From: Thalia democratica
Lineage: Eukaryota
DNA length: 64,000 nt
Reading direction: 5' to 3'
Assembly: GCA_965202585.1 (NCBI GenBank)
Contig: OZ241827.1
Coordinates: 60,450,001-60,514,000 of the forward strand
In this document: piece after piece, positions 1-64,000 of the stretch
Layout of the letters: each line of letters opens with the position of its first letter
How positions within the stretch are numbered: position 1 is the stretch's first letter
Translations under genes and position numbers: made by a program
The notes under the pieces: model-generated
What the model saw: the letters and a program-made list of their open reading frames with translations, nothing else
Told to the model about the DNA's origin: nothing
Databases searched by the model: none

Positions 1-3000
1 TTGGTAAGTTAACTTTTTATGCAATAACGTTTTTAGTTTAGAATTTCACTTACATTCATAATAATTTTTTTTTTACTTAACTGATTTTAATTTTTGATTA
101 AAAATTGTGTTACATTGTAAGTGTTTATATTTTAATTTTACTAAGGTTCAAACATTACATATTCCTCAAAAAGTACGCAAAAAACTTTTGTTGCTTAGTA
201 TTTTCTTTTTTAAATATCAGTTACTAGTTTATCTTATTTGCTAGCAAAATTAAAACAAAATTTACAACATAACTCTTGTTTATTATGCAAAATTACAGTT
301 TAACATCAAAAATTATTGTATTTATAAAAGTTTTTAAATCGTCATTAAAGAACATTAGTGCACACTTATGACAAAACCACGATTTAAAAATAGTGTTTTG
401 GTAAAATGAAGAATTCTATTTATTTTAAGAAACCATAACTCAAAAACTTTTCATGTTCTTTTCAAATGACCAAATAAAATAAGAAACACAATAACAAACA
501 GTTTTTCTGATTTTTATTAAATAACTTGAAAAGCTTATAAATGTAAGCTAAATACGTCATAATCTTTTTTTGTTTTGTAAAAATAAAAGTTTAAATCTAA
601 ACTCTTGGAAATCTAGTTAGCCTTTAAACTTAAGTAAAACACAATATGCATTTTAGTTTGCTTCTTACTACAAATGATATCATGTTTTTACAGGTGTTGC
701 TTTGTCGAAAAGACATTCTAAAGTAAAAGGCGGCAATGGGTTAGTTTTATTTTTATAAAATGTTTCTTGAACACTCAAAAAAGAGGTTTTATTAAAGTAT
801 TCGTAGCTTTTTTGAATTTTTGTAAGTAAGGTACTGTAAACTATCAAAACAATATTTAAGTCTTCATTGATACATTTATTGAAGCTTCACATAAATTCTT
901 ATTTTTTCTTCAATTTAAGAAGTGTGCATAAGATTGATAATGATTTACTTTTATCATTTAACAAATAACTTTTTTTGTGTTCGAAAATTTGTTTGTACTT
1001 TAGTTCTTAAATTTTCGTCTATGTGTAAACAACTTTCTCTATTAAAAGTAAAATCGGTGTTAAAAGTGCTACCAAAACGTGCTTTTAAAAATGTAGTAGT
1101 TGTTTATTTTGTAAAACCTAGTAATTACAACAAACAATAACTCACTTTTAAGTAAATATCAAAAAAGTTTTTCTTGCTAACATTTTCATACTTTTAACAT
1201 GTTTTTCACATAACAAAGCACGCTATAACTGAATTTTTACAATAAGGTTATTTATTTGGCAAACATATTTTCAAAGAACATTTTACAAGCACTTAAATGA
1301 AAAAAACTTCAGCATAATTTAAATTTTCCTTAGCGTCAAAGAGTCTTGATAAATGCAATTGATTATAAAAATGAATGGAAAACAATGCTTATTAATTAAT
1401 TTGATATATGATCGGTATATTTGTTATCTAAAACATACTCCAAATACACAGCTTATTCAGTTTGTTCAAACGGTGACTACAGTTAAATTATACTTCCGAA
1501 AGTTTAATATTTTGCTTAGTTAACTGTTATTAAGAAACAGTACAAGCAATTTTTTGACCTCTTTAAAAGAAAACATTTTAATTGTAGAAATTCTATTAAC
1601 GATTTGTTTCTTTAAGTTGTTATTAAATCCGACAATAATTCTAAACTTATTTCAGGTTCCAACCAACACAGCAAAAGTCTTCGTCAAATGAGAGTACGTA
1701 TTTTACTCTTTTTTTTAATATATTTTATGTAAAATTTTGAAAAAATTAAATCACACTAACTTAAGTTGAATTTTACAGACTAATAGTTTAACAAAAGTCT
1801 GATAGGTATTTAGTAACGAAATGAAAAGTTAAAGTTTATGGTTTACATAAACAAAATTGTAAAACAATTATTTTACTTGTAATTGAATATATTTAATTCC
1901 TAAAAATCGTCAATTTTATCGTATGTTGTAATGTACGATCTGTAATAATTTGTAATAAATTTTTAATGGGTGTGCTAAATTTAACTAGATATCTAAAATA
2001 GTATTATGTTAGTGCTAAAAGTTAATAAAAGTTATTGTATAAATAAGTTATAAATAAAGTGTTTTATAAAGTATTCCTATACCACGAAAAATTGTTCAAA
2101 CGTGTTAAAAATAAGTAAAAGTTAATTATAACTTTTCTCGTTTAAATCAAGTCTTCAACTTTTATACTATAATTAGTATAGAATCAAAATATTAGAACAC
2201 AACAGAGAATATTTCGAATTTTATTATGTTTTCTAGGCGGTAAACTGACTATTTTGAAACACATGAAAGATTTAGAGGTAGTCTCTGACGAAAGTGCGAC
2301 TTTTAAATGTTATATTACAACAAAAAATTTTGAAAAGAATGTTGAATATCAGTGGTTAGTTTTGTTTTTAAACTTAATTATTAAATGGATGTTGGTTAAC
2401 AAACAACTTTTAATAAAAAATAATTCATTTATTTCCGTAACTCTAATGATTTGAATTGAAAATGTATAAATGTAAATGGTGTAATATTAAACATGCCTAA
2501 CACAAAAATAAGAATTAAGCAAATTACAACTTTTTATGAAGTTACAGCAAGTTTTAGGCAAAAAATACATTTTTAAATTATAAACATGGTTTATTGTAAT
2601 TAATTTTGAATACCTACTACTTTATTCTCGAAAAACAAAAGTTAAGATAATAATAAATAAGTCAGGACTTTAACTATTCTAGTACGGTTACTTTAGAATT
2701 CTTAATAAAATGTTATTTTTCTTAACTTTTCTTGAACTTTATTTTAAAGAATTATTTTTCTATATACGTTTTACAAAATTAGTAATTAACAAGCTTTACC
2801 TATGTACTCAAACAGACTTAAAAGCTTTATTATAAGTTTAAAAAGTAAAAAAAAAACATTATAAAGTTAACAAAGTTATTACAAAAGTTTAAAAGTTGTA
2901 ATAAGATATGTATGATACCTACACAAAGCCGGTCATTAAATTGCTGAGTTTAAATAAATAATGTTAGTAAGCATAAATCATTTACCTTGACATATCAAAA

Positions 3001-6000
3001 CACCATTAACTTTTAAAGCATTAAAACATTATTGAGCTTTTACTTAAGCTTGATGTTTCTACTTTATTGTATAGTAAATAACATAGAATAAGAAATCGTT
3101 GTACACCTAACGTAAAATAACAAAATCGTAAATTAAAGCTTAAAAATAATAAAATATATTAACACGATAAAGAAACTTTTCTTTTAAATAGATTAACATA
3201 CTTCGATCATAGCTTTAGTAATACAAAAATAATTTGTACCTATAAAATTAAGTTTAGTTATTTAACTGTAACTTTTATTTAATTATATTTTCTAAAATAG
3301 AAAGTTTAGAGTTTTTGAATGGAGATACATAACTAAGAAATTCACAAAAACATAAGAAAGCACTTATTTGCATATTAGTTGTTCGGTGTAAACGCAGCTC
3401 ACTTAACAAGATTAAAATTTGCTCAGTTACACTAGCTTAAACGATAGTTTATGTATTCTAACTTCAAAGAAGTATCACGAACTATTTAAAGCTCGAATTT
3501 TAAAGTACTTTTTTTTTTTTAATTTAAGTTGATTCCGCTTAATTAGTAACAATAAACAAACTTTTTCAATTTAATTAATTGACATTAAGTAAACAAATTG
3601 CAATGTATTTTTAATTATGCATATTCTAACTTTTGTGATTGTATGAAAAAAGTTTATAGTTGTTTAAAGCTCAAAAAGTTCTTAGAATGCAAGTGATAAT
3701 TTTTTTATTTAACAAAATCTAAAAATAAATAAAATCATTGAAGAAAATTAGTTATAACTAAAAAAACGTTAAATTTGTTTAGATATAATGAAATTTAGTT
3801 GAATTTATTTCAATAACATAACTATTACGTAAAAATGTTCTTTTATAACAGGTGCATACTTTGAATAATATCATATATGTGAAAAACTATAATATGATGA
3901 AAAACTGTCTTTTAAAATGCTTTCATCTTTTAATATAGATTTTCAGCATTAACTGCATCTAAACAAAAACTATAAAATTTATGAAATATATTTCTAGGTA
4001 TTTCAACAAAAAAAGGTTAAACCCACGCGAGGACGGTAGAATAACAATAGAAACGAAATCCTGGGGATCCAAACTAAAAATAAATAATGTTTACACTTCA
4101 GATTCAGGGTCTTACAAATGTGTAGCAACTAATAACAATGACAGGGTTGAATTAAGTGCATCTTTGATAGTTTCCTTTCGTAAGTAAAAACTCAAAGTGT
4201 TATTTGTAAATGTTTTTAATATGTTAGCAGTTATCTTGTAAGCAAAATCTTTAAAGTACTTATCAAAATACAGATTGAGAAAAGTTTTAAACTATTTAGA
4301 GAAAAATAAATGTTTTAAGCATTTATATGTAAGCCTAAAAGCGTAAAAAATACATAAAAGTATTTTTCTAAAGTAGATACAGTTTTTTAAACGCTTCTAG
4401 TTTATATTTTCAATTAGTTTAAGTTAAATTTCACTTAGTAGAGTAATACATTTTATTCTAAGTTTTTAAACAATGTAATTTAAGCCAAGTTCTCTTTACA
4501 GAAAAGCCCCCTGAGCACAGTGAAGAAGATCAACCCATAATGTTAGTTCAAAGACTAGTTAAACTATTATTAAATAACAAAACATTTAAACAGGTAAGCA
4601 CACTTGTTAACGCCTGTAAAAGCATCATATACTCTTTTTTTCAGGTTTCAACAAGATGCGCAATGCGTTGAATATAACGGAAATGTTTGTGCAGATTATT
4701 TAGGAAATACAAACATTTATGTAGACCCAGATGCTAATATTCAGCTCCAAGAAGTTACAATGCTTGCAGCTAAATCTAAATTAGGTTTGTTTAAACTATC
4801 ATAAAGTACCTGTCAAAATTACCGTTCCATGAACAGTGAAACTTATTTTTTAAGCAATGTAATCTATTTAAACAACTTTTCAAAACAACATCGTAAAAGA
4901 CCTCCCAAACTTTATATAATCTTTTAATTTGTTTACATTTTGTAATCGCCGTTAAAAATGACGCATTTTTTCGGAAACAATTTTGTTTAAAATTTAGTCA
5001 ATTTTAATTCTAAGCAAAAAGTAAGTAATTTTTATCAATGTAATGGACATTTGAAGTTTTCATAGACAGTTGAAAAATTTTCATGATCTGATTATCTTTT
5101 TTCGAGTTCACTTTCTTTTTACTTTAATAGTTGTTTATCTTATTGAATTTACTTTTACAGATGCATTGAAAATTAACTTTAATCCAGTTTGTAGAGAACT
5201 TTTGATGCCTGCTTATTGTTCTTTCATGTTTCCAACTTGCATAAAACACAAAGAGCAAATTTTACCAGTTTACTTATGTAGAGAAGACTGCGTGTCAGTA
5301 AAGAGAAATTACTGCAATTTTGACGAACTTGTCGACAGAGAAGGACTTGTATACTCATACTTAAAGGTATATTACATAAATCGGACTACAAAAAGTCTAA
5401 GGACACTTAAAATTGATTTATAAAAAATTGCTTTTCTTAATCTTCGCCTATACTAATTAACAAAAAATAAATATTTTAGCTATTAATTTTCCTTCACACT
5501 ACCTTTGATGCTATAAAAGCACTTTATGAGTTAGCATTGAGTTTATGCTTATTTAATTTTTAGAAAATGATGTCTACAGTTGATTGCTCTCTGTTACCAA
5601 CTTCATATAATTCTACTTGTAAAACAATTCAAGTGTCATTTTCCGAAGAAACATATGTAGAAAAAGACGATTGCTACAATGAATTTGACAATGGAAAATC
5701 TTACAACGGATTTGCAAGTACTACCGAATCTGGTTTAAAATGCATGGAATGGAACGGAAATAACGAGGTTTGAATAGTAAAATATTTACATTCAGTATAT
5801 TTTAAGTGCAATCTTTTTAATTCGATATAATTTAAAAACTAAACTTGATTTTCATTGTTTTTTATGTAGTTATAAGTATTTCAGTTTTTCAGAGTATTTA
5901 ACAAAACAATAATATATATCATTAATATTGACTTAGAGTGGAAAATTTAGCAACAACTATTGTAGAAATACTGACGGTATAGCGAGCAAGCCTTGGTGTT

Positions 6001-9000
6001 ATGTTGACAAACAAAATAAAATTCCTCAATCCTGCAAAATCAACACTTGTGGTAAATCCATTTGATTTATTTAATTTACAAAAATTCTACTTTTTTTTTA
6101 AATAAATAATTTTTAGAGCTTGACAACGACAACATGTTGCCGATGTTTGTAAAACTTTGTGTTTTGACAATTTGTTTATTTGTGGTTGTCGTGGTGATGG
6201 TACTTGGGTCGAAGTTTGTACGGCGACGCAACAGAAATAAAGCAAAATTCGCTCAGAATTACTTTAAACGATCTAACAGTCACAAACCTTTGATGTCTTA
6301 CAACGAAAATAAAAGTCACGCTAAAAACTATAGTGAGGTAACAAAATACATTTAAATATACTTCAAAAACCTTAATTATAACTCTATTCAAAAACCTTAA
6401 CTATTAAAGCACTAATGTATAGTTTTCTCAGGTCAACATACCTGTAGTGAAAAAATCAGCTGTAAAGGTTTCCGGAAGTGTTTTGGGATTTGGTTCATAT
6501 GGTTCTGTCCATTTAGTTGAAGTAAAGGAAGACAAAATAAAGAAGCAGTTTAAAGAAAAAGTAAACTTCATTAAACTGTATCAGGCGTTTTAACTATAAA
6601 GAAAAAAGTTTAAATTTATCGTTTTCTTTAACTCATCATCATAAACTATAAAATTTGTCAGAAAAAAGCTTCCTAAGCTCTAAATTTCAGAATTTGAAAA
6701 TTTTTACCTAAACTGCAAACTCAGCTGTACTATAACTATTTATTTTGTTTACGTCATATATTAAGAACATCTGCTCGGCACGACTTTGATTAATGTGTTA
6801 AATATTTGTTAAACAGATTACAGTTGTTTGTATTTCTTGTATTTCCAAAAACTTAAAAGTAGTTACAAGAAATTTTTCAAGCAAAATATCGAATTATCAA
6901 AGACTTAATGGTCTTAAATGCGACTAAGTTACTTAATTTTATAGTAAATATTATTAAAAAGTGTTGTTATTTTTTTTTTCTTCTTTAATGTTATATTATT
7001 ACAAAACACTACCTTTATCTTAAATTGTACGCTTTGTTATATCTATACGAAGCAAATATTCATTAAATATTATAAAAATCAAACTTTAATTGAAGCTTAC
7101 TACCATGATAAATATACAGTTTTTATAAACCAAACTAGTTATCTAGATAATTTCTTAAATCTTTTTTTAACTTATTATAATTATATCTGTTTACCAAACT
7201 ATAAATAAAACATAACTGAAAATGTTTTCATATCAAAACAAATAAACATATTTAGATGCCAAATGGTGTTATTATACATCATTTGTGACAAACATACCCT
7301 CATAGTTGTAAGTTGAAATAGTTCAACAAACACATTTTTCTTCATTCTTAAAAGTTTTGTGACACATTTTATAATGCTTAAATTAATACAAGATGAGATT
7401 TATGTAAAACTATTAGCTTAGTTTAAAAATAAATTATGTTTAGAATGAAAAACTTAAGCTTTATAAATAAGTGTGTTTGAATATATCTAAGCAGCAAAGG
7501 TTTATGTATTAGTTTTTAATTACTTATTTTAAATAGTATTTTATTTAATCATATGTAAACACTTTAGTTTAATATTTGAAGTTTTTACAGCTAGCTTCAG
7601 TCCAAGTCAAAAACTACGGAGAACTTTGCAATAGCCAACAGCAATGCTTATTGAAAATATTAAGACAAAAATCAACTATTATCCATCCGAATGTAACAAT
7701 ACTTGTTGTGAGTTTGAAGCTTTTATACTTTACATGAGTAGCATTTGCGAATAGAAAAACTTGTTTATAAAGAGTTAATTTTTTAACGGATTTTTTAACA
7801 AAAGAAAAAAAGTCGTGCATTGAATGTTTTACAATGCTTACTGAATGGGTCATTTTAACTACTCATAAAAGCATATTGAGTGTTTGAAGTCTGAATTAAT
7901 TCTACTCAAGTTTAAGTACTTGACGGCGACTCTGAGATTTTTGTTAGTAGATTACCGTCGCATTGTTTAATTATATCGCGGAAACTAAGATGCTGAAAAG
8001 CTTTTAAAGATAGCTTTAACCGGAGAAAGTTGTTGTTGTTATTTTTGTTTTAACCAAGTATCATTTCTGCTAAAAATATTGAACTATTTTATAAACTGTT
8101 TTTTATCTATTTTCATAAAATCGATCAATTTAGAAAAACAAACTTAGTTTAGAACGTTCATTAATTCAAAGTAAAATATTTATATAAATAGTTCGACAAC
8201 TTTTACAAAACTGTTTAATGAAACACTTAATTTTGGAATTAATTCTATAAGTTCACTGCCAAACAGTAATAAAATCAATTGTCTAGTTAATTATTTTGAA
8301 ACTTCTTTTTCTAACATTAGAAAGCTAAAACATAAATAAATAAAAAATTATAAGTTTATAAAAGTTTACTGCGTTTTTCTGAACTAACATATTAACACAG
8401 GTCGACAAATTTCTTATTTAATAAAAATTCACACAACAACAAGCTCTATACTAGATTATATATATTGTAATTTTTTCAATAGATAGTAAAATAAAACTTA
8501 TATCTATTCAAAAAGAAAAACATTAAAAATGTTAACAAAATATACTTAACAGGCAATAGTAAAAGAAGTTGATAAATTAACGGAAATTTACGAGTATGGA
8601 AATGGTTTACATCTTTCATTTTATTTGTCATCTACAATTTCATGTGAATTTGATTCATTGATGAATATCCTTAAACAAGTAAGAATACATAGAGTTTGAA
8701 ATAAAACTATAAAATAGTTTATTATGCCCAAACTAACGAATTAAACTTATATAAAAATTTAGTGTTTTTTTATTTAACTTAATAGTTTTACTGTATAATA
8801 TTTATTTTTAAACCAAATTGATTAAATAAAAAGATTTAAAGAATAGAAAACTAGATCATTAATAGCTTAAAAACTTAAAGCTTTACAATTTTAGATTTCA
8901 AAAGGCATGGCATACTTAGAATCAAAAGGTTTTGTGCACAAAGATTTAGCAGCTAGAAATATTGTGATGACTGACATAAACCAAATAAAAATTATCAACT

Positions 9001-10492
9001 TTAGTTTGAGACGAATTGTAGATAAAGATTGTTATTTTTGTGTGAAAAATTATGATATTCCCATGCCAGTAAGGTTAGTTAAAATGTTTAACAAAGTTTT
9101 AAGGCTTGATAAATTAAAGTTTAATATATATAAAAAAAGCGAAAACAACTTTTTAAGGAACTGAAAGCTTATTCACTAAACATATGCTAGTCATTTTTCA
9201 CTCTACTGCAGATAAGATATTCCTTTTTGATATTTATTGATTTAATATTAGCTCTAGAACACTTGGTTTTCTTAACTGCAAACTGTAGCTGAATTAGTTT
9301 GTTGTTTATTGATTTTGTTAATTGTTAGCAATATACTAGACTTTAGAACTTATTATTTAAAAGCTTTAAACTAGCTTTAACTTTCTGTCATTCACAAGGT
9401 TTGTAAAGCTTAATCGGTTATTGATTTTACTTTTAATATAAACGCTTCTTTTTATATATCCATTGTAACGTATTTTTAAAGATTTTAATCTGAAATAGTA
9501 ATAAAATATTACATTGTTTAATACTTCCATATAAAATAGATACAGTTTCAAAAACTAGCTCAGTATTTAATACTTTACAGATGGATGTCACCTGAAACAC
9601 TGATATCTAGTTCACATTTTTCATCAAAAAGTGATGTTTGGTCATTTGGTGTGCTCATATGGGAACTTTTTACTTATTCCACCCAGTTCACACCACTACC
9701 GTACTCCCATTTAATAGACGAAGAAGTTGTTATTAACATAGTAAGGGGTCAATTACTAGCGTGTCCACAAAAATGTCCTGAATATCTTTTCTGCTTAATG
9801 CAAAAGTGCTGGACAAGGAACATACTTCAAAGGCCTACATTTAAGGTTTGTTTATAAATAAGAAATAGTTTTAAAGCACTAAAAGCAATTAACTTTACTT
9901 TTAAAACAAAATTTCCTAAAATTTTCAGGAAATTGAAACTTTTCTGTGCGGTCCAATGATTCAAAATAGTCAAGTCGACCGACAATTCAACTTGAGGTTA
10001 GATATTGTTTTCCTTTCAACTTAAAAATACGCACAGAAATGTTTCAAATAGTTAATTAATTTCGTAAATATTTAGTTGGGTCTTTTGGATTAATATTTTT
10101 TTTAATTATTTTAATCTACAGTTTGTTTGTGAAAGCATTAAATAATTTTTTACACAATTTTAATTAATAGTAGTTTTTTCTCATTTGAACACTATTGTTT
10201 TTGTTTTTAGTACATATTTTTCTAGTAAAACTTTTGTTTAGCTCTAAGTTTTAGAAATTATAGTAGTTTAAATAGATTATTCACATTAAACTAAGTTGTT
10301 ATAGGGGTTAAATTGTTTTTCAATATAACGTGAAGATATACTATAACGTATAAATAAACTGAAACACATATTCCATTTATAAATATAAATAATTAAAACA
10401 GTTATGGATTACCATCATACAGCTCCATAGATTTTCAAGAAGATCAAAACAAATTGCTACCTTCTCCGAATGGAACATTGCTGATCACTTGA
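1..10492 (+). CDS. Ror: ROR-family receptor tyrosine kinase-like gene (Ig-Fz CRD-kringle-TM-kinase), 5' partial
   Basis: Phase-consistent GT-AG exons: (..3), 694-739, 1656-1693, 2237-2354, 3998-4179, 4502-4541, 4645-4784, 5161-5366, 5564-5767, 5937-6051, 6117-6337, 6432-6560, 7591-7707, 8553-8678, 8895-9073, 9581-9845, 9929-9996, 10402-10492. The sum plus 1 nt from the upstream exon is 2286 nt = 762 codons with no internal stop. The domain order is diagnostic of ROR. Confidence 0.9.
694..739 (+). CDS. Ror: Ror N-terminal exon (GVALSKRHSKVKGGNG)
   Basis: ttacag acceptor and gttagt donor; in phase with the GTAAGT donor at base 4 and with exon 1656-1693. Confidence 0.65.
1656..1693 (+). CDS. 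Ror: Ror 38-nt exon (FQPTQQKSSSNE)
   Basis: ttcag acceptor and gtacgt donor; its phase links 694-739 to 2237. Confidence 0.65.
2237..2354 (+). CDS. Ror: Ror Ig domain, first half
   Basis: SATFKC...YQW, Ig B-strand Cys and C-strand Trp; ttctag/gttagt. Confidence 0.85.
3998..4179 (+). CDS. Ror: Ror Ig domain, second half
   Basis: WGSKLKINNVYTSDSGSYKCVATN matches the I-set DxGxYxC motif. Confidence 0.9.
4502..4541 (+). CDS. Ror: Ror 40-nt linker exon
   Basis: tttacag/gttagt; QKPPEHSEEDQPI; bridges phase 1 to phase 2. Confidence 0.75.
4645..5366 (+). CDS. Ror: Ror Frizzled-type cysteine-rich domain (exons 4645-4784, 5161-5366)
   Basis: CVEYNGNVC...CRELLMPAYCSFMFPTC...LCREDC...YC; 10 Cys including those in the next exon. 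Confidence 0.9.
5564..6051 (+). CDS. Ror: Ror CRD end and kringle (exons 5564-5767, 5937-6051)
   Basis: CYNEFDNGKSYNG...CMEW...NYCRNTDG..KPWCY...C..C; six kringle Cys. Confidence 0.9.
6117..6337 (+). CDS. Ror: Ror transmembrane and juxtamembrane exon
   Basis: Hydrophobic LCVLTICLFVVVVVMVLG followed by the basic stop-transfer RRRNRNK. Confidence 0.9.
6432..9996 (+). CDS. Ror: Ror tyrosine kinase domain (exons 6432-6560, 7591-7707, 8553-8678, 8895-9073, 9581-9845, 9929-9996)
   Basis: LGFGSYG, VQVK, HPNV, GMAYLESKGFVHKDLAARN, NFS, PVRWMSPE, SDVWSFGVLIWELFT, CW...RPTF. Confidence 0.92.
10402..10492 (+). CDS. Ror: Probable last Ror exon (SYGLPSYSSIDFQEDQNKLLPSPNGTLLIT*)
   Basis: gttaga donor at 9997, aacag acceptor at 10401, in phase and higher GC than its flanks. 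The alternative is read-through to TAA at 10022-10024. Confidence 0.55.
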
Positions 10493-13400
10493 GTAATGGA
10501 TTGATTGATATAGACTGACCGTTGGTTGTAACTGAAAGTGATTTTTATAAGAGAAGAACGATGAGATGAGAACACACTAAATTTAAAATAAAAGTGATTT
10601 TAAAAGTAATTTAAATGTTTTTTTTTTATCTATTGTCATGAAAAATTTTGATTTAAATTCTTCTGATACCTTATATGTATAAATTGATATTTGTTCTGAA
10701 TAATTTTGTTTTAGTTAAGCTGTAGTACACAACAGTCATTAATTTACCTATTTTAACTAATTGAAATGTGTAAATTTAATTTATAAGTACTTTTGGAACA
10801 AAAGCATATTTTTACAACAAATTTTTCATTTCTTTTTTCTAACTTTGAGTGTAAGTTTCTTTATTGAAAACCCATCTGTAAATAGTAATTAATCTAAAAC
10901 AAGAAGTTTGTTGTAGTTTATTAATGTTAGCTTTACAATAATTGAATTAAGATTTACTCTAAAAAAGATATATAACGGTTGTAGCAATTTATAAGAGTTT
11001 AAAAAAACATTTGAGTAGTAATTTTAAATCTTACTAAAGAAAACTATGATAATAGTTTTATCAGTTTTGCCAATTATATTTACAAGCCAAAATCCTACAC
11101 AATTTTTAAGTTTTACAATGAATATTTAATCTAAGAAGTATAATTTTATACTCAAATTATTTTTAGTTCTTTTCATAATACTTTTAGTCTTTAAAACAAA
11201 TGTTTTTAGCATTCAAGATAATTTTTTGTATTATTTTTATTTGTAGTGTTTCAACTGTTCCTCTCTTTTTGTAAAAGACTAATTAATTAAATTAAAGTCA
11301 AAGTGAAAAAAATCTCCCAATAGTAATGTTAAACATTTGCAGCATGAAATTGATAACAATATTAGTAAGAAGATATACTCACGCTATAAATGTGTGAAAA
11401 TATTACGCTTCATGTAAAACTTTTAATTTATATTTAACTCATTGCTTAAACTTGTTACTTTTTAAACCTTAAAAAATGTAAGTTGTTTGTTTATTTTAAA
11501 ATTTAACAAACTCATTAAGTTAATCTTTAACCTATGTTTTTAGAATGCTTTTAGTTATTTTAGATGTTTAAAGTTTTAGATAATACGTTATCATACTAAA
11601 GATATGTTAAATTCTTATACAATATTAAAAAACAATTATACTAGCAATTCTTAAGAAAATACATAAAGCTAAATGCACTTTCAAAATTTGTAATATAACA
11701 GTTTTATAAACAAAAACTTATTTGCACAATTTTTTTTTTCGATAAATTATTTATTTAAACATACTTACGTCTTTAGAAAGAAATTACACACCACAATGTT
11801 TATAATTTTGTAGTATTCAGCAATAAGAAGATTAATTGAGTTTGCTACGAGTTTACGTTTATTAATGTGGTTGAGAGTTGTTGTACAGTTTGTGCGCATA
11901 TCTGTTAATGAACTATATGATTTTTCTGAACGTGATAAGATGGTTTTACTTTTTTAATAAAACTAAGTCAAATATTTTTTGATAAATGCGTTTTTTAGAT
12001 TAAAAAGCTGAGGTAAAGGAAATTTAATTTAAAGTACTTAAGACGTTAATGATTGTAAGCTTTTCAAATAATTTAGACAAATAACGACTTTAAGAATTAT
12101 TATGTTATCAATAGTAAAGTATTTAGTTTTACATATTTAATAACAAAAAAATCTAATATTGAGATAATATTAATAAAATACATTTAATTATATATTTAGA
12201 AAAAGTCAATTACTTTAAAATTTTGTGTTTTCTTTTATGTGTTTAATTAATTTATGCTGAGATGAAGTTCACTCAGTTATTTGCAACGAACAAAAATTAA
12301 AAACACTACCTAAGGTATTTTAAATAACTTAAAATTGCATATCTAAAGATTATTTTTGATTCTAAAACGATAACAGTTCTAATGTAGAGATAAAAAAAAC
12401 AACAAATTTTGAGTTTTACTAATGCTTATAAATAATAATAAACAAAATATACGCACAAAACTTACTTAATTTTAACTTTTAATATGTACTTTTATCTTTA
12501 CAACTGGCTAACTTTTGTACATTTAAATATAAATAAAAAAACGACTGCAAAGACTTTGAAAAACTTTTTACACATATTAAACAAAGAAATCAATGATTAC
12601 TAAATAATTCCTTTGGTCAATCAAATGTATTTATGGTCTCAGATAAAATGAAAGTAATTTCATAATTGAGATCATTAAGTTCAAAATCGTACAAAAATTT
12701 TAATTTACCTGGAATGGCCATTAAAAACTAATTTATCATAGAAGGTTTAATTTTATGTAGGTAAATATAAATTACCTGCTAATTTTGAAGATAATTAAAA
12801 TCGATTTTTATAATAGTCATTCAAAAGGTACTGTAAATAGTAAAACAAGCTCAGTCGTATACAGCTAAAATTAATTAGTTAGTAATATTTTTTAAACATT
12901 GATAGAAATTATTAGTCAAACATAAGTAAATAAATATAAATGATTAGTTACAACAAAAACGATGTAAGATACTACAGAATCAATTATTAATTAACTATCA
13001 AACATTTTTTGATGCTACCTAAAACAGACTTATGTTAAAACCTAAAAGTCATAAAATCAAGTTTTATCACCGTGAAACTACATTTTACGGTGGATAATTA
13101 AAGAATCTACGAATGTCATAAAATTTTAATTGCAACCGTAAATTATAAGTTTTCCATAGCAGAAATTAGATTTTGTTTTAAATCTTAAACTGTTAATTAT
13201 TTTTTTACAACAGTATAAACAACTTTGCGCTAATAGTTTTTTTTTATCTACAATGGTATTTTACTGGTTAAAAATAAAACTTTAAAGATTAGTTTGAACA
13301 ATATCCTTTTTTATTTTAAAGTTTAATTTAGTTTTTTATTATAAAATTTATGCAAGTAATGCCTTGAATTGATAATTTCACTAGATTTTAAGGTTCACAA

Positions 13401-14019
13401 TTTACTTTGCTTTGTAATTTTTATATTCAATTTTATACACATGTATAAAAAACTTTTGATATTAAAATCAATGAAATATAAAAGCTTGTTTACAAAAAGA
13501 TAATTTAAAAGGCATAAAAAAATTAGAGCTTTTAAAGACTTGACATTAAAGTTTCGAAGTTTGCTAAACGTGAAGCAAAATAAAAACATTTTTATGACTA
13601 AGATCATCGTGTGACCTAAATAGAGTTTACGAAAATCAAAACGAATTTTACGTTTGATTTTACGCATCTTAAATTTCATATGACTACTCTGTTTTAGATG
13701 TTTTAATGTTTTTGGGATTTAGGGTTTAAACCTGTGGAAACAGGTAAATCAGTGTGAACATATTTGTATTTTGTGCGCAAACATTTTTTTGAGGTATAAT
13801 AGTATTTTTTGTTGACGTTTGTTTTGTCTTTTTCTATGTAAAAAAAGCTAATTATAACGTAAACTATGATATTTTACAACATTATTCACGTATTCAAAAA
13901 GCTTTACGAATAACTCAAAATAAAAGTTTAAATATTTTTTCAATTCCATTCAACACGGTCAATAAGAAAGATTATCTTATCTTAGCTGTGAAAATATGTC
14001 AGTATATTTCACAACTGAC

Positions 14020-14068
14020 AAAACATATATGTTTTGCACTACACAATTACACGTATTTGATTTTATTA
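14020..14068 (-). pseudogene. Array exon-like cassette M2, copy with a 50-nt deletion
   Basis: acaag acceptor and gtcagt donor; VIKSNTCNCVVQNI; paralog of 32931-33029. Confidence 0.4.
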
Positions 14069-14697
14069 CTTGTAATATACCTTATTACTTAATGATTTAT
14101 TTTGTTTCTACTTACTTTTTAAGTATAGTTTTTTGTAATCTTTTTTTTGAAAAAAAAAACATACTTTTAGCATATCTATTAACATTTTTTAAGCATAAAA
14201 CTGCTTAATCGATATAAGATTTGTAGTACACTAATTACATCATCGATGTTTGCAACAGATTTATAAAATTTGTAACAATTATTCTGACAAACTCTTATAT
14301 GGACGTTTAGCCTAACAAAAAGAAAGAAATAGATGTATAAACCTAGCTTTTCTACGCAATAATAGTTATTTAACCATGCATGAGTGTTTACATTGTAGAA
14401 TGGAAGTAAGTTTTGGAATAAAAAGTTAGAAAATGATAAAATTTATTTAGATATTTTAAACAAGCAGCTTTATAGTTTTTTTAATAGCAACTAACTTTAA
14501 CTTTTTTATCAAAAAATTAATTGATTTTAAAACTTTACTTAGAAAGAACGCATAAAAATTTTTAAAAAGCAATTTTTTTGTTCTACTATTATAATTTTTT
14601 TTTTGTTTGGTAGCACACAAAATTGATTCAATTTTGTTGTCAAAGTTTTAAAAGTTTCACACATTTTGAAATTTTTGAACAAAAAACAAAAACATAC

Positions 14698-14749
14698 GTG
14701 CCCATCTGTTAATAAACGTTCGTTGTACTTTAGCCTATTTATTTTACAG
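14698..14749 (-). pseudogene. Array exon-like cassette M3 (52 nt, CKINRLKYNERLLTDGH)
   Basis: ctaac branch motif + gttttttag acceptor, gtatgt donor; the same sites and length occur at 33636-33687. Confidence 0.5.
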
Positions 14750-16408
14750 CTAAAAAACGTGTTAGTCTGGGCGAAATGTAAAGTTCAATACTTTTGTTTG
14801 TAAATACGTAAGATATCATGTTTTGTGTTTATAATTTTACTTCGTTACGTTTATGATAAAATAAGTACGTAGATATTAGGTTTTTTTTATACAAGTCATA
14901 ACGATTAATTAAAATTAAAAAAATACATAAGGGTTTTAAAAAATTTGAAAACTTGTTGACAATAAAATCTTAACGTTTGTTGTTATTTATTTTATTATAT
15001 ATTGTTGTATTTGTAACTCAACTATCAGTTTATAAAAAGTTTACAGTAAAAATAAAAATGATGTTTTCATTACATATTTAATAGTTTTGAAAAAGTATTA
15101 GTTTTTTAAAGTTTTGCGTAAAATAAAAGTTTATTTCTTAAAATGGTCTTTTTAACAATGTACCACAGTACGAAACTTTATTTAAATTTAATCATTAAAA
15201 ATTTGCATAAGTTAATTAAGAGAATTATTATACATTCAAATTATGACCACGCACGAAGTTAAACATGTTTTATTTGTAAAAACTAATTAAATTTTTGCTT
15301 AGTTTTATTTAAAGCTTTAATATTTAAAAGTTCAGTGTTGAATTATGAATACAAAATTAAATATTTTGGTAGGCAGTTGCAATCTATTTTTACAAATTTT
15401 ATGATTTGGTAATCGTATCTTTAAAAAAAATCCCAATAAGTTAGACTAGCTATAAGAAAATGTTAGCTCATTGTTTTTAGTTCAAAATGAAAAAATAAAG
15501 TAAAGGTGTACTGATGATAGAAAAATATTAAGATAATTAAATTAAAATGTTTATTGATACGAAACAAAAAAACTTTAAGAATAATAAATGTTATTGAATG
15601 ACAGAAATGTAATTAAAGTTGACATTTTAAACGAGTGAAAATTACCAGGTCACAACCAAATTTATTAAAATTTCTTTTTAAAAATGCTCATTAAAATACA
15701 AAAACGTTAATTATATCATCATAAACTTAAACAAAAAATTTTCACAGTGCCGCGTTATACCATGAATTAAAAATTTTGTAAGCGAGAAATTACAAATATA
15801 TTCTCAAAAAGAAAAAATATATATGTTTTAAGTAAAAGTTAATTTTACTTAAATTCTGTTTATTGCCTAAAAATTATGAAAAAAAAACTCTCAATAGATA
15901 ATGTAAGCTGATTGTGCATGATTAAAACATTAAATTCAACATGTTTCACCCATTCAAAACTTTTCAGAGGGTTAGAAAACGTGTTTTTATCACGTTTAAT
16001 CATTAAATGACTATTTTAATTATGTCATACAAACCTTAAAAACTTTAACTACAAGACATTGAATAAAAAAAAGTAACAGTTTTTCAACTAATCGAATAAG
16101 TTAATATTTGATTTGTATACCTAAGACATTAATGCTTTATCGATTGAAGTATAGAATATAGTATATTTAGTACATAAATATTTTTACTTTGATTAGTAAG
16201 TATAATTCTAAAACTTTTTTTTTATTAAATCCGTTTTTTTTTGTAAATAACTAACTAAAAAAAGGTTTAAACTTAAACTTTTACACGACTACAAATCATG
16301 AAATTCTTGAAAACAATCTGATTTAAATGCAGCCAAAGTTTTGTTTATAAATTTAATTTTGTATTGTTATTCTGAAATAAGTTGGCAAGTTGTGTATAGT
16401 TGGTTTAC

Positions 16409-16449
16409 AAAACAAAATATAAACTTAAACTTAGTTTTGCAACTGTCAA
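16409..16449 (-). pseudogene. Array exon-like cassette M4 (41 nt, DSCKTKFKFIFCF)
   Basis: AG...GT bounded; one of five equal-length paralogs with third-position-biased variation. Confidence 0.5.
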
Positions 16450-17693
16450 CTATTTAATTAAAGCAATGTCTTATTGTGTATGCTTTAACTAAGCTATGTA
16501 AAATATGTTTGAATTTCATGATTGCATAAAAGCAATTAGATTTTTTACCTATAATAATTTTAATAACTAAATAGTAAAAATAAGTATTTTGATAAAATTT
16601 AAAATATCTTATACGTTTGTAACAAGTTTATCTATAATATAAATTTCCAAAAAATAAATGTTAGTTTTAGTTTAATACTATCGTTTAACTTTTCTTTCTG
16701 CTAAAATATTATAAAATAGTCTTAATGGATAGTTTAGGTTTTAAACTTAATACTTTAAATAAACCTAAAAAATATCAAACACACTTAAAATAAATTTGTT
16801 TATTTTTATATTGCTTTGATTTGTTTAACCGCAATGTTTAATTAAAACCATACTCTTTAATATAATACACGCTTTACTCGTACTAATAAACTAAATTATA
16901 GTAGGCTTAAACTGTAATTGTTTTTTGTAACAAATCGTACAAACTTACAAGTATTGTTCCTCTCAATTAAAATAAACAATGTTAGTTTACAATAGTACAC
17001 TTTAGAAACAGTTTTTTTTATTAAGTGACTTTCTTTTAATACATCTTAACAGAAAGGTTCCATTGTAACAAATACTATGTTATAGTTTAGTTTAAGGTAG
17101 GTTGTTAAAATACTAATGTCAGCATGTCTAACATAAATAAAGATTATTATATGAATAAAACTTTAGAAAAATTATTCTATAAACAAAGTCATAAAAAAAG
17201 TTTAAATTTTGTATAGTTTTAAAAAAAGAAAATAAAATCTTATCTTATATCTAAAATATCAGTATTGTTTAAAATTTAAACTAAATTAATAGGGAATTTA
17301 ATTAAACTTAATTTATTTGTTCAAGTTTTTTATTATTGTAGTTAGAACGTTCAGGGTTATATTTTTTGTTTTTATTTCTTAAGTATAACCGATTGTTTTG
17401 TCCAGAACAATAAAATAAATAGTCCACATCTGCTAATAAAAATTAAATTGCATTTGTAACCTTTTTATGTTTGAAGTTAAAACGTGTTGAATTAATTGTT
17501 GTACGCCCATTTGTTAAAATAAAAAACCAAAATAATTTTAAGTTTAGCTTTTTTGTTTTTAGCGTTACGTAAAACGTTTCAAATATTCTTTTTATAAAAC
17601 TAGGATTTTTAAACAAGTAAAAATATAGTTTGTAAACAAAACAATTGTTTTTTTCTTCTGAAATAAGTTGGCAAGTTTGTAAACTTAGTTTAC

Positions 17694-17734
17694 GAAGCAT
17701 GAAAAAAACATAAACTTGGTATTGCAACTGTCAA
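17694..17734 (-). pseudogene. Cassette M4 copy (DSCNTKFMFFSCF)
   Basis: aatag acceptor and gtaaac donor, 41 nt. Confidence 0.5.
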
Positions 17735-20700
17735 CTATTTAATTAAAGCTATCTCTTATTGTACATGCTTTAACTATGATATGTAAAATATGTTAGTTTT
17801 TTGTGTTTTTTTATAAAGCAAAAGAGTTAAAAGTATTAAAGTTAAAAACAGAAGTGTTATTTTTTTTATGTATTATAAAACTATAATACTCATACTTTAT
17901 ATGTATTAAAGTAAAGTTTAAAAACTCAAACAACTTTTTTAAGTTGTATATCTACCTAAACAGGTTAAAAATTTAGATAAAAGAAAAAAACAAAACACAT
18001 ATTCACAAAATAAACTAGGATTGTATAGATTTATTATTTTCTGATATATTGAATACGCACGGCTAACTAAAATTTTTAAACAATTTTACTATAAGCTAAT
18101 TCTACTTAAAGTTATTAAATTTTGATTGAATTGATTTTTTTATAAAAGAAAAAAAAACATTTATTCTATTTAAAACTATATCAAGTATTTTATTATTAAA
18201 CGATTTAGTTTCATACGGTAGGTCTCTAAACCTTCAATTTTTTTAGCTAAGTATTTGCTCTAAATAAATAATTTAGTGCTAGTAGTTATTACTAGTAAAC
18301 TTAGATAAAAAGGAGATTATAGCTAAAATAAAGATAAAATTATTCTTTAACATAGCAAAACGGAAAGAAATAATTACAAATAATGTAAATGTTTAATATT
18401 TATAAAATTCTTGGCTTTGTTACACCAACATATGCTACTATTAAGCATTATACTCACCTTTTATTACATAAAAAAATCAAAGTTTTTCATTTGTTTTGAA
18501 TTTTGTTTCATTCTAACGTGCCACTGTTATACAAATTTAAGCTGCATTAAAGCCACAACATATTTTGAGATTAGAACTCATTGTGGCAATGTTTCTAAAA
18601 AATTTGAAAAGCCGTTAAATCATTTTGCTAAGAGTTCGTCTAAAAGTCGTCTAAAAGTTAAAACTGCTTTTGCCTAAAGAAATTTTTAAGGTTTTGTTTA
18701 CTTGTGTTGTTACCAATGTTATTTTAGATGTTTACTTATTTTTAGAGCAAGTTGTAAAACTTTGTTGTTTTAAATAGTATTTACAAAGTTTACAAATCAA
18801 TTATTCGAATAAGTTTTTACCAAAAATCAAAAGTAAAATAAAAATCGAAATAAAACATTCACATCACTTGTAACACTTATGTTGTTTTTCATAGCGTACT
18901 GCCTTATTGAATTCATAAAACTTTGTAGTAATTTTAGAAGCAATAACAGCTTTTCGGTACGAATTTGATTAATTTGTGTTTTTCTATTTACTCTGCAATT
19001 AAAAAGTTTCACTTTTCCAAAAACTTCAAGTGATATCGCGCAAATGTAGCTTTAATTAATGTATCGCTTCAACAAACTATATATACATATCAATAATCTA
19101 AAACGATTAAAAATTAATAATTATTTGATATATACTTTCGAAAATAAGTTATTTTTGGTTATAACTTAGCCTATAGTACATTTTACATAAATGTTTTAAC
19201 AAATTGTGTTAAAAAATGAATTGAAATATTAAATACTATGTTTCAAAAAAACCTATGTTATTTAAAAAGAATAAAAAAAATTTGATTTTTTAAGTTAACA
19301 ATACTTTGATTAAATTTTGTTTTGGTAAAATCAAGTTTTACAGTTCAATGTTGATACTAAACATGTTTAAGATAAGCTTTTTTTAATTAAAACTGTCAAA
19401 ATTGTTTAGTTATTTTATTTATTTACAATTTTCTTTATGACAAACTTTATAAGAAAATAAATTAAAAACATAGAAAAAATTTTAATCACCTGTTCTTTTT
19501 TTGATCCATTTTAAAATAAATAATCACAGCTGTTTTGAAATTATTAATTTTTCAAAGAGTAAGAATTAAAATATTAAAATACTTTGTTAAGTAAATAAAA
19601 TGATACTAATTAAGTTTAAAAAGTTCGTATAAGTTTAAAATGTTTAAAAGAGCTACATGACTGCTAATACACTTTAATAAAAACATTTTAAAAGTGTTTT
19701 AACTGCTTTACATAAACGATGAATAAAAATTTTTTAAATAATTAGATTTAATTGTGTTTAGGACAACTGGTAACCTCTAAATATTTCAAAAAGAAAAAGT
19801 TTCAGATAAACAACTTTAGCTTAAATTGATTAACTATTGTTTAAAAAAATTTCATTAACTTTAGTATCTTTAAATAATAATGTATTTTATAAGCATTTAT
19901 CTTAGATGTTCTAGATTGTAATTACAACTTTTGAATTCTTCATATTGTTTGTTATGTAATTACAAGCATCTTGTGATTTGATTTTTTTAATTATGTTTTC
20001 TTGTTGGTATTTTCAAGGAGATGTAAAACTAAACCCACTTTGAATAGTTTTAATGTACAAAGTTTGTTGTTTACGAAAAGGGATATTTCAAACTTTTGTT
20101 AAAGTAAGCTTTTCATCTTTTACTTTCTATTTATTAACGTCAGTTACTTTGTATGAATGTAAACAGTTTAGCTTTTAAGATAGTACGTCGAAAACTGATG
20201 GAAGATGAAAGACTGTAGTTAATACATAATGTAAGCTTTACATAGTCCTTTTTTTAAATTAATACATACACTGACCAATTTTTTATTTATATTTAATTTA
20301 AAACTGTATAAAATAAAATAAAAAACATCTTTTATACAAAAATAATTTGTTTTAGAGAAGTAAATCTAGTTAACGCCCAGTATACCACATTTTATTTTTA
20401 TGACATTTATTGTTATAATTAATCTTACATGCCTAAATTTCTGTACATAGTTTAAGGCAAACACATAACAAAACATATCTTACTAGTCTTACAATTGAGT
20501 AAAACAACTTCTCAAAAAATTTAAATATAGTTATCTTTTGTACAAATAGTTGGACAAATTATATTGCTACACCAAGTAGTTAGAAAAAAACATACACATA
20601 CAAGAGTATTTCGAACAAACTTATATATTGTTAATAGTTTTACGATGATCAATAAAATCGTACAGGCCTTAAAAGGGACGTTTATAAATATTTAAAAAAT

Positions 20701-22334
20701 GAAATAACAAAATTTTCTTATTTGCTTTTGAAATATTACATAAATTAAATCAAAAGTTAGTTTTGCTAGAAATGACACTAAACTATTTTTTATTCATAAC
20801 AGTAAAACTTTCCTACTTAAAAGATATTGTTAATGTTTTTATATACATAAACAACATACTGACACATTTTTGCGGTAAGGTATATGCAAGGAGTATATAT
20901 AGTAAAAATTATGTTGTTACTTAAAAGCGATCATAAGAATTTTTTGTGTTTTGTTCAATATATCATAAATTTTAAGCAGTGATAATTCAGCAACAGATAA
21001 TAAGCATTTATCATTACAAAGTCAAGCTTATCAATTAACACAACAACTAGGTGTACTAACTTCATTTATTACTTAATTAGCTTAATTGATTTTGTGAACT
21101 TGATAATGTGTTAATTTGATGAAATAATTCAATTTAACCAAGAAAACACATCAAAATTTTATTAAGTTTTTAGGTGTCAGAGAATTTTTTTATTTTATGT
21201 TATAATTGTGACAGTATTAAACAAGTTTCTTAAACAATATTTTTATAATTATAAACCAAATAAAAAAAGCAAGTTCAATAATATAATAAACTTACTAAAG
21301 TTTCATGTTAAATTAGTTAGATATTTTCAAAAAATAAAAATTGAGACGAAGTTTTGTATTTTATTTAACGTAGATGTCAGCAAACTGCAGCCCGCGAAAA
21401 AAAACAATGAAATTACACTAACTATCGTGATTTATGAAATAAAGAACAATAAAAAAGAGATATTGGATACAACTTACGGAAAAATCAAAACTTGTACAAG
21501 TTTTTCTCGTATCTGTCTATAACTACTATAACTGCGGCCAACGAGTGTTTTTTTAATTGAGTTCACAATTCCTTTTGAAACCTGAAACTGATTATACGGT
21601 AACGAAATTTGTTTTTAAGTCTTGTGTGAATTTAACTAGACAAACGAGAAATAATAATTCACAACATAGACGAAGGCAACTTTTAGTTTGCAAATTTATT
21701 CATTCCTCTTTTAGTTGACTTTTTACACTTGTAAGAATACTTACTGGTGAAAATAATTTTAAGCATCTTTTTATTTGTTGACACTTTGATTAGGTTATTA
21801 ATATGCTAGTAGTTTTTTAATTCAAATTGTAAACTAAATTTTTGTAATTTGTTAATAAATATCAGCTTTTTAAATAGCAGTTGAGCAGTTCTAGATACTT
21901 TCTGAAAAATATCTACCTAAATTCTAATTAGTTTTACTTTGTTATTGAACTTTCATAAAGTTCAACACATAAAATTAGACTTGTGCCCGTAAAGAAGTTA
22001 ATAAGAACAAAAAACCATCTCCTAAAAGTGAAAACGAAAAATTTATTTTCACCAGTCTTGTATATTTAGCTTTTTAAGAAGCAAAAGACAAAATTTAAAG
22101 ATTATACTTAAGTTATTTGCTATATATTGATGTTAGAACTTTTTATATTCCTTAAGTTATAGTATCTCGTTGTAAATTTTTATTTTACTATATTACTATT
22201 TTCTAAATTTAAATTTCCAAACCTGATCTACGAATTTAAACTGTTTAACTAACAATCGCAACTTTACTTACATATTTTGGAGTAAGTTTATTTTTGTTTA
22301 TAAGCTTGTATTAACACAAACTTGAAAAGTATAA

Positions 22335-23366
22335 TTACAAAAAATCATACGATGGTTTTACATGTTTATTGCATACTTTAGTTCAAATCAATTTCGGACA
22401 ACAGTCCTTCTTCAGTGAACTTTAAACTAACAGAATTAAAACACATTCATACAACTAAGTAAATAAAAGTGAAAAAATATGTTATGACGTAGTAATTCAA
22501 AACTATGTTTATAACCAAATTTTCAAAAACGAGAAGATTTTTTACATTATATTGATATTTTTGTATGTAAAAGTAAATCCAAATGAAATAAATATAAAAA
22601 GAAACACTTTACCGATATAAACTTTAAATTAAAAAATATCTTACTAAGAAGTATTAAATGTAAGTGATTGTTAATAAATAATTACTGCTATCGGTAAAAT
22701 AAAAACAAAACTATTTTCTTAAACAATACTTATAGTAATTACTAAAACCTATATTAATAAGAAACAGTATCTTACAAACTTTTTATCTTAAAGAAATAGT
22801 GTTATCGATGAAAAAAAATAACTATTTTGAAACAAAACCTTACTAAAACAATAATATAAAAATTAAATGAAGAATTAAATTAAATTTTTTTTACATCAAA
22901 TTATTTTTCCTAATATATTTGTTTTTAAGTAAACATTTTATTAAATAAACAAACGATTAAAAACTATTCTGAAACAAAAAATTATTCTTAGTAAAACTAT
23001 CCTATTAAAAATCGGTTGTTGTAAAGTTATTGGTTTTATAAGTATGCTATCATCTATAAAAAGGCAGTTTTGTTTTATTTATGTTTATACTTGCTTGTAT
23101 ACAAGTATTAACATAAATATTGGTTAACTTTTACATACAAAAATGTCAATATAATGTGAAAAATTTTTTAGCTTTTAAAAATTTGGTTCTTTACACAGTT
23201 TTGAATCACTACGTCATAATATAATTTTCAACTTTCTTTTACTTAGTTGCATGAATGTGTTTTAGTTCTGTTAGTTTAAAGTTCACTGAAGAAGGACTGT
23301 TGTCCGAAATTGATATGAACTAAAGTATGCAATAAAAATGTAAAACCATCGTATGATTTTTTGTAA
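22335..23366. repeat. Long inverted repeat (arms about 22335-22575 and 23128-23366), foldback/MITE-like
   Basis: The outer ~110 bp are nearly perfect reverse complements and the inner parts are more diverged; no TSD seen. Confidence 0.85.
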
Positions 23367-23865
23367 CTGTTGATGCAGGGTAAAAAATCACAAGTAAAAC
23401 AAATAGCTTTGTCCTTGACCGATTTGAGAATTATATATAAATTTGTCTTGAAAAATATAACTAATGTTAAAACTTTAGAGTATTGCTATCGTAAGCCTTT
23501 AGTGAATGTAGCTTCAGAAAACTGAAAAAAGTAGTTATTAATTCTAAAAACAGTTAACAAAGTTTTGTTGGTATACTTTGAAAATCAATGAGGTAAAAAA
23601 TAAACAAGTTAGTCTGGTTTATTATTATAGTGAAGTATAAAATAAATTAGCATTGTTTTATTTGAATTTTTTTTTTCAACACAATAAAAACATATTAGGG
23701 TCTTTTTTTTTATAAGTATTTACTCATTTTAAAAACTTGAAGAATAAGTCAAGCTGAGAGATTTTATAAATTCGCTTTCTACCTAACACTTCGAAACCTA
23801 CAATAAATAAAAAAGATTACTTTTATTCAGCTATGTGCAAACTGTCAGTATATTTCACAACTGAC

Positions 23866-23964
23866 AAAACATATAAACAAATTTGTGTTTAAAATATGAT
23901 AATGACAACTTTTCACGATAAAAATTGTTTCGCACTACACATTTGCACGTGTTTGATTTTATCA
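23866..23964 (-). pseudogene. Cassette M2 copy (99 nt), acceptor AG lost
   Basis: VIKSNTCKCVVRNNFYREKLSLSYFKHKFVYMF; gtcagt donor; AG->TG. Confidence 0.45.
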
Positions 23965-24316
23965 CATTTTATGACTCTTTTTACTTAATAATCTCATTTC
24001 TTTTTACTTTAAGCTTTCAAGTATGGTTGTAGTATGTCATTTGCACGAGTTTAATTTTTTTAATTTTCAAAACACTTATTTTACCTAAAAATAAAAAAAC
24101 TAATTAAAATAAATTAAAACTAAATATAATTACAAAAAAAATAAAATAAATTAAACTTTAAAGTAGATTAAGAATATATTGATGACTATGATAATATTAA
24201 ACGAAGCACATTGGATACATTACAACTCAAATTTAGACAACTAAAGTTCCAACAATTCAAATTCTTAGAAAAATATTTAAAAGACTATATCTCAATAAGT
24301 AATATTAATTTGAAAA

Positions 24317-24359
24317 AAAAAAAATATGTAGATATTATTAATATCTACATATTTTTTTT
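24317..24359. repeat. Perfect 20-bp hairpin with 3-nt loop
   Basis: A8-TATGTAGATATT-att-AATATCTACATA-T8. Confidence 0.9.
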
Positions 24360-26747
24360 AATCTAGAATACTATTCAAGATATTTTAAAATTACTAAAAA
24401 TGACTATACCTTTTTTTATTATTTAACCCATATCTCAAAAAATATTTGACGTTTAGCAAAAAAAAAAAATGACTTGTAGATATTAGACCTACATATATAT
24501 TCTTTGTATTTGACAAGTGTACATTACTTTTATTTTGTGGCTGTTTCATTTTTTTTTAAGTACTTGAATTGTCTGAATTTGAATAGTCGTACACCCAGCA
24601 CATTTTGTCTAAGTAAAGCACGCTTTATATGCTATTACGATTGATATTATAAAAGTAAAACTCGCATTAAAATGAAGAGTGATGTACACAAGTTAACATT
24701 TCTATTGTGTAGATTGATGATGTACCAGGTTTGACGTTAGCTTATGTGACAATCATAATTAAGTTAATTGGTTATTTTAATTGTATTGTTGAAGTGTTTA
24801 AGTTGAGGAATTTTAAATTGTTTAAAACTTAATTTTATTTCTAAAGAAAAATAAAAAAATAAATACTTTCGAATATGCTATTCTAGTTATTCCTATAAAA
24901 TATTTTGTATGATATATTGATAAAAAAGGTGTAATTCCAGTTGTTATTAGCAATATAGAATGTTGAGTTATACTTCCTAAATAAACTAATAAAACATTGT
25001 GTTAAATTACTTATCTTAATCTCTTAATCTTATCTATAATATGTAAGTAATGTCTTATGTTTTAACTAAGTTTGAATTCTTTGTTACATTACAAATAACT
25101 TATAAACGTTAACGAAGCTTGTTTCTTGACACTTTTTTTTTAGTAATACTCGCGTTTTTTTTTGCTTAAAATCATTATTTTTTATAGGTTTTTTTCTAAG
25201 ACAGTAACGCAAAAGATTACTAGATAGCTAAGATTACTACAACAAAAAATAATTTACGAAATATAAATACAAAAGTTTGTAATAATAAACTTGTGTTCAT
25301 TATTATGTTTTTAAGTTTTGACCACCCACACAACAAAAAACGTATTGTTTAAAATTAATGTTTACGTCTTTAAATTGTTTTAAAGAACTTTTATGCTTTT
25401 TCTTAATTACTTGCAAAAGATTAAATGTAGTAGTTGTCATTAAATACTATCAACATAAACGTTATTAAAAATAAAATGAACAAATTTTATAAGTTTAAAA
25501 AAAATATTTTTTCTTATTTGTTACTTTTATTAAAAATATGTAAACAATTTAGATAAAAATAAACTGTTAACACATAATATATACTTAATATATATCTTTT
25601 TCCAGTTTCATTATCGAGTTGACGACCTTTTACCTGAGTAGGTACAAAAATAATATTTAAACCATAATAAACGTTTTAAATGTTAATTAATTAAATTAAA
25701 TCCTCTCAAAACAAGACATAATCAAATTTATATTAAGAATATAATCTAAACACTTGAATTTTTAATCCTAGCATAGACTTTTTTTATGAAGAAAACTTTT
25801 ACATTTAAAAGTTATAACATGAAGTCAAAGTTTTTTTAATAAAAGTATTTGCAAACATTTTGATGATTTTTTTCAATGTTTTATATTAATTTTATTTATT
25901 ATCACAATTAACTTACAGTTTTTAAGATGTATTTTTTAAATTGTCCAATTAAGCTGCTGGATAATAGTAAAATATATATTACAATACAAATATCTAATTT
26001 AAAAGTTTTATAAATCTGTTACGAGTCTTTCAAACACTGCAAAACTAGTTTTATATTTTACTGTCAGTAACTTATTGATTATGTAATTAATTATAATAAT
26101 ATTAAGTAAATAGTTAAGCTGTAAAATAACTTTGAAATTCATAATAAAAACCATAAATAAAAAAAATCTACTATTTTTTATTTCTCACATGTTTTTGATC
26201 CTTTTAGGTAAAAATTTATATAAATACAAAACAGCGAAGTGGCAAAGCTTCAAACCATTTTGCAATAATATAACGCTTTATAAATGATTAACACAAAATG
26301 TCTAATTATATGATTGTTTTTTTTATTATAAAAATACGTAAAATCTTAAATATTTCAAGTTAGAAACTATAGTTTAAATTAAAGGCTAAATTAATCTAAA
26401 CTAAAGTAGCCAAAATGTCAATGATTTTTTCAACAAAAACTTTAACACTTTTTATGTAAGAAATATTTTAATAACTACACTTAATAAAAATATTCAAAAC
26501 TTTGAAGAATGCAGTGTAAAGAATAATACATTCAGTCAAAAAATGTTTTTATCTTGTTTATATCTACACATTTACAGTTTTTTTTTCAAAACTAAATAAA
26601 TAACGAGCTTGTGTAAATTTTAACTTGTTTACGATCATGAAATTGTTTTAAATGATCTGAACTTAAGTGCAGCAAAAATATCGTTTGTAAACAAAATTTG
26701 TTTTGATCTTTAGAAATAAGTTGGCAAGTTGTGTATGGTTGGTTTAC

Positions 26748-26788
26748 AAAACATGATACTAATGTAAACTTGGTATTGCAACTGTCAA
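26748..26788 (-). pseudogene. Cassette M4 copy (DSCNTKFTLVSCF)
   Basis: ggcag acceptor and gtaaac donor, 41 nt. Confidence 0.5.
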
Positions 26789-29700
26789 CTGCCTTATTAA
26801 AGCTATCAGTTATTATGCATACTTTAACTATGCTATGAAAAATATGTTAACATTTTGTGTTATTAAAAGAAATTAAATAATTTTAGATCTGTTTATAGTC
26901 TGAAAAACAAAAAAAAAAGTTAATAAATGTAACTTAAATTGTGTATATGTAACTAGTATATAAATATTTAAAAGCATTTTTAAAATAGTATAATACTTTG
27001 TTTAACTTTTCTTACTAACTTTCAAATATTTTTTTAGCTTAAATAGTTACAAAGTAATCTAAATGCATGAATTAAGGTTTGAGTAGTTTTTCGAAAAAAT
27101 TAACATATCTACACAGAATGAATGAAGTCCGTTATTTCCACTATTTTTTCATTAACTTAACTGCATAGTTTGATTACAAACATATTTTTCATTATTATAT
27201 GTATTTTACTAGAAGCTACTTGTTCTTAAAAACTTAATTTTATTAGATTGAGTTTTAAACATTTTAATTAAGCATTTTCTAACCCAATAAACAGTACAAG
27301 TATTTCATTTTAAATCAATCAATTAGTACAGTAATTTCTGAGTCAACTTGACGATTTGCTATTTTTTCTCATAAAAGTAAAATTAATATTAATAGTGTAG
27401 AATAATTTTCAAAAATAAATTTTTGTGAAACAAGTGAAAAATTTATTATGAAAATACAACTTAATATAAATTAAACACTACCAAAGTTATATAGAGTAAA
27501 TAAAGTTTTTGGGCTTTTTTCTTACATCACATGCAACCATTAAGTTTTTTACCCGCCCATTAGTACATCATGTGAAAATCACTCTGTCATTTCGTTTGTA
27601 TGCAAATTTCTTAAATTCTAAGATGTCTATATTGTATGCAATTATATAAAACCAAGACATTTACGAGATTAGACCAAACTCTGACAATTTTTCTATAGAG
27701 TTGGAAAAATTGTTTAGTTGTTATGCATAAAATATGCTAACACCTATCTGTATGTTAAGTTAAAAGCATTTATAAAATTTTAGGAAATAAAATGTAGCTT
27801 AGCTAGATATCACTTGTGTTGTTTTAAATTTATTTCACATCGTACTCTTGTATACAAAAACATAAACATTTTGCTGTAATTTTAGAAGATAGCAAAAACA
27901 TCTGTTTGACTATAATTAATTAGCGTCTTAAACAACTAAAAAGTTTTATGTTTCTTAAAACTTTAAGTGGTATCGCGTAAAAGTTTTAAGAGCAGTTTTA
28001 AACGAAATATCGTTTCGTCAAAGGCTTAAAATGTAAATTATGACTCTATAAATTAACTTTGTGATTAATCTTTTCGGAAAATATTATATTTAAATGTAAT
28101 TTATTAAAAACTATATTTTACACAAAATTAATGTGTAAAATGTAAATAAAAAGGCTTATAGATATATAAAAAGAGTATATTTTGCAATAGTTTAGACACT
28201 TATTTCAAACAATTTATATGCTTTTATAACTTTTAGTATTAAAGCTTTATGAATTTTTGTTGCTTTTAAAAGTATGTTCCTTAGCTATGAAATCATTTAA
28301 CTATAAACGTATAAGCACATTGATACTATTAGTAATATAAAAAATAAAAATTCCTCGTAAAAATTTAACAAACTCCAAATTGTTTTAAAAATAATAACAA
28401 GTTTAAATAAAATATATAAAACGAAAGTATTTATTTTTTAGTAATTATGTTTTATTTTGTTTAAACAACATTTTACAAGAAATTAAACTTTTTTAGACAA
28501 AAAAGTCAGTATTGATTGAATATTAAAATCTATTCAATATTAACTTAATACTAAAATAAAATTTTTTTTTATAATAACATAGTGGTCTGTTAGATTTCAC
28601 AATAATTTGTTCTCGGGTCGTCGAACCACTCTCTGTAGTAATCAATTTATATTAAAATACAAATGTAAATTATTAACTAATAAGTTTCAAACTAACCTCT
28701 TTTGTTTCCAAATAGTGAAGGAAGTAGTAGTTATTTTTAGTAACAATTACATTAGATAAATCTTATTTTGGTACAGTTAAGTTTTAACAGTTCAACGTGA
28801 CATTAAATATGCTTAATATAAGCTTTTTTAATTAAAATTTTGAACCAGTTTCAAGTTATTTATTATTTTAACTATTTTTCAGAGATAATCTTAATTAAAA
28901 AATAAAAGTAATAAGCTTAGTAAAATTCTTAATCCGGTTATTTTTTTCTCGTTAACTCGTTGAACATTGTTAATTTTTTAATAAATATAGGTTTATAAAA
29001 TCTAAGAAATTGAGTTAGTTTACTTGAGTTTAAATGTGAATATTTGTTTGAAATTGGCTATAAAAACTTTTATAAATATTTTGACTACTTTCCATAAACG
29101 ATAAAAGTAAACGCTAATACATAGTTGTTATATTATTGTTCCCAATGACAACTTCTAGCCGCTAAAATATTTTTTGAGAAAAGAATCGTATTAACAATTT
29201 TTTTAAGTTTAAACTGTAAAGTCTCATAATATACGTAAACAATCAGTTGTTCTATTTTTTTAAATTAATTAAAGTATAATTGTTTAAAAAAGTTATTTAC
29301 AAGTTTTTATGTGAGCCGTTTTTATCGTTTAAAATGTTTAAGCTCTGAAAATTATTTTATTTGTTACTACATACAACTCTTAATTTGATTTTTTTTTTAA
29401 TATTAAATTTACTTTTTAGTTATTAGTTTATTTATAGGAATTAGAACTTTTTTAATAAATAAATTTTTATTTTTACTAGTAAGTATTTATTCTTTTTCAA
29501 AAAATAAGTCTTTTGAAGTTTGATTCTAAACTATCATTAATTTTTACTGAATACTATCTGAAAGCTATGCATACGTACAATCATAAATTTTGTGATGTTA
29601 TATAATATTTAAGAGTTGAAAAAATAAATAAATTTTATTTAAAAACTGTTTTATTCTTTATTTTAAGCATGTTACCGCTTTTCATGAACTTATCTTAATA

Positions 29701-32340
29701 AACTAAAACATCGAAACACACAGAAAAAACTTGAGACTACGATTTTACTCTAAAATACTAATCTTTTTTTTAAATTACTAATAAAATTAATTCGAATAAG
29801 TATATTAATTGTTTACAGTTTTAAACATTCAGCAACCGATAATAAGCATTTGTCATTATAATGCCAAACAAATCAATTAACACAACAGCTATGTGTAATA
29901 ACATCAATTACTACATAATTAGTTTAGTTGGTTTCAATAGCTTAATAATGTGTTAATTTAATGAAACAGTTCAATTAAACAAAGGAAACGGCTTAAGTAC
30001 TTAGATTTTATATTCTGTTATTATCTTATTTATTATATTAACTAAATTGTATTTAATTTTTTTAACACGTTATAAAAGTAAAACAAATATAAAAGCAACA
30101 TCTATCAAAAATATCATAGCTCTATATTGTTTACAATTTTGAACTAGTAAGTAGTTACTAGAGTTAGAAAAAAATAATGTGCTAGAAATTAAATCAAACA
30201 CAATACAGTTTTTAAAAACACTAAGTAGTTAGAAGATCAATTAAACTTACTTAATGTGTCCAAAGGAATTTTACAGATACTACCACATGGATTTATGAGT
30301 TATAGTGTTTGTATGAACGCAATACTGTGGTTTTATTTATTTGTAACAAAGTTTAGACACTTTTTGATAATAAATGCATTTTTTACATTAAAGTTTAAGG
30401 TAAAAAATATGTATCTTAAGTAAATGCTAAATTTATATTATGACTTAAAGTTGATTTTTTTTATCTTGATAAATGATGAACTTTCAAATCATCATATTAT
30501 TTTATCATTATAAAAAGTGTAAAAAGTGTTTAGATTAAAATAATTTATAAACAAAGTTATCAGTATTTGTATTACCAAGATAGTATTTATAAAAAGTATT
30601 AATTTATGTAAATAAACCGATTACTTCAAAAAGTAATATTGTTTCTATTTTGTGTTTAAAGAAATTGTTCATGCATAAATTAAAATAAATTTAGTTATTT
30701 CCAACTAAGAATCTAAAGTTTTTAGAAGATTAAGTAACTATTGTATAACTACTTAAAAGCTTTATTAGTTCAGAACAGTATTTTTAAACTTTAAAACAAT
30801 AATAGTTAGTTTTTCGAAATATAATATAACTAACTTATATTTTTGCAAATTTGTATAAACTATAAAAAGAAAATATATAAAACTTATTTACAGTTTTTGT
30901 TTAAAAAGTTTTTTGTTAAATCAATTAATCTTTAAACACTCTTAAAAAAACAAAAGTCGTTTATAAAGCCTTTAGAACAAGTTTTGTAAGAATTTAAACA
31001 AAGAAAACAAGGATTACTAAATAAATTTTTCGGTCAATAAAATGTATTTATGGTATCAGATAAAATAAAGGTAATTTAATAATTTTGTTCATTATATTTA
31101 AAATCGTACAAGTTCTATAATTAACCAGGAATGGACATTAAAAACTAATTTACAACTGCAGATTTAATTTGATGTAGGTCAACATAATAATAAAGATAAC
31201 TAATTACTAGCAACTTTGAAGTAAATGAAATAAGTTTATATAGTGATAACTTAAATACTACTAAAAATAATGGTGCACATTTTTGTTAAATGTAGCTAAG
31301 ATTAACTAAAAGTAATGTAATTGTTACATAAACTATAGTTCAAACCTTAAAATAATACATCAAACTAAGACTGTTGCTGTGTTTCATTAGAAAAAAACGT
31401 GGTAAGTTTGTTAAAAACAGGCATTAACTAATTATCAAAGTTATACTGTTTACACAAACACAGACTAATGGATAAACTCTTACGTCATAAAATCAAAGTT
31501 TTTGTCGTTTAACCCTTTTTACGGTCGGTAGTCAAAGCAGAAACAAATGTAATATAACATTAATTACAACAGTAAAAGATTATACTAATAAAGCAAAAAA
31601 AGACTGTTTTGGACTTTAGTTTTAAACATCTATTTAAATTTACAAAATAAAAATAAAAATTTTGTAGTCAGTGATAGTTTTCTTAGAATTTTTGTAAATT
31701 ATTGAACAAAAATCAATTTTAACGAAATTCTTTATTTAAATATTTGTACTCAACTTTGGAAATCTAATTTACTTCGTAACACAAAACATAAAAGTTTGTT
31801 ATACAAAGGTTGAACTTTGAAAATTAGAACTTCTAAAAATTTAAATTGAAGTTAAGAATTTTGCAGAATGTAAACAACATTTTTGTTTTTGCTAAGACGA
31901 TCGTGTGACATCAAAAAAATTTACGAGCTTCACAAAGTAATTATTACTTCAGTTATTATTTCAACTTAAAAGTCATTTGAGTGAAATGTATTTTTTTATT
32001 ACAAAGTAGTTTGCTATGGAAATTGTTTATAACAGTTATATTACAACATCTATAATATTTTTTTAACAGTGAAACATTTTACGTACAGAATTTCCTTCGA
32101 CAAAACTTTTTGAGCTTGTGTTATTGTTCAAAAAATCAACATATCTATATTTTATTTAAGATTTAGTTGTAGAATCATACTAACAGCTTTATACTTTATT
32201 ATTTAACTAAGATTTTGCAAATCAAATCTGACGATTTGATTTATTTTACTTGGAAACACAACTTTACTGTTACATTTTAAAATAAGTATTTGAAATCGAA
32301 AACCTCACAATAATACCTGTAAAAAAGGTGTAATGATTGG

Positions 32341-32508
32341 GAGACGTTCAAAATCCACCTGATCAGAATCCTCCCAGTCAAATTATAGAACCGCTTACTG
32401 ATCGAGGGTAAGAGTTAGGGGTAACAGTGGTAGTGGAAAATAAATAAAAATAAATAAACAAAAATGCAAAAATATATATAAAAAATCGGGTAGATTTTGA
32501 TAGTAAAC
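32341..32508. mobile_element. Small MITE-like element with an internal TTAGGG-like motif
   Basis: TCAAAATCCACCTGAT (32348-32363) versus the reverse complement of ATCGGGTAGATTTTGA (32485-32500); ends not resolved. Confidence 0.45.
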
Positions 32509-32930
32509 CGTAATGATTAAATGTTTATAAATAATGTAAGTTTTTCTAATACATAAAGAAAAAAAAAGTTTCAAGCTTACAGAAAACTTAACAAAATTTA
32601 TTTAGGTTTATTTAAAAAAATGAGAAAAACCAACAAATTCATATAAAGCTTGTTACTATGCTATTTCAAAAACTATATAATTAAAAAGAAATAAATTTAA
32701 GCATTTCAATATTAAAACGAACAAAAAGAGTTTTAGGCCTAATCAATTAATGATTAAAAATTAAAATTTATTAAAGTAACTACAAAGTATGTTTAAGTGT
32801 ATAAAGAAAAAGTTAAGCTTTAAATTCTAATAACTTATGTTTTATTCAAACACTTTAATAACTAAGATCAATAAGAAAGATTTTCTAGATCTTAGCTATG
32901 TGTTTACTTTCAGTATATTTTACAGCTGAC

Positions 32931-33029
32931 AAAACATATAAACAAATTTATGTTTAAAACATGATAATGACAACTTTTCACGATAAAATATGTTTTGCAT
33001 TTCACATTTGCACGTGTTTGATTTTATCA
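32931..33029 (-). pseudogene. Cassette M2 copy (99 nt, both splice sites intact)
   Basis: aacaag acceptor, gtcagc donor; VIKSNTCKCEMQNIFYREKLSLSCFKHKFVYMF, open, phase 1-1. Confidence 0.5.
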
Positions 33030-33635
33030 CTTGTTTTATACCTAAATATTTAGTAATTTCATCTCTTTTAACTCCAAACTTTGAAAACATCCTAACTTTT
33101 TTTTCAAAAAAAACTATTAGCATATTTATAAATGAGTTTCAATTCTAATTTGTGGCACATTACTTATTACATTTTTATTAGACGTTTACCTAAATTTATG
33201 TTTATTAAAACAAAAAAAAAGAAGTTTAAGCTTTTCTAGGGATATGATAACCATAAAGGATAATCATGAATAAGTTTTTTAATTGTATAATGGAGAAATA
33301 AATTTTCAAATATAACTGAATAACATATAATTTTACAATATTATTTACTTTAAACGCAAGCAGCTTTAAAAACTGCGTTTTTGTTTTGTAGCAGCAACCA
33401 AAAGCTTCCTTTTCTTTAATTTGAAATTATAAACATTAAATGTAACAAAATATGCTTAATGTTTTATTATATGATTTCATATTATTTTTAAATTTATTAA
33501 TACTGTTAGATGGCATTTATATTGTTATTGAGAATTACTCGTTCTAGATTTTTTTGTGTTTTGTAACACACAAGATTTTTTTGGTTTTTTCTCAAAATAC
33601 AAATTTAACATATTTCAAATAAAAAAAAAACATAC

Positions 33636-33687
33636 GTGCCCGTCTGCTTAAAAAATTCGTTGTACTTTTAACCTTTCTACTTCAAAG
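33636..33687 (-). pseudogene. Cassette M3 copy (52 nt, internal TAA)
   Basis: tttttttag/gtatgt; compensating indels and a stop relative to 14698-14749. Confidence 0.45.
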
Positions 33688-34212
33688 CTAAAAAAACGTG
33701 ATTTTTGTTGTAAAACATAAACTTCAACAGTTTATGTTTGTTAATACGTAAGATATCGTGTTTCGTGTTTATAATATTATCTTTATTACGTTAAAAAAAG
33801 AAAAAGTACGTAGGTGTTATATTTGTTAGAAAAATCACTTATTTCAGAACAGTTAAAATGATTAAGTACTTTAATACGATTGTAGACAATAGCATTTTAA
33901 AGATTGATTGAACTTTAATAATATACTACGAACAAAAGTTCATATACAATTACATTAATTAAAAATATTTACATTTGATACATTAGTTATAACTTTATTT
34001 TTATGCATATTACTATGATTGTAATATGTTAAACAACTAATTAAATTTGACATTTCACACGAATCAAGTCTAGTTAAATCTTGTCAAAACAAATTATAAT
34101 CAAATTTTTATTAAAAAACCATCATTTAAAAACTTGAATTTTAAATCCTAGAATAATTTTTTTTTTAAAGAAACCGTTTACAGTTAAAAGTTATATTATG
34201 AAGTAAAGTTAC

Positions 34213-34253
34213 AAAACATGGTACTAATGTAAATTTGGTATTGCAACTGTCAA
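34213..34253 (-). pseudogene. Cassette M4 copy (DSCNTKFTLVPCF)
   Basis: gatag acceptor and gtaact donor, 41 nt. Confidence 0.5.
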
Positions 34254-37200
34254 CTATCTAATTAAAGCTATCCCTTATTGTGCATACTTAAATTATGATT
34301 CGTAAAATATGTTAATACTTTATGTTTTTAAAAGAAATCAACTAAATTTAGGGTTTTTAGTCGGAAAAAAATACAAAGAAAACAAAATTATGTATAAGTA
34401 ACAAGTCTAACAATACCTAACGGTAATACACTTTTGATATAAATTAATATTTTATTTAAATTTTATTACTAACATTTTAACACACTTATTTTTTTTCCTG
34501 AAATGTTAAAAATAATTTTGCTGCATAAATTAAAGTTAAAAATTTTTCTAATAAATTAAACCTACCTACACAGAATAAATCAAATTCTTGATTTCTAATT
34601 TTTTTGAATTATTTAAGTGCCTAGTTTGATTAAAAATACACTTTTTGAATTAATGCATAATTTACTATAAACATCTCGTTCTAAAAACCCTAATTTTAAA
34701 AGACTTAAATTTTAATTTTTTTGATTAACATTTTATTACTCATTAAACAAACACAAGTATTTCATTTTAAAGCAATCAATTACCCTAGAAGTTTGCATCG
34801 AAACCCTTCCCTTAAGTAAGATAGTTAACATATTATTTGTTCTCTTGAAAGAAAACTAATAATGTTAGTTTACGCTAATATACTTTAAATCAGCTGATAG
34901 ATATATTATAAATATACATCTTACTTGAAAGAATAAGATGCTAAGCATACTTAGCATGATTAAAATTTTCGAGCTTTGTACATCACATGTTACTATTAAA
35001 CTTTTTGCAACTTTAATTAACACACCATGTGAACATTTTCTCTAACTATTGCTTTTGTTAGCAAAAATATTTACATTCTAATATGTCACTATTGTACATA
35101 TCTATGAAGCACAAAACTACAACATTTATGAGAATAGATCCAATTGTGACAATCTTATTAAAAAGTTTGAAAAAGCATAAAGTTGTTATGTATAAAGTAT
35201 ACTAATACCTAATTGTAAGATAATTTGAAATTGAAATTTTAATAAATAGTATACTTGTCTACGTAGCTCAATATTACTCGTGTTGTTTTAAATTTAATTC
35301 ATAGTGTTCTCTAGTATAGCAAAAAAATATCAGTTAAGTTTTAAGGATAAAAGTAACATATGTTTGACTATTCTTAGTTTTTGTCTGAATGTTTACTATA
35401 CAACTTAAAAAAAAATTCCAATACATTCAAGTGATATCGCGTAAAGATATAAGTTATATAAGATATAAAATTTTAAGAGCAGTTTTAAACGAAATATCGT
35501 TTCGTCATACGCTTAAAGATATTAATTATGACGCAATTAATTAATCATATGATTTTTTTTTTGGAAAATATTATTTTTGAATGTTATTTACTAAACAGTA
35601 TAATTTACAAAAACTTAATGCGTAAAACAAAAAAAAAGGTTTATAGAAATATAAAAAGAGTATATTTGCAATAATTTAAGCACTTATTGAAGCAAATTAT
35701 TCGCTTTTATAACTTTTAGTATTAAAACTTTATGACTTTTTCTTCTGTTAAATAAATATGCTTTTGATATGAAATAATTTAACTATAAACATACAAGTAA
35801 GCTGATATTATTAGTAGTTAAAAAATTATTAATAAATACCAAGTAAAAATTTAACAAACTCTATACTGTTTTAACAATAATAACAAGGTTAAACAAAATA
35901 TATGAAACAAAAGTATCAAGTTTTTTTTTGTAATTTAGTTATTCTTTTGGTTTAATACGATATGTTTTCAAACAAGTTCTGCAAGTTTTTCGGTTTGTTA
36001 AAACAAGCCTTAAACAACTTATTTTCTTTAAAATAAACTTTAGCCCAAGCAAAAACATTACAAGAAGATCTTAATAAAGATTAAAAAACAAAAGCTTAAT
36101 AGAGTTTTTAATAAGTATACTTCTGTGCGTTTTAAGAAATATTTTAGATTCAAGATCTATTTGTTTTAATATATTCGTTGATGATTTTTTAAGAACAGTT
36201 ATAAATTAAATTAACTAATTTCATTTTAATGCATGTTTTAAAAAATTGGCACAAAAGCAGAACATTTTATCTAAAATCTACAAATATTTCTTTTAAAGAG
36301 TTGTTTTTCCAACTTTGTAAATAGCAACTTTTATGAAAATTACCAAAACTCGTATAAGTTTTTTAAACTCATGTTTAAGTACTTGATGATGATCATTGAG
36401 CTTTTTTTTTAAATCTTAAAATTTATTTTCTTTAAATAGTTAATGACCACTTTTGTATATTTTTTTTTATAAACATGATTTTTTTTAACGATGCATGCAC
36501 AATATTAACATTTTTGAATTTGCCAAAATATACCTTTTAATATCAGTGAGACATAAGTGATTTATAAATATATAATTTATGATTGTTTACAACTGAAGTC
36601 ACTCAACTAAAAATATTTTAATCTTAAAATTTACTCTTAACTTGCATTTCGTAAGGATTATTAAACTAAGTTATCAACTTTTTTTTAGGTTTTTGAAAAA
36701 CAGTTCTAGGTTTTTTAATATTTTAGGTACAATGTTAGGTAACTTAGTTTAACTTGAATATATTTGCTCAAGCTTTATAGAACGTTCTAGGTTAGATTAT
36801 TTTTGGTTGTTTTGACTTAAATATGACCAATAGTTTCTTGAAAGCAATAAAGTCAAATGTAATAATTTGTTCATACAAATTTAATTGCATTTTACTAAAA
36901 ATAAAACAATAATATTTTTAAATGTTTGAAATATTGTTTTTATTAGACTAAGATTTTTATACAACCAAAAATATTTTATAGATAAAACAGTATAGATTAA
37001 AAGGAAATACTAAACTTTGTTTTAATTTTAATCAGTTTTAGAATAAATAAAAATGTTATAGACAAAAAAGTCAGTATTGATTGAATATTAAAATCAATTC
37101 AATAGTAAGCTAAAACTAAAATAATATTTAAATTTATAATAATATAATGGTCTATTATATTTTAAATTATTTTATTCTCGTGTGGTCAAACTAAATAAAA

Positions 37201-38537
37201 AACTAATCAATTCTTTGTCAAAAAATAATTAAAAAATATCTAAAATTGTGTTTCCAACAAACCTCTTTTGTTTTAAAAGAATAGAGGGAGTACAACTTTT
37301 TTTAAACAAAATACTAAATAAATCTTTTTTTGGTACAATAAAATTTTAAAAGTTCTAAATAAAATTAAACTATTTGTTTAGAATTTAGATTAAATAAAAA
37401 AGATTAAAATAAACTCTTACTACCTAAATTGTACTAGTGGTATTTATTTTCCAACTTACTCATCGGCTTAACGACCTTTTAAATATAAGAAATATAAAAA
37501 GTAGTAATAACTTATACAAGACAAATTAAAAACTAATAAATATTTAAATAATTAAAGTAATAAAACATTAAAATTTTATAAACCCAGATTTATAGCGACA
37601 TTTTTTATTATATATGATTTACTTGTCTGACTTACGTGCAGTTTTTAAAATGTAAATTTTTAATAGTTTTAGGCTCTTAGATATAAGTAAAGATACAACA
37701 ATATGTTTAAGTTTTTTTTTTTAACAATTAAGATATTTTAAACATAAAAAAATCTGTTTTACTACTTGTTATCAGTAGTTAAATGTCTAATTTTTCTAAA
37801 CAATCAAGCTGAAAAGTTATTTCAATATTATTTTTAAAATTGAATTAATTTAAAAGGTATTAAAAATAAAGTTACCTTCTTTTTACATTTGAATTATTAT
37901 TTACTTTCTGTATACTTTTGTTGAATAGAATACCTTCTTTATTTTTAATCAAGTAAAATAGCGGCCTAATGTTCAAACTCAATTAATCGTTTTAATTTAG
38001 AAGTTATACAAATACAAAACAGCTAAATTTAAAAATTTCAAACTATTTTTACTAAAATATAACGCTTTGTAAACAAGCTCGTAAATGTCTTCTTTTTTAT
38101 AAAAATGTTTATCATGATAATTACAAACTTAAACATTTTTGTTAAGAAACTATTTTATTTTAGTTAGAATACAAGCTTTTTTTAGTTTAAGGCTCAAATG
38201 TTAAAGATATTTTTGTAGGTCATAAGTTTATTATTCCATGTATTAAGTACTTTAAAAGTTGCATGTGATTGAAGTATTATAAACTTTATAGAACGTAATG
38301 TAGAACACTAATCAATCTAGCGAAAAACCATTTTCATACCTTTTGTATGTACACTTGTAAACTTTTTTTAATACTGATTAAGAAAAGAACATGTGTAAAC
38401 TTAAAATCTTTCAAGAACACAAAGCATGAATTTCTCTTGAAAAATCTGAGTTTAATAAGGCCAAAATTTAGTTTGCAAACAAAAGTATTGAATAATTTTT
38501 TAGAAATAAATTGGCAAGTTGTGTATAGTTGGTTTAC

Positions 38538-38578
38538 AAAACAAGATAAAAACTTAAACTTAGCATTGCAACTGTCAA
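38538..38578 (-). pseudogene. Cassette M4 copy (DSCNAKFKFLSCF), acceptor lost
   Basis: 41 nt; gtaaac donor; AG->AA. Confidence 0.45.
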
Positions 38579-41500
38579 TTTTATGATTAAATCAATCACT
38601 TATTGATTTACTTTTAGCATAATATGTTAACTAAGTTTTACTTACCACACTTATTAAGTAAGCAAGCAGTAGAGCTTAGGATATTTTAATCGAAAACAGA
38701 ACTAATATTTTAATGTATCTTATCAAAAATTCATGATACTTAATTTTTTGAGAATATTGAAATACATAAACTTAAACATGTTTTATTACTCTTTTTAAAT
38801 TTTTAAGTATACTTCTAAATATATAGGTAATCAGCTTACTTTTTTCGTCCTTTAATCGGTGAAAATGTGTCCTTCAACTTTAACTAAAGTACTTTCAGAA
38901 ATTAATTAATTAAAAGAGGTGAATATATTTTATCAAGCTATAGGAAGCGTAAATAATAATATAAATGTGTTTTTAAGCTTAAAATAAAGTTAAGCGCTTT
39001 AAAAACACTATTAAATATTTGTAGTAAGTTTATAGTTGTATTATCAAAAGCTTAAACTACTGTTATATTTTTTTTTTGCAGATAAATGCTTCGAATAATT
39101 TGAATTGTTACAATTTCTTAATTTAAGTATTGTTTATTAATTTATGGTACATACATATTTAAAGTTCAAAACAAGTATACTTAAGATAATTTTTTGCTTT
39201 TTACGTATTTTAACAATAACGTTTGAACACAATTTATTTTTCTTATAAATTTACTATGTAAACTTCTAGCATAAATCAAGCTTTAAACTTAAAAAATGGT
39301 ATAAAATTATTACAATATAAAACACACTTGCATAAGCTATATCAGTTGTTATATTCGCACAGTTTGTTTTCAGAACTTTAGTTTTTAATAAAAAAGTATT
39401 ACAAAAGCTTTAAAAGTGTTTACTCGTTCTATAAAGCTTAATACTTTAAAATTTTGTTTTAATTTTTTATACTTGAACACATCCTTGTTAACTATAACCA
39501 AAATATTTTTTTTTGTACGAATATTAACATAAATTAGTTCGTATCAAAACTCTTAAGTTATTTTTGTTAACTTAATATTTGTTTTTTTAAAAGTAGATTA
39601 GATATAATAGTTTACACCAATAACTTAAAAGTAAAATAAAACTTTCAACTAAAACAGTTGCAAATTTGTTTTTAAATATACCTTAACCTAAAGATCGCAT
39701 TTAATTTTTTTTGTGTACCTGAGACTGAAAAATCACAAAGAATAAAATAAAACAGTTAAAGTTTTTAGGAACTTTGTTATATCATCACATATTGCCATTG
39801 AGTATTTTGCCACCTATTAACACGTCGTGTGAAAAAATGTCAAAAGTTAATACCTTTATTTGACAATTTATTCTGTTCACAAAATTACAATTGTACATAG
39901 TTAAGCCGCGATAAACCACGAACATTTTAAGGTTAGACCTCTTATTTACAATGTTTTTAAACTTTTTTAAACTTTTAGGTTATTATTTTGAAATCTTAAT
40001 CAAACGAAAAAACTCTTCCTAATACACCATTGTTTTTTATTTATTTATATGGCGATGTGGTTTTAAATTAACTAACTATGGGACATAACTCTTTTGTTAC
40101 AAAACACAAGATAAATTAATTTAATCATGTTTATAACTGAAAAAATATATTAAAACAACTTTAATAACTACAAGAAAACTTGTAACGAAATGCATTTGTC
40201 TACTTTAATGTAGTTTATTGAATTAATAAATCATTTTTGTTCATAAATACTTGTGACGAATTTAACTTTTGTCGAAACTATTAAAGATTACAAAAAGTAT
40301 TTTCAGCAACTTTACATGAAATATTTATAATTTTGTTAAAAAAATATTAATTAATGTTTGGTTTTAGAAATAGTTTTCGAAATTGTAGGTAGTATACTTT
40401 GTATTTAGCTATACAATTTAAACTTCTTTAAACATTAAAATAAATTAAAGTTTAAAAATTTTTTTTTTTATAATTTCAACTTTTATTTGATTTAAAAAAA
40501 ATAAAATTGATCTAAAGCGTGTAAAAACATACGCTAAAACTTACATTTGAATTCAGTTTTAAATATTTTTGCAAAAAAAAAAATTTGTTTATAAACCAAA
40601 CTTACTAATAAACAATAAGTCAATTGTTCTTATTTGTAATCCCTTTTTTTGTTCAAAATCTCATTTTAGTCAATTAACTTTTATTTTATTGAAAATACTT
40701 TAGAAAGTTAATTGTTAATTAAATTTTAAACAATGCTTCTTAAGCAAATGAGAGATTTTTTTTCTTCAAAGCAGTATCTATAAAGCAGTATATTGAAACT
40801 TTTAAATAAAAAAATAAATAAAATTGCTTTTAAAAAATTTAAAAAGCTGAATCATTAAAACTTTAGTTATATTGTAGTTTAGTCTCAATTTTGAAGTTTA
40901 TGTAAAGCTAAGGTATTTCACCTATAACTGGTTTGTAATATGTTTTTTATTTGTCATTATTGTTAGTTAAAATGTTTATTTATTTTCATAGCAAGTTCTA
41001 AACATATTTTAAATGTTTTAAAAATGGTTTGACAAAATACTCTTGAATTAAAGTGTGAAGCTGTGTTTAAGTAAAATCGTGCAAAATAAAACATCCACTT
41101 TGCTACATTTAACATTATGTTGTTTAAAATGTATTGTTAGTTTACTTTACCATACTAAAATATAAAACTTTTACCATAATTTTAAAACATAGTAGTAACA
41201 CCTGTTCGGTAAGATTATGATGATTAATTTGTGCCTTTATATCTTTACTCTGCAGTTAAAAAAGTTTCATTTTTCCAAAACTTCAAGTGATGTCGCGTAA
41301 AGGTAGATACAAGAACAGATTTAAACGAATTATCGCTTCATCAAACTATATATAGATACTAATAATATAAAATACGACGCAACTGCTTAATCATATGATG
41401 TATGATTTTATAAAAAAAATTATTTTTAATTGCAATTTACTTCAAAGTTTAGTTTTTATAAAATTAATCTTTAAATAGTGATTTAAATAGCTTTTAGTAA

Positions 41501-42056
41501 TAGTTAAGAAAAAACTTGTAACGATTTAAAAAATTATATAAAACAGGTTTAAAATCAATTCAACATAGTTTTAAAGTACTGTACATATATATATATATAT
41601 ATAAGCTTTGATAAACGTAATGTAATAGTTTTAAAGTAAAAAACGCTTCTTTCTATTTTGGAAAATAAACAAGAGTTCTGATCTTCAGTAAAACAAAAAA
41701 AAATGTTTAACTGGTGTTTATAAGTTAGTCTTGAAAGATATTTTTCCAAATATTTTGTTATTGACATTGGTATGTTAATGAAAAAATAAATTAATGTATA
41801 ACTTTTGTTAACAATGTATTTTATATTGTGTATAAAATCTATACATTGTTTAAAACTTATGTTATAAATATTCACTATTTTTTTAAGCTACCACATAAAA
41901 AAAAATGTTTTTTCAAATGTTTTATTTTAGTTTAAATAGTAAAACTTTCAACTATCTTCGGTGTAAATTCAACTTTTTTTTAATCAACAAGAATGTTTAC
42001 CAAGGTATTATAAATACTAAAAAATGTTTAAATAAATAAAAATAGAAAAAATAAAA

Positions 42057-42210
42057 CTGACCGGAGGGTAAGGGTTAGGGGTAACAGTAATAGTAAAAAA
42101 AGAAATAAATTTATAAAAAGTTTTTTTTTTATTGAAAAAATAAAACAAAAAAAAAATACCTTACCGACCGAGGGTAAAGGTTAGGGGTAGCAGTGATATT
42201 TAAAAAAGTA
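42057..42210. repeat. Paired GGGTAAGGGTTAGGGG telomere-like motifs (also 45924-46070, 32398-32430)
   Basis: Directly visible; two copies about 108 nt apart in each duplicated unit. Confidence 0.8.
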
Positions 42211-42261
42211 AATAAATAAAAAATTATAACAAAAAAAGTAAAAAAAACTAAAAAACATTAC

Positions 42262-42350
42262 CCGTGCAAAATTGTCTGCTCGTGTAAAAGTGTCTTCGTG
42301 CAATCTTGTGCACTTGTGCAATTTTATGCGCTCGTGCAATTTAGACAGAT
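42262..42350. repeat. Degenerate ~17-19 bp (C)GTGCAA minisatellite (also 46132-46220)
   Basis: Repeated cgtgcaa/gtgcaat cores. Confidence 0.75.
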
Positions 42351-42650
42351 ACCTTCTTTAAACAACATAAAAAAAAAACTTATAGTAGTTAAAGCATTTG
42401 ATGTATGTAAAAATGATTGTTAGATAAATTTAGTTAAAAAAAAATCTAGTGTTTTGAAATAAAATTAAAGTTTGTTAATCGAGTGATATATTTTTAATTC
42501 ATCGAATTGGTTAAAAGTTTAACTGTAATTATATATACTATTTTTTTATAATTAATAAATTCTTGAAAACGAATAAGTTGTTAGTAATTATGAATATTGT
42601 TTATGTTTGTAGTGTTAATCATTAGTCGAATATTGAATTTATATTTAGAC

Positions 42651-42718
42651 TAGTGATCTACCAAATCAAAGATTTGGATTCGGACAAACCCGGCTTTTTT
42701 GGATTCGGTATATTACTA
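42651..42718. mobile_element. 68-bp hAT-type MITE
   Basis: TIR TAGTGATCTACC / GGTATATTACTA; 8-bp TSD ATTTAGAC at 42643-42650 and 42719-42726. Confidence 0.85.
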
Positions 42719-44164
42719 ATTTAGACCTAACAAAGCACTAATTCAAATCATTATGAAATTGTTAAAACTACAATATTTTTAAAAAAAGAAGTAGTATATA
42801 ACATGAATGAATGTAGTCATAGTTTTTGTAACGTACAATGACCTTCCAGCTAGATATTCTTAAGTATCTATTTCTAAGCTTTTACATATGTAAAATTAAA
42901 ACAAAATAGTTATAAATTCTAACACATACTTATAACTAAATCTACAGTACAAGTTGAATAAAATTAATTACAATAAATTAAAAGTAATTAAATAAAAACA
43001 GACAAAAAACATTTTATGCTTAGATAATAAAGTAGGATAAAAGTAGATTATCAACAGAACTATTTATGTATAAATATTATCAACAGAACTATTTATGTAT
43101 AAATTTATTACTTACAACAACTATTCAATTTCAACATTTTTTATTCAACTTCTTTACAGACTGTAAACTATTAAACAACTACTAAAACAGTACTACTTAT
43201 AAATTAGTTAGTTATCTGTTTAAAAATTCAAACAAAGATTGAAATAATTTTTTGTATAAATTTTACTTAGAAAACTTTGATGCAAAAAACTGACTTAGCT
43301 TTAAAACTATTTTTGAAATTAAATTTACTTGTTACTGCCTACTTAAATGTATATTACTACTATATATACTTAAATGTATATACTACATACTTAATAGCTA
43401 TCGTATTTGTTTAATTTTAAGACTAAATTAATTTTACTATGTTTTTTTTTCTGCTGTTACTTCAAAAACCATTGGGAAATGACACTATTTAATAATAGAA
43501 ATTGCCTTTCTCACCATTCTCCTAGCAAAATTGAAGAAAGAGAGTGAAATGTGGTTCTCTTCAAGTAATAAGGGAGAGAAAAGGGTAGAGTGGGATTGTC
43601 TATAAAAATGGTAGAAAGGGGAAATGCAATGGAATACCAGTTTCACTGCTGTTCTATTTAGTAAATAATCAAATATTATAGAATCAATCAACTAATAGCA
43701 AGTCGATCTGAAGATTTTTTTTTAAGATAAAGCTACGTGTACCAACTAAAGTGTGATTGTAGTAATATTCTACTCAAGGCCTTTCAAATGGTTATTATAC
43801 TGTTTATTGTAAAGTTATTTTTAATAACGTTTATTACTTATAACTGGTTTTTATTTTAGTTCCAGTAGTTAATTTTTTTTTAATACCAAGTTCTCATAGT
43901 ATACTTCTGTTAAATTTAGTTCTTCTGTAAAAGTTTTGACCACATTTCTAGTGATTTCTTAATTATGATTTTTATTATTTTTTTTAAGTTTGATATGTTC
44001 TTTAATGTAAAATATAACCATAAAAGTCATGCTTAGACTTTATAAGTAGTATAGAATATCCATAGTATTATTCATTTCAAAATTAGGTTCAAATTTAATT
44101 ATTGATTTTAGTAAGGTTGTACATCATACTATAATGTAATGTACAATATTTCGGACAATAACTT

Positions 44165-44251
44165 AAAAGGCATCTAAGTGGTGTACGACTCGATAACCAA
44201 AAGGTTCTTCGTGCACCAGACCCTAGGACTAAACATTTTAAGCGTCTTTTT
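44165..44251 (+). repeat. Structured ~90-nt dispersed repeat (copies 44165, 48002, 50988, 63941)
   Basis: Stem GGTGTACGA/TCGTGCACC enclosing AACC-RAAA-GGTT, then a GGTCCTAGGACC-like palindrome and a T-run. Confidence 0.7.
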
Positions 44252-44588
44252 GTTGTTCAGTAAACTACAAAAACCCTTCATTTTGACATTTTTAGCTATA
44301 TTTTTCATTTAACTAGTTTAATTCTAAGCTTTTTTTGCGGTTAGTTATTAATCTACCTCTTCTGGTTTTTAATGCATAATAAGTGTTAAATTTTTTTTTA
44401 AATTTTATTTGAGTTTATGAAGTTATATTGTATGTTATTTAGATAAAAAATTATTTAAAAGTTCTATTATACTCACATGTTTAATAATCTATAACTACAC
44501 TAATTATATTCTAATACTAATAACTTTTTTAAATAGTTAAAGTAATCATAATTAATTTAATTACAGCAATAAAACAAACAAGTAAAAG

Positions 44589-44864
44589 ATGGATATCATA
44601 ACAAACAAAAATTACAAATTCGACGTCATAAGTCTTTCTACTAATACAGAGGAGTTCAAAAGGGTAGACGAGTTTTTCTACGATTGCAGATACGATTCAA
44701 TTGCTTCAAGATGCTTTAATAAAGTAAAAGATGGATATCATAACAAACAAAAATTACAAATTCGACGTCATAAGTCTTTCTACTAAGACAGAGGAGTTCA
44801 AAAGGGTAGACGAGTTTTTCTACGATTGCAGATACGACTCAATTGCTTCAAGATGCTTTAATAA
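44589..44864 (+). pseudogene. Truncated PARP-like 5' fragment carrying a 142-bp tandem duplication
   Basis: ATG at 44589 and 44731; both match 48426-48558; the period is not a multiple of 3 and the rest of the gene is absent. Confidence 0.9.
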
Positions 44865-45343
44865 ACCCTTCACTTTACTTTACCATACTAAAATATAAAA
44901 CTTTTACCATAATTTTAAAACATAGTAGTAACACCTGTTCGGTAAGATTATGATGATTAATTTGTGCCTTTATATCTTTACTCTGCAGTTAAAAAAGTTT
45001 CATTTTTCAAAAACTTCAAGTGATGTCGCGTAAAGGTAGATACAAGAACAGATTTAAACGAAATATCGCTTCATCAAACTATATATAAATACTAATAATA
45101 TAAAATACGACGCAACTACTTAATCATATGATGTATGATTTTATAAAAAAAAATTATTTTTAATTGCAATTTACTCCAAAGTTTAGTTTTTACAAAATTG
45201 ATCTTTAAAATGTGATTTAAATAGATTTTAGTAATCGATAGGAAAATACTTGTAACAATTTAAAAAATTATATAAAACAGGTTTAAAATCAGTTCAACAT
45301 AGTTTTAAAGTACTGTACATTTATATATATATATATATATATA

Positions 45344-45437
45344 ACTTGTGTAATAATATATTTAAACTTGTTTTGAAGCTGATGAGTGAGTAATCACGAA
45401 ACTTGAGTTCTTCGAGTTTTGCATCTTTAAATAAACC

Positions 45438-45441
<4 letters not shown>
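45344..45441 (+). mobile_element. 98-bp insertion in an (AT)n microsatellite; probable 3' end/pLTR fragment of a Penelope-like element
   Basis: Flanked by (AT)n on both sides, absent from the paralogous tract at 41585-41602; contains a hammerhead core and ends AATAAACCTTTT. Confidence 0.75.
45374..45423 (+). ncRNA. Minimal type I hammerhead ribozyme
   Basis: CTGATGA (45379-85), stem II GTGA-gtaa-TCAC, GAAA (45398-401), stem III ACTTGA/TCGAGT, GUU triplet at 45416-18; stem I is short and mismatched. Confidence 0.8.
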
Positions 45442-45473
<32 letters not shown>

Positions 45474-46518
45474 CTTTGATAAACGTAATGTAATAGATTT
45501 AAAGTAAAAAACGTTTCTTTCTATTTTGGAAAATAAACAAGAGTTCTGTTCTTCAGTAAAACAAACAAAAATGTTTAACTGGTGTTTGTAAGTTAGTCTT
45601 GAAAGATACTTTTCCAAATATTTTGTTATTGACATTGGTATGTTAATGAAAAAATAAATTAATGTATAACTTTTGTTAACAATGTATTTTATATTGTGTA
45701 TAAAATCTATACATTGTTTAAAACTTATGTTATAAATATTCACTATTTTTTTAAGCTACCACATAAAAAAAAATGTTTTTTCAAATGTTTTATTTTAGTT
45801 TAAATAGTAAAACTTTCAACTATCTTCGGTGTAAATTCAACTTTTTTTAATCAACAAGAATGGTTACCAAGGTATTATAAATACTAAAAAATATTTAAAT
45901 AAATAAAAATAGAAAAAATAATACTGACCGGAGGGTAAGGGTTAGGGGTAACAGTAATAGTAAAAAAATCAAATAAATTAATAAAAAGTTTTTTCTTTAT
46001 TAAAAAAATAAAACAAAAAAATAAAATACCTTACCGACCGAGGGTAAAGGTTAGGGGTAGCAGTGATATTTAAAAAAGTAAATAAATAGAAATATATAAC
46101 AAAAAAAAGTAAAAAAAATAAAAAACATTACCCGTGCAAAATTGTCTGCTCGTGTAAAAGTGTCTTCGTGCAATCTTGTGCACTTGTGCAATTTTGTGCG
46201 CTCGTGCAATTTAGACAGATACCTTCTTTAAACAACATAAAAAAAAACTTATAGTAGTGAAAGCATTTGATGTATGTAAAAATGATTGTTAGATAAATTT
46301 AGTTAAAAATAATCAAATGTTTTGAATTAAAATTAAAGTTTGTTAATCGAGTAATATATTTTAAATTCATCGAATTGGTTAAAAGTTTAACTGTAATTAT
46401 ATATACTATTTTTTTATAATTAATAAATTCTTGAAAACGAATAAGTTGTTAGTAATTATGAATATTGTTTATGTTTGTAGTGTTAATCATTAGTCGAATA
46501 TTGAATTTATATTTAGAC

Positions 46519-46586
46519 TAGTGATCTACCAAATCAAAGATTTGGATTCGGACAAACCCGGCTTTTTTGGATTCGGTATATTACTA
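46519..46586. mobile_element. 68-bp hAT-type MITE (duplicated copy)
   Basis: Same TIR; TSD ATTTAGAC / ATTTAAAC. Confidence 0.8.
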
Positions 46587-48425
46587 ATTTAAACCTAACA
46601 AAGCACTAATTCAAATCATTATGAAATTGTTAAAACTACATTATTTTTAAAAATAAGAAGTAGTATATCACATGAATGAATGTAGTCATAGTTTTTGTAA
46701 CGTAAAATGACCTTCCAGCTGGACATTCTTAAGTATCTATTTCTAAGCTTTTACATATGTAAAATTAAAACAAAATAGTTATAAATTCTAACACATACTT
46801 ATAACTAAATCTGCAGTACAAGTTGAAAAAAATTAATTATAATAAATTAAAAGTAATTTAAACAAAACAGACAAAAAACATTTTATGCTTAGATAATAAA
46901 GTAGGATAAAAGTAGATTATCAACAGAACTATTTGTGTATAAATTTATTACTTACAACAACTATTCAATTTCAATGATTTTTATTCAACTTCTTTACAGA
47001 CTGTAAACTATTAAACAACTACTAAAACAGTACTACTTATAAATTAGTTATTTATCTGCTTAAAAATTCAAACAAAGATTGAAATAATTTTTTGTATAAA
47101 TTTTACTTAGAAAACTTTGATGCAAAAAACTAACTTAGCTTTAAAACAATTTTTTAAATTAAATTTACTTGTTACTGCCTACTTAAATGTATATTACTAC
47201 TATATATACTTAAATGTATATACTACCTACTTAATAGTTATCGTATTTGTTTAATTTTAAGACTAAATTAATTTTACTATGTTTTTTTCTGCTGTTACTT
47301 CAAAAACCATTGGGAAATGACACTGTTTAATAATAAAAATTACCTTTCTCACCATTCTCCTAGCAAAATTGAAGAAAGAGAGTGAAATGTGATTCTCTTC
47401 AAGTAATAAGGGAGAGAAAAGGGTAGAGTGTGATTGTCGATGATGAAAATGGTAGAAAGAGGAAATGCAATGGAATACCAGTTTCATTGCTGTTCTATTT
47501 AGTAAATAATCAAATGTTATAAAATCAATCAACTAATAGCAAGTTGATCTGAAGATTTTTTTAAGATATAGCTACGTATACCAACTAAAGTGTGATTGTA
47601 GTAATATTCTACTCAAGGCCTTCCAAATGGTTATTATACTGTTTATTGTAAAGTTCTTTTTAAAAACATTTATTACTTATAACTGGTTTTTTATTTTATT
47701 TCCAGTAGTTATTTTTTTTTAATACCAAGTTCTCATAGTATACTTCTGTTAATTTAATTCTTCTGTAAAAGTTTTGACCACATTTATAGTGATTTCTTAG
47801 TTATGATCTTTTTTATTTTTTAAGTTTGATATGTTCTTTAATGTAAAATATAACCATAAAAGTCATGCTTAGATTTTATAAGTAGTATAGAATACCTCAT
47901 AGTATTATTTATTTCAAATTTAGGTTCAAATTTAATTATTGATTTTAGTAAGGTTGTACATCATACTATAATGTCATGTACAATATCTCGGACAATAATT
48001 TAAAAGGCATCTAAGTGGTGTACGACTCGATAACCAAAAGGTTCTTCGTGCACCAGACCCTAGGACTAAACATTTTAAGCGTCTTTTTGTTGTTCGGTAA
48101 ACTACAAAAACCCTTCATTTTGACATCTTTAGCTATATTTTTCATTTAACTAGTTTAGTTCTAAGCTTTTTTTGCGGTTAGTTATTAATCTACCTCTTCT
48201 GGTTTTTAATGCATAATAAGTGTTAAATTTTTTTTTTAATTTTATTTGAGTTTATGAAGTTATATTGTATGTTATTTAGATAAAAAGTTACTTAAAAGTT
48301 ATATTATACTCACATGTTTAATAAACTATAACTACACTAACTATATTTTAATACTAACAATTTTTTTAAACAGTTAAAGTAATCATAATTAATTTAATTA
48401 CAGCAATAAAACAAACAAGTAAAAG

Positions 48426-49247
48426 ATGGATATCAAAACAAACAAAAATTACAAATTCGACGTCATAAGTCTTTCTACTGAATCAGAGGAGTTCAAAAGG
48501 GTAGACGAGTTTTTCTACGATTGCAGATACGATTCAATTGCTTCAAGATGCTTTAATAAGCTAACTGTGAAAAACTTTCAAGTTTTTAAAGTCATCGAAA
48601 ACAACCCTGTTGAGACTTTAAATGAAAAACGAAACAGTTTAATGTTATTTCACGGTACTAAAGAACATAGTGTAAACAAAATTTTGAAAAACGGTTTTAA
48701 AAATTCCGAAAAAGGCTGGTACGGAAAGGTGATTTAATGTGTTATAAATTAGATTAAACAAAAAAATAAACTTTATTATTTTTTCAATATTTTCAATTAA
48801 TACGCATTCAGTATAATAATTACACAACTTGCATAAATTAAAAATTCACTAAACAATATAAGTTTTATATTACCAATTAAACTGTATTTAAAAGGGAGTC
48901 TATATGACTGAACGCATAGTTATCACTTTCGGATACACTCAAAACATAAGAGATTTATCTTCTGAGAATCTTCCTCGCAGCACCATTTTCTTCAACGAGG
49001 TGCTAGAATCGGAAAAACTGAAAGTCTTTGAAGTTTAAAACAGTTATCGGAATAAAAGACGGTTATGAAGAGCTTCATCAGTTTCACAAGCATGAAAAAT
49101 CTCCAACCGAATCATGAAGACTACAAGAAAGATTCTCTAGGAAGAAGATACAGAAGTTTTCCGATTAATTGCAGTAGTGCTTTAGACGAACACGTTGCAA
49201 GAGATAGTGTGGCAATTCCTAGGTATCTGGTTGTCTTTCAGCCATAA
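48426..49247 (+). CDS. Stand-alone PARP-like (ARTD) catalytic-domain protein, frame-disrupted in exon 2 (possible pseudogene)
   Basis: Exon 1 48426-48728 (LMLFHGT...ILKNGF...GWYGK), intron 48729-48894, exon 2 GVYMT...IFFNEVL; TAA at 49036-38; DEHV...IPRYLVVF* lies in another frame. Confidence 0.8.
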
Positions 49248-50251
49248 CTAGAAGAATAGATAGCAACTCTTCTTACAGCTTTATGACGTGTTCTAGCAAG
49301 TCATGTACAACTTGTTTCTAGATGTCGCTTATCATGTTACAAAAAAAATTATTTCATAAAATTTGTTGTTCTTATTTAAATTAAAACTACAATATATATT
49401 TAAAATTATTCTATTTAAAAACGATGGGTGCACTTTTTAATTTATGGTTTTTTTACTAACTAAAAGGTTAAAACTATTTTAATATTTGTTTTTAGCAATA
49501 ACAATGTTACAAATTTAAATAAGAAATATTGATAGGTAAAAAGCTTAAACTATTGTTTCTAAACTATTAAATATTTTTTATCTAGATATTCTGAGATCTA
49601 TAATAAATGGCAAAAATTTAATTGTTTAAGGTTTAAACTTTACACCAGGTGTTTTAGGTTCAGTATTAAATTGAACCCATTAAATATGATTTATTAGTAC
49701 TTTATTTTTATTTCTTTTAAATTTAGCTCGCTAACAGAAAATGTTGCTTACCTATGACTAAAAGCTTTTTTCTTGGATTTAATTTACAAAGTATCACAAA
49801 GTTTGCATTTATCATATTTGATTTATAAAAAAACGCTACAAGATTTTCTTATATACGTTTACCAATGTTAGTAAACTATTACGAAATATTTAACTTTAGT
49901 ATATATTTACGGTTTACCGACATTTTTATATTTTTTCAGATCTTAGTTTCATAAGTATTGTATATTATTTTTTTGTATCTATACTTATATAATGCTCTTT
50001 AAACTACAAAGTAAATATGACTACTCTTAAATAGCTTTATTTTAATGTTTATAAGTATTTTTAGTACATAGTTTAGTTTTAAAACCAAATAAAATGAAAA
50101 TCTCCGTAACAAAATTGTTAGTCTTTAAATTAACTGAATTTATTTATCTTTTAGTGCAAGTAGAGCTCTATGTATTTAACCATTAAGTGCTACTCAAACT
50201 TTAATTACAACAATCTTAAGTATTTATCAATCGACTACTTTTTTCTTTGAT

Positions 50252-50340
50252 ACAGCCGGATCCTAATTTGAAAAAAAAAATCCGCACCCGGACGGATCTT
50301 GGTTTAATGATCCTAATTTAATGATCCGGCAGATCACTGA
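50252..50340. mobile_element. Partial hAT-like MITE rich in GGATCC
   Basis: Right end GATCCGGCAGATCACTG resembles the TAGTGATCTACC TIR family; left TIR is degenerate. Confidence 0.45.
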
Positions 50341-50844
50341 TAATTAGCTATACATAATACTTCTTTTAATATTATATCGAAAAAAAAGCATTATTAAACT
50401 TAGATACAGTACATATATTTTAGCTAAACACAAAAGCTTCACAAAAAAATAAACCAAAAACATTTATCTTTTGCATCCTCATGCTATGAATCCGGTAGAC
50501 AACTTAATTTACTCGTTTCTAGTACGTTTTGTGCCAAAGTTAATATTTTATTGTTTAGAAAACTCTAGAGTGCAAAAGTGTTTGGGTGCACAACATTTCA
50601 AATTTGAACAACTCAAATTCTTAAAAATATTTAAAAGACCATATTTCAAATAGTTATATATAATTTTTTTGCACTTATAAGTTTTGACTTAAATTATAAC
50701 AAATAAACTTTATTTTTTAAATGGAATTATTTTTAAATATAATTTTCCAAAAAAAGGTGCTGTACATTATTTTCAAGTAATTAAATTTTATTTATGTTTC
50801 CTACGTACAATGTGTGAATTTTATACTTTAACTTATTTTATTTT

Positions 50845-50960
50845 TGCAATTTTTCTTCGTGCAATTTGGTCTCCTCGTGCATAAGTGTCTTCGTACAAAA
50901 GTATATTCGTCGAATTTAGTCCCCTCGTGCAATTTCTTCCGCTCGTGCGAATTTGACACC
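50845..50960. repeat. CGTGCAA minisatellite
   Basis: Same family as 42262-42350. Confidence 0.7.
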
Positions 50961-51448
50961 TACCCATTTTAAGATATATTAAAATTGACTCGATAACCGA
51001 AAGGTTCCTATGTACACCAGGTCCTTAGACCAAACTTTTTAAGCGCTTTTTTTATCTTTCAATAAACAATAATACAAAATACAATTCGTCTTGTATTTCT
51101 ACTTGCTTCACTTCACACAAGTTTTTTTTTTTCAATAGCTTTTTTAGTACGATTAAAATTATATCATTAAAAAAGTTACTTATCCTCTGTAACTTTCAAT
51201 GAATATTAACGAAAACAGCAAAAGAAATATTGACTTATCTTCGTTGTACTCATTTTTTATACTTGATGATTGAACTATAGATACATACACATTCTGTCAA
51301 GTAAATACTACTTTTAAAACCTTATAAATTAGTTTAAAAAAAATACTTAAGAAGTAAAAAATAAATTTTTACATGTCAAACAAAAGTATATAACCACAAT
51401 TTAAATAATTGCAAAAATATTAAGTTACTCGAGTTAACAACTTAGTAC

Positions 51449-51551
51449 TAGTGATCTACCAAATCCATAATTTTTTCGAAACTAATATTCGGTTAATATT
51501 TTTAAACTAGGATCCGGTCGGATCCGAGTACTTGGATCCGGTTGATCCCTA
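51449..51551. mobile_element. 103-bp hAT-type MITE
   Basis: TIR TAGTGATCTACC / GGTTGATCCCTA; perfect 8-bp TSD CTTAGTAC (51441-48, 51552-59). Confidence 0.9.
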
Positions 51552-52861
51552 CTTAGTACTTTTTTAAACTGAGAACATGTTTCAGAAACGGAATGCGTTG
51601 TGCCTTCAGTTTTAGAAAACGCTGAATCCACAACTAAATGGCTTTAAGACAGTGTACATTTGCCTGGTACTATTTCTTGAACTTCAGTTGACTCTGTTGT
51701 AAATAAAGTATCTAAGAGACTGATGTTTTAGAACATCTTTAGACTAAAATGAGAACTACCTACATGGAATTCAAATCAAAAAACACTCACATTCAAAAAT
51801 TAAAATAAAATTGATAAGAATTTTAGAATGAACTAAGAAAATAATAGTTTTGAGTTACTCGAAGTAAGTGAATTTAAAAGTCTTTTTGAAGACCTCGAAT
51901 TTTTTTTCTTTAATTCTGATGAGTATATAGCTCTATTTACAACTATTCTTAGGGCATAAAACATTTTGTCATGCGCTTTCAATTTTCTCTTGCTTATAAT
52001 TATCTTTTTTTTTAAACACTATTTAAGCTGCATCAGAAATACTTTATTGATTATTGACTCTACATACTGGACATTCAAAGCTATGAACATAAATAAAAAA
52101 AATTAGCCTCATTTTTAAGTGTTAGTTTAACTAATAGTTCATAAATAACAAAATAATTTTTTTAATAAATTTTTTTTAAGTCTAAAAATGCTAAAATTTA
52201 CTGTTATTATTATAAAAAATCAATGAAAAATACATATTTTATAATTCCAGCTATTTCAAGGTTTTTCGTTTATATTTGTACAATATTCCAGGTTTATTAA
52301 GGTTTCAATCTTAAAGACTGTATACATTTTTTAACTTGTTTAGTTATTAAACTTGTTTTTAATTTTGTATTAAATAAAAAGTATTATTTAATTTATTAGA
52401 AATAAGTTAACAGTTGCGTTTTATAATTTAGTATATTTACTAACACAGATTTTGTATTTTCTAAGAAATTTCAATTAGAAAAAATTTATAGCTAAAAAAT
52501 TTTGCAGCAATTGATTATCTATTTAACTTTTATTTTTATTTGTATATTCTTGAATAACATCAAGTTACTATAACTTAAAAATATTAAAATAAGTTTCTTA
52601 TTTAAAAAATGAAATCAAAATAAAATTAATAATTATAAATTTTATAACAGAATTAAATTTAAATTTGCTTTTGAGTTTGTCAAATGTCTACTCTATAAAA
52701 CTGAATAATAACTTAAATTAAAAATAGTTTGTTTTAATATCTAAACCAGTAAAACTAGTGATATGTCCGAAAAAATAAAATGTTTAGTTGATTTTTTTGT
52801 AATATTTGTTTATAAAACTTTGCTATTTATACTTTTACATTATTGTCAAAAGAACTTTTTA

Positions 52862-53383
52862 CAGTGCTTATTCACTTATCCGGACACCTTGGGCAAGACT
52901 TTTCTGTAAACATGTCAGGGTAACAAAAATACCGGATAAGTACAAAATATCAGGTTTTTCATATGATAGTATTACTGCTGCATTTAATGCAATGTAAAAT
53001 AAAAGTGTTATGGTAAAAAGAAATACATAGTAACTGTGAAAAATTTTTAAACAAAGACAAAAAAACAGACATAAAGAAAAAGTAAAAACGTTGAATAAGT
53101 TTTAAGTCAATTTAACGGAAACATATCACTCCTAAAAAACTAGTTTTTGTTAGAAGTTTTATGAAAATAAGAAAAAATAGACGTTTGTTTTAAATTTTTC
53201 TCACGTTTTTCAGCGTTTATAAAATCACTTAAAATTTTCTTACAGTATGAAAGCTTAAATATTTGTATCATACAAAAGTTTTAGTGTTTAATATTGAAAG
53301 TTTTTTATTTTTTTTTCTGAACGAAACTGTCCGGATAAGTAAGCGTCCGGATAAGTAAAGTTCAGATAAAAGAATAAGCACTG
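52862..53383. mobile_element. Tc1/pogo (Tigger-like) non-autonomous element
   Basis: TA|CAGTGCTTATTC...GAATAAGCACTG; subterminal CTTATCCGGAC / GTCCGGATAAG; the right TA reads CA. Confidence 0.75.
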
Positions 53384-53669
53384 CACTACACTTTTAAAAT
53401 GATTAAAATAGTTATAAAATATGGCTATAATTTAATGTTGAATTTTCTACGAATATAATGCATGTTAACTTTTACTTTTTTTAATTAGTTTTTTAACACG
53501 TGTTTTTTATATTACAAAGTTAAAAAAATATATGATTGAAATTATATTATCAAATAACGTTCAAATTAAGGTTTTAAAAGGTCTGGTAACTGGTTTATCC
53601 AAAAATAACACTCGGTTTAAAAAATAAACTGTTAATAAAAAGCTCCAAGCAAATTCAGAAAAAAGAAAA

Positions 53670-53975
53670 AACGGTGCAAAAGTAACGTAGGTACTAAACT
53701 GACGCCGTGCAATAATAACGCTCTGTGCAAAAATGATGCAACTTACAAAAGTGAGCCATTATTCAAAAATATCGCACCGTTCTAAAATGTCGCCGTGCAA
53801 AAGTGACCAATCGTGCTAAAGTTAAGCACAGTGTTAAATTAACTTTGTGCTAAAGTGACCCAGCGTTTTAATGTGACGTCGTGCAAAAGTTATACACAGT
53901 GTCAATGTGACGCGCTGTGCCAAAGTGACGCACCATGCAATATTGACGCCGTGCTATTCTGACCCGCTTCCTGTG
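53670..53975. repeat. ~17-bp GTGCAAAAGTGAC minisatellite
   Basis: More than a dozen degenerate units. Confidence 0.85.
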
Positions 53976-55684
53976 CTACCTAAACAAATGAAAATTCAAA
54001 GTGAAATTGTTTATATTTAGATATGTCAAAAAAATACAATATGTTTTTTAAAATAAAGTTTCTGAAAATAGGTTTTTTGAATGTATCTATAGAAAACATT
54101 TTTTATCCGATTCCAGTAATATAAATAATAAATAATCGAAAATAGCCTTCTTAATATTAAAAAATAAGTTTGAGTTTTTTTAATGATAAACAATTTTTGA
54201 TTCACATTTACTATACAACTTGTTATGTAATCTTAAAAGTGCAAATGTTTATTGTTTAGTTTACTAAGGGCTTAAAAAATAAATAAACCACAACAATGTT
54301 TAATTTTTTTTTGCAACTATAAGTTGACGAAAACTAAGCAAAAGTATCATAAAATAAATTTTATTATTTTATCATTTTATTATCCTTTATTTTATATACT
54401 ATTTACTTAATTTTATATAGTTATTTATTTCACATTAAATATATAATAACTAATAAATGTTTAATAGAATAAGATAAACTTTCTCAAAAAATTAGACCGT
54501 AAACTTTTTATGTAAAACATAAGTAAATTATTTTAATCTGATGAGGTTTACAAAAGCGCATAGAGGCATCCTGTTCATATTCATACTCAACTTAAAATAT
54601 TTAATTAAAAAACTGAGTAAGCATGTAATCTCAGGCAACTTTAAACGGTTGGGTATAAAATATAACTTTTCTGTTGAAATAAATATAAGTGGTGTAAATA
54701 AAGTTTTTTTTACTTATATAACTAGTTTCTAACTAGGTACTAAATAAACTTTTTAAACAAGAGCTAGAACACTTAAAAAGTTTGTTGATAATTACTTAGT
54801 AGAGACTATGATTTTTTGTTTTAACTTGCAAAAAGTAGTTATTAGTAAATATTTGAAAAAAAAAAGTAATCAATTCATACTTAATAAAAAAAGTTATAAA
54901 CAGTTCTAGTAAACCTTTTCAAAACTATTTATTAAAATTATATTCATAGCGTTTAAACAATACAAATGTTTAAATTTTTGAAAATAAATATGTTTATTGT
55001 TTCAAATTGTTATACATGTCAAAACAATTTTTTACTCTGTTAAGTTATAATAAATTAATATACTATTGAAATGTTTATATAAGTTTAGTCTGTTTGGCAA
55101 AACATACCATAAATAGAAAAAAGCCACTGTTTTTAATAAAAAAAATACATTAGTTTTAACAATTCAATGCTAAAACAATTAAGTTTTTACTAATTTGTGT
55201 TTATAAAAATGCATCTTTTTGTTCAATCTGATACTGTCTAGTTTATAGCCATCAAGTAGGAGAATAAACAAATTAGGCAAACATGAAAGGCAAATGTTTA
55301 CTAAAAATTAAATTAGTATTGTTCGACAATCATTAGCTACATTTGACAACGAAGTTAAAAGAATTAGCAGAATAATTGCAACTTTTAATTTCGGAATAAT
55401 TTTTTTTTTTTTAAGTTTCTACATTTAATCTTTTATGTTCAGCTTGCAGCTAAATAATATTTCTAAACATATTTAATAGAAAAGAGATACATTTTAGATT
55501 TAATTTTGTTTTTTTTTTAATACTTTTTTTGTAATCAAGGTTTTGTTTATTGTTATCTAATACAATAATTTTTATTATCTCACAATAAGTTTAAACTTTA
55601 AAGCAGTGTTTGTCATCAAAAAGTTTCAATATTGAACTTCAAAAAATTTCTTACATCAAAAATGTTGAACTTCAACGAATTTGT

Positions 55685-55725
55685 TCAGCGGAAGTGACGC
55701 TTGCGTAATTGTTATCACGTCACAA
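55685..55725 (+). promoter_or_regulatory. Candidate Arf promoter: ETS-CRE composite CGGAAGTGACG plus TCACGTCA
   Basis: CpG-containing island in AT-rich DNA about 1 kb upstream of the ATG; a motif known from housekeeping promoters. Confidence 0.55.
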
Positions 55726-56670
55726 CACAACAATGCTTGCAGCTTCCAAGCTTGTTTACTTGTCAACTTAAATGTTTTTTACTTTAGGCTTGTTTAGTTT
55801 TTTTGTTTTTGTATTCAGTGTTGTTTTAGTCACTTTAATGGTAATTGTCGTATAGTTTTGTGTAGCTCTACAAAAGTTTTTCTTAAAAGTTTATGAAAAA
55901 AAAATAATTGCATTAATATTTTGGAAAAACTTTTTGAAATAAAACTCAAAAAAAGTATTAAACTGCAAATTTATTTTTTAAAACAAATGCTTCTGAATTG
56001 TTCATTTACTGGACTAAACCTATCAGAACCATCAATCTGATTTAGATAATATACACAATACTTTTTGTCGTAGATTTTCAAGTAAAGTTTTTATTTTAGA
56101 ACAAATTTTGTCTTAGTCTTTTATTTTCTAACACTTAAATTATAAAACAATTTCTGGTTTTAGAAGTTTTTATGTTTATTCTTACATAACTGTATTTAAA
56201 AGCCTATATACACTTAATTTTAGTATTTTTATAAAGTTAGAAGCTAGATAAAAAAATAGTAGTTATAAACTTATTGAGTTGAATTAGAATAAACAAGTTT
56301 AAATTATGTTGTAGAAAACAATGTCTGTTGTAAATAGTTTTTTTTTAAACAAAAAGTTTTACGTTTGTAAAATAAGTTTCAAATTTCTTAAAAATCAATC
56401 AAACAAAATAACACACTTTCTTTAGTATTTGTTTTGCTCACATTTGATAAAATTAAACACAAGCTGTTCAAAGTCATAAAAGGGTAGATGTAGCAGTATC
56501 ATTATAAGAATTTACAAACTAAAAGCAAAAGTTTTGAAAATAATCATAGATTGCTTTTGTGTTTAATATATTTAAACTTCAAAGTTCTTAGAATAAATAA
56601 TGAAAATTATTTGAGCAAAATTGCAATACAACAAAAACAGCACTTTTCAATAATTAAAAGTCAAATCGGG

Positions 56671-56789
56671 ATGGGAAATTTGTTTCTGATGTGCCGACCG
56701 CGCAGGGAAATGCGAATATCCATGATGGGCTTGGATAACGCGGGAAAAACTTCAATTCTGTACAGAATAAAAACTGGCGGCAGTTTGAG
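56671..56789 (+). CDS. Arf exon 1
   Basis: MGNLFLMCRPRREMRISMMGLDNAGKTSILYRIKTGGSL; gtgaat donor. Confidence 0.9.
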
Positions 56790-59700
56790 GTGAATGATTT
56801 CAAATACTACCTATCAGCTTAAAATAAATACAATTTCTATTAAACCTACTGTAAAACTAAAAACAATATTAGTAAAAATAAAAATTTTAAGATAGCTTAA
56901 AAAAGGTTTATACTGAGTAGTGTAACGACATGATAAAAAAACAAAAGTTTTTTTTCGCTATTAAGAATTTTTCAAAATCAAACTTTTTTTTTCTTAAAAT
57001 ATTATTAACGAAAATTACATCAAAACTTTTGATATATTTTTATTAATTGTAAAATAAAGTGTGAAAAAGAACTATTGTATTTGTGTTAAAGTTGTTCACA
57101 AGTTAAAAAACATTAATGTTTTTGTTTATTTTAAATAATGTATATCAATTTAAACTGCGAACAGAAGTGAAAAGATCAATAGTTATAGTTTCTAGTTAAG
57201 TAAACATTATTAAGAGAATATAAAGCACTACACGGCTTAATCGTTTTAAATACCTTTTAACATAAATAATGGTTTAAAGTATTAGATAGTTCAGATTAAA
57301 ACCTTTATACAGCTTATAGACAAATCGTATAAAATAAAGTTCATAATATTTGAAAAAAGTTTTTAGTATATTTTGTTACTTTTATTCAAATTTTTGTTTT
57401 TCAAAAAAAAAAGCTTTAAATAAGTTTATATATTACTTAAATAAATAAAACTGTAAAATTTTAAAGGGAAATTTCTAAGCGCTGTACTTTTTTATTCAAA
57501 GTAAGTTAAGTTGCTAGCATAAATGTTTGACCTAAACATTTTATAGATCTTGCAAATAATGTTAAAACTTGTTGCATATAAGAGAAACTACTTTCTTTCA
57601 ACATATTTTTTATATTTAACAAAAGATCTACTTTACCTGAAAGATGAAATTTGCTTTGAATTTATATCTTAATAAAATGTAGGTAAATTTTGATAAGTTT
57701 TTTCTTTCTAAGTTTGCTAAACAAACAAACTAAAGGTTTCTATTTAAACTAGTCTAATTAAAAAGTGCTGCAATAGCTTATATGACTTTCCAGTAAATTG
57801 TGTGTAAACTCAATGTAAACAAAAGTGTTAATATTTTAAACTTTAATATGCAGTTTATTATAAGTATAGTACAACTTTAAAACAAACTGTTTATCTAAAT
57901 ATTTCAATTTTGTATTTACCTAATTTTTTGTAAAAGCCTGTTGTGAACATACATAAACAATAAATCATATCTATAAACTAACAAATAGTTTCAATTTGTT
58001 AAACACCATTGTAGATTATTTTTTTTAATTGTATGTATACATTTATTTATTCAGCTGTATAACAAAATCATGAAAATATCTTCTTAGAGATTTTTTTCGT
58101 GGTTTATAGACCAAACCCTTATAACTAAACTACGTATATACTATATTATACACACATTTAATATATGTAGATGTGTTTTTTTTTTCTAAATTTTTTTAAT
58201 TGATCAATACTGTAATGCAGTGGCGTAGCGTAGTATTTTGGTCAGGAGGTGCGCAAATTTTTCTCTCAAAAAATCCTCTAAATTAAAAGTTTTGTAATTA
58301 GCTATAAAAAGATCTTTTTATAAGTAATACATTTAAAATAAACTCATTAAGTGAAATAAGTTCGAAGTAACTGTTTCTAAAAATATTACAAAATTAAACA
58401 ATTAAAAAAAGTATAAATTTCATTAGAATTACTTATACTTGAACAAATGTAAACTTACTAAATATAAATTGTTTTTACTACTCACAGTAAACTTTATATG
58501 TTTAGAAATGAATATATTCAATAAAACGAAAGTATCTGTTTTATTTACAAAAAAAATATCAATCTGTATAATATACAATACAACAGTGATAACAACACTT
58601 CATTGCACATAATTTAAATAAAGTTGCACAGAAGTAAAAATAGACCAACTTTATAACTGTTGTTACAATTTATTATAACTTTGTAAAAAAGTTAAACGTA
58701 TACTTTTAAATTTAATTCATCTGATTGCATTTGTTTAAAATAAAAATCACGATCAAAGTTTATTTCTCATAGGCCGACGCGCTTTTTCTTGTGTGTTTAC
58801 AAAAATAAAGATCAGAAAACTAGCAATAGTCTTAACACTTATTGTAGCATAAAAAGAAAACTTGTAAAATTATTTAATTTTCCTTTAAGCGTGACAAACT
58901 TTTGTAAACTTTTTGTAGAAAATCTGTCATAAGGTTATACTACTGCGGTGGACTAATTAGTTGCGTTCTTTTTTAATTTAAATTCTTATGAAGCTAATGA
59001 AATTGTAAAATTTTTCCTTATAGAGTTTTTCATCAACATCTGTGCGCACTTTCACTTGCTCACCGAATCAGTATATTTTGTAATCTCCCTAACTTGTCAC
59101 TAATGAGTATTCAAACTTCGTTTAATTTTTTGAATACAAAATAAACTTAGTTGAAAAAAGGCAAATTAAGCAGAAAAAGTTAACAATAAAGGATAAACAT
59201 ATTACATCCTTTTTTTTTTACTTTTTTTTTTTTGGGTGGCACGCATGCACCAGTGTCCCTCCCCACGTTACGCCCCTGCTGTAATGCAACTAAAACTGTA
59301 ATTAAAATTAAAAGAAACGCTTACTCCAATTCAGGCCTACTATTTCACACTAAAATCGTCTCAAGAAATATTATAAATATTAAAAAAAGTAAAGTGTTAT
59401 GTTTTAATTATTTAATTATACTACAAATATAAAACTGACTTTAATTTTAATTTTTTTCTAACTAACTTTAATACTCATATATAGTTTTATCAAATGTATA
59501 AAATATAAGATTTATGCACACATTTAGACTAACCAGGAACTTAATGACGTTTAGATTTTTGCGTATGATCAAAATAAAATAGATTTGTATTATAATTATT
59601 AGTTACTTCAATATTATTTAAAGACAAAAACATTATAACGTTTTAGCAATTTTACTCAAGTCAGGTTTACCGTTTATACATTTCACCTCATATCAATATA

Positions 59701-60518
59701 TTTCAAATATGATTTCCAACAATACCAAGTGTATTTCCAACAATATTTAAAGTTGTAAGCATAAGTATATAATTAAAGTTTAATATAACTTATAAATATT
59801 ATTTTTTCCTTTCTTAGGTCCGTTCCCCCCACGGACGGGGTCATCGTCGACCGGTTGGACGTCGGGAGAACCCGGATCGAGGTCACGGACGTCGGCGGGC
59901 AGGACAAAGTGCGCCAGCTGTGGCGGCACTACGTCCGGGCCGTCAACGTTTTGATATTCGTCATAGACTGCCACGACGCGCCGAGACTGCACGAGGCCAA
60001 AACGGCCCTTTTCAAACTGGCAGGTGATCTTTCCTTTTGTACAAAAAACTAATGTTTTTTTCATCTGCATTTTGTAACTAAATTTTTATTCTTATTCTAA
60101 ATTTAACGAAATTTGCTTTGTTAAAACTTATAAAAGGATTTAAAACAATCGAAAAAAAAATTAAACTTTTTAATCAAAGCTAATAAAGAAACTATAATTA
60201 CTAACAAAACAATTATAAAGTATTAACAACTTAAACTAATTGGCTGTAAGTTGATAAAAAAGACCAAACGGAAACCTTGTGAGCGTAAGTTGAAACTCAG
60301 CAGACGAGGAGGGCGAGTTCGCGGTGGCGGTGATGGCCAACAAGCAGGACTTGGAGGGGGCCGTGAGCGGGGAGGCGGCGGAGGAGTACCTGGAGGTCGA
60401 CGTTTTGAGGAGGGGCGGGAGGAGGGTGCGGGTGTTCGGGACGTCGGCGGTGACGGGGCGGGGCTTGAGGGAGGCGATGGGGTGGGTGGAGAAGTGCAGG
60501 AAGTGCGGGGACGGGTGA
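56671..60518 (+). CDS. Divergent Arf-family small GTPase, 180 aa (exons 56671-56789, 59818-60023, 60301-60518)
   Basis: MG myristoylation start; G1 GLDNAGKT, G2 PT, G3 DVGGQ (DKVRQLWRHY), G4 NKQD, G5 SA; 543 nt spliced in frame. Confidence 0.92.
58218..59278. mobile_element. 1061-bp hAT-type non-autonomous element in Arf intron 1
   Basis: TIR CAGTGGCGTAGCG / CGTTACGCCCCTG; perfect 8-bp TSD CTGTAATG (58210-17, 59279-86). Confidence 0.92.
59818..60023 (+). CDS. Arf exon 2
   Basis: ttcttag/gtgatc; DVGGQDKVRQLWRHY...LIFVIDC. Confidence 0.92.
60301..60518 (+). CDS. Arf exon 3
   Basis: NAGNAG acceptor (60300/60303); MANKQDL...FGTSAVTGRGLREAMGW; TGA at 60516-18. Confidence 0.9.
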
Positions 60519-61379
60519 GGGGGGTGAGAAGCAGGAAATGATGAAAACTTCTCTGGTTCGCAAGAATGTTGTTTTGTTTCATAAAACCGAACAAGTTAAA
60601 ATGTTTATTTCCTGTTTGTTGTTGTGCCAACTTGTGTTAAGTGTTTTGTTATAGCCTTTACTTGCGTTTAATCCTTATGAATTTTAAATTAACTTTTGAA
60701 ATGATTTTTAAATGGTATATCTGATAAGCGTTTTAAGTTTATAAATACAGTTTTTTTTAGTGTGAATTTTAAACTTTGATTTCCGTATTAATCATAAGTT
60801 TTATAAATTTACTGTATATTTTTAACTGGTTTAAAAATAATATTTAAGATAATACAAAACCTTAAAAAAAATTTCTTCAAACTAACTATTAATAACTTAA
60901 AAACAAAATATTTATAGCTTTGTAAAGTATTTTTAATTAAAATTCTAAATTCTATTACAAAAACTGCATTAACCTACAATATTAGTTGAAAAAATATCAT
61001 TAATTGTTTAGTATTCAACGTTTATTTCTTTTTTTTTTTTTGCTTGTGTATTATTTCTGAATAAAACATGCAATGATTTGATTTTTTATAATTGTATATA
61101 TTTTTACGTATTTATATTATAAAAAAACAACTAATTTTCAAATCGTTTACTTAGTTTCGATGCTTTATGCATCTCCTCAGAACGAAATAAATAACAAAGT
61201 AAGATTTTTAAAGAATCACACAAAAAACACATTGTGACGTTTCAACTAAAACTGAATAATTTTACTTAGTCTATTTTAAAAACAACTTATGTACAAGTTA
61301 ACTTATTTTTGCTTTGTTTGTTATTGTTTTTGGATTTATTTTGTTGTTATTTTTTTGTTATTATTTAGTGGTTTTTGTT

Positions 61380-63523
61380 CTTTTAAAATACATTTTTTGG
61401 TTATGTAGGCAGGGTTGCTGCCTTTCTTTTCTTTTATTTAATGATAAATCTTTTTTTCAATCTCGTACTTTTCCAAGCAACATAAATGGCATGTTTTATT
61501 GTTATTCGGTTTTGTTTTGGCTCTGCAGAGTATTTCCCATTTTAATTCATATTCTTTTTTTGCGTCTTTTATTTCCCAATTATAGTTCGATAGTTGGTAT
61601 TGTTTCTTTCTTATTTGTTGGTAAAGCTTGCTTTATGGTTGCTATATCTGTTATAAATGTTGTACTAGTGGAACCTACGTAAAGTTTTGTTTTATCATCT
61701 GTTTTTATATATGCTTGGTAGATTATATTTTTTGATAGGCAATTATTGTTTAACGGGCACGTTTCTTTCCTGCAGTTGCAGGTTTTTTCTTGTTGTTTGA
61801 AGTTTAGGTTGTTTAATATTTTGTTATTGTGTTTAAGAATTTTTGTTGTAAAATTTTCCATACAGCTATAAGAAATTTTTAGTGTGTTCCTGTTAAAGAT
61901 TTTGTGATATTGGTGGTTTGTGTCAAAGTGTTTATTTACCAGGTTTAAGAGTTCTTTGCCTATTTTAGTTGCTACAGTTAGGGAAAAAGGTGGGTTGAAT
62001 TGAAATAAAAAAAAATTCTTTGCTTTTTTGTTGGTTTTTCATTTGCTTTTTGGTACGTTTGGTTGAATTTGTAGTTGGCTGATTTTAGTGCTAATTGATA
62101 ACTATGTTTTATACGGTTAAATGATTTTTCGTGACTTGATAAATTGTTTAGTCTTTCGTTAATAGTTATAGGTAATTGTTTTAATATTTGATTAGGGTGG
62201 TTTGATTTGTTGTTTACGTAAAGGATGTCCGAATTTCGTTTTCTGAATGGGATGTATGTTTTGTTAGGTAACTTTAGTTCGATATCTAAAAAATCTGTTT
62301 TGATTAGGCCTGCATCGACTGTTATTTTAAATCCCCATTTGTTAAAAATTTTGTGCAAATTTTTTGTGGTATTTTCTATGGTTCTCGGCGATTTAGATGG
62401 ATGACCGCAAGGCAATCGTCTCTATATATGCCGAATTTTTCTTCATTGAATATATTTTTTTTTTTATTTCGCTTTGCATGAAAAGTCCTACCATGTCGCA
62501 CACTTCGGCTCCATTGTAGGTTCCCATGCTAACGTTAAATAGGTCAGAGGTGTTTATTTTTCCCTTATTTTGTTTTTGTGAAAGATAGTAGATTTACAGG
62601 AATGTAGTATTAAGTTTTGATCGTTGTTTGTGATTGGTGTGAATTTTTCAGCAAATTTTAGTGAATTAATTAAAGTTGTTTTTGTTATGAATGGGTAAAA
62701 TTTAGTGATATCAAATTTTATGAATCGGGTTTAAGGGGTTGTTTTTAGTTTATTGAACCAGTTTATAACGCTGTCAGTGTTTTTCCATTGATTTAGTTTT
62801 GAGCCTGTTATTGTTCTTTTATTTATTGTGTCTAGTTTAGCTTTCGTGAATTTATTAAAAGGGGATTTAGAGGGGTTCAAAACTCTACAGTTTAGTTTGT
62901 TTGAAAAATATTTTTTGTGGTCTTTGATTGTAATGAATGCAGGTTTTTGTTCTATTTTTTTAATTTTGCCTTTTACATTGTATTTGATGATGAATTTATA
63001 GGTTTCTTCATTTAGTTTTTCAATTATTCCTGGGTCTGATTTTTTGTAGTCTGATGTGATATTTTCTTTCAAAAGTTTATTGTATGTGTATTTGTCTATT
63101 TTTTAAATGTTAGTTGATTTGTTAGAAAAAATAAATAATTTTTCAGAGGATGTTATATTCTTGATATCTTTTTTCATGGTGTTTAATAAACTGTTGTTGT
63201 ATTTTTTTAAATTTAATGTTACTTATTAACTTGTACAAAGCGTTTTCAAAGTCAGCTAACCTTGCGTCCGGTGGTGGTGTGTTTCTTGTACGGAAAACAT
63301 TTCTTTGATGGTTTTTGTCTTCCTCTTGGTGCTTCTTTTCTTCGGTTTTCTGGATCTTAAAGAAACTCGCGCGCCATCTCAGTCTTTCTACGAAGTTGTA
63401 TACTTGGTTGTACATCTTGGACATATACTTTCTCTCGTTGCACAGCGGTATATTTTTCATAGAGTAGTTGAACTTTATTGGATCGAAGTTCAACGTTTTT
63501 ATTTTTTTTTTGATAATGATCAA
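61380..63523 (-). mobile_element. Decayed Penelope-like retroelement (RT + C-terminal GIY-YIG), Naiad-like
   Basis: FNYSMKNIP...RLRWRASFF; FIKFDITKFYP; MGTYNGAEVCDMVGLF; YRDDC (62412-62426); TDFLDI; CNCRKETCPLNNNC; IIYQA..LYVGST; CHLCCLEK..CLH; several frameshifts. Confidence 0.9.
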
Positions 63524-64000
63524 TTTAAGAGGCTCTACTTTGTTTTAAAGGAGCTAGTGTTTAAAAAAATGTTTTTATATTTTTACGTATATGTTAAACT
63601 GTAACTACAATTTATATCTTAAAACTATTTATATACAAATGGTTAATTAATTTAAACTTTTTTAATAGTTGTTTTCTATTTGTTTCTAATTTGTTTAATT
63701 AAGCTTAGTTAAGAAGTATTTATAATTTCTATATTTTAAAACAGACTGTCTAATTTTAAAAGAATCTATTAAAAAATAAAAAAGTTTTGCTCAAGTTTGC
63801 TATAAATGACTTATCTTTTTGTCATATTTTAAGCATATTTAGAACTATCTAAAAGCCTTTAAAACATTTCAATTCTTTATCAATTTTGTTCTTAACTACT
63901 TATTGTTAACTGTATCATATTTTGTCCTGGATAAGACCTTAAAAGATATCCGTGGTGTGCGACTCGATAACCGAAAAGTTTTTTCGTGCTCTAGGTCCTA

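Follow-up and report, generated by a model that had tools for sequence, protein, structure and literature searches.

An Arf-family GTPase gene of the pelagic tunicate Thalia democratica carries GC-rich exons within strongly AT-rich DNA, and the locus raises the question of whether such an island is imported, copied, misassembled or native to its genome. The window, meaning the whole analysed stretch of 64,000 nt (assembly GCA_965202585.1, contig OZ241827.1, positions 60,450,001 to 60,514,000), had earlier been read from its letters alone. That sequence-only reading put forward three origins for the island: very strong selection on the coding or mRNA sequence, conversion from a cDNA or GC-rich paralog, and a foreign or retrocopied coding sequence with later host introns. 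The answer favoured here, at a probability of roughly 0.8, is that this is an ordinary native Arf gene carrying a composition pattern common in this genome.

Anatomy and base composition of the Arf gene

The gene model, recomputed from the 64-kb window, comprises three exons on the + strand and a product of 180 aa. Its features are as follows (GC3, the share of codons ending in G or C).

56671..56789, + strand: exon 1, 119 nt, GC 0.45, GC3 21/39 = 0.54; start codon, N-terminal helix and P-loop (GLDNAGKT), ending in phase 2 inside codon 40
56790..59817, + strand: intron 1, 3028 nt, GC 0.231, GT..AG ends
58210-58219 and 59279-59288: direct repeat CTGTAATGCA, flanking the high-copy repeat of intron 1
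58220..59278, unstranded: high-copy repeat of ~1.06 kb inside intron 1, outside the coding signal
59818..60023, + strand: exon 2, 206 nt, GC 0.64, GC3 58/69 = 0.84 (third positions C 34, G 24); switch I, interswitch and DVGGQ; C-ending codons preferred (Val GTC 8, GTG 1)
60024..60300, + strand: intron 2, 277 nt, GC 0.235, GT..AG ends, phase 1 in codon 109
60301..60518, + strand: exon 3, 218 nt, GC 152/218 = 0.70, GC3 70/72 = 0.97 (third positions G 53, C 17); NKQD, SAV motif, C-terminus and stop codon; G-ending codons preferred (Val GTG 7, GTC 1)
60412-60440 and 60455-60487, sense strand: canonical G4 motifs in exon 3, the only ones in the window

The 500-nt flanks of the gene have GC of 0.22 and 0.23, and its two GC-rich exons are alone in the 64 kb in exceeding 0.55 GC, the 99th percentile of 100-nt windows being 0.44. 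It takes no more than ~30 nt at the splice sites, and ~50 nt past the stop codon, for the composition to shift; GC is 0.17 across the 30 nt at the 3' end of intron 1 and is down to 0.26 at most 50 nt past the stop. A GTGAAT donor stands directly 3' of exon 1, and the acceptor of intron 2 is without a pyrimidine tract. Over the coding sequence GC1 is 0.66 and GC2 is 0.44. For comparison, open frame 9540-9854 of the window, a kinase exon, has a GC3 of 0.30.

These values bear out the sequence-only reading on several counts. It had described GC3 rising exon by exon (recomputed as 0.54, 0.84 and 0.97) between AT-rich introns (introns and flanks ~0.23 GC), with sharp changes at the splice sites. 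Its hand counts of 21/39, 57/68, 70/71 and 152/218 become 21/39, 58/69, 70/72 and 152/218, split codons accounting for differences that never exceed one codon, and its 28/88 for the kinase exon agrees with the recomputed GC3. The shift that it saw from C-ending codons in exon 2 to G-ending codons in exon 3 stands at four-fold sites (G 16, C 17 vs G 27, C 6; Fisher p = 0.009).

The exon 3 G4 motifs look like a by-product of the G-ending codons; no four-run G3+ motif was seen in the ortholog L021, introduced below, by reading of its sequence rather than by motif script. A special mRNA fold, in which C-rich exon 2 would pair with G-rich exon 3, was considered and rejected, the native MFE being unremarkable against 150 synonymous-codon shuffles (whole CDS, z = -0.27; exons 2+3, z = -0.61; L021, z = +0.47). 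Over the intron 1 repeat, summed contig depth is ~10^5 vs ~10^2 alongside, with loose ends at 58218. Elsewhere in the window, the first 20 kb are part of a local family of duplicates, as found by DNA search.

Contigs from the runs of three studies together cross all exon-intron junctions. X1 contigs at 56500-57247, 59390-60028, 59999-60293 and 60264-60579 show zero differences, as does an X1 contig of 2384 nt over exon 1 and both its flanks. An X3 contig from an independent study (681 nt; 59816-60523) runs from exon 2 through intron 2 to exon 3, and exon 1 with its flanks is found on a marine metagenome contig. Independent contigs cross every junction, and the Arf gene is therefore not a chimera; the sequence-only reading had itself named mis-joined contaminant exons as what would undo it, and these contigs exclude them. 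No intron-skipping joints at the Arf splice sites occur in the DNA-type contig sets compared, which is no sign that the gene is silent. Its frame is intact, its orthologs are conserved and its introns have GT..AG ends, from which we infer that the gene is probably expressed and spliced.

Protein, orthologs and copy number

The predicted product matches the Pfam Arf profile PF00025 at E = 8e-45 (152.8 bits vs a cut-off of 22.3) over residues 10-172, corresponding to profile positions 11-171 of 174. Its nucleotide-binding motifs are intact, with GLDNAGKT at residue 20, DVGGQ at 64, NKQD at 122 and SAV at 157; the patterns required were GxxxxGK[ST] (G1), DxxGQ (G3), NKxD (G4) and SA[KLTV] (G5). 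Among relatives of solved structure, Arf3p, ARF1 and ARF6 come out best (E = 1e-33 to 1e-35), and protein-level identity to Arf6, Arf3 and Arf1 is 42-46%. Typical length, a short N-terminal helix, the P-loop, DVGGQ with its catalytic Gln, an LWRHY interswitch, NKQD and SAV are common to the Arf family and this protein. In contrast, switch I reads PPTDGVIVD here vs IPTIGFNVE in the family, the interswitch Trp of WDVGGQ has become Thr (TDVGGQ) and, in ortholog P0001, Cys (CDVGGQ), and the C-terminus bears a CRKC motif, where the family differs. By sequence, loss of the conserved Trp together with the altered switch I makes this a divergent member of the Arf family, not a non-member.

In Arf proteins proper, the N-terminal helix is amphipathic and Gly2 is myristoylated. 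The reference N-terminus here is MGNLFLM; position 56675 is A (Gly2 to Glu) in one X2 contig, in run X3 from the other organism and in X4, a marine metagenome. GARP is 0.33 in this protein vs 0.195 +/- 0.022 in 118 other Arf proteins. In a quick ML tree, P0001 is the sole partner of the gene (support 100), and their stem is 3.52 substitutions per site long; the pair joins neither the named Arf6 or Arf1 sequences nor any other subfamily and falls loosely among unnamed metagenomic Arfs, and the composition of the gene fails the homogeneity test. The protein is a fast-evolving GTPase, apparently limited to this salp lineage, with an altered effector face and a predicted role in GTP-dependent switching.

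Two contigs from Tara ocean metagenomes, L021 and L022, are the only relatives above 47% identity. Both share the AT-rich intron context and are therefore orthologs, and both have the same composition pattern. In L022, GC-rich exon 2, ~92% identical to that of Thalia, is flanked by AT-rich introns. L021, at 64% amino-acid identity, has GC3 of 0.87 and 0.95 in two parts, with AT-rich DNA ahead of the acceptor and past the stop codon. Intron 1 lies at the same place and phase at the exon 2 acceptor in L022 and L021, the contigs that reach it; intron 2 is present in L022 and missing in the more distant L021, in which exons 2 and 3 are fused. Thalia and L022 differ by 0.15 at third positions vs 0.30-0.41, plus indels, in the adjoining introns, and in comparison with those introns the silent sites of the gene appear to be under constraint.

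Within the genome, exon 2 is single copy by DNA search, and protein paralogs reach 40% identity at best. Among 5.8 billion proteins no non-ortholog above ~46-47% identity was found, the best being ordinary Arf6/Arf3/Arf1 types, and further orthologs sought in JGI metagenome contigs gave nothing closer than 46%. The readable introns of Arf paralogs in the genome lie 2-7 codons off or in other phases, intron positions being highly varied in the family. As for intron 2, derivation from a transposon-derived introner was rejected; the intron is single copy bar one 74-nt match at 79%. All told, the gene is very probably a vertically inherited, single-copy, fast-evolving and lineage-restricted gene of a pelagic tunicate.

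Recurrence of GC3-rich coding sequence in the genome

Recurrence was assessed on a genome sample of 57 distinct exons from the Arf, Ras and homeobox families, which is not an unbiased set. The class was defined by coding GC3 of at least 0.7, with introns and flanks near 0.23 GC, in unrelated native genes. Sampled exons span GC3 of 0.06 to 0.98 within flanks of 0.20-0.46 GC, mostly 0.22-0.27, and GC3 is at least 0.70 in about 21 of the 57; this Arf gene belongs to the class too. High-GC3 examples include ARF1, Ras and Rab11 (each 0.92) and an NK-type homeobox exon (0.98). The 5' to 3' rise is likewise found in Ras (0.63 to 0.92) and Rab11 (0.59 to 0.92). The sequence-only reading had named many genes with this GC3 profile as what would undo it, and the profile is indeed a recurrent one in this genome.

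The enrichment is restricted to coding sequence. Three intronless genes (L004, L023 and L025) have GC3 of 0.72-0.85, with GC of 0.12-0.28 over the 200 nt that precede the ATG and of 0.12-0.22 over the 100 nt that follow the stop. Nor is it regional: neighbouring genes L023 (GC3 0.83) and L024 (0.48), 5 kb apart, differ, and the kinase exon of the window is at 0.30. Many multi-exon genes have GC3 of 0.2-0.3 within equally AT-rich introns, and two ARF1 genes with one protein sequence have GC3 of 0.92 vs 0.32. What remains specific to the Arf gene is its GC-rich-codon amino-acid make-up, the conserved change in preferred codons (C-ending, then G-ending) and the exon 3 G-quadruplex motifs.

The genome has been described as having lost base-excision repair genes. 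Its size here is 802 Mb vs 790.7 Mb published; the latter comes with 25.3% GC, the lowest of the tunicates compared, in the available part of PMC13746493. The same part gives a CDS GC ~17 points above that of the genome and a broad GC3 distribution, and explicitly leaves the cause of the gap open (PMC13746493). The present data match that pattern of very low genome GC, far GC-richer CDS and GC3 variable among genes. PMC13746493 deals in per-gene averages; sharp drops at splice sites, starts and stops, a 5'-to-3' rise and exons at GC3 0.92-0.98 are not described in its available part.

Probable forces acting on the reading frame

Non-coding DNA (introns, sequence adjoining starts and stops, intergenic DNA) stands at ~23% GC, presumably through strong AT-biased mutation pressure, and coding positions are kept G/C-rich by a fixation bias in a large share of genes. 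The enrichment is bounded by start, stop and splice sites and is equal in intronless genes, so the force acts most likely on the translated sequence. Most likely that force is selection, and its target would be codon or coding-sequence composition; candidate targets are translation-linked mRNA stability or efficiency, and the keeping of A/U-rich processing signals out of the reading frame. A weaker bias over the first 40-50 codons recurs among the high-GC3 genes here. In the weakly constrained Arf gene, replacement sites too have been moved by the same pressure, towards codons for Gly, Ala, Arg and Pro.

Selection for G/C-ending optimal codons is known as Drosophila-type codon bias and from GC3-linked mRNA stability in vertebrates. 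The Thalia pattern is like it in its coding-only bias, mostly at third positions, in the weaker first codons and in silent sites more conserved than introns. Unlike it, the effect is extreme in size (0.97 vs 0.23 in introns), includes developmental regulators, touches replacement sites and shifts the preferred synonymous codon along the gene. Simple tRNA-matching selection would not lead one to expect that the preferred Val codon flips between exons 2 and 3 (GTC, then GTG), that developmental homeobox genes have GC3 up to 0.98 or that GC1, GC2 and amino acids shift so strongly. The shift in GC1, GC2 and GARP resembles a pressure on base composition more than one on codons.

GC-biased gene conversion (gBGC) at gene-specific recombination hotspots, with introns AT-rich for other reasons, is an unlikely source of the GC-rich exons. 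As in birds and mammals, the bias reaches into codon positions 1 and 2 and amino acids (GC1 0.66, GC2 0.44, GARP 0.33), and silent divergence below intron divergence is compatible with any fixation bias; gBGC is also kept open by the authors of PMC13746493 in the part available. Against this, intron 2, just 277 nt long and set between exons of 0.64-0.70 GC, stays at 0.235, intron 1 is at 0.17 over its final 30 nt, and GC is 0.26 within 50 nt past the stop. The GC of the intronless genes collapses to 0.12-0.24 directly outside the ORF, and genes 5 kb apart stand at 0.83 vs 0.48. We know of no conversion process that respects reading-frame ends, and the original argument that neutral gBGC ought to spill into introns was sound.

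Grasses (rice, maize) show bimodal GC3 with one gene class near 0.9, a within-gene gradient and introns less affected than exons; their GC3 drops 5' to 3', which is attributed largely to gBGC near promoters. By this comparison from general knowledge, Thalia is alike in its high-GC3 gene class near 0.9, its gradient along the gene and its less affected introns. It is unlike grasses in that GC3 climbs 5' to 3', the background is far AT-richer and the borders lie at reading-frame ends.

Selection for splicing rather than translation, by which the spliceosome would find exons within long AT-rich introns by their GC contrast, is quite improbable. Composition does switch exactly at splice sites, and the tract-less acceptor of intron 2 is followed by a purine-rich GAGGAGG run resembling a splicing enhancer; exon-intron GC contrast is reportedly, from work of Amit et al. 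in 2012, an established recognition mode in low-GC regions. However, intronless genes are equally enriched, L021 keeps its composition despite fused exons 2 and 3, the tail past the stop is AT-rich although presumably within the last exon, and many multi-exon genes remain at GC3 0.2-0.3 with introns equally AT-rich.

It is very improbable that a GC-rich coding sequence was acquired from an alga, prey or symbiont, or was retrocopied, and later gained host introns, or that its exons were converted by cDNA. Enrichment confined to the CDS and GC-type amino acids would be expected of an imported GC-rich gene, the absence of intron 2 from L021 implies that intron gain or loss happened in this gene, and its branch is very long and unplaced. 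A foreign origin nevertheless lacks a candidate donor, the best non-orthologs being ordinary Arf6/Arf3/Arf1 types at 46-47%; the signal is shared by undoubtedly native ARF1, Ras, Rab11 and homeobox genes; and composition is kept in two further species with silent sites slower than introns, unlike the neutral decay of an import. Horizontal acquisition was rejected, since in the protein and metagenome searches the gene's own kin, and no donor lineage, supplied the closest relatives. A processed retrocopy is opposed by two GT..AG introns, the first shared with orthologs and the second single copy, and by the want of a parental copy (best paralog 40%). Conversion from a GC-rich paralog finds no DNA match to exon 2 elsewhere and no such paralog, and conversion by cDNA predicts a GC-rich 3' flank, whereas the actual flank, presumably the UTR, is AT-rich. 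Both conversion and a foreign or retrocopied CDS, as first proposed, accordingly fall away; strong selection on the coding or mRNA sequence is retained as a property of many genes, not of this one alone.

Mis-joining of contaminant GC-rich pieces into AT-rich host sequence, to which the composition contrast and nothing more would point, is hardly credible given the junction-spanning X1, X3 and marine metagenome contigs and the identical junctions in the Tara contigs L021 and L022.

With the Arf gene read as native, the result at this locus is mainly a correction: an island that looks imported by composition is a native gene akin to many in its genome, so in this genome neither horizontal transfer nor contamination should be called from composition alone. 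Taken more widely, the pattern is an extreme and cleanly separable case of mutation bias and coding-specific fixation bias in opposition. Exons of up to GC3 0.98 in 0.23-GC introns, with borders at reading-frame ends and spill-over into protein composition, are of some interest to molecular evolutionists, and the genome supplies paired natural experiments such as the two ARF1 genes (same protein; GC3 0.92 and 0.32).

Tentatively, and with considerable doubt, an exceptionally strong pressure coupled to the reading frame could operate in this salp lineage, keeping a large gene class at GC3 0.85-0.98 against a mutational equilibrium of ~23% GC. The class would span developmental regulators and weakly constrained genes, this Arf among them, its amino-acid composition would be rewritten, and its polarity (weak over the first 40-50 codons, C-ending, then G-ending) would be conserved. 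Candidate mechanisms distinct from ordinary codon-usage selection may include translation-coupled decay of A/U-rich frames and selection against cryptic polyadenylation or splice signals. If such a distinct mechanism is at work, Thalia would offer a new and extreme natural model of coding-composition policing.

Coding-restricted GC enrichment of the Arf gene

The gene model was recomputed from the window sequence, with the stretch 56000-61200 read, and consists of the following features (GC3, share of G/C at third codon positions):

56671-56789, + strand: exon 1, 119 nt, GC 0.45, GC3 21/39 = 0.54
56790-59817, + strand: intron 1, 3028 nt, GC 0.231
59818-60023, + strand: exon 2, 206 nt, GC 0.64, GC3 58/69 = 0.84
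60024-60300, + strand: intron 2, 277 nt, GC 0.235
60301-60518, + strand: exon 3, 218 nt, GC 0.70, GC3 70/72 = 0.97

The coordinates and codon counts of the sequence-only reading are correct to within one codon. Both introns have GT..AG ends, and the reading frame of 180 codons is free of interruption. Third positions are mostly C in exon 2 (C 34, G 24) and mostly G in exon 3 (G 53, C 17). CpG observed/expected is 1.2-1.3 in the exons, i.e. without depletion. GC is 0.22-0.23 in the 500-nt flanks on both sides and 0.19-0.34 per kilobase over the whole window, in which only exons 2 and 3 exceed 0.55 GC in 100-nt windows. A tyrosine-kinase exon (open frame 9540-9854) 47 kb upstream has a GC3 of 0.30. 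The compositional observation is confirmed; the exotic interpretations once offered for it are not.

GC is 0.24 over the 100 nt upstream of the ATG, 0.17 over the last 30 nt of intron 1, and back to 0.26 from 50 nt past the stop codon. Three intronless genes of GC3 0.72-0.85 likewise show 0.12-0.28 GC over the 200 nt before the ATG and 0.12-0.22 over the 100 nt after the stop codon. The enrichment thus tracks the reading frame, and not exon, transcript or region. An antisense ORF spanning exon 3 (60223-60630, minus strand, 135 aa, proline- and serine-rich) is most likely not a gene but a side effect of the G-rich sense strand.

Several other elements lie in the window. Intron 1 contains a repeat of about 1.06 kb (58220-59278) between copies of the 10-nt direct repeat CTGTAATGCA, with imperfect inverted ends GTGGCGTAGCG... 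and ...CGTTACGCCCCTG. Its summed contig depth, about 10^5 versus about 10^2 alongside in 4/4 runs, marks it as a very abundant, MITE-like element. Just downstream of the gene, several A-rich ORFs of 93-145 aa (61300-63600, minus strand) coincide with strong AT and GC skew and are probably retroelement remains. Exon-sized pieces of window 1-20000, kinase exons included, recur dozens of times at 68-94% identity within about 250 kb upstream (C2:60.24-60.49 Mb); they form a gene family arranged locally in tandem. A tandem segmental duplication whose period is about 3.87 kb (41555-41875/45441-45743, 42058-42088/45925-45955, 44589-44898/48426-48737) holds ORFs with a PARP-like HGT motif (FHGTKEHSVNKILKNGF) and a TTAGGG-like G-run (GGGTAAGGGTTAGGGG).

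Assembly, orthologs and the encoded protein

Contigs of public runs from three studies were aligned to 56500-60800; all of these runs are DNA-like, and the run search returned none of RNA. Those of one sample match with zero differences over 56500-57247, 59390-60028, 59999-60293, and 60264-60579, jointly crossing all exon-intron junctions of the gene. A run labelled as another organism, from a separate study, holds exon 2, intron 2, and exon 3 in a single 681-nt contig, and exon 1 is covered by a marine metagenome. Two Tara Oceans contigs, L022 and the more distant L021, carry orthologs. Exon 2 of L022 shows 17 differences in 206 nt and meets AT-rich introns at the two junctions seen in the window gene. 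The L021 protein is 64% identical to the product; its exon 2 acceptor is that of the window gene, its two coding parts are fused for want of intron 2, and AT-rich DNA lies upstream of the acceptor and downstream of the stop codon. The absence of intron 2 (at about positions 240-260 of the 558-nt contig L021) reflects either a 3'-end loss in that lineage or a gain in the window's. An assembly artefact is ruled out, every junction being crossed by contigs from runs of three studies; mis-joined contaminant exons, named in the sequence-only reading as a possible refutation, are excluded by these contigs together with the Tara orthologs.

In the 802-Mb genome (window, C2:60450001-60514000) exon 2 and intron 2 are each single copy, the closest paralog of the product has 40% identity, and a metagenome contig scan gave no relative above 46% identity. 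A foreign, retrocopied or converted coding sequence, as had been proposed, is therefore left with no donor, parental copy or conversion partner found, and the locus is a native gene, a divergent paralog of the Arf family.

The predicted product matches Pfam Arf (E = 8e-45, residues 10-172) and can be aligned over its full length to the solved structures of Arf3p, ARF1, and ARF6 (E = 1e-33 to 1e-35). It keeps the P-loop, DVGGQ, NKQD, and SAV motifs intact, but the switch I sequence is changed and another residue replaces the Trp of WDVGGQ. Among 5.8 billion proteins searched, identity to non-orthologs reaches at most 46-47%. A quick maximum-likelihood tree built from 123 Arf sequences pairs it with one metagenomic protein only; a stem of 3.5 substitutions per site leads to the pair, which is otherwise unplaced, and the product fails the homogeneity test of composition. 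These comparisons make it a divergent Arf family member. Gly2 is required for myristoylation of Arf proteins. At codon 2 (window 56675) the reference G gives Gly2, and A gives Glu2 in three public runs (X2, one contig; X3, labelled as another organism; X4, a marine metagenome), so that most alleles may lack the lipid anchor.

L021 has a GC3 of 0.87 in its exon 2-equivalent and 0.95 in its exon 3-equivalent part. At 84 identical residues sharing the first two bases, the third position is the same G/C in 60, differs as G versus C in 11, and as strong versus weak in 9. Third-position divergence between exon 2 and L022 is 0.15 (a small sample, 68 codons), against 0.30 and 0.41, plus many indels, in adjoining intron stretches; AT-rich introns are hard to align, and the contrast is if anything understated. 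This lower divergence indicates a constraint on silent sites that is absent from introns, and the composition is being maintained rather than decaying.

Recurrence of high GC3 in the genome

Exon-sized matches from three families (Arf, Ras, homeobox) gave 57 distinct exons, about 21 of which, by our own count, have GC3 of at least 0.70. Within the Arf family an ARF1 exon reaches 0.92, an intronless Arl gene 0.88, and other exons 0.75 and 0.71; several further exons are near 0.3. The 30 Ras family exons span 0.17-0.92, with flanks of 0.20-0.29 GC, and homeobox exons 0.31-0.98. Two tandem homeobox arrays have GC3 of 0.86-0.93 (four copies measured). These arrays (C6:69.83-70.22 Mb and C4:36.18-36.71 Mb; L063-L082) hold no fewer than 11 and 15 copies, respectively, of a LIM- or POU-like homeodomain exon; the copies are near-identical and lie some 20-90 kb apart. 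GC3 also rises along genes, from 0.63 (first 50 codons) to 0.92 in Ras and from 0.59 to 0.92 in Rab11, and by at least 0.15 in 5/9 gene pairs. With so many exons and this recurrent rise, the GC3 profile, which the sequence-only reading took as special, is shared by many genes, the outcome that this reading had itself named as refuting it. Two Rab-like genes only 5 kb apart, at 0.83 versus 0.48, show that the GC3 state is set per gene, not per region.

This fits published figures. PMC13746493 gives Thalia democratica 790.7 Mb, a genomic GC of 25.3% (lowest among 38 tunicates), coding GC about 17 points higher, and a broad GC3 distribution; there, several base-excision repair genes are reported absent from salps, and the authors leave the cause of the GC pattern open (PMC13746493). 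The Arf gene is a particularly strong case of a genome-wide, coding-restricted GC bias. Its codons 41-180 have GC1 of 0.66 and GC2 of 0.44, compared with about 0.50 and 0.34-0.38 in other GC3-rich genes; the composition pressure extends to replacement sites. Gly, Ala, Arg, and Pro make up 0.33 of its product, 0.195 +/- 0.022 (maximum 0.257) of 118 other Arf proteins, and an intermediate 0.26 of the Tara ortholog.

Candidate causes

Exon definition as sole cause is argued against by the genes that lack introns and by L021 with its fused exons, which behave in the same way. Conversion from cDNA should include the UTRs, yet GC drops outside the reading frame. Neutral GC-biased gene conversion is argued against too, as it should not spare a 277-nt intron flanked by GC-rich exons; the earlier argument that it ought to spill into introns stands. 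The remaining cause would be a fixation bias acting on coding positions, most simply selection tied to translation or reading-frame integrity in an A/T-rich processing environment; within the overall explanation this part is given about an even chance (0.5).

At four-fold sites the preference flips from C to G between exons 2 and 3 (p = 0.009), and at the same place in L021, where there is no intron (p = 0.0004). Given the low silent divergence, the common flip is mostly inherited and is not independent evidence of selection; mRNA folding does not account for it. Within the window, canonical G-quadruplex motifs occur in exon 3 only, on the sense strand, as a result of the G-ending codons. An abundance of such motifs near genes is reported for salp genomes (PMC10686999), and it is suggested that runs of G-ending codons may add to these counts.

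Two ARF1 genes whose proteins are identical where compared differ in GC3: 0.92 in the intron-bearing copy (L019, C2:14783203-14783388) and 0.31-0.32 in the intronless one (L003, C8:40140794-40141282). The pair amounts to a natural experiment on what determines GC3 in this genome.
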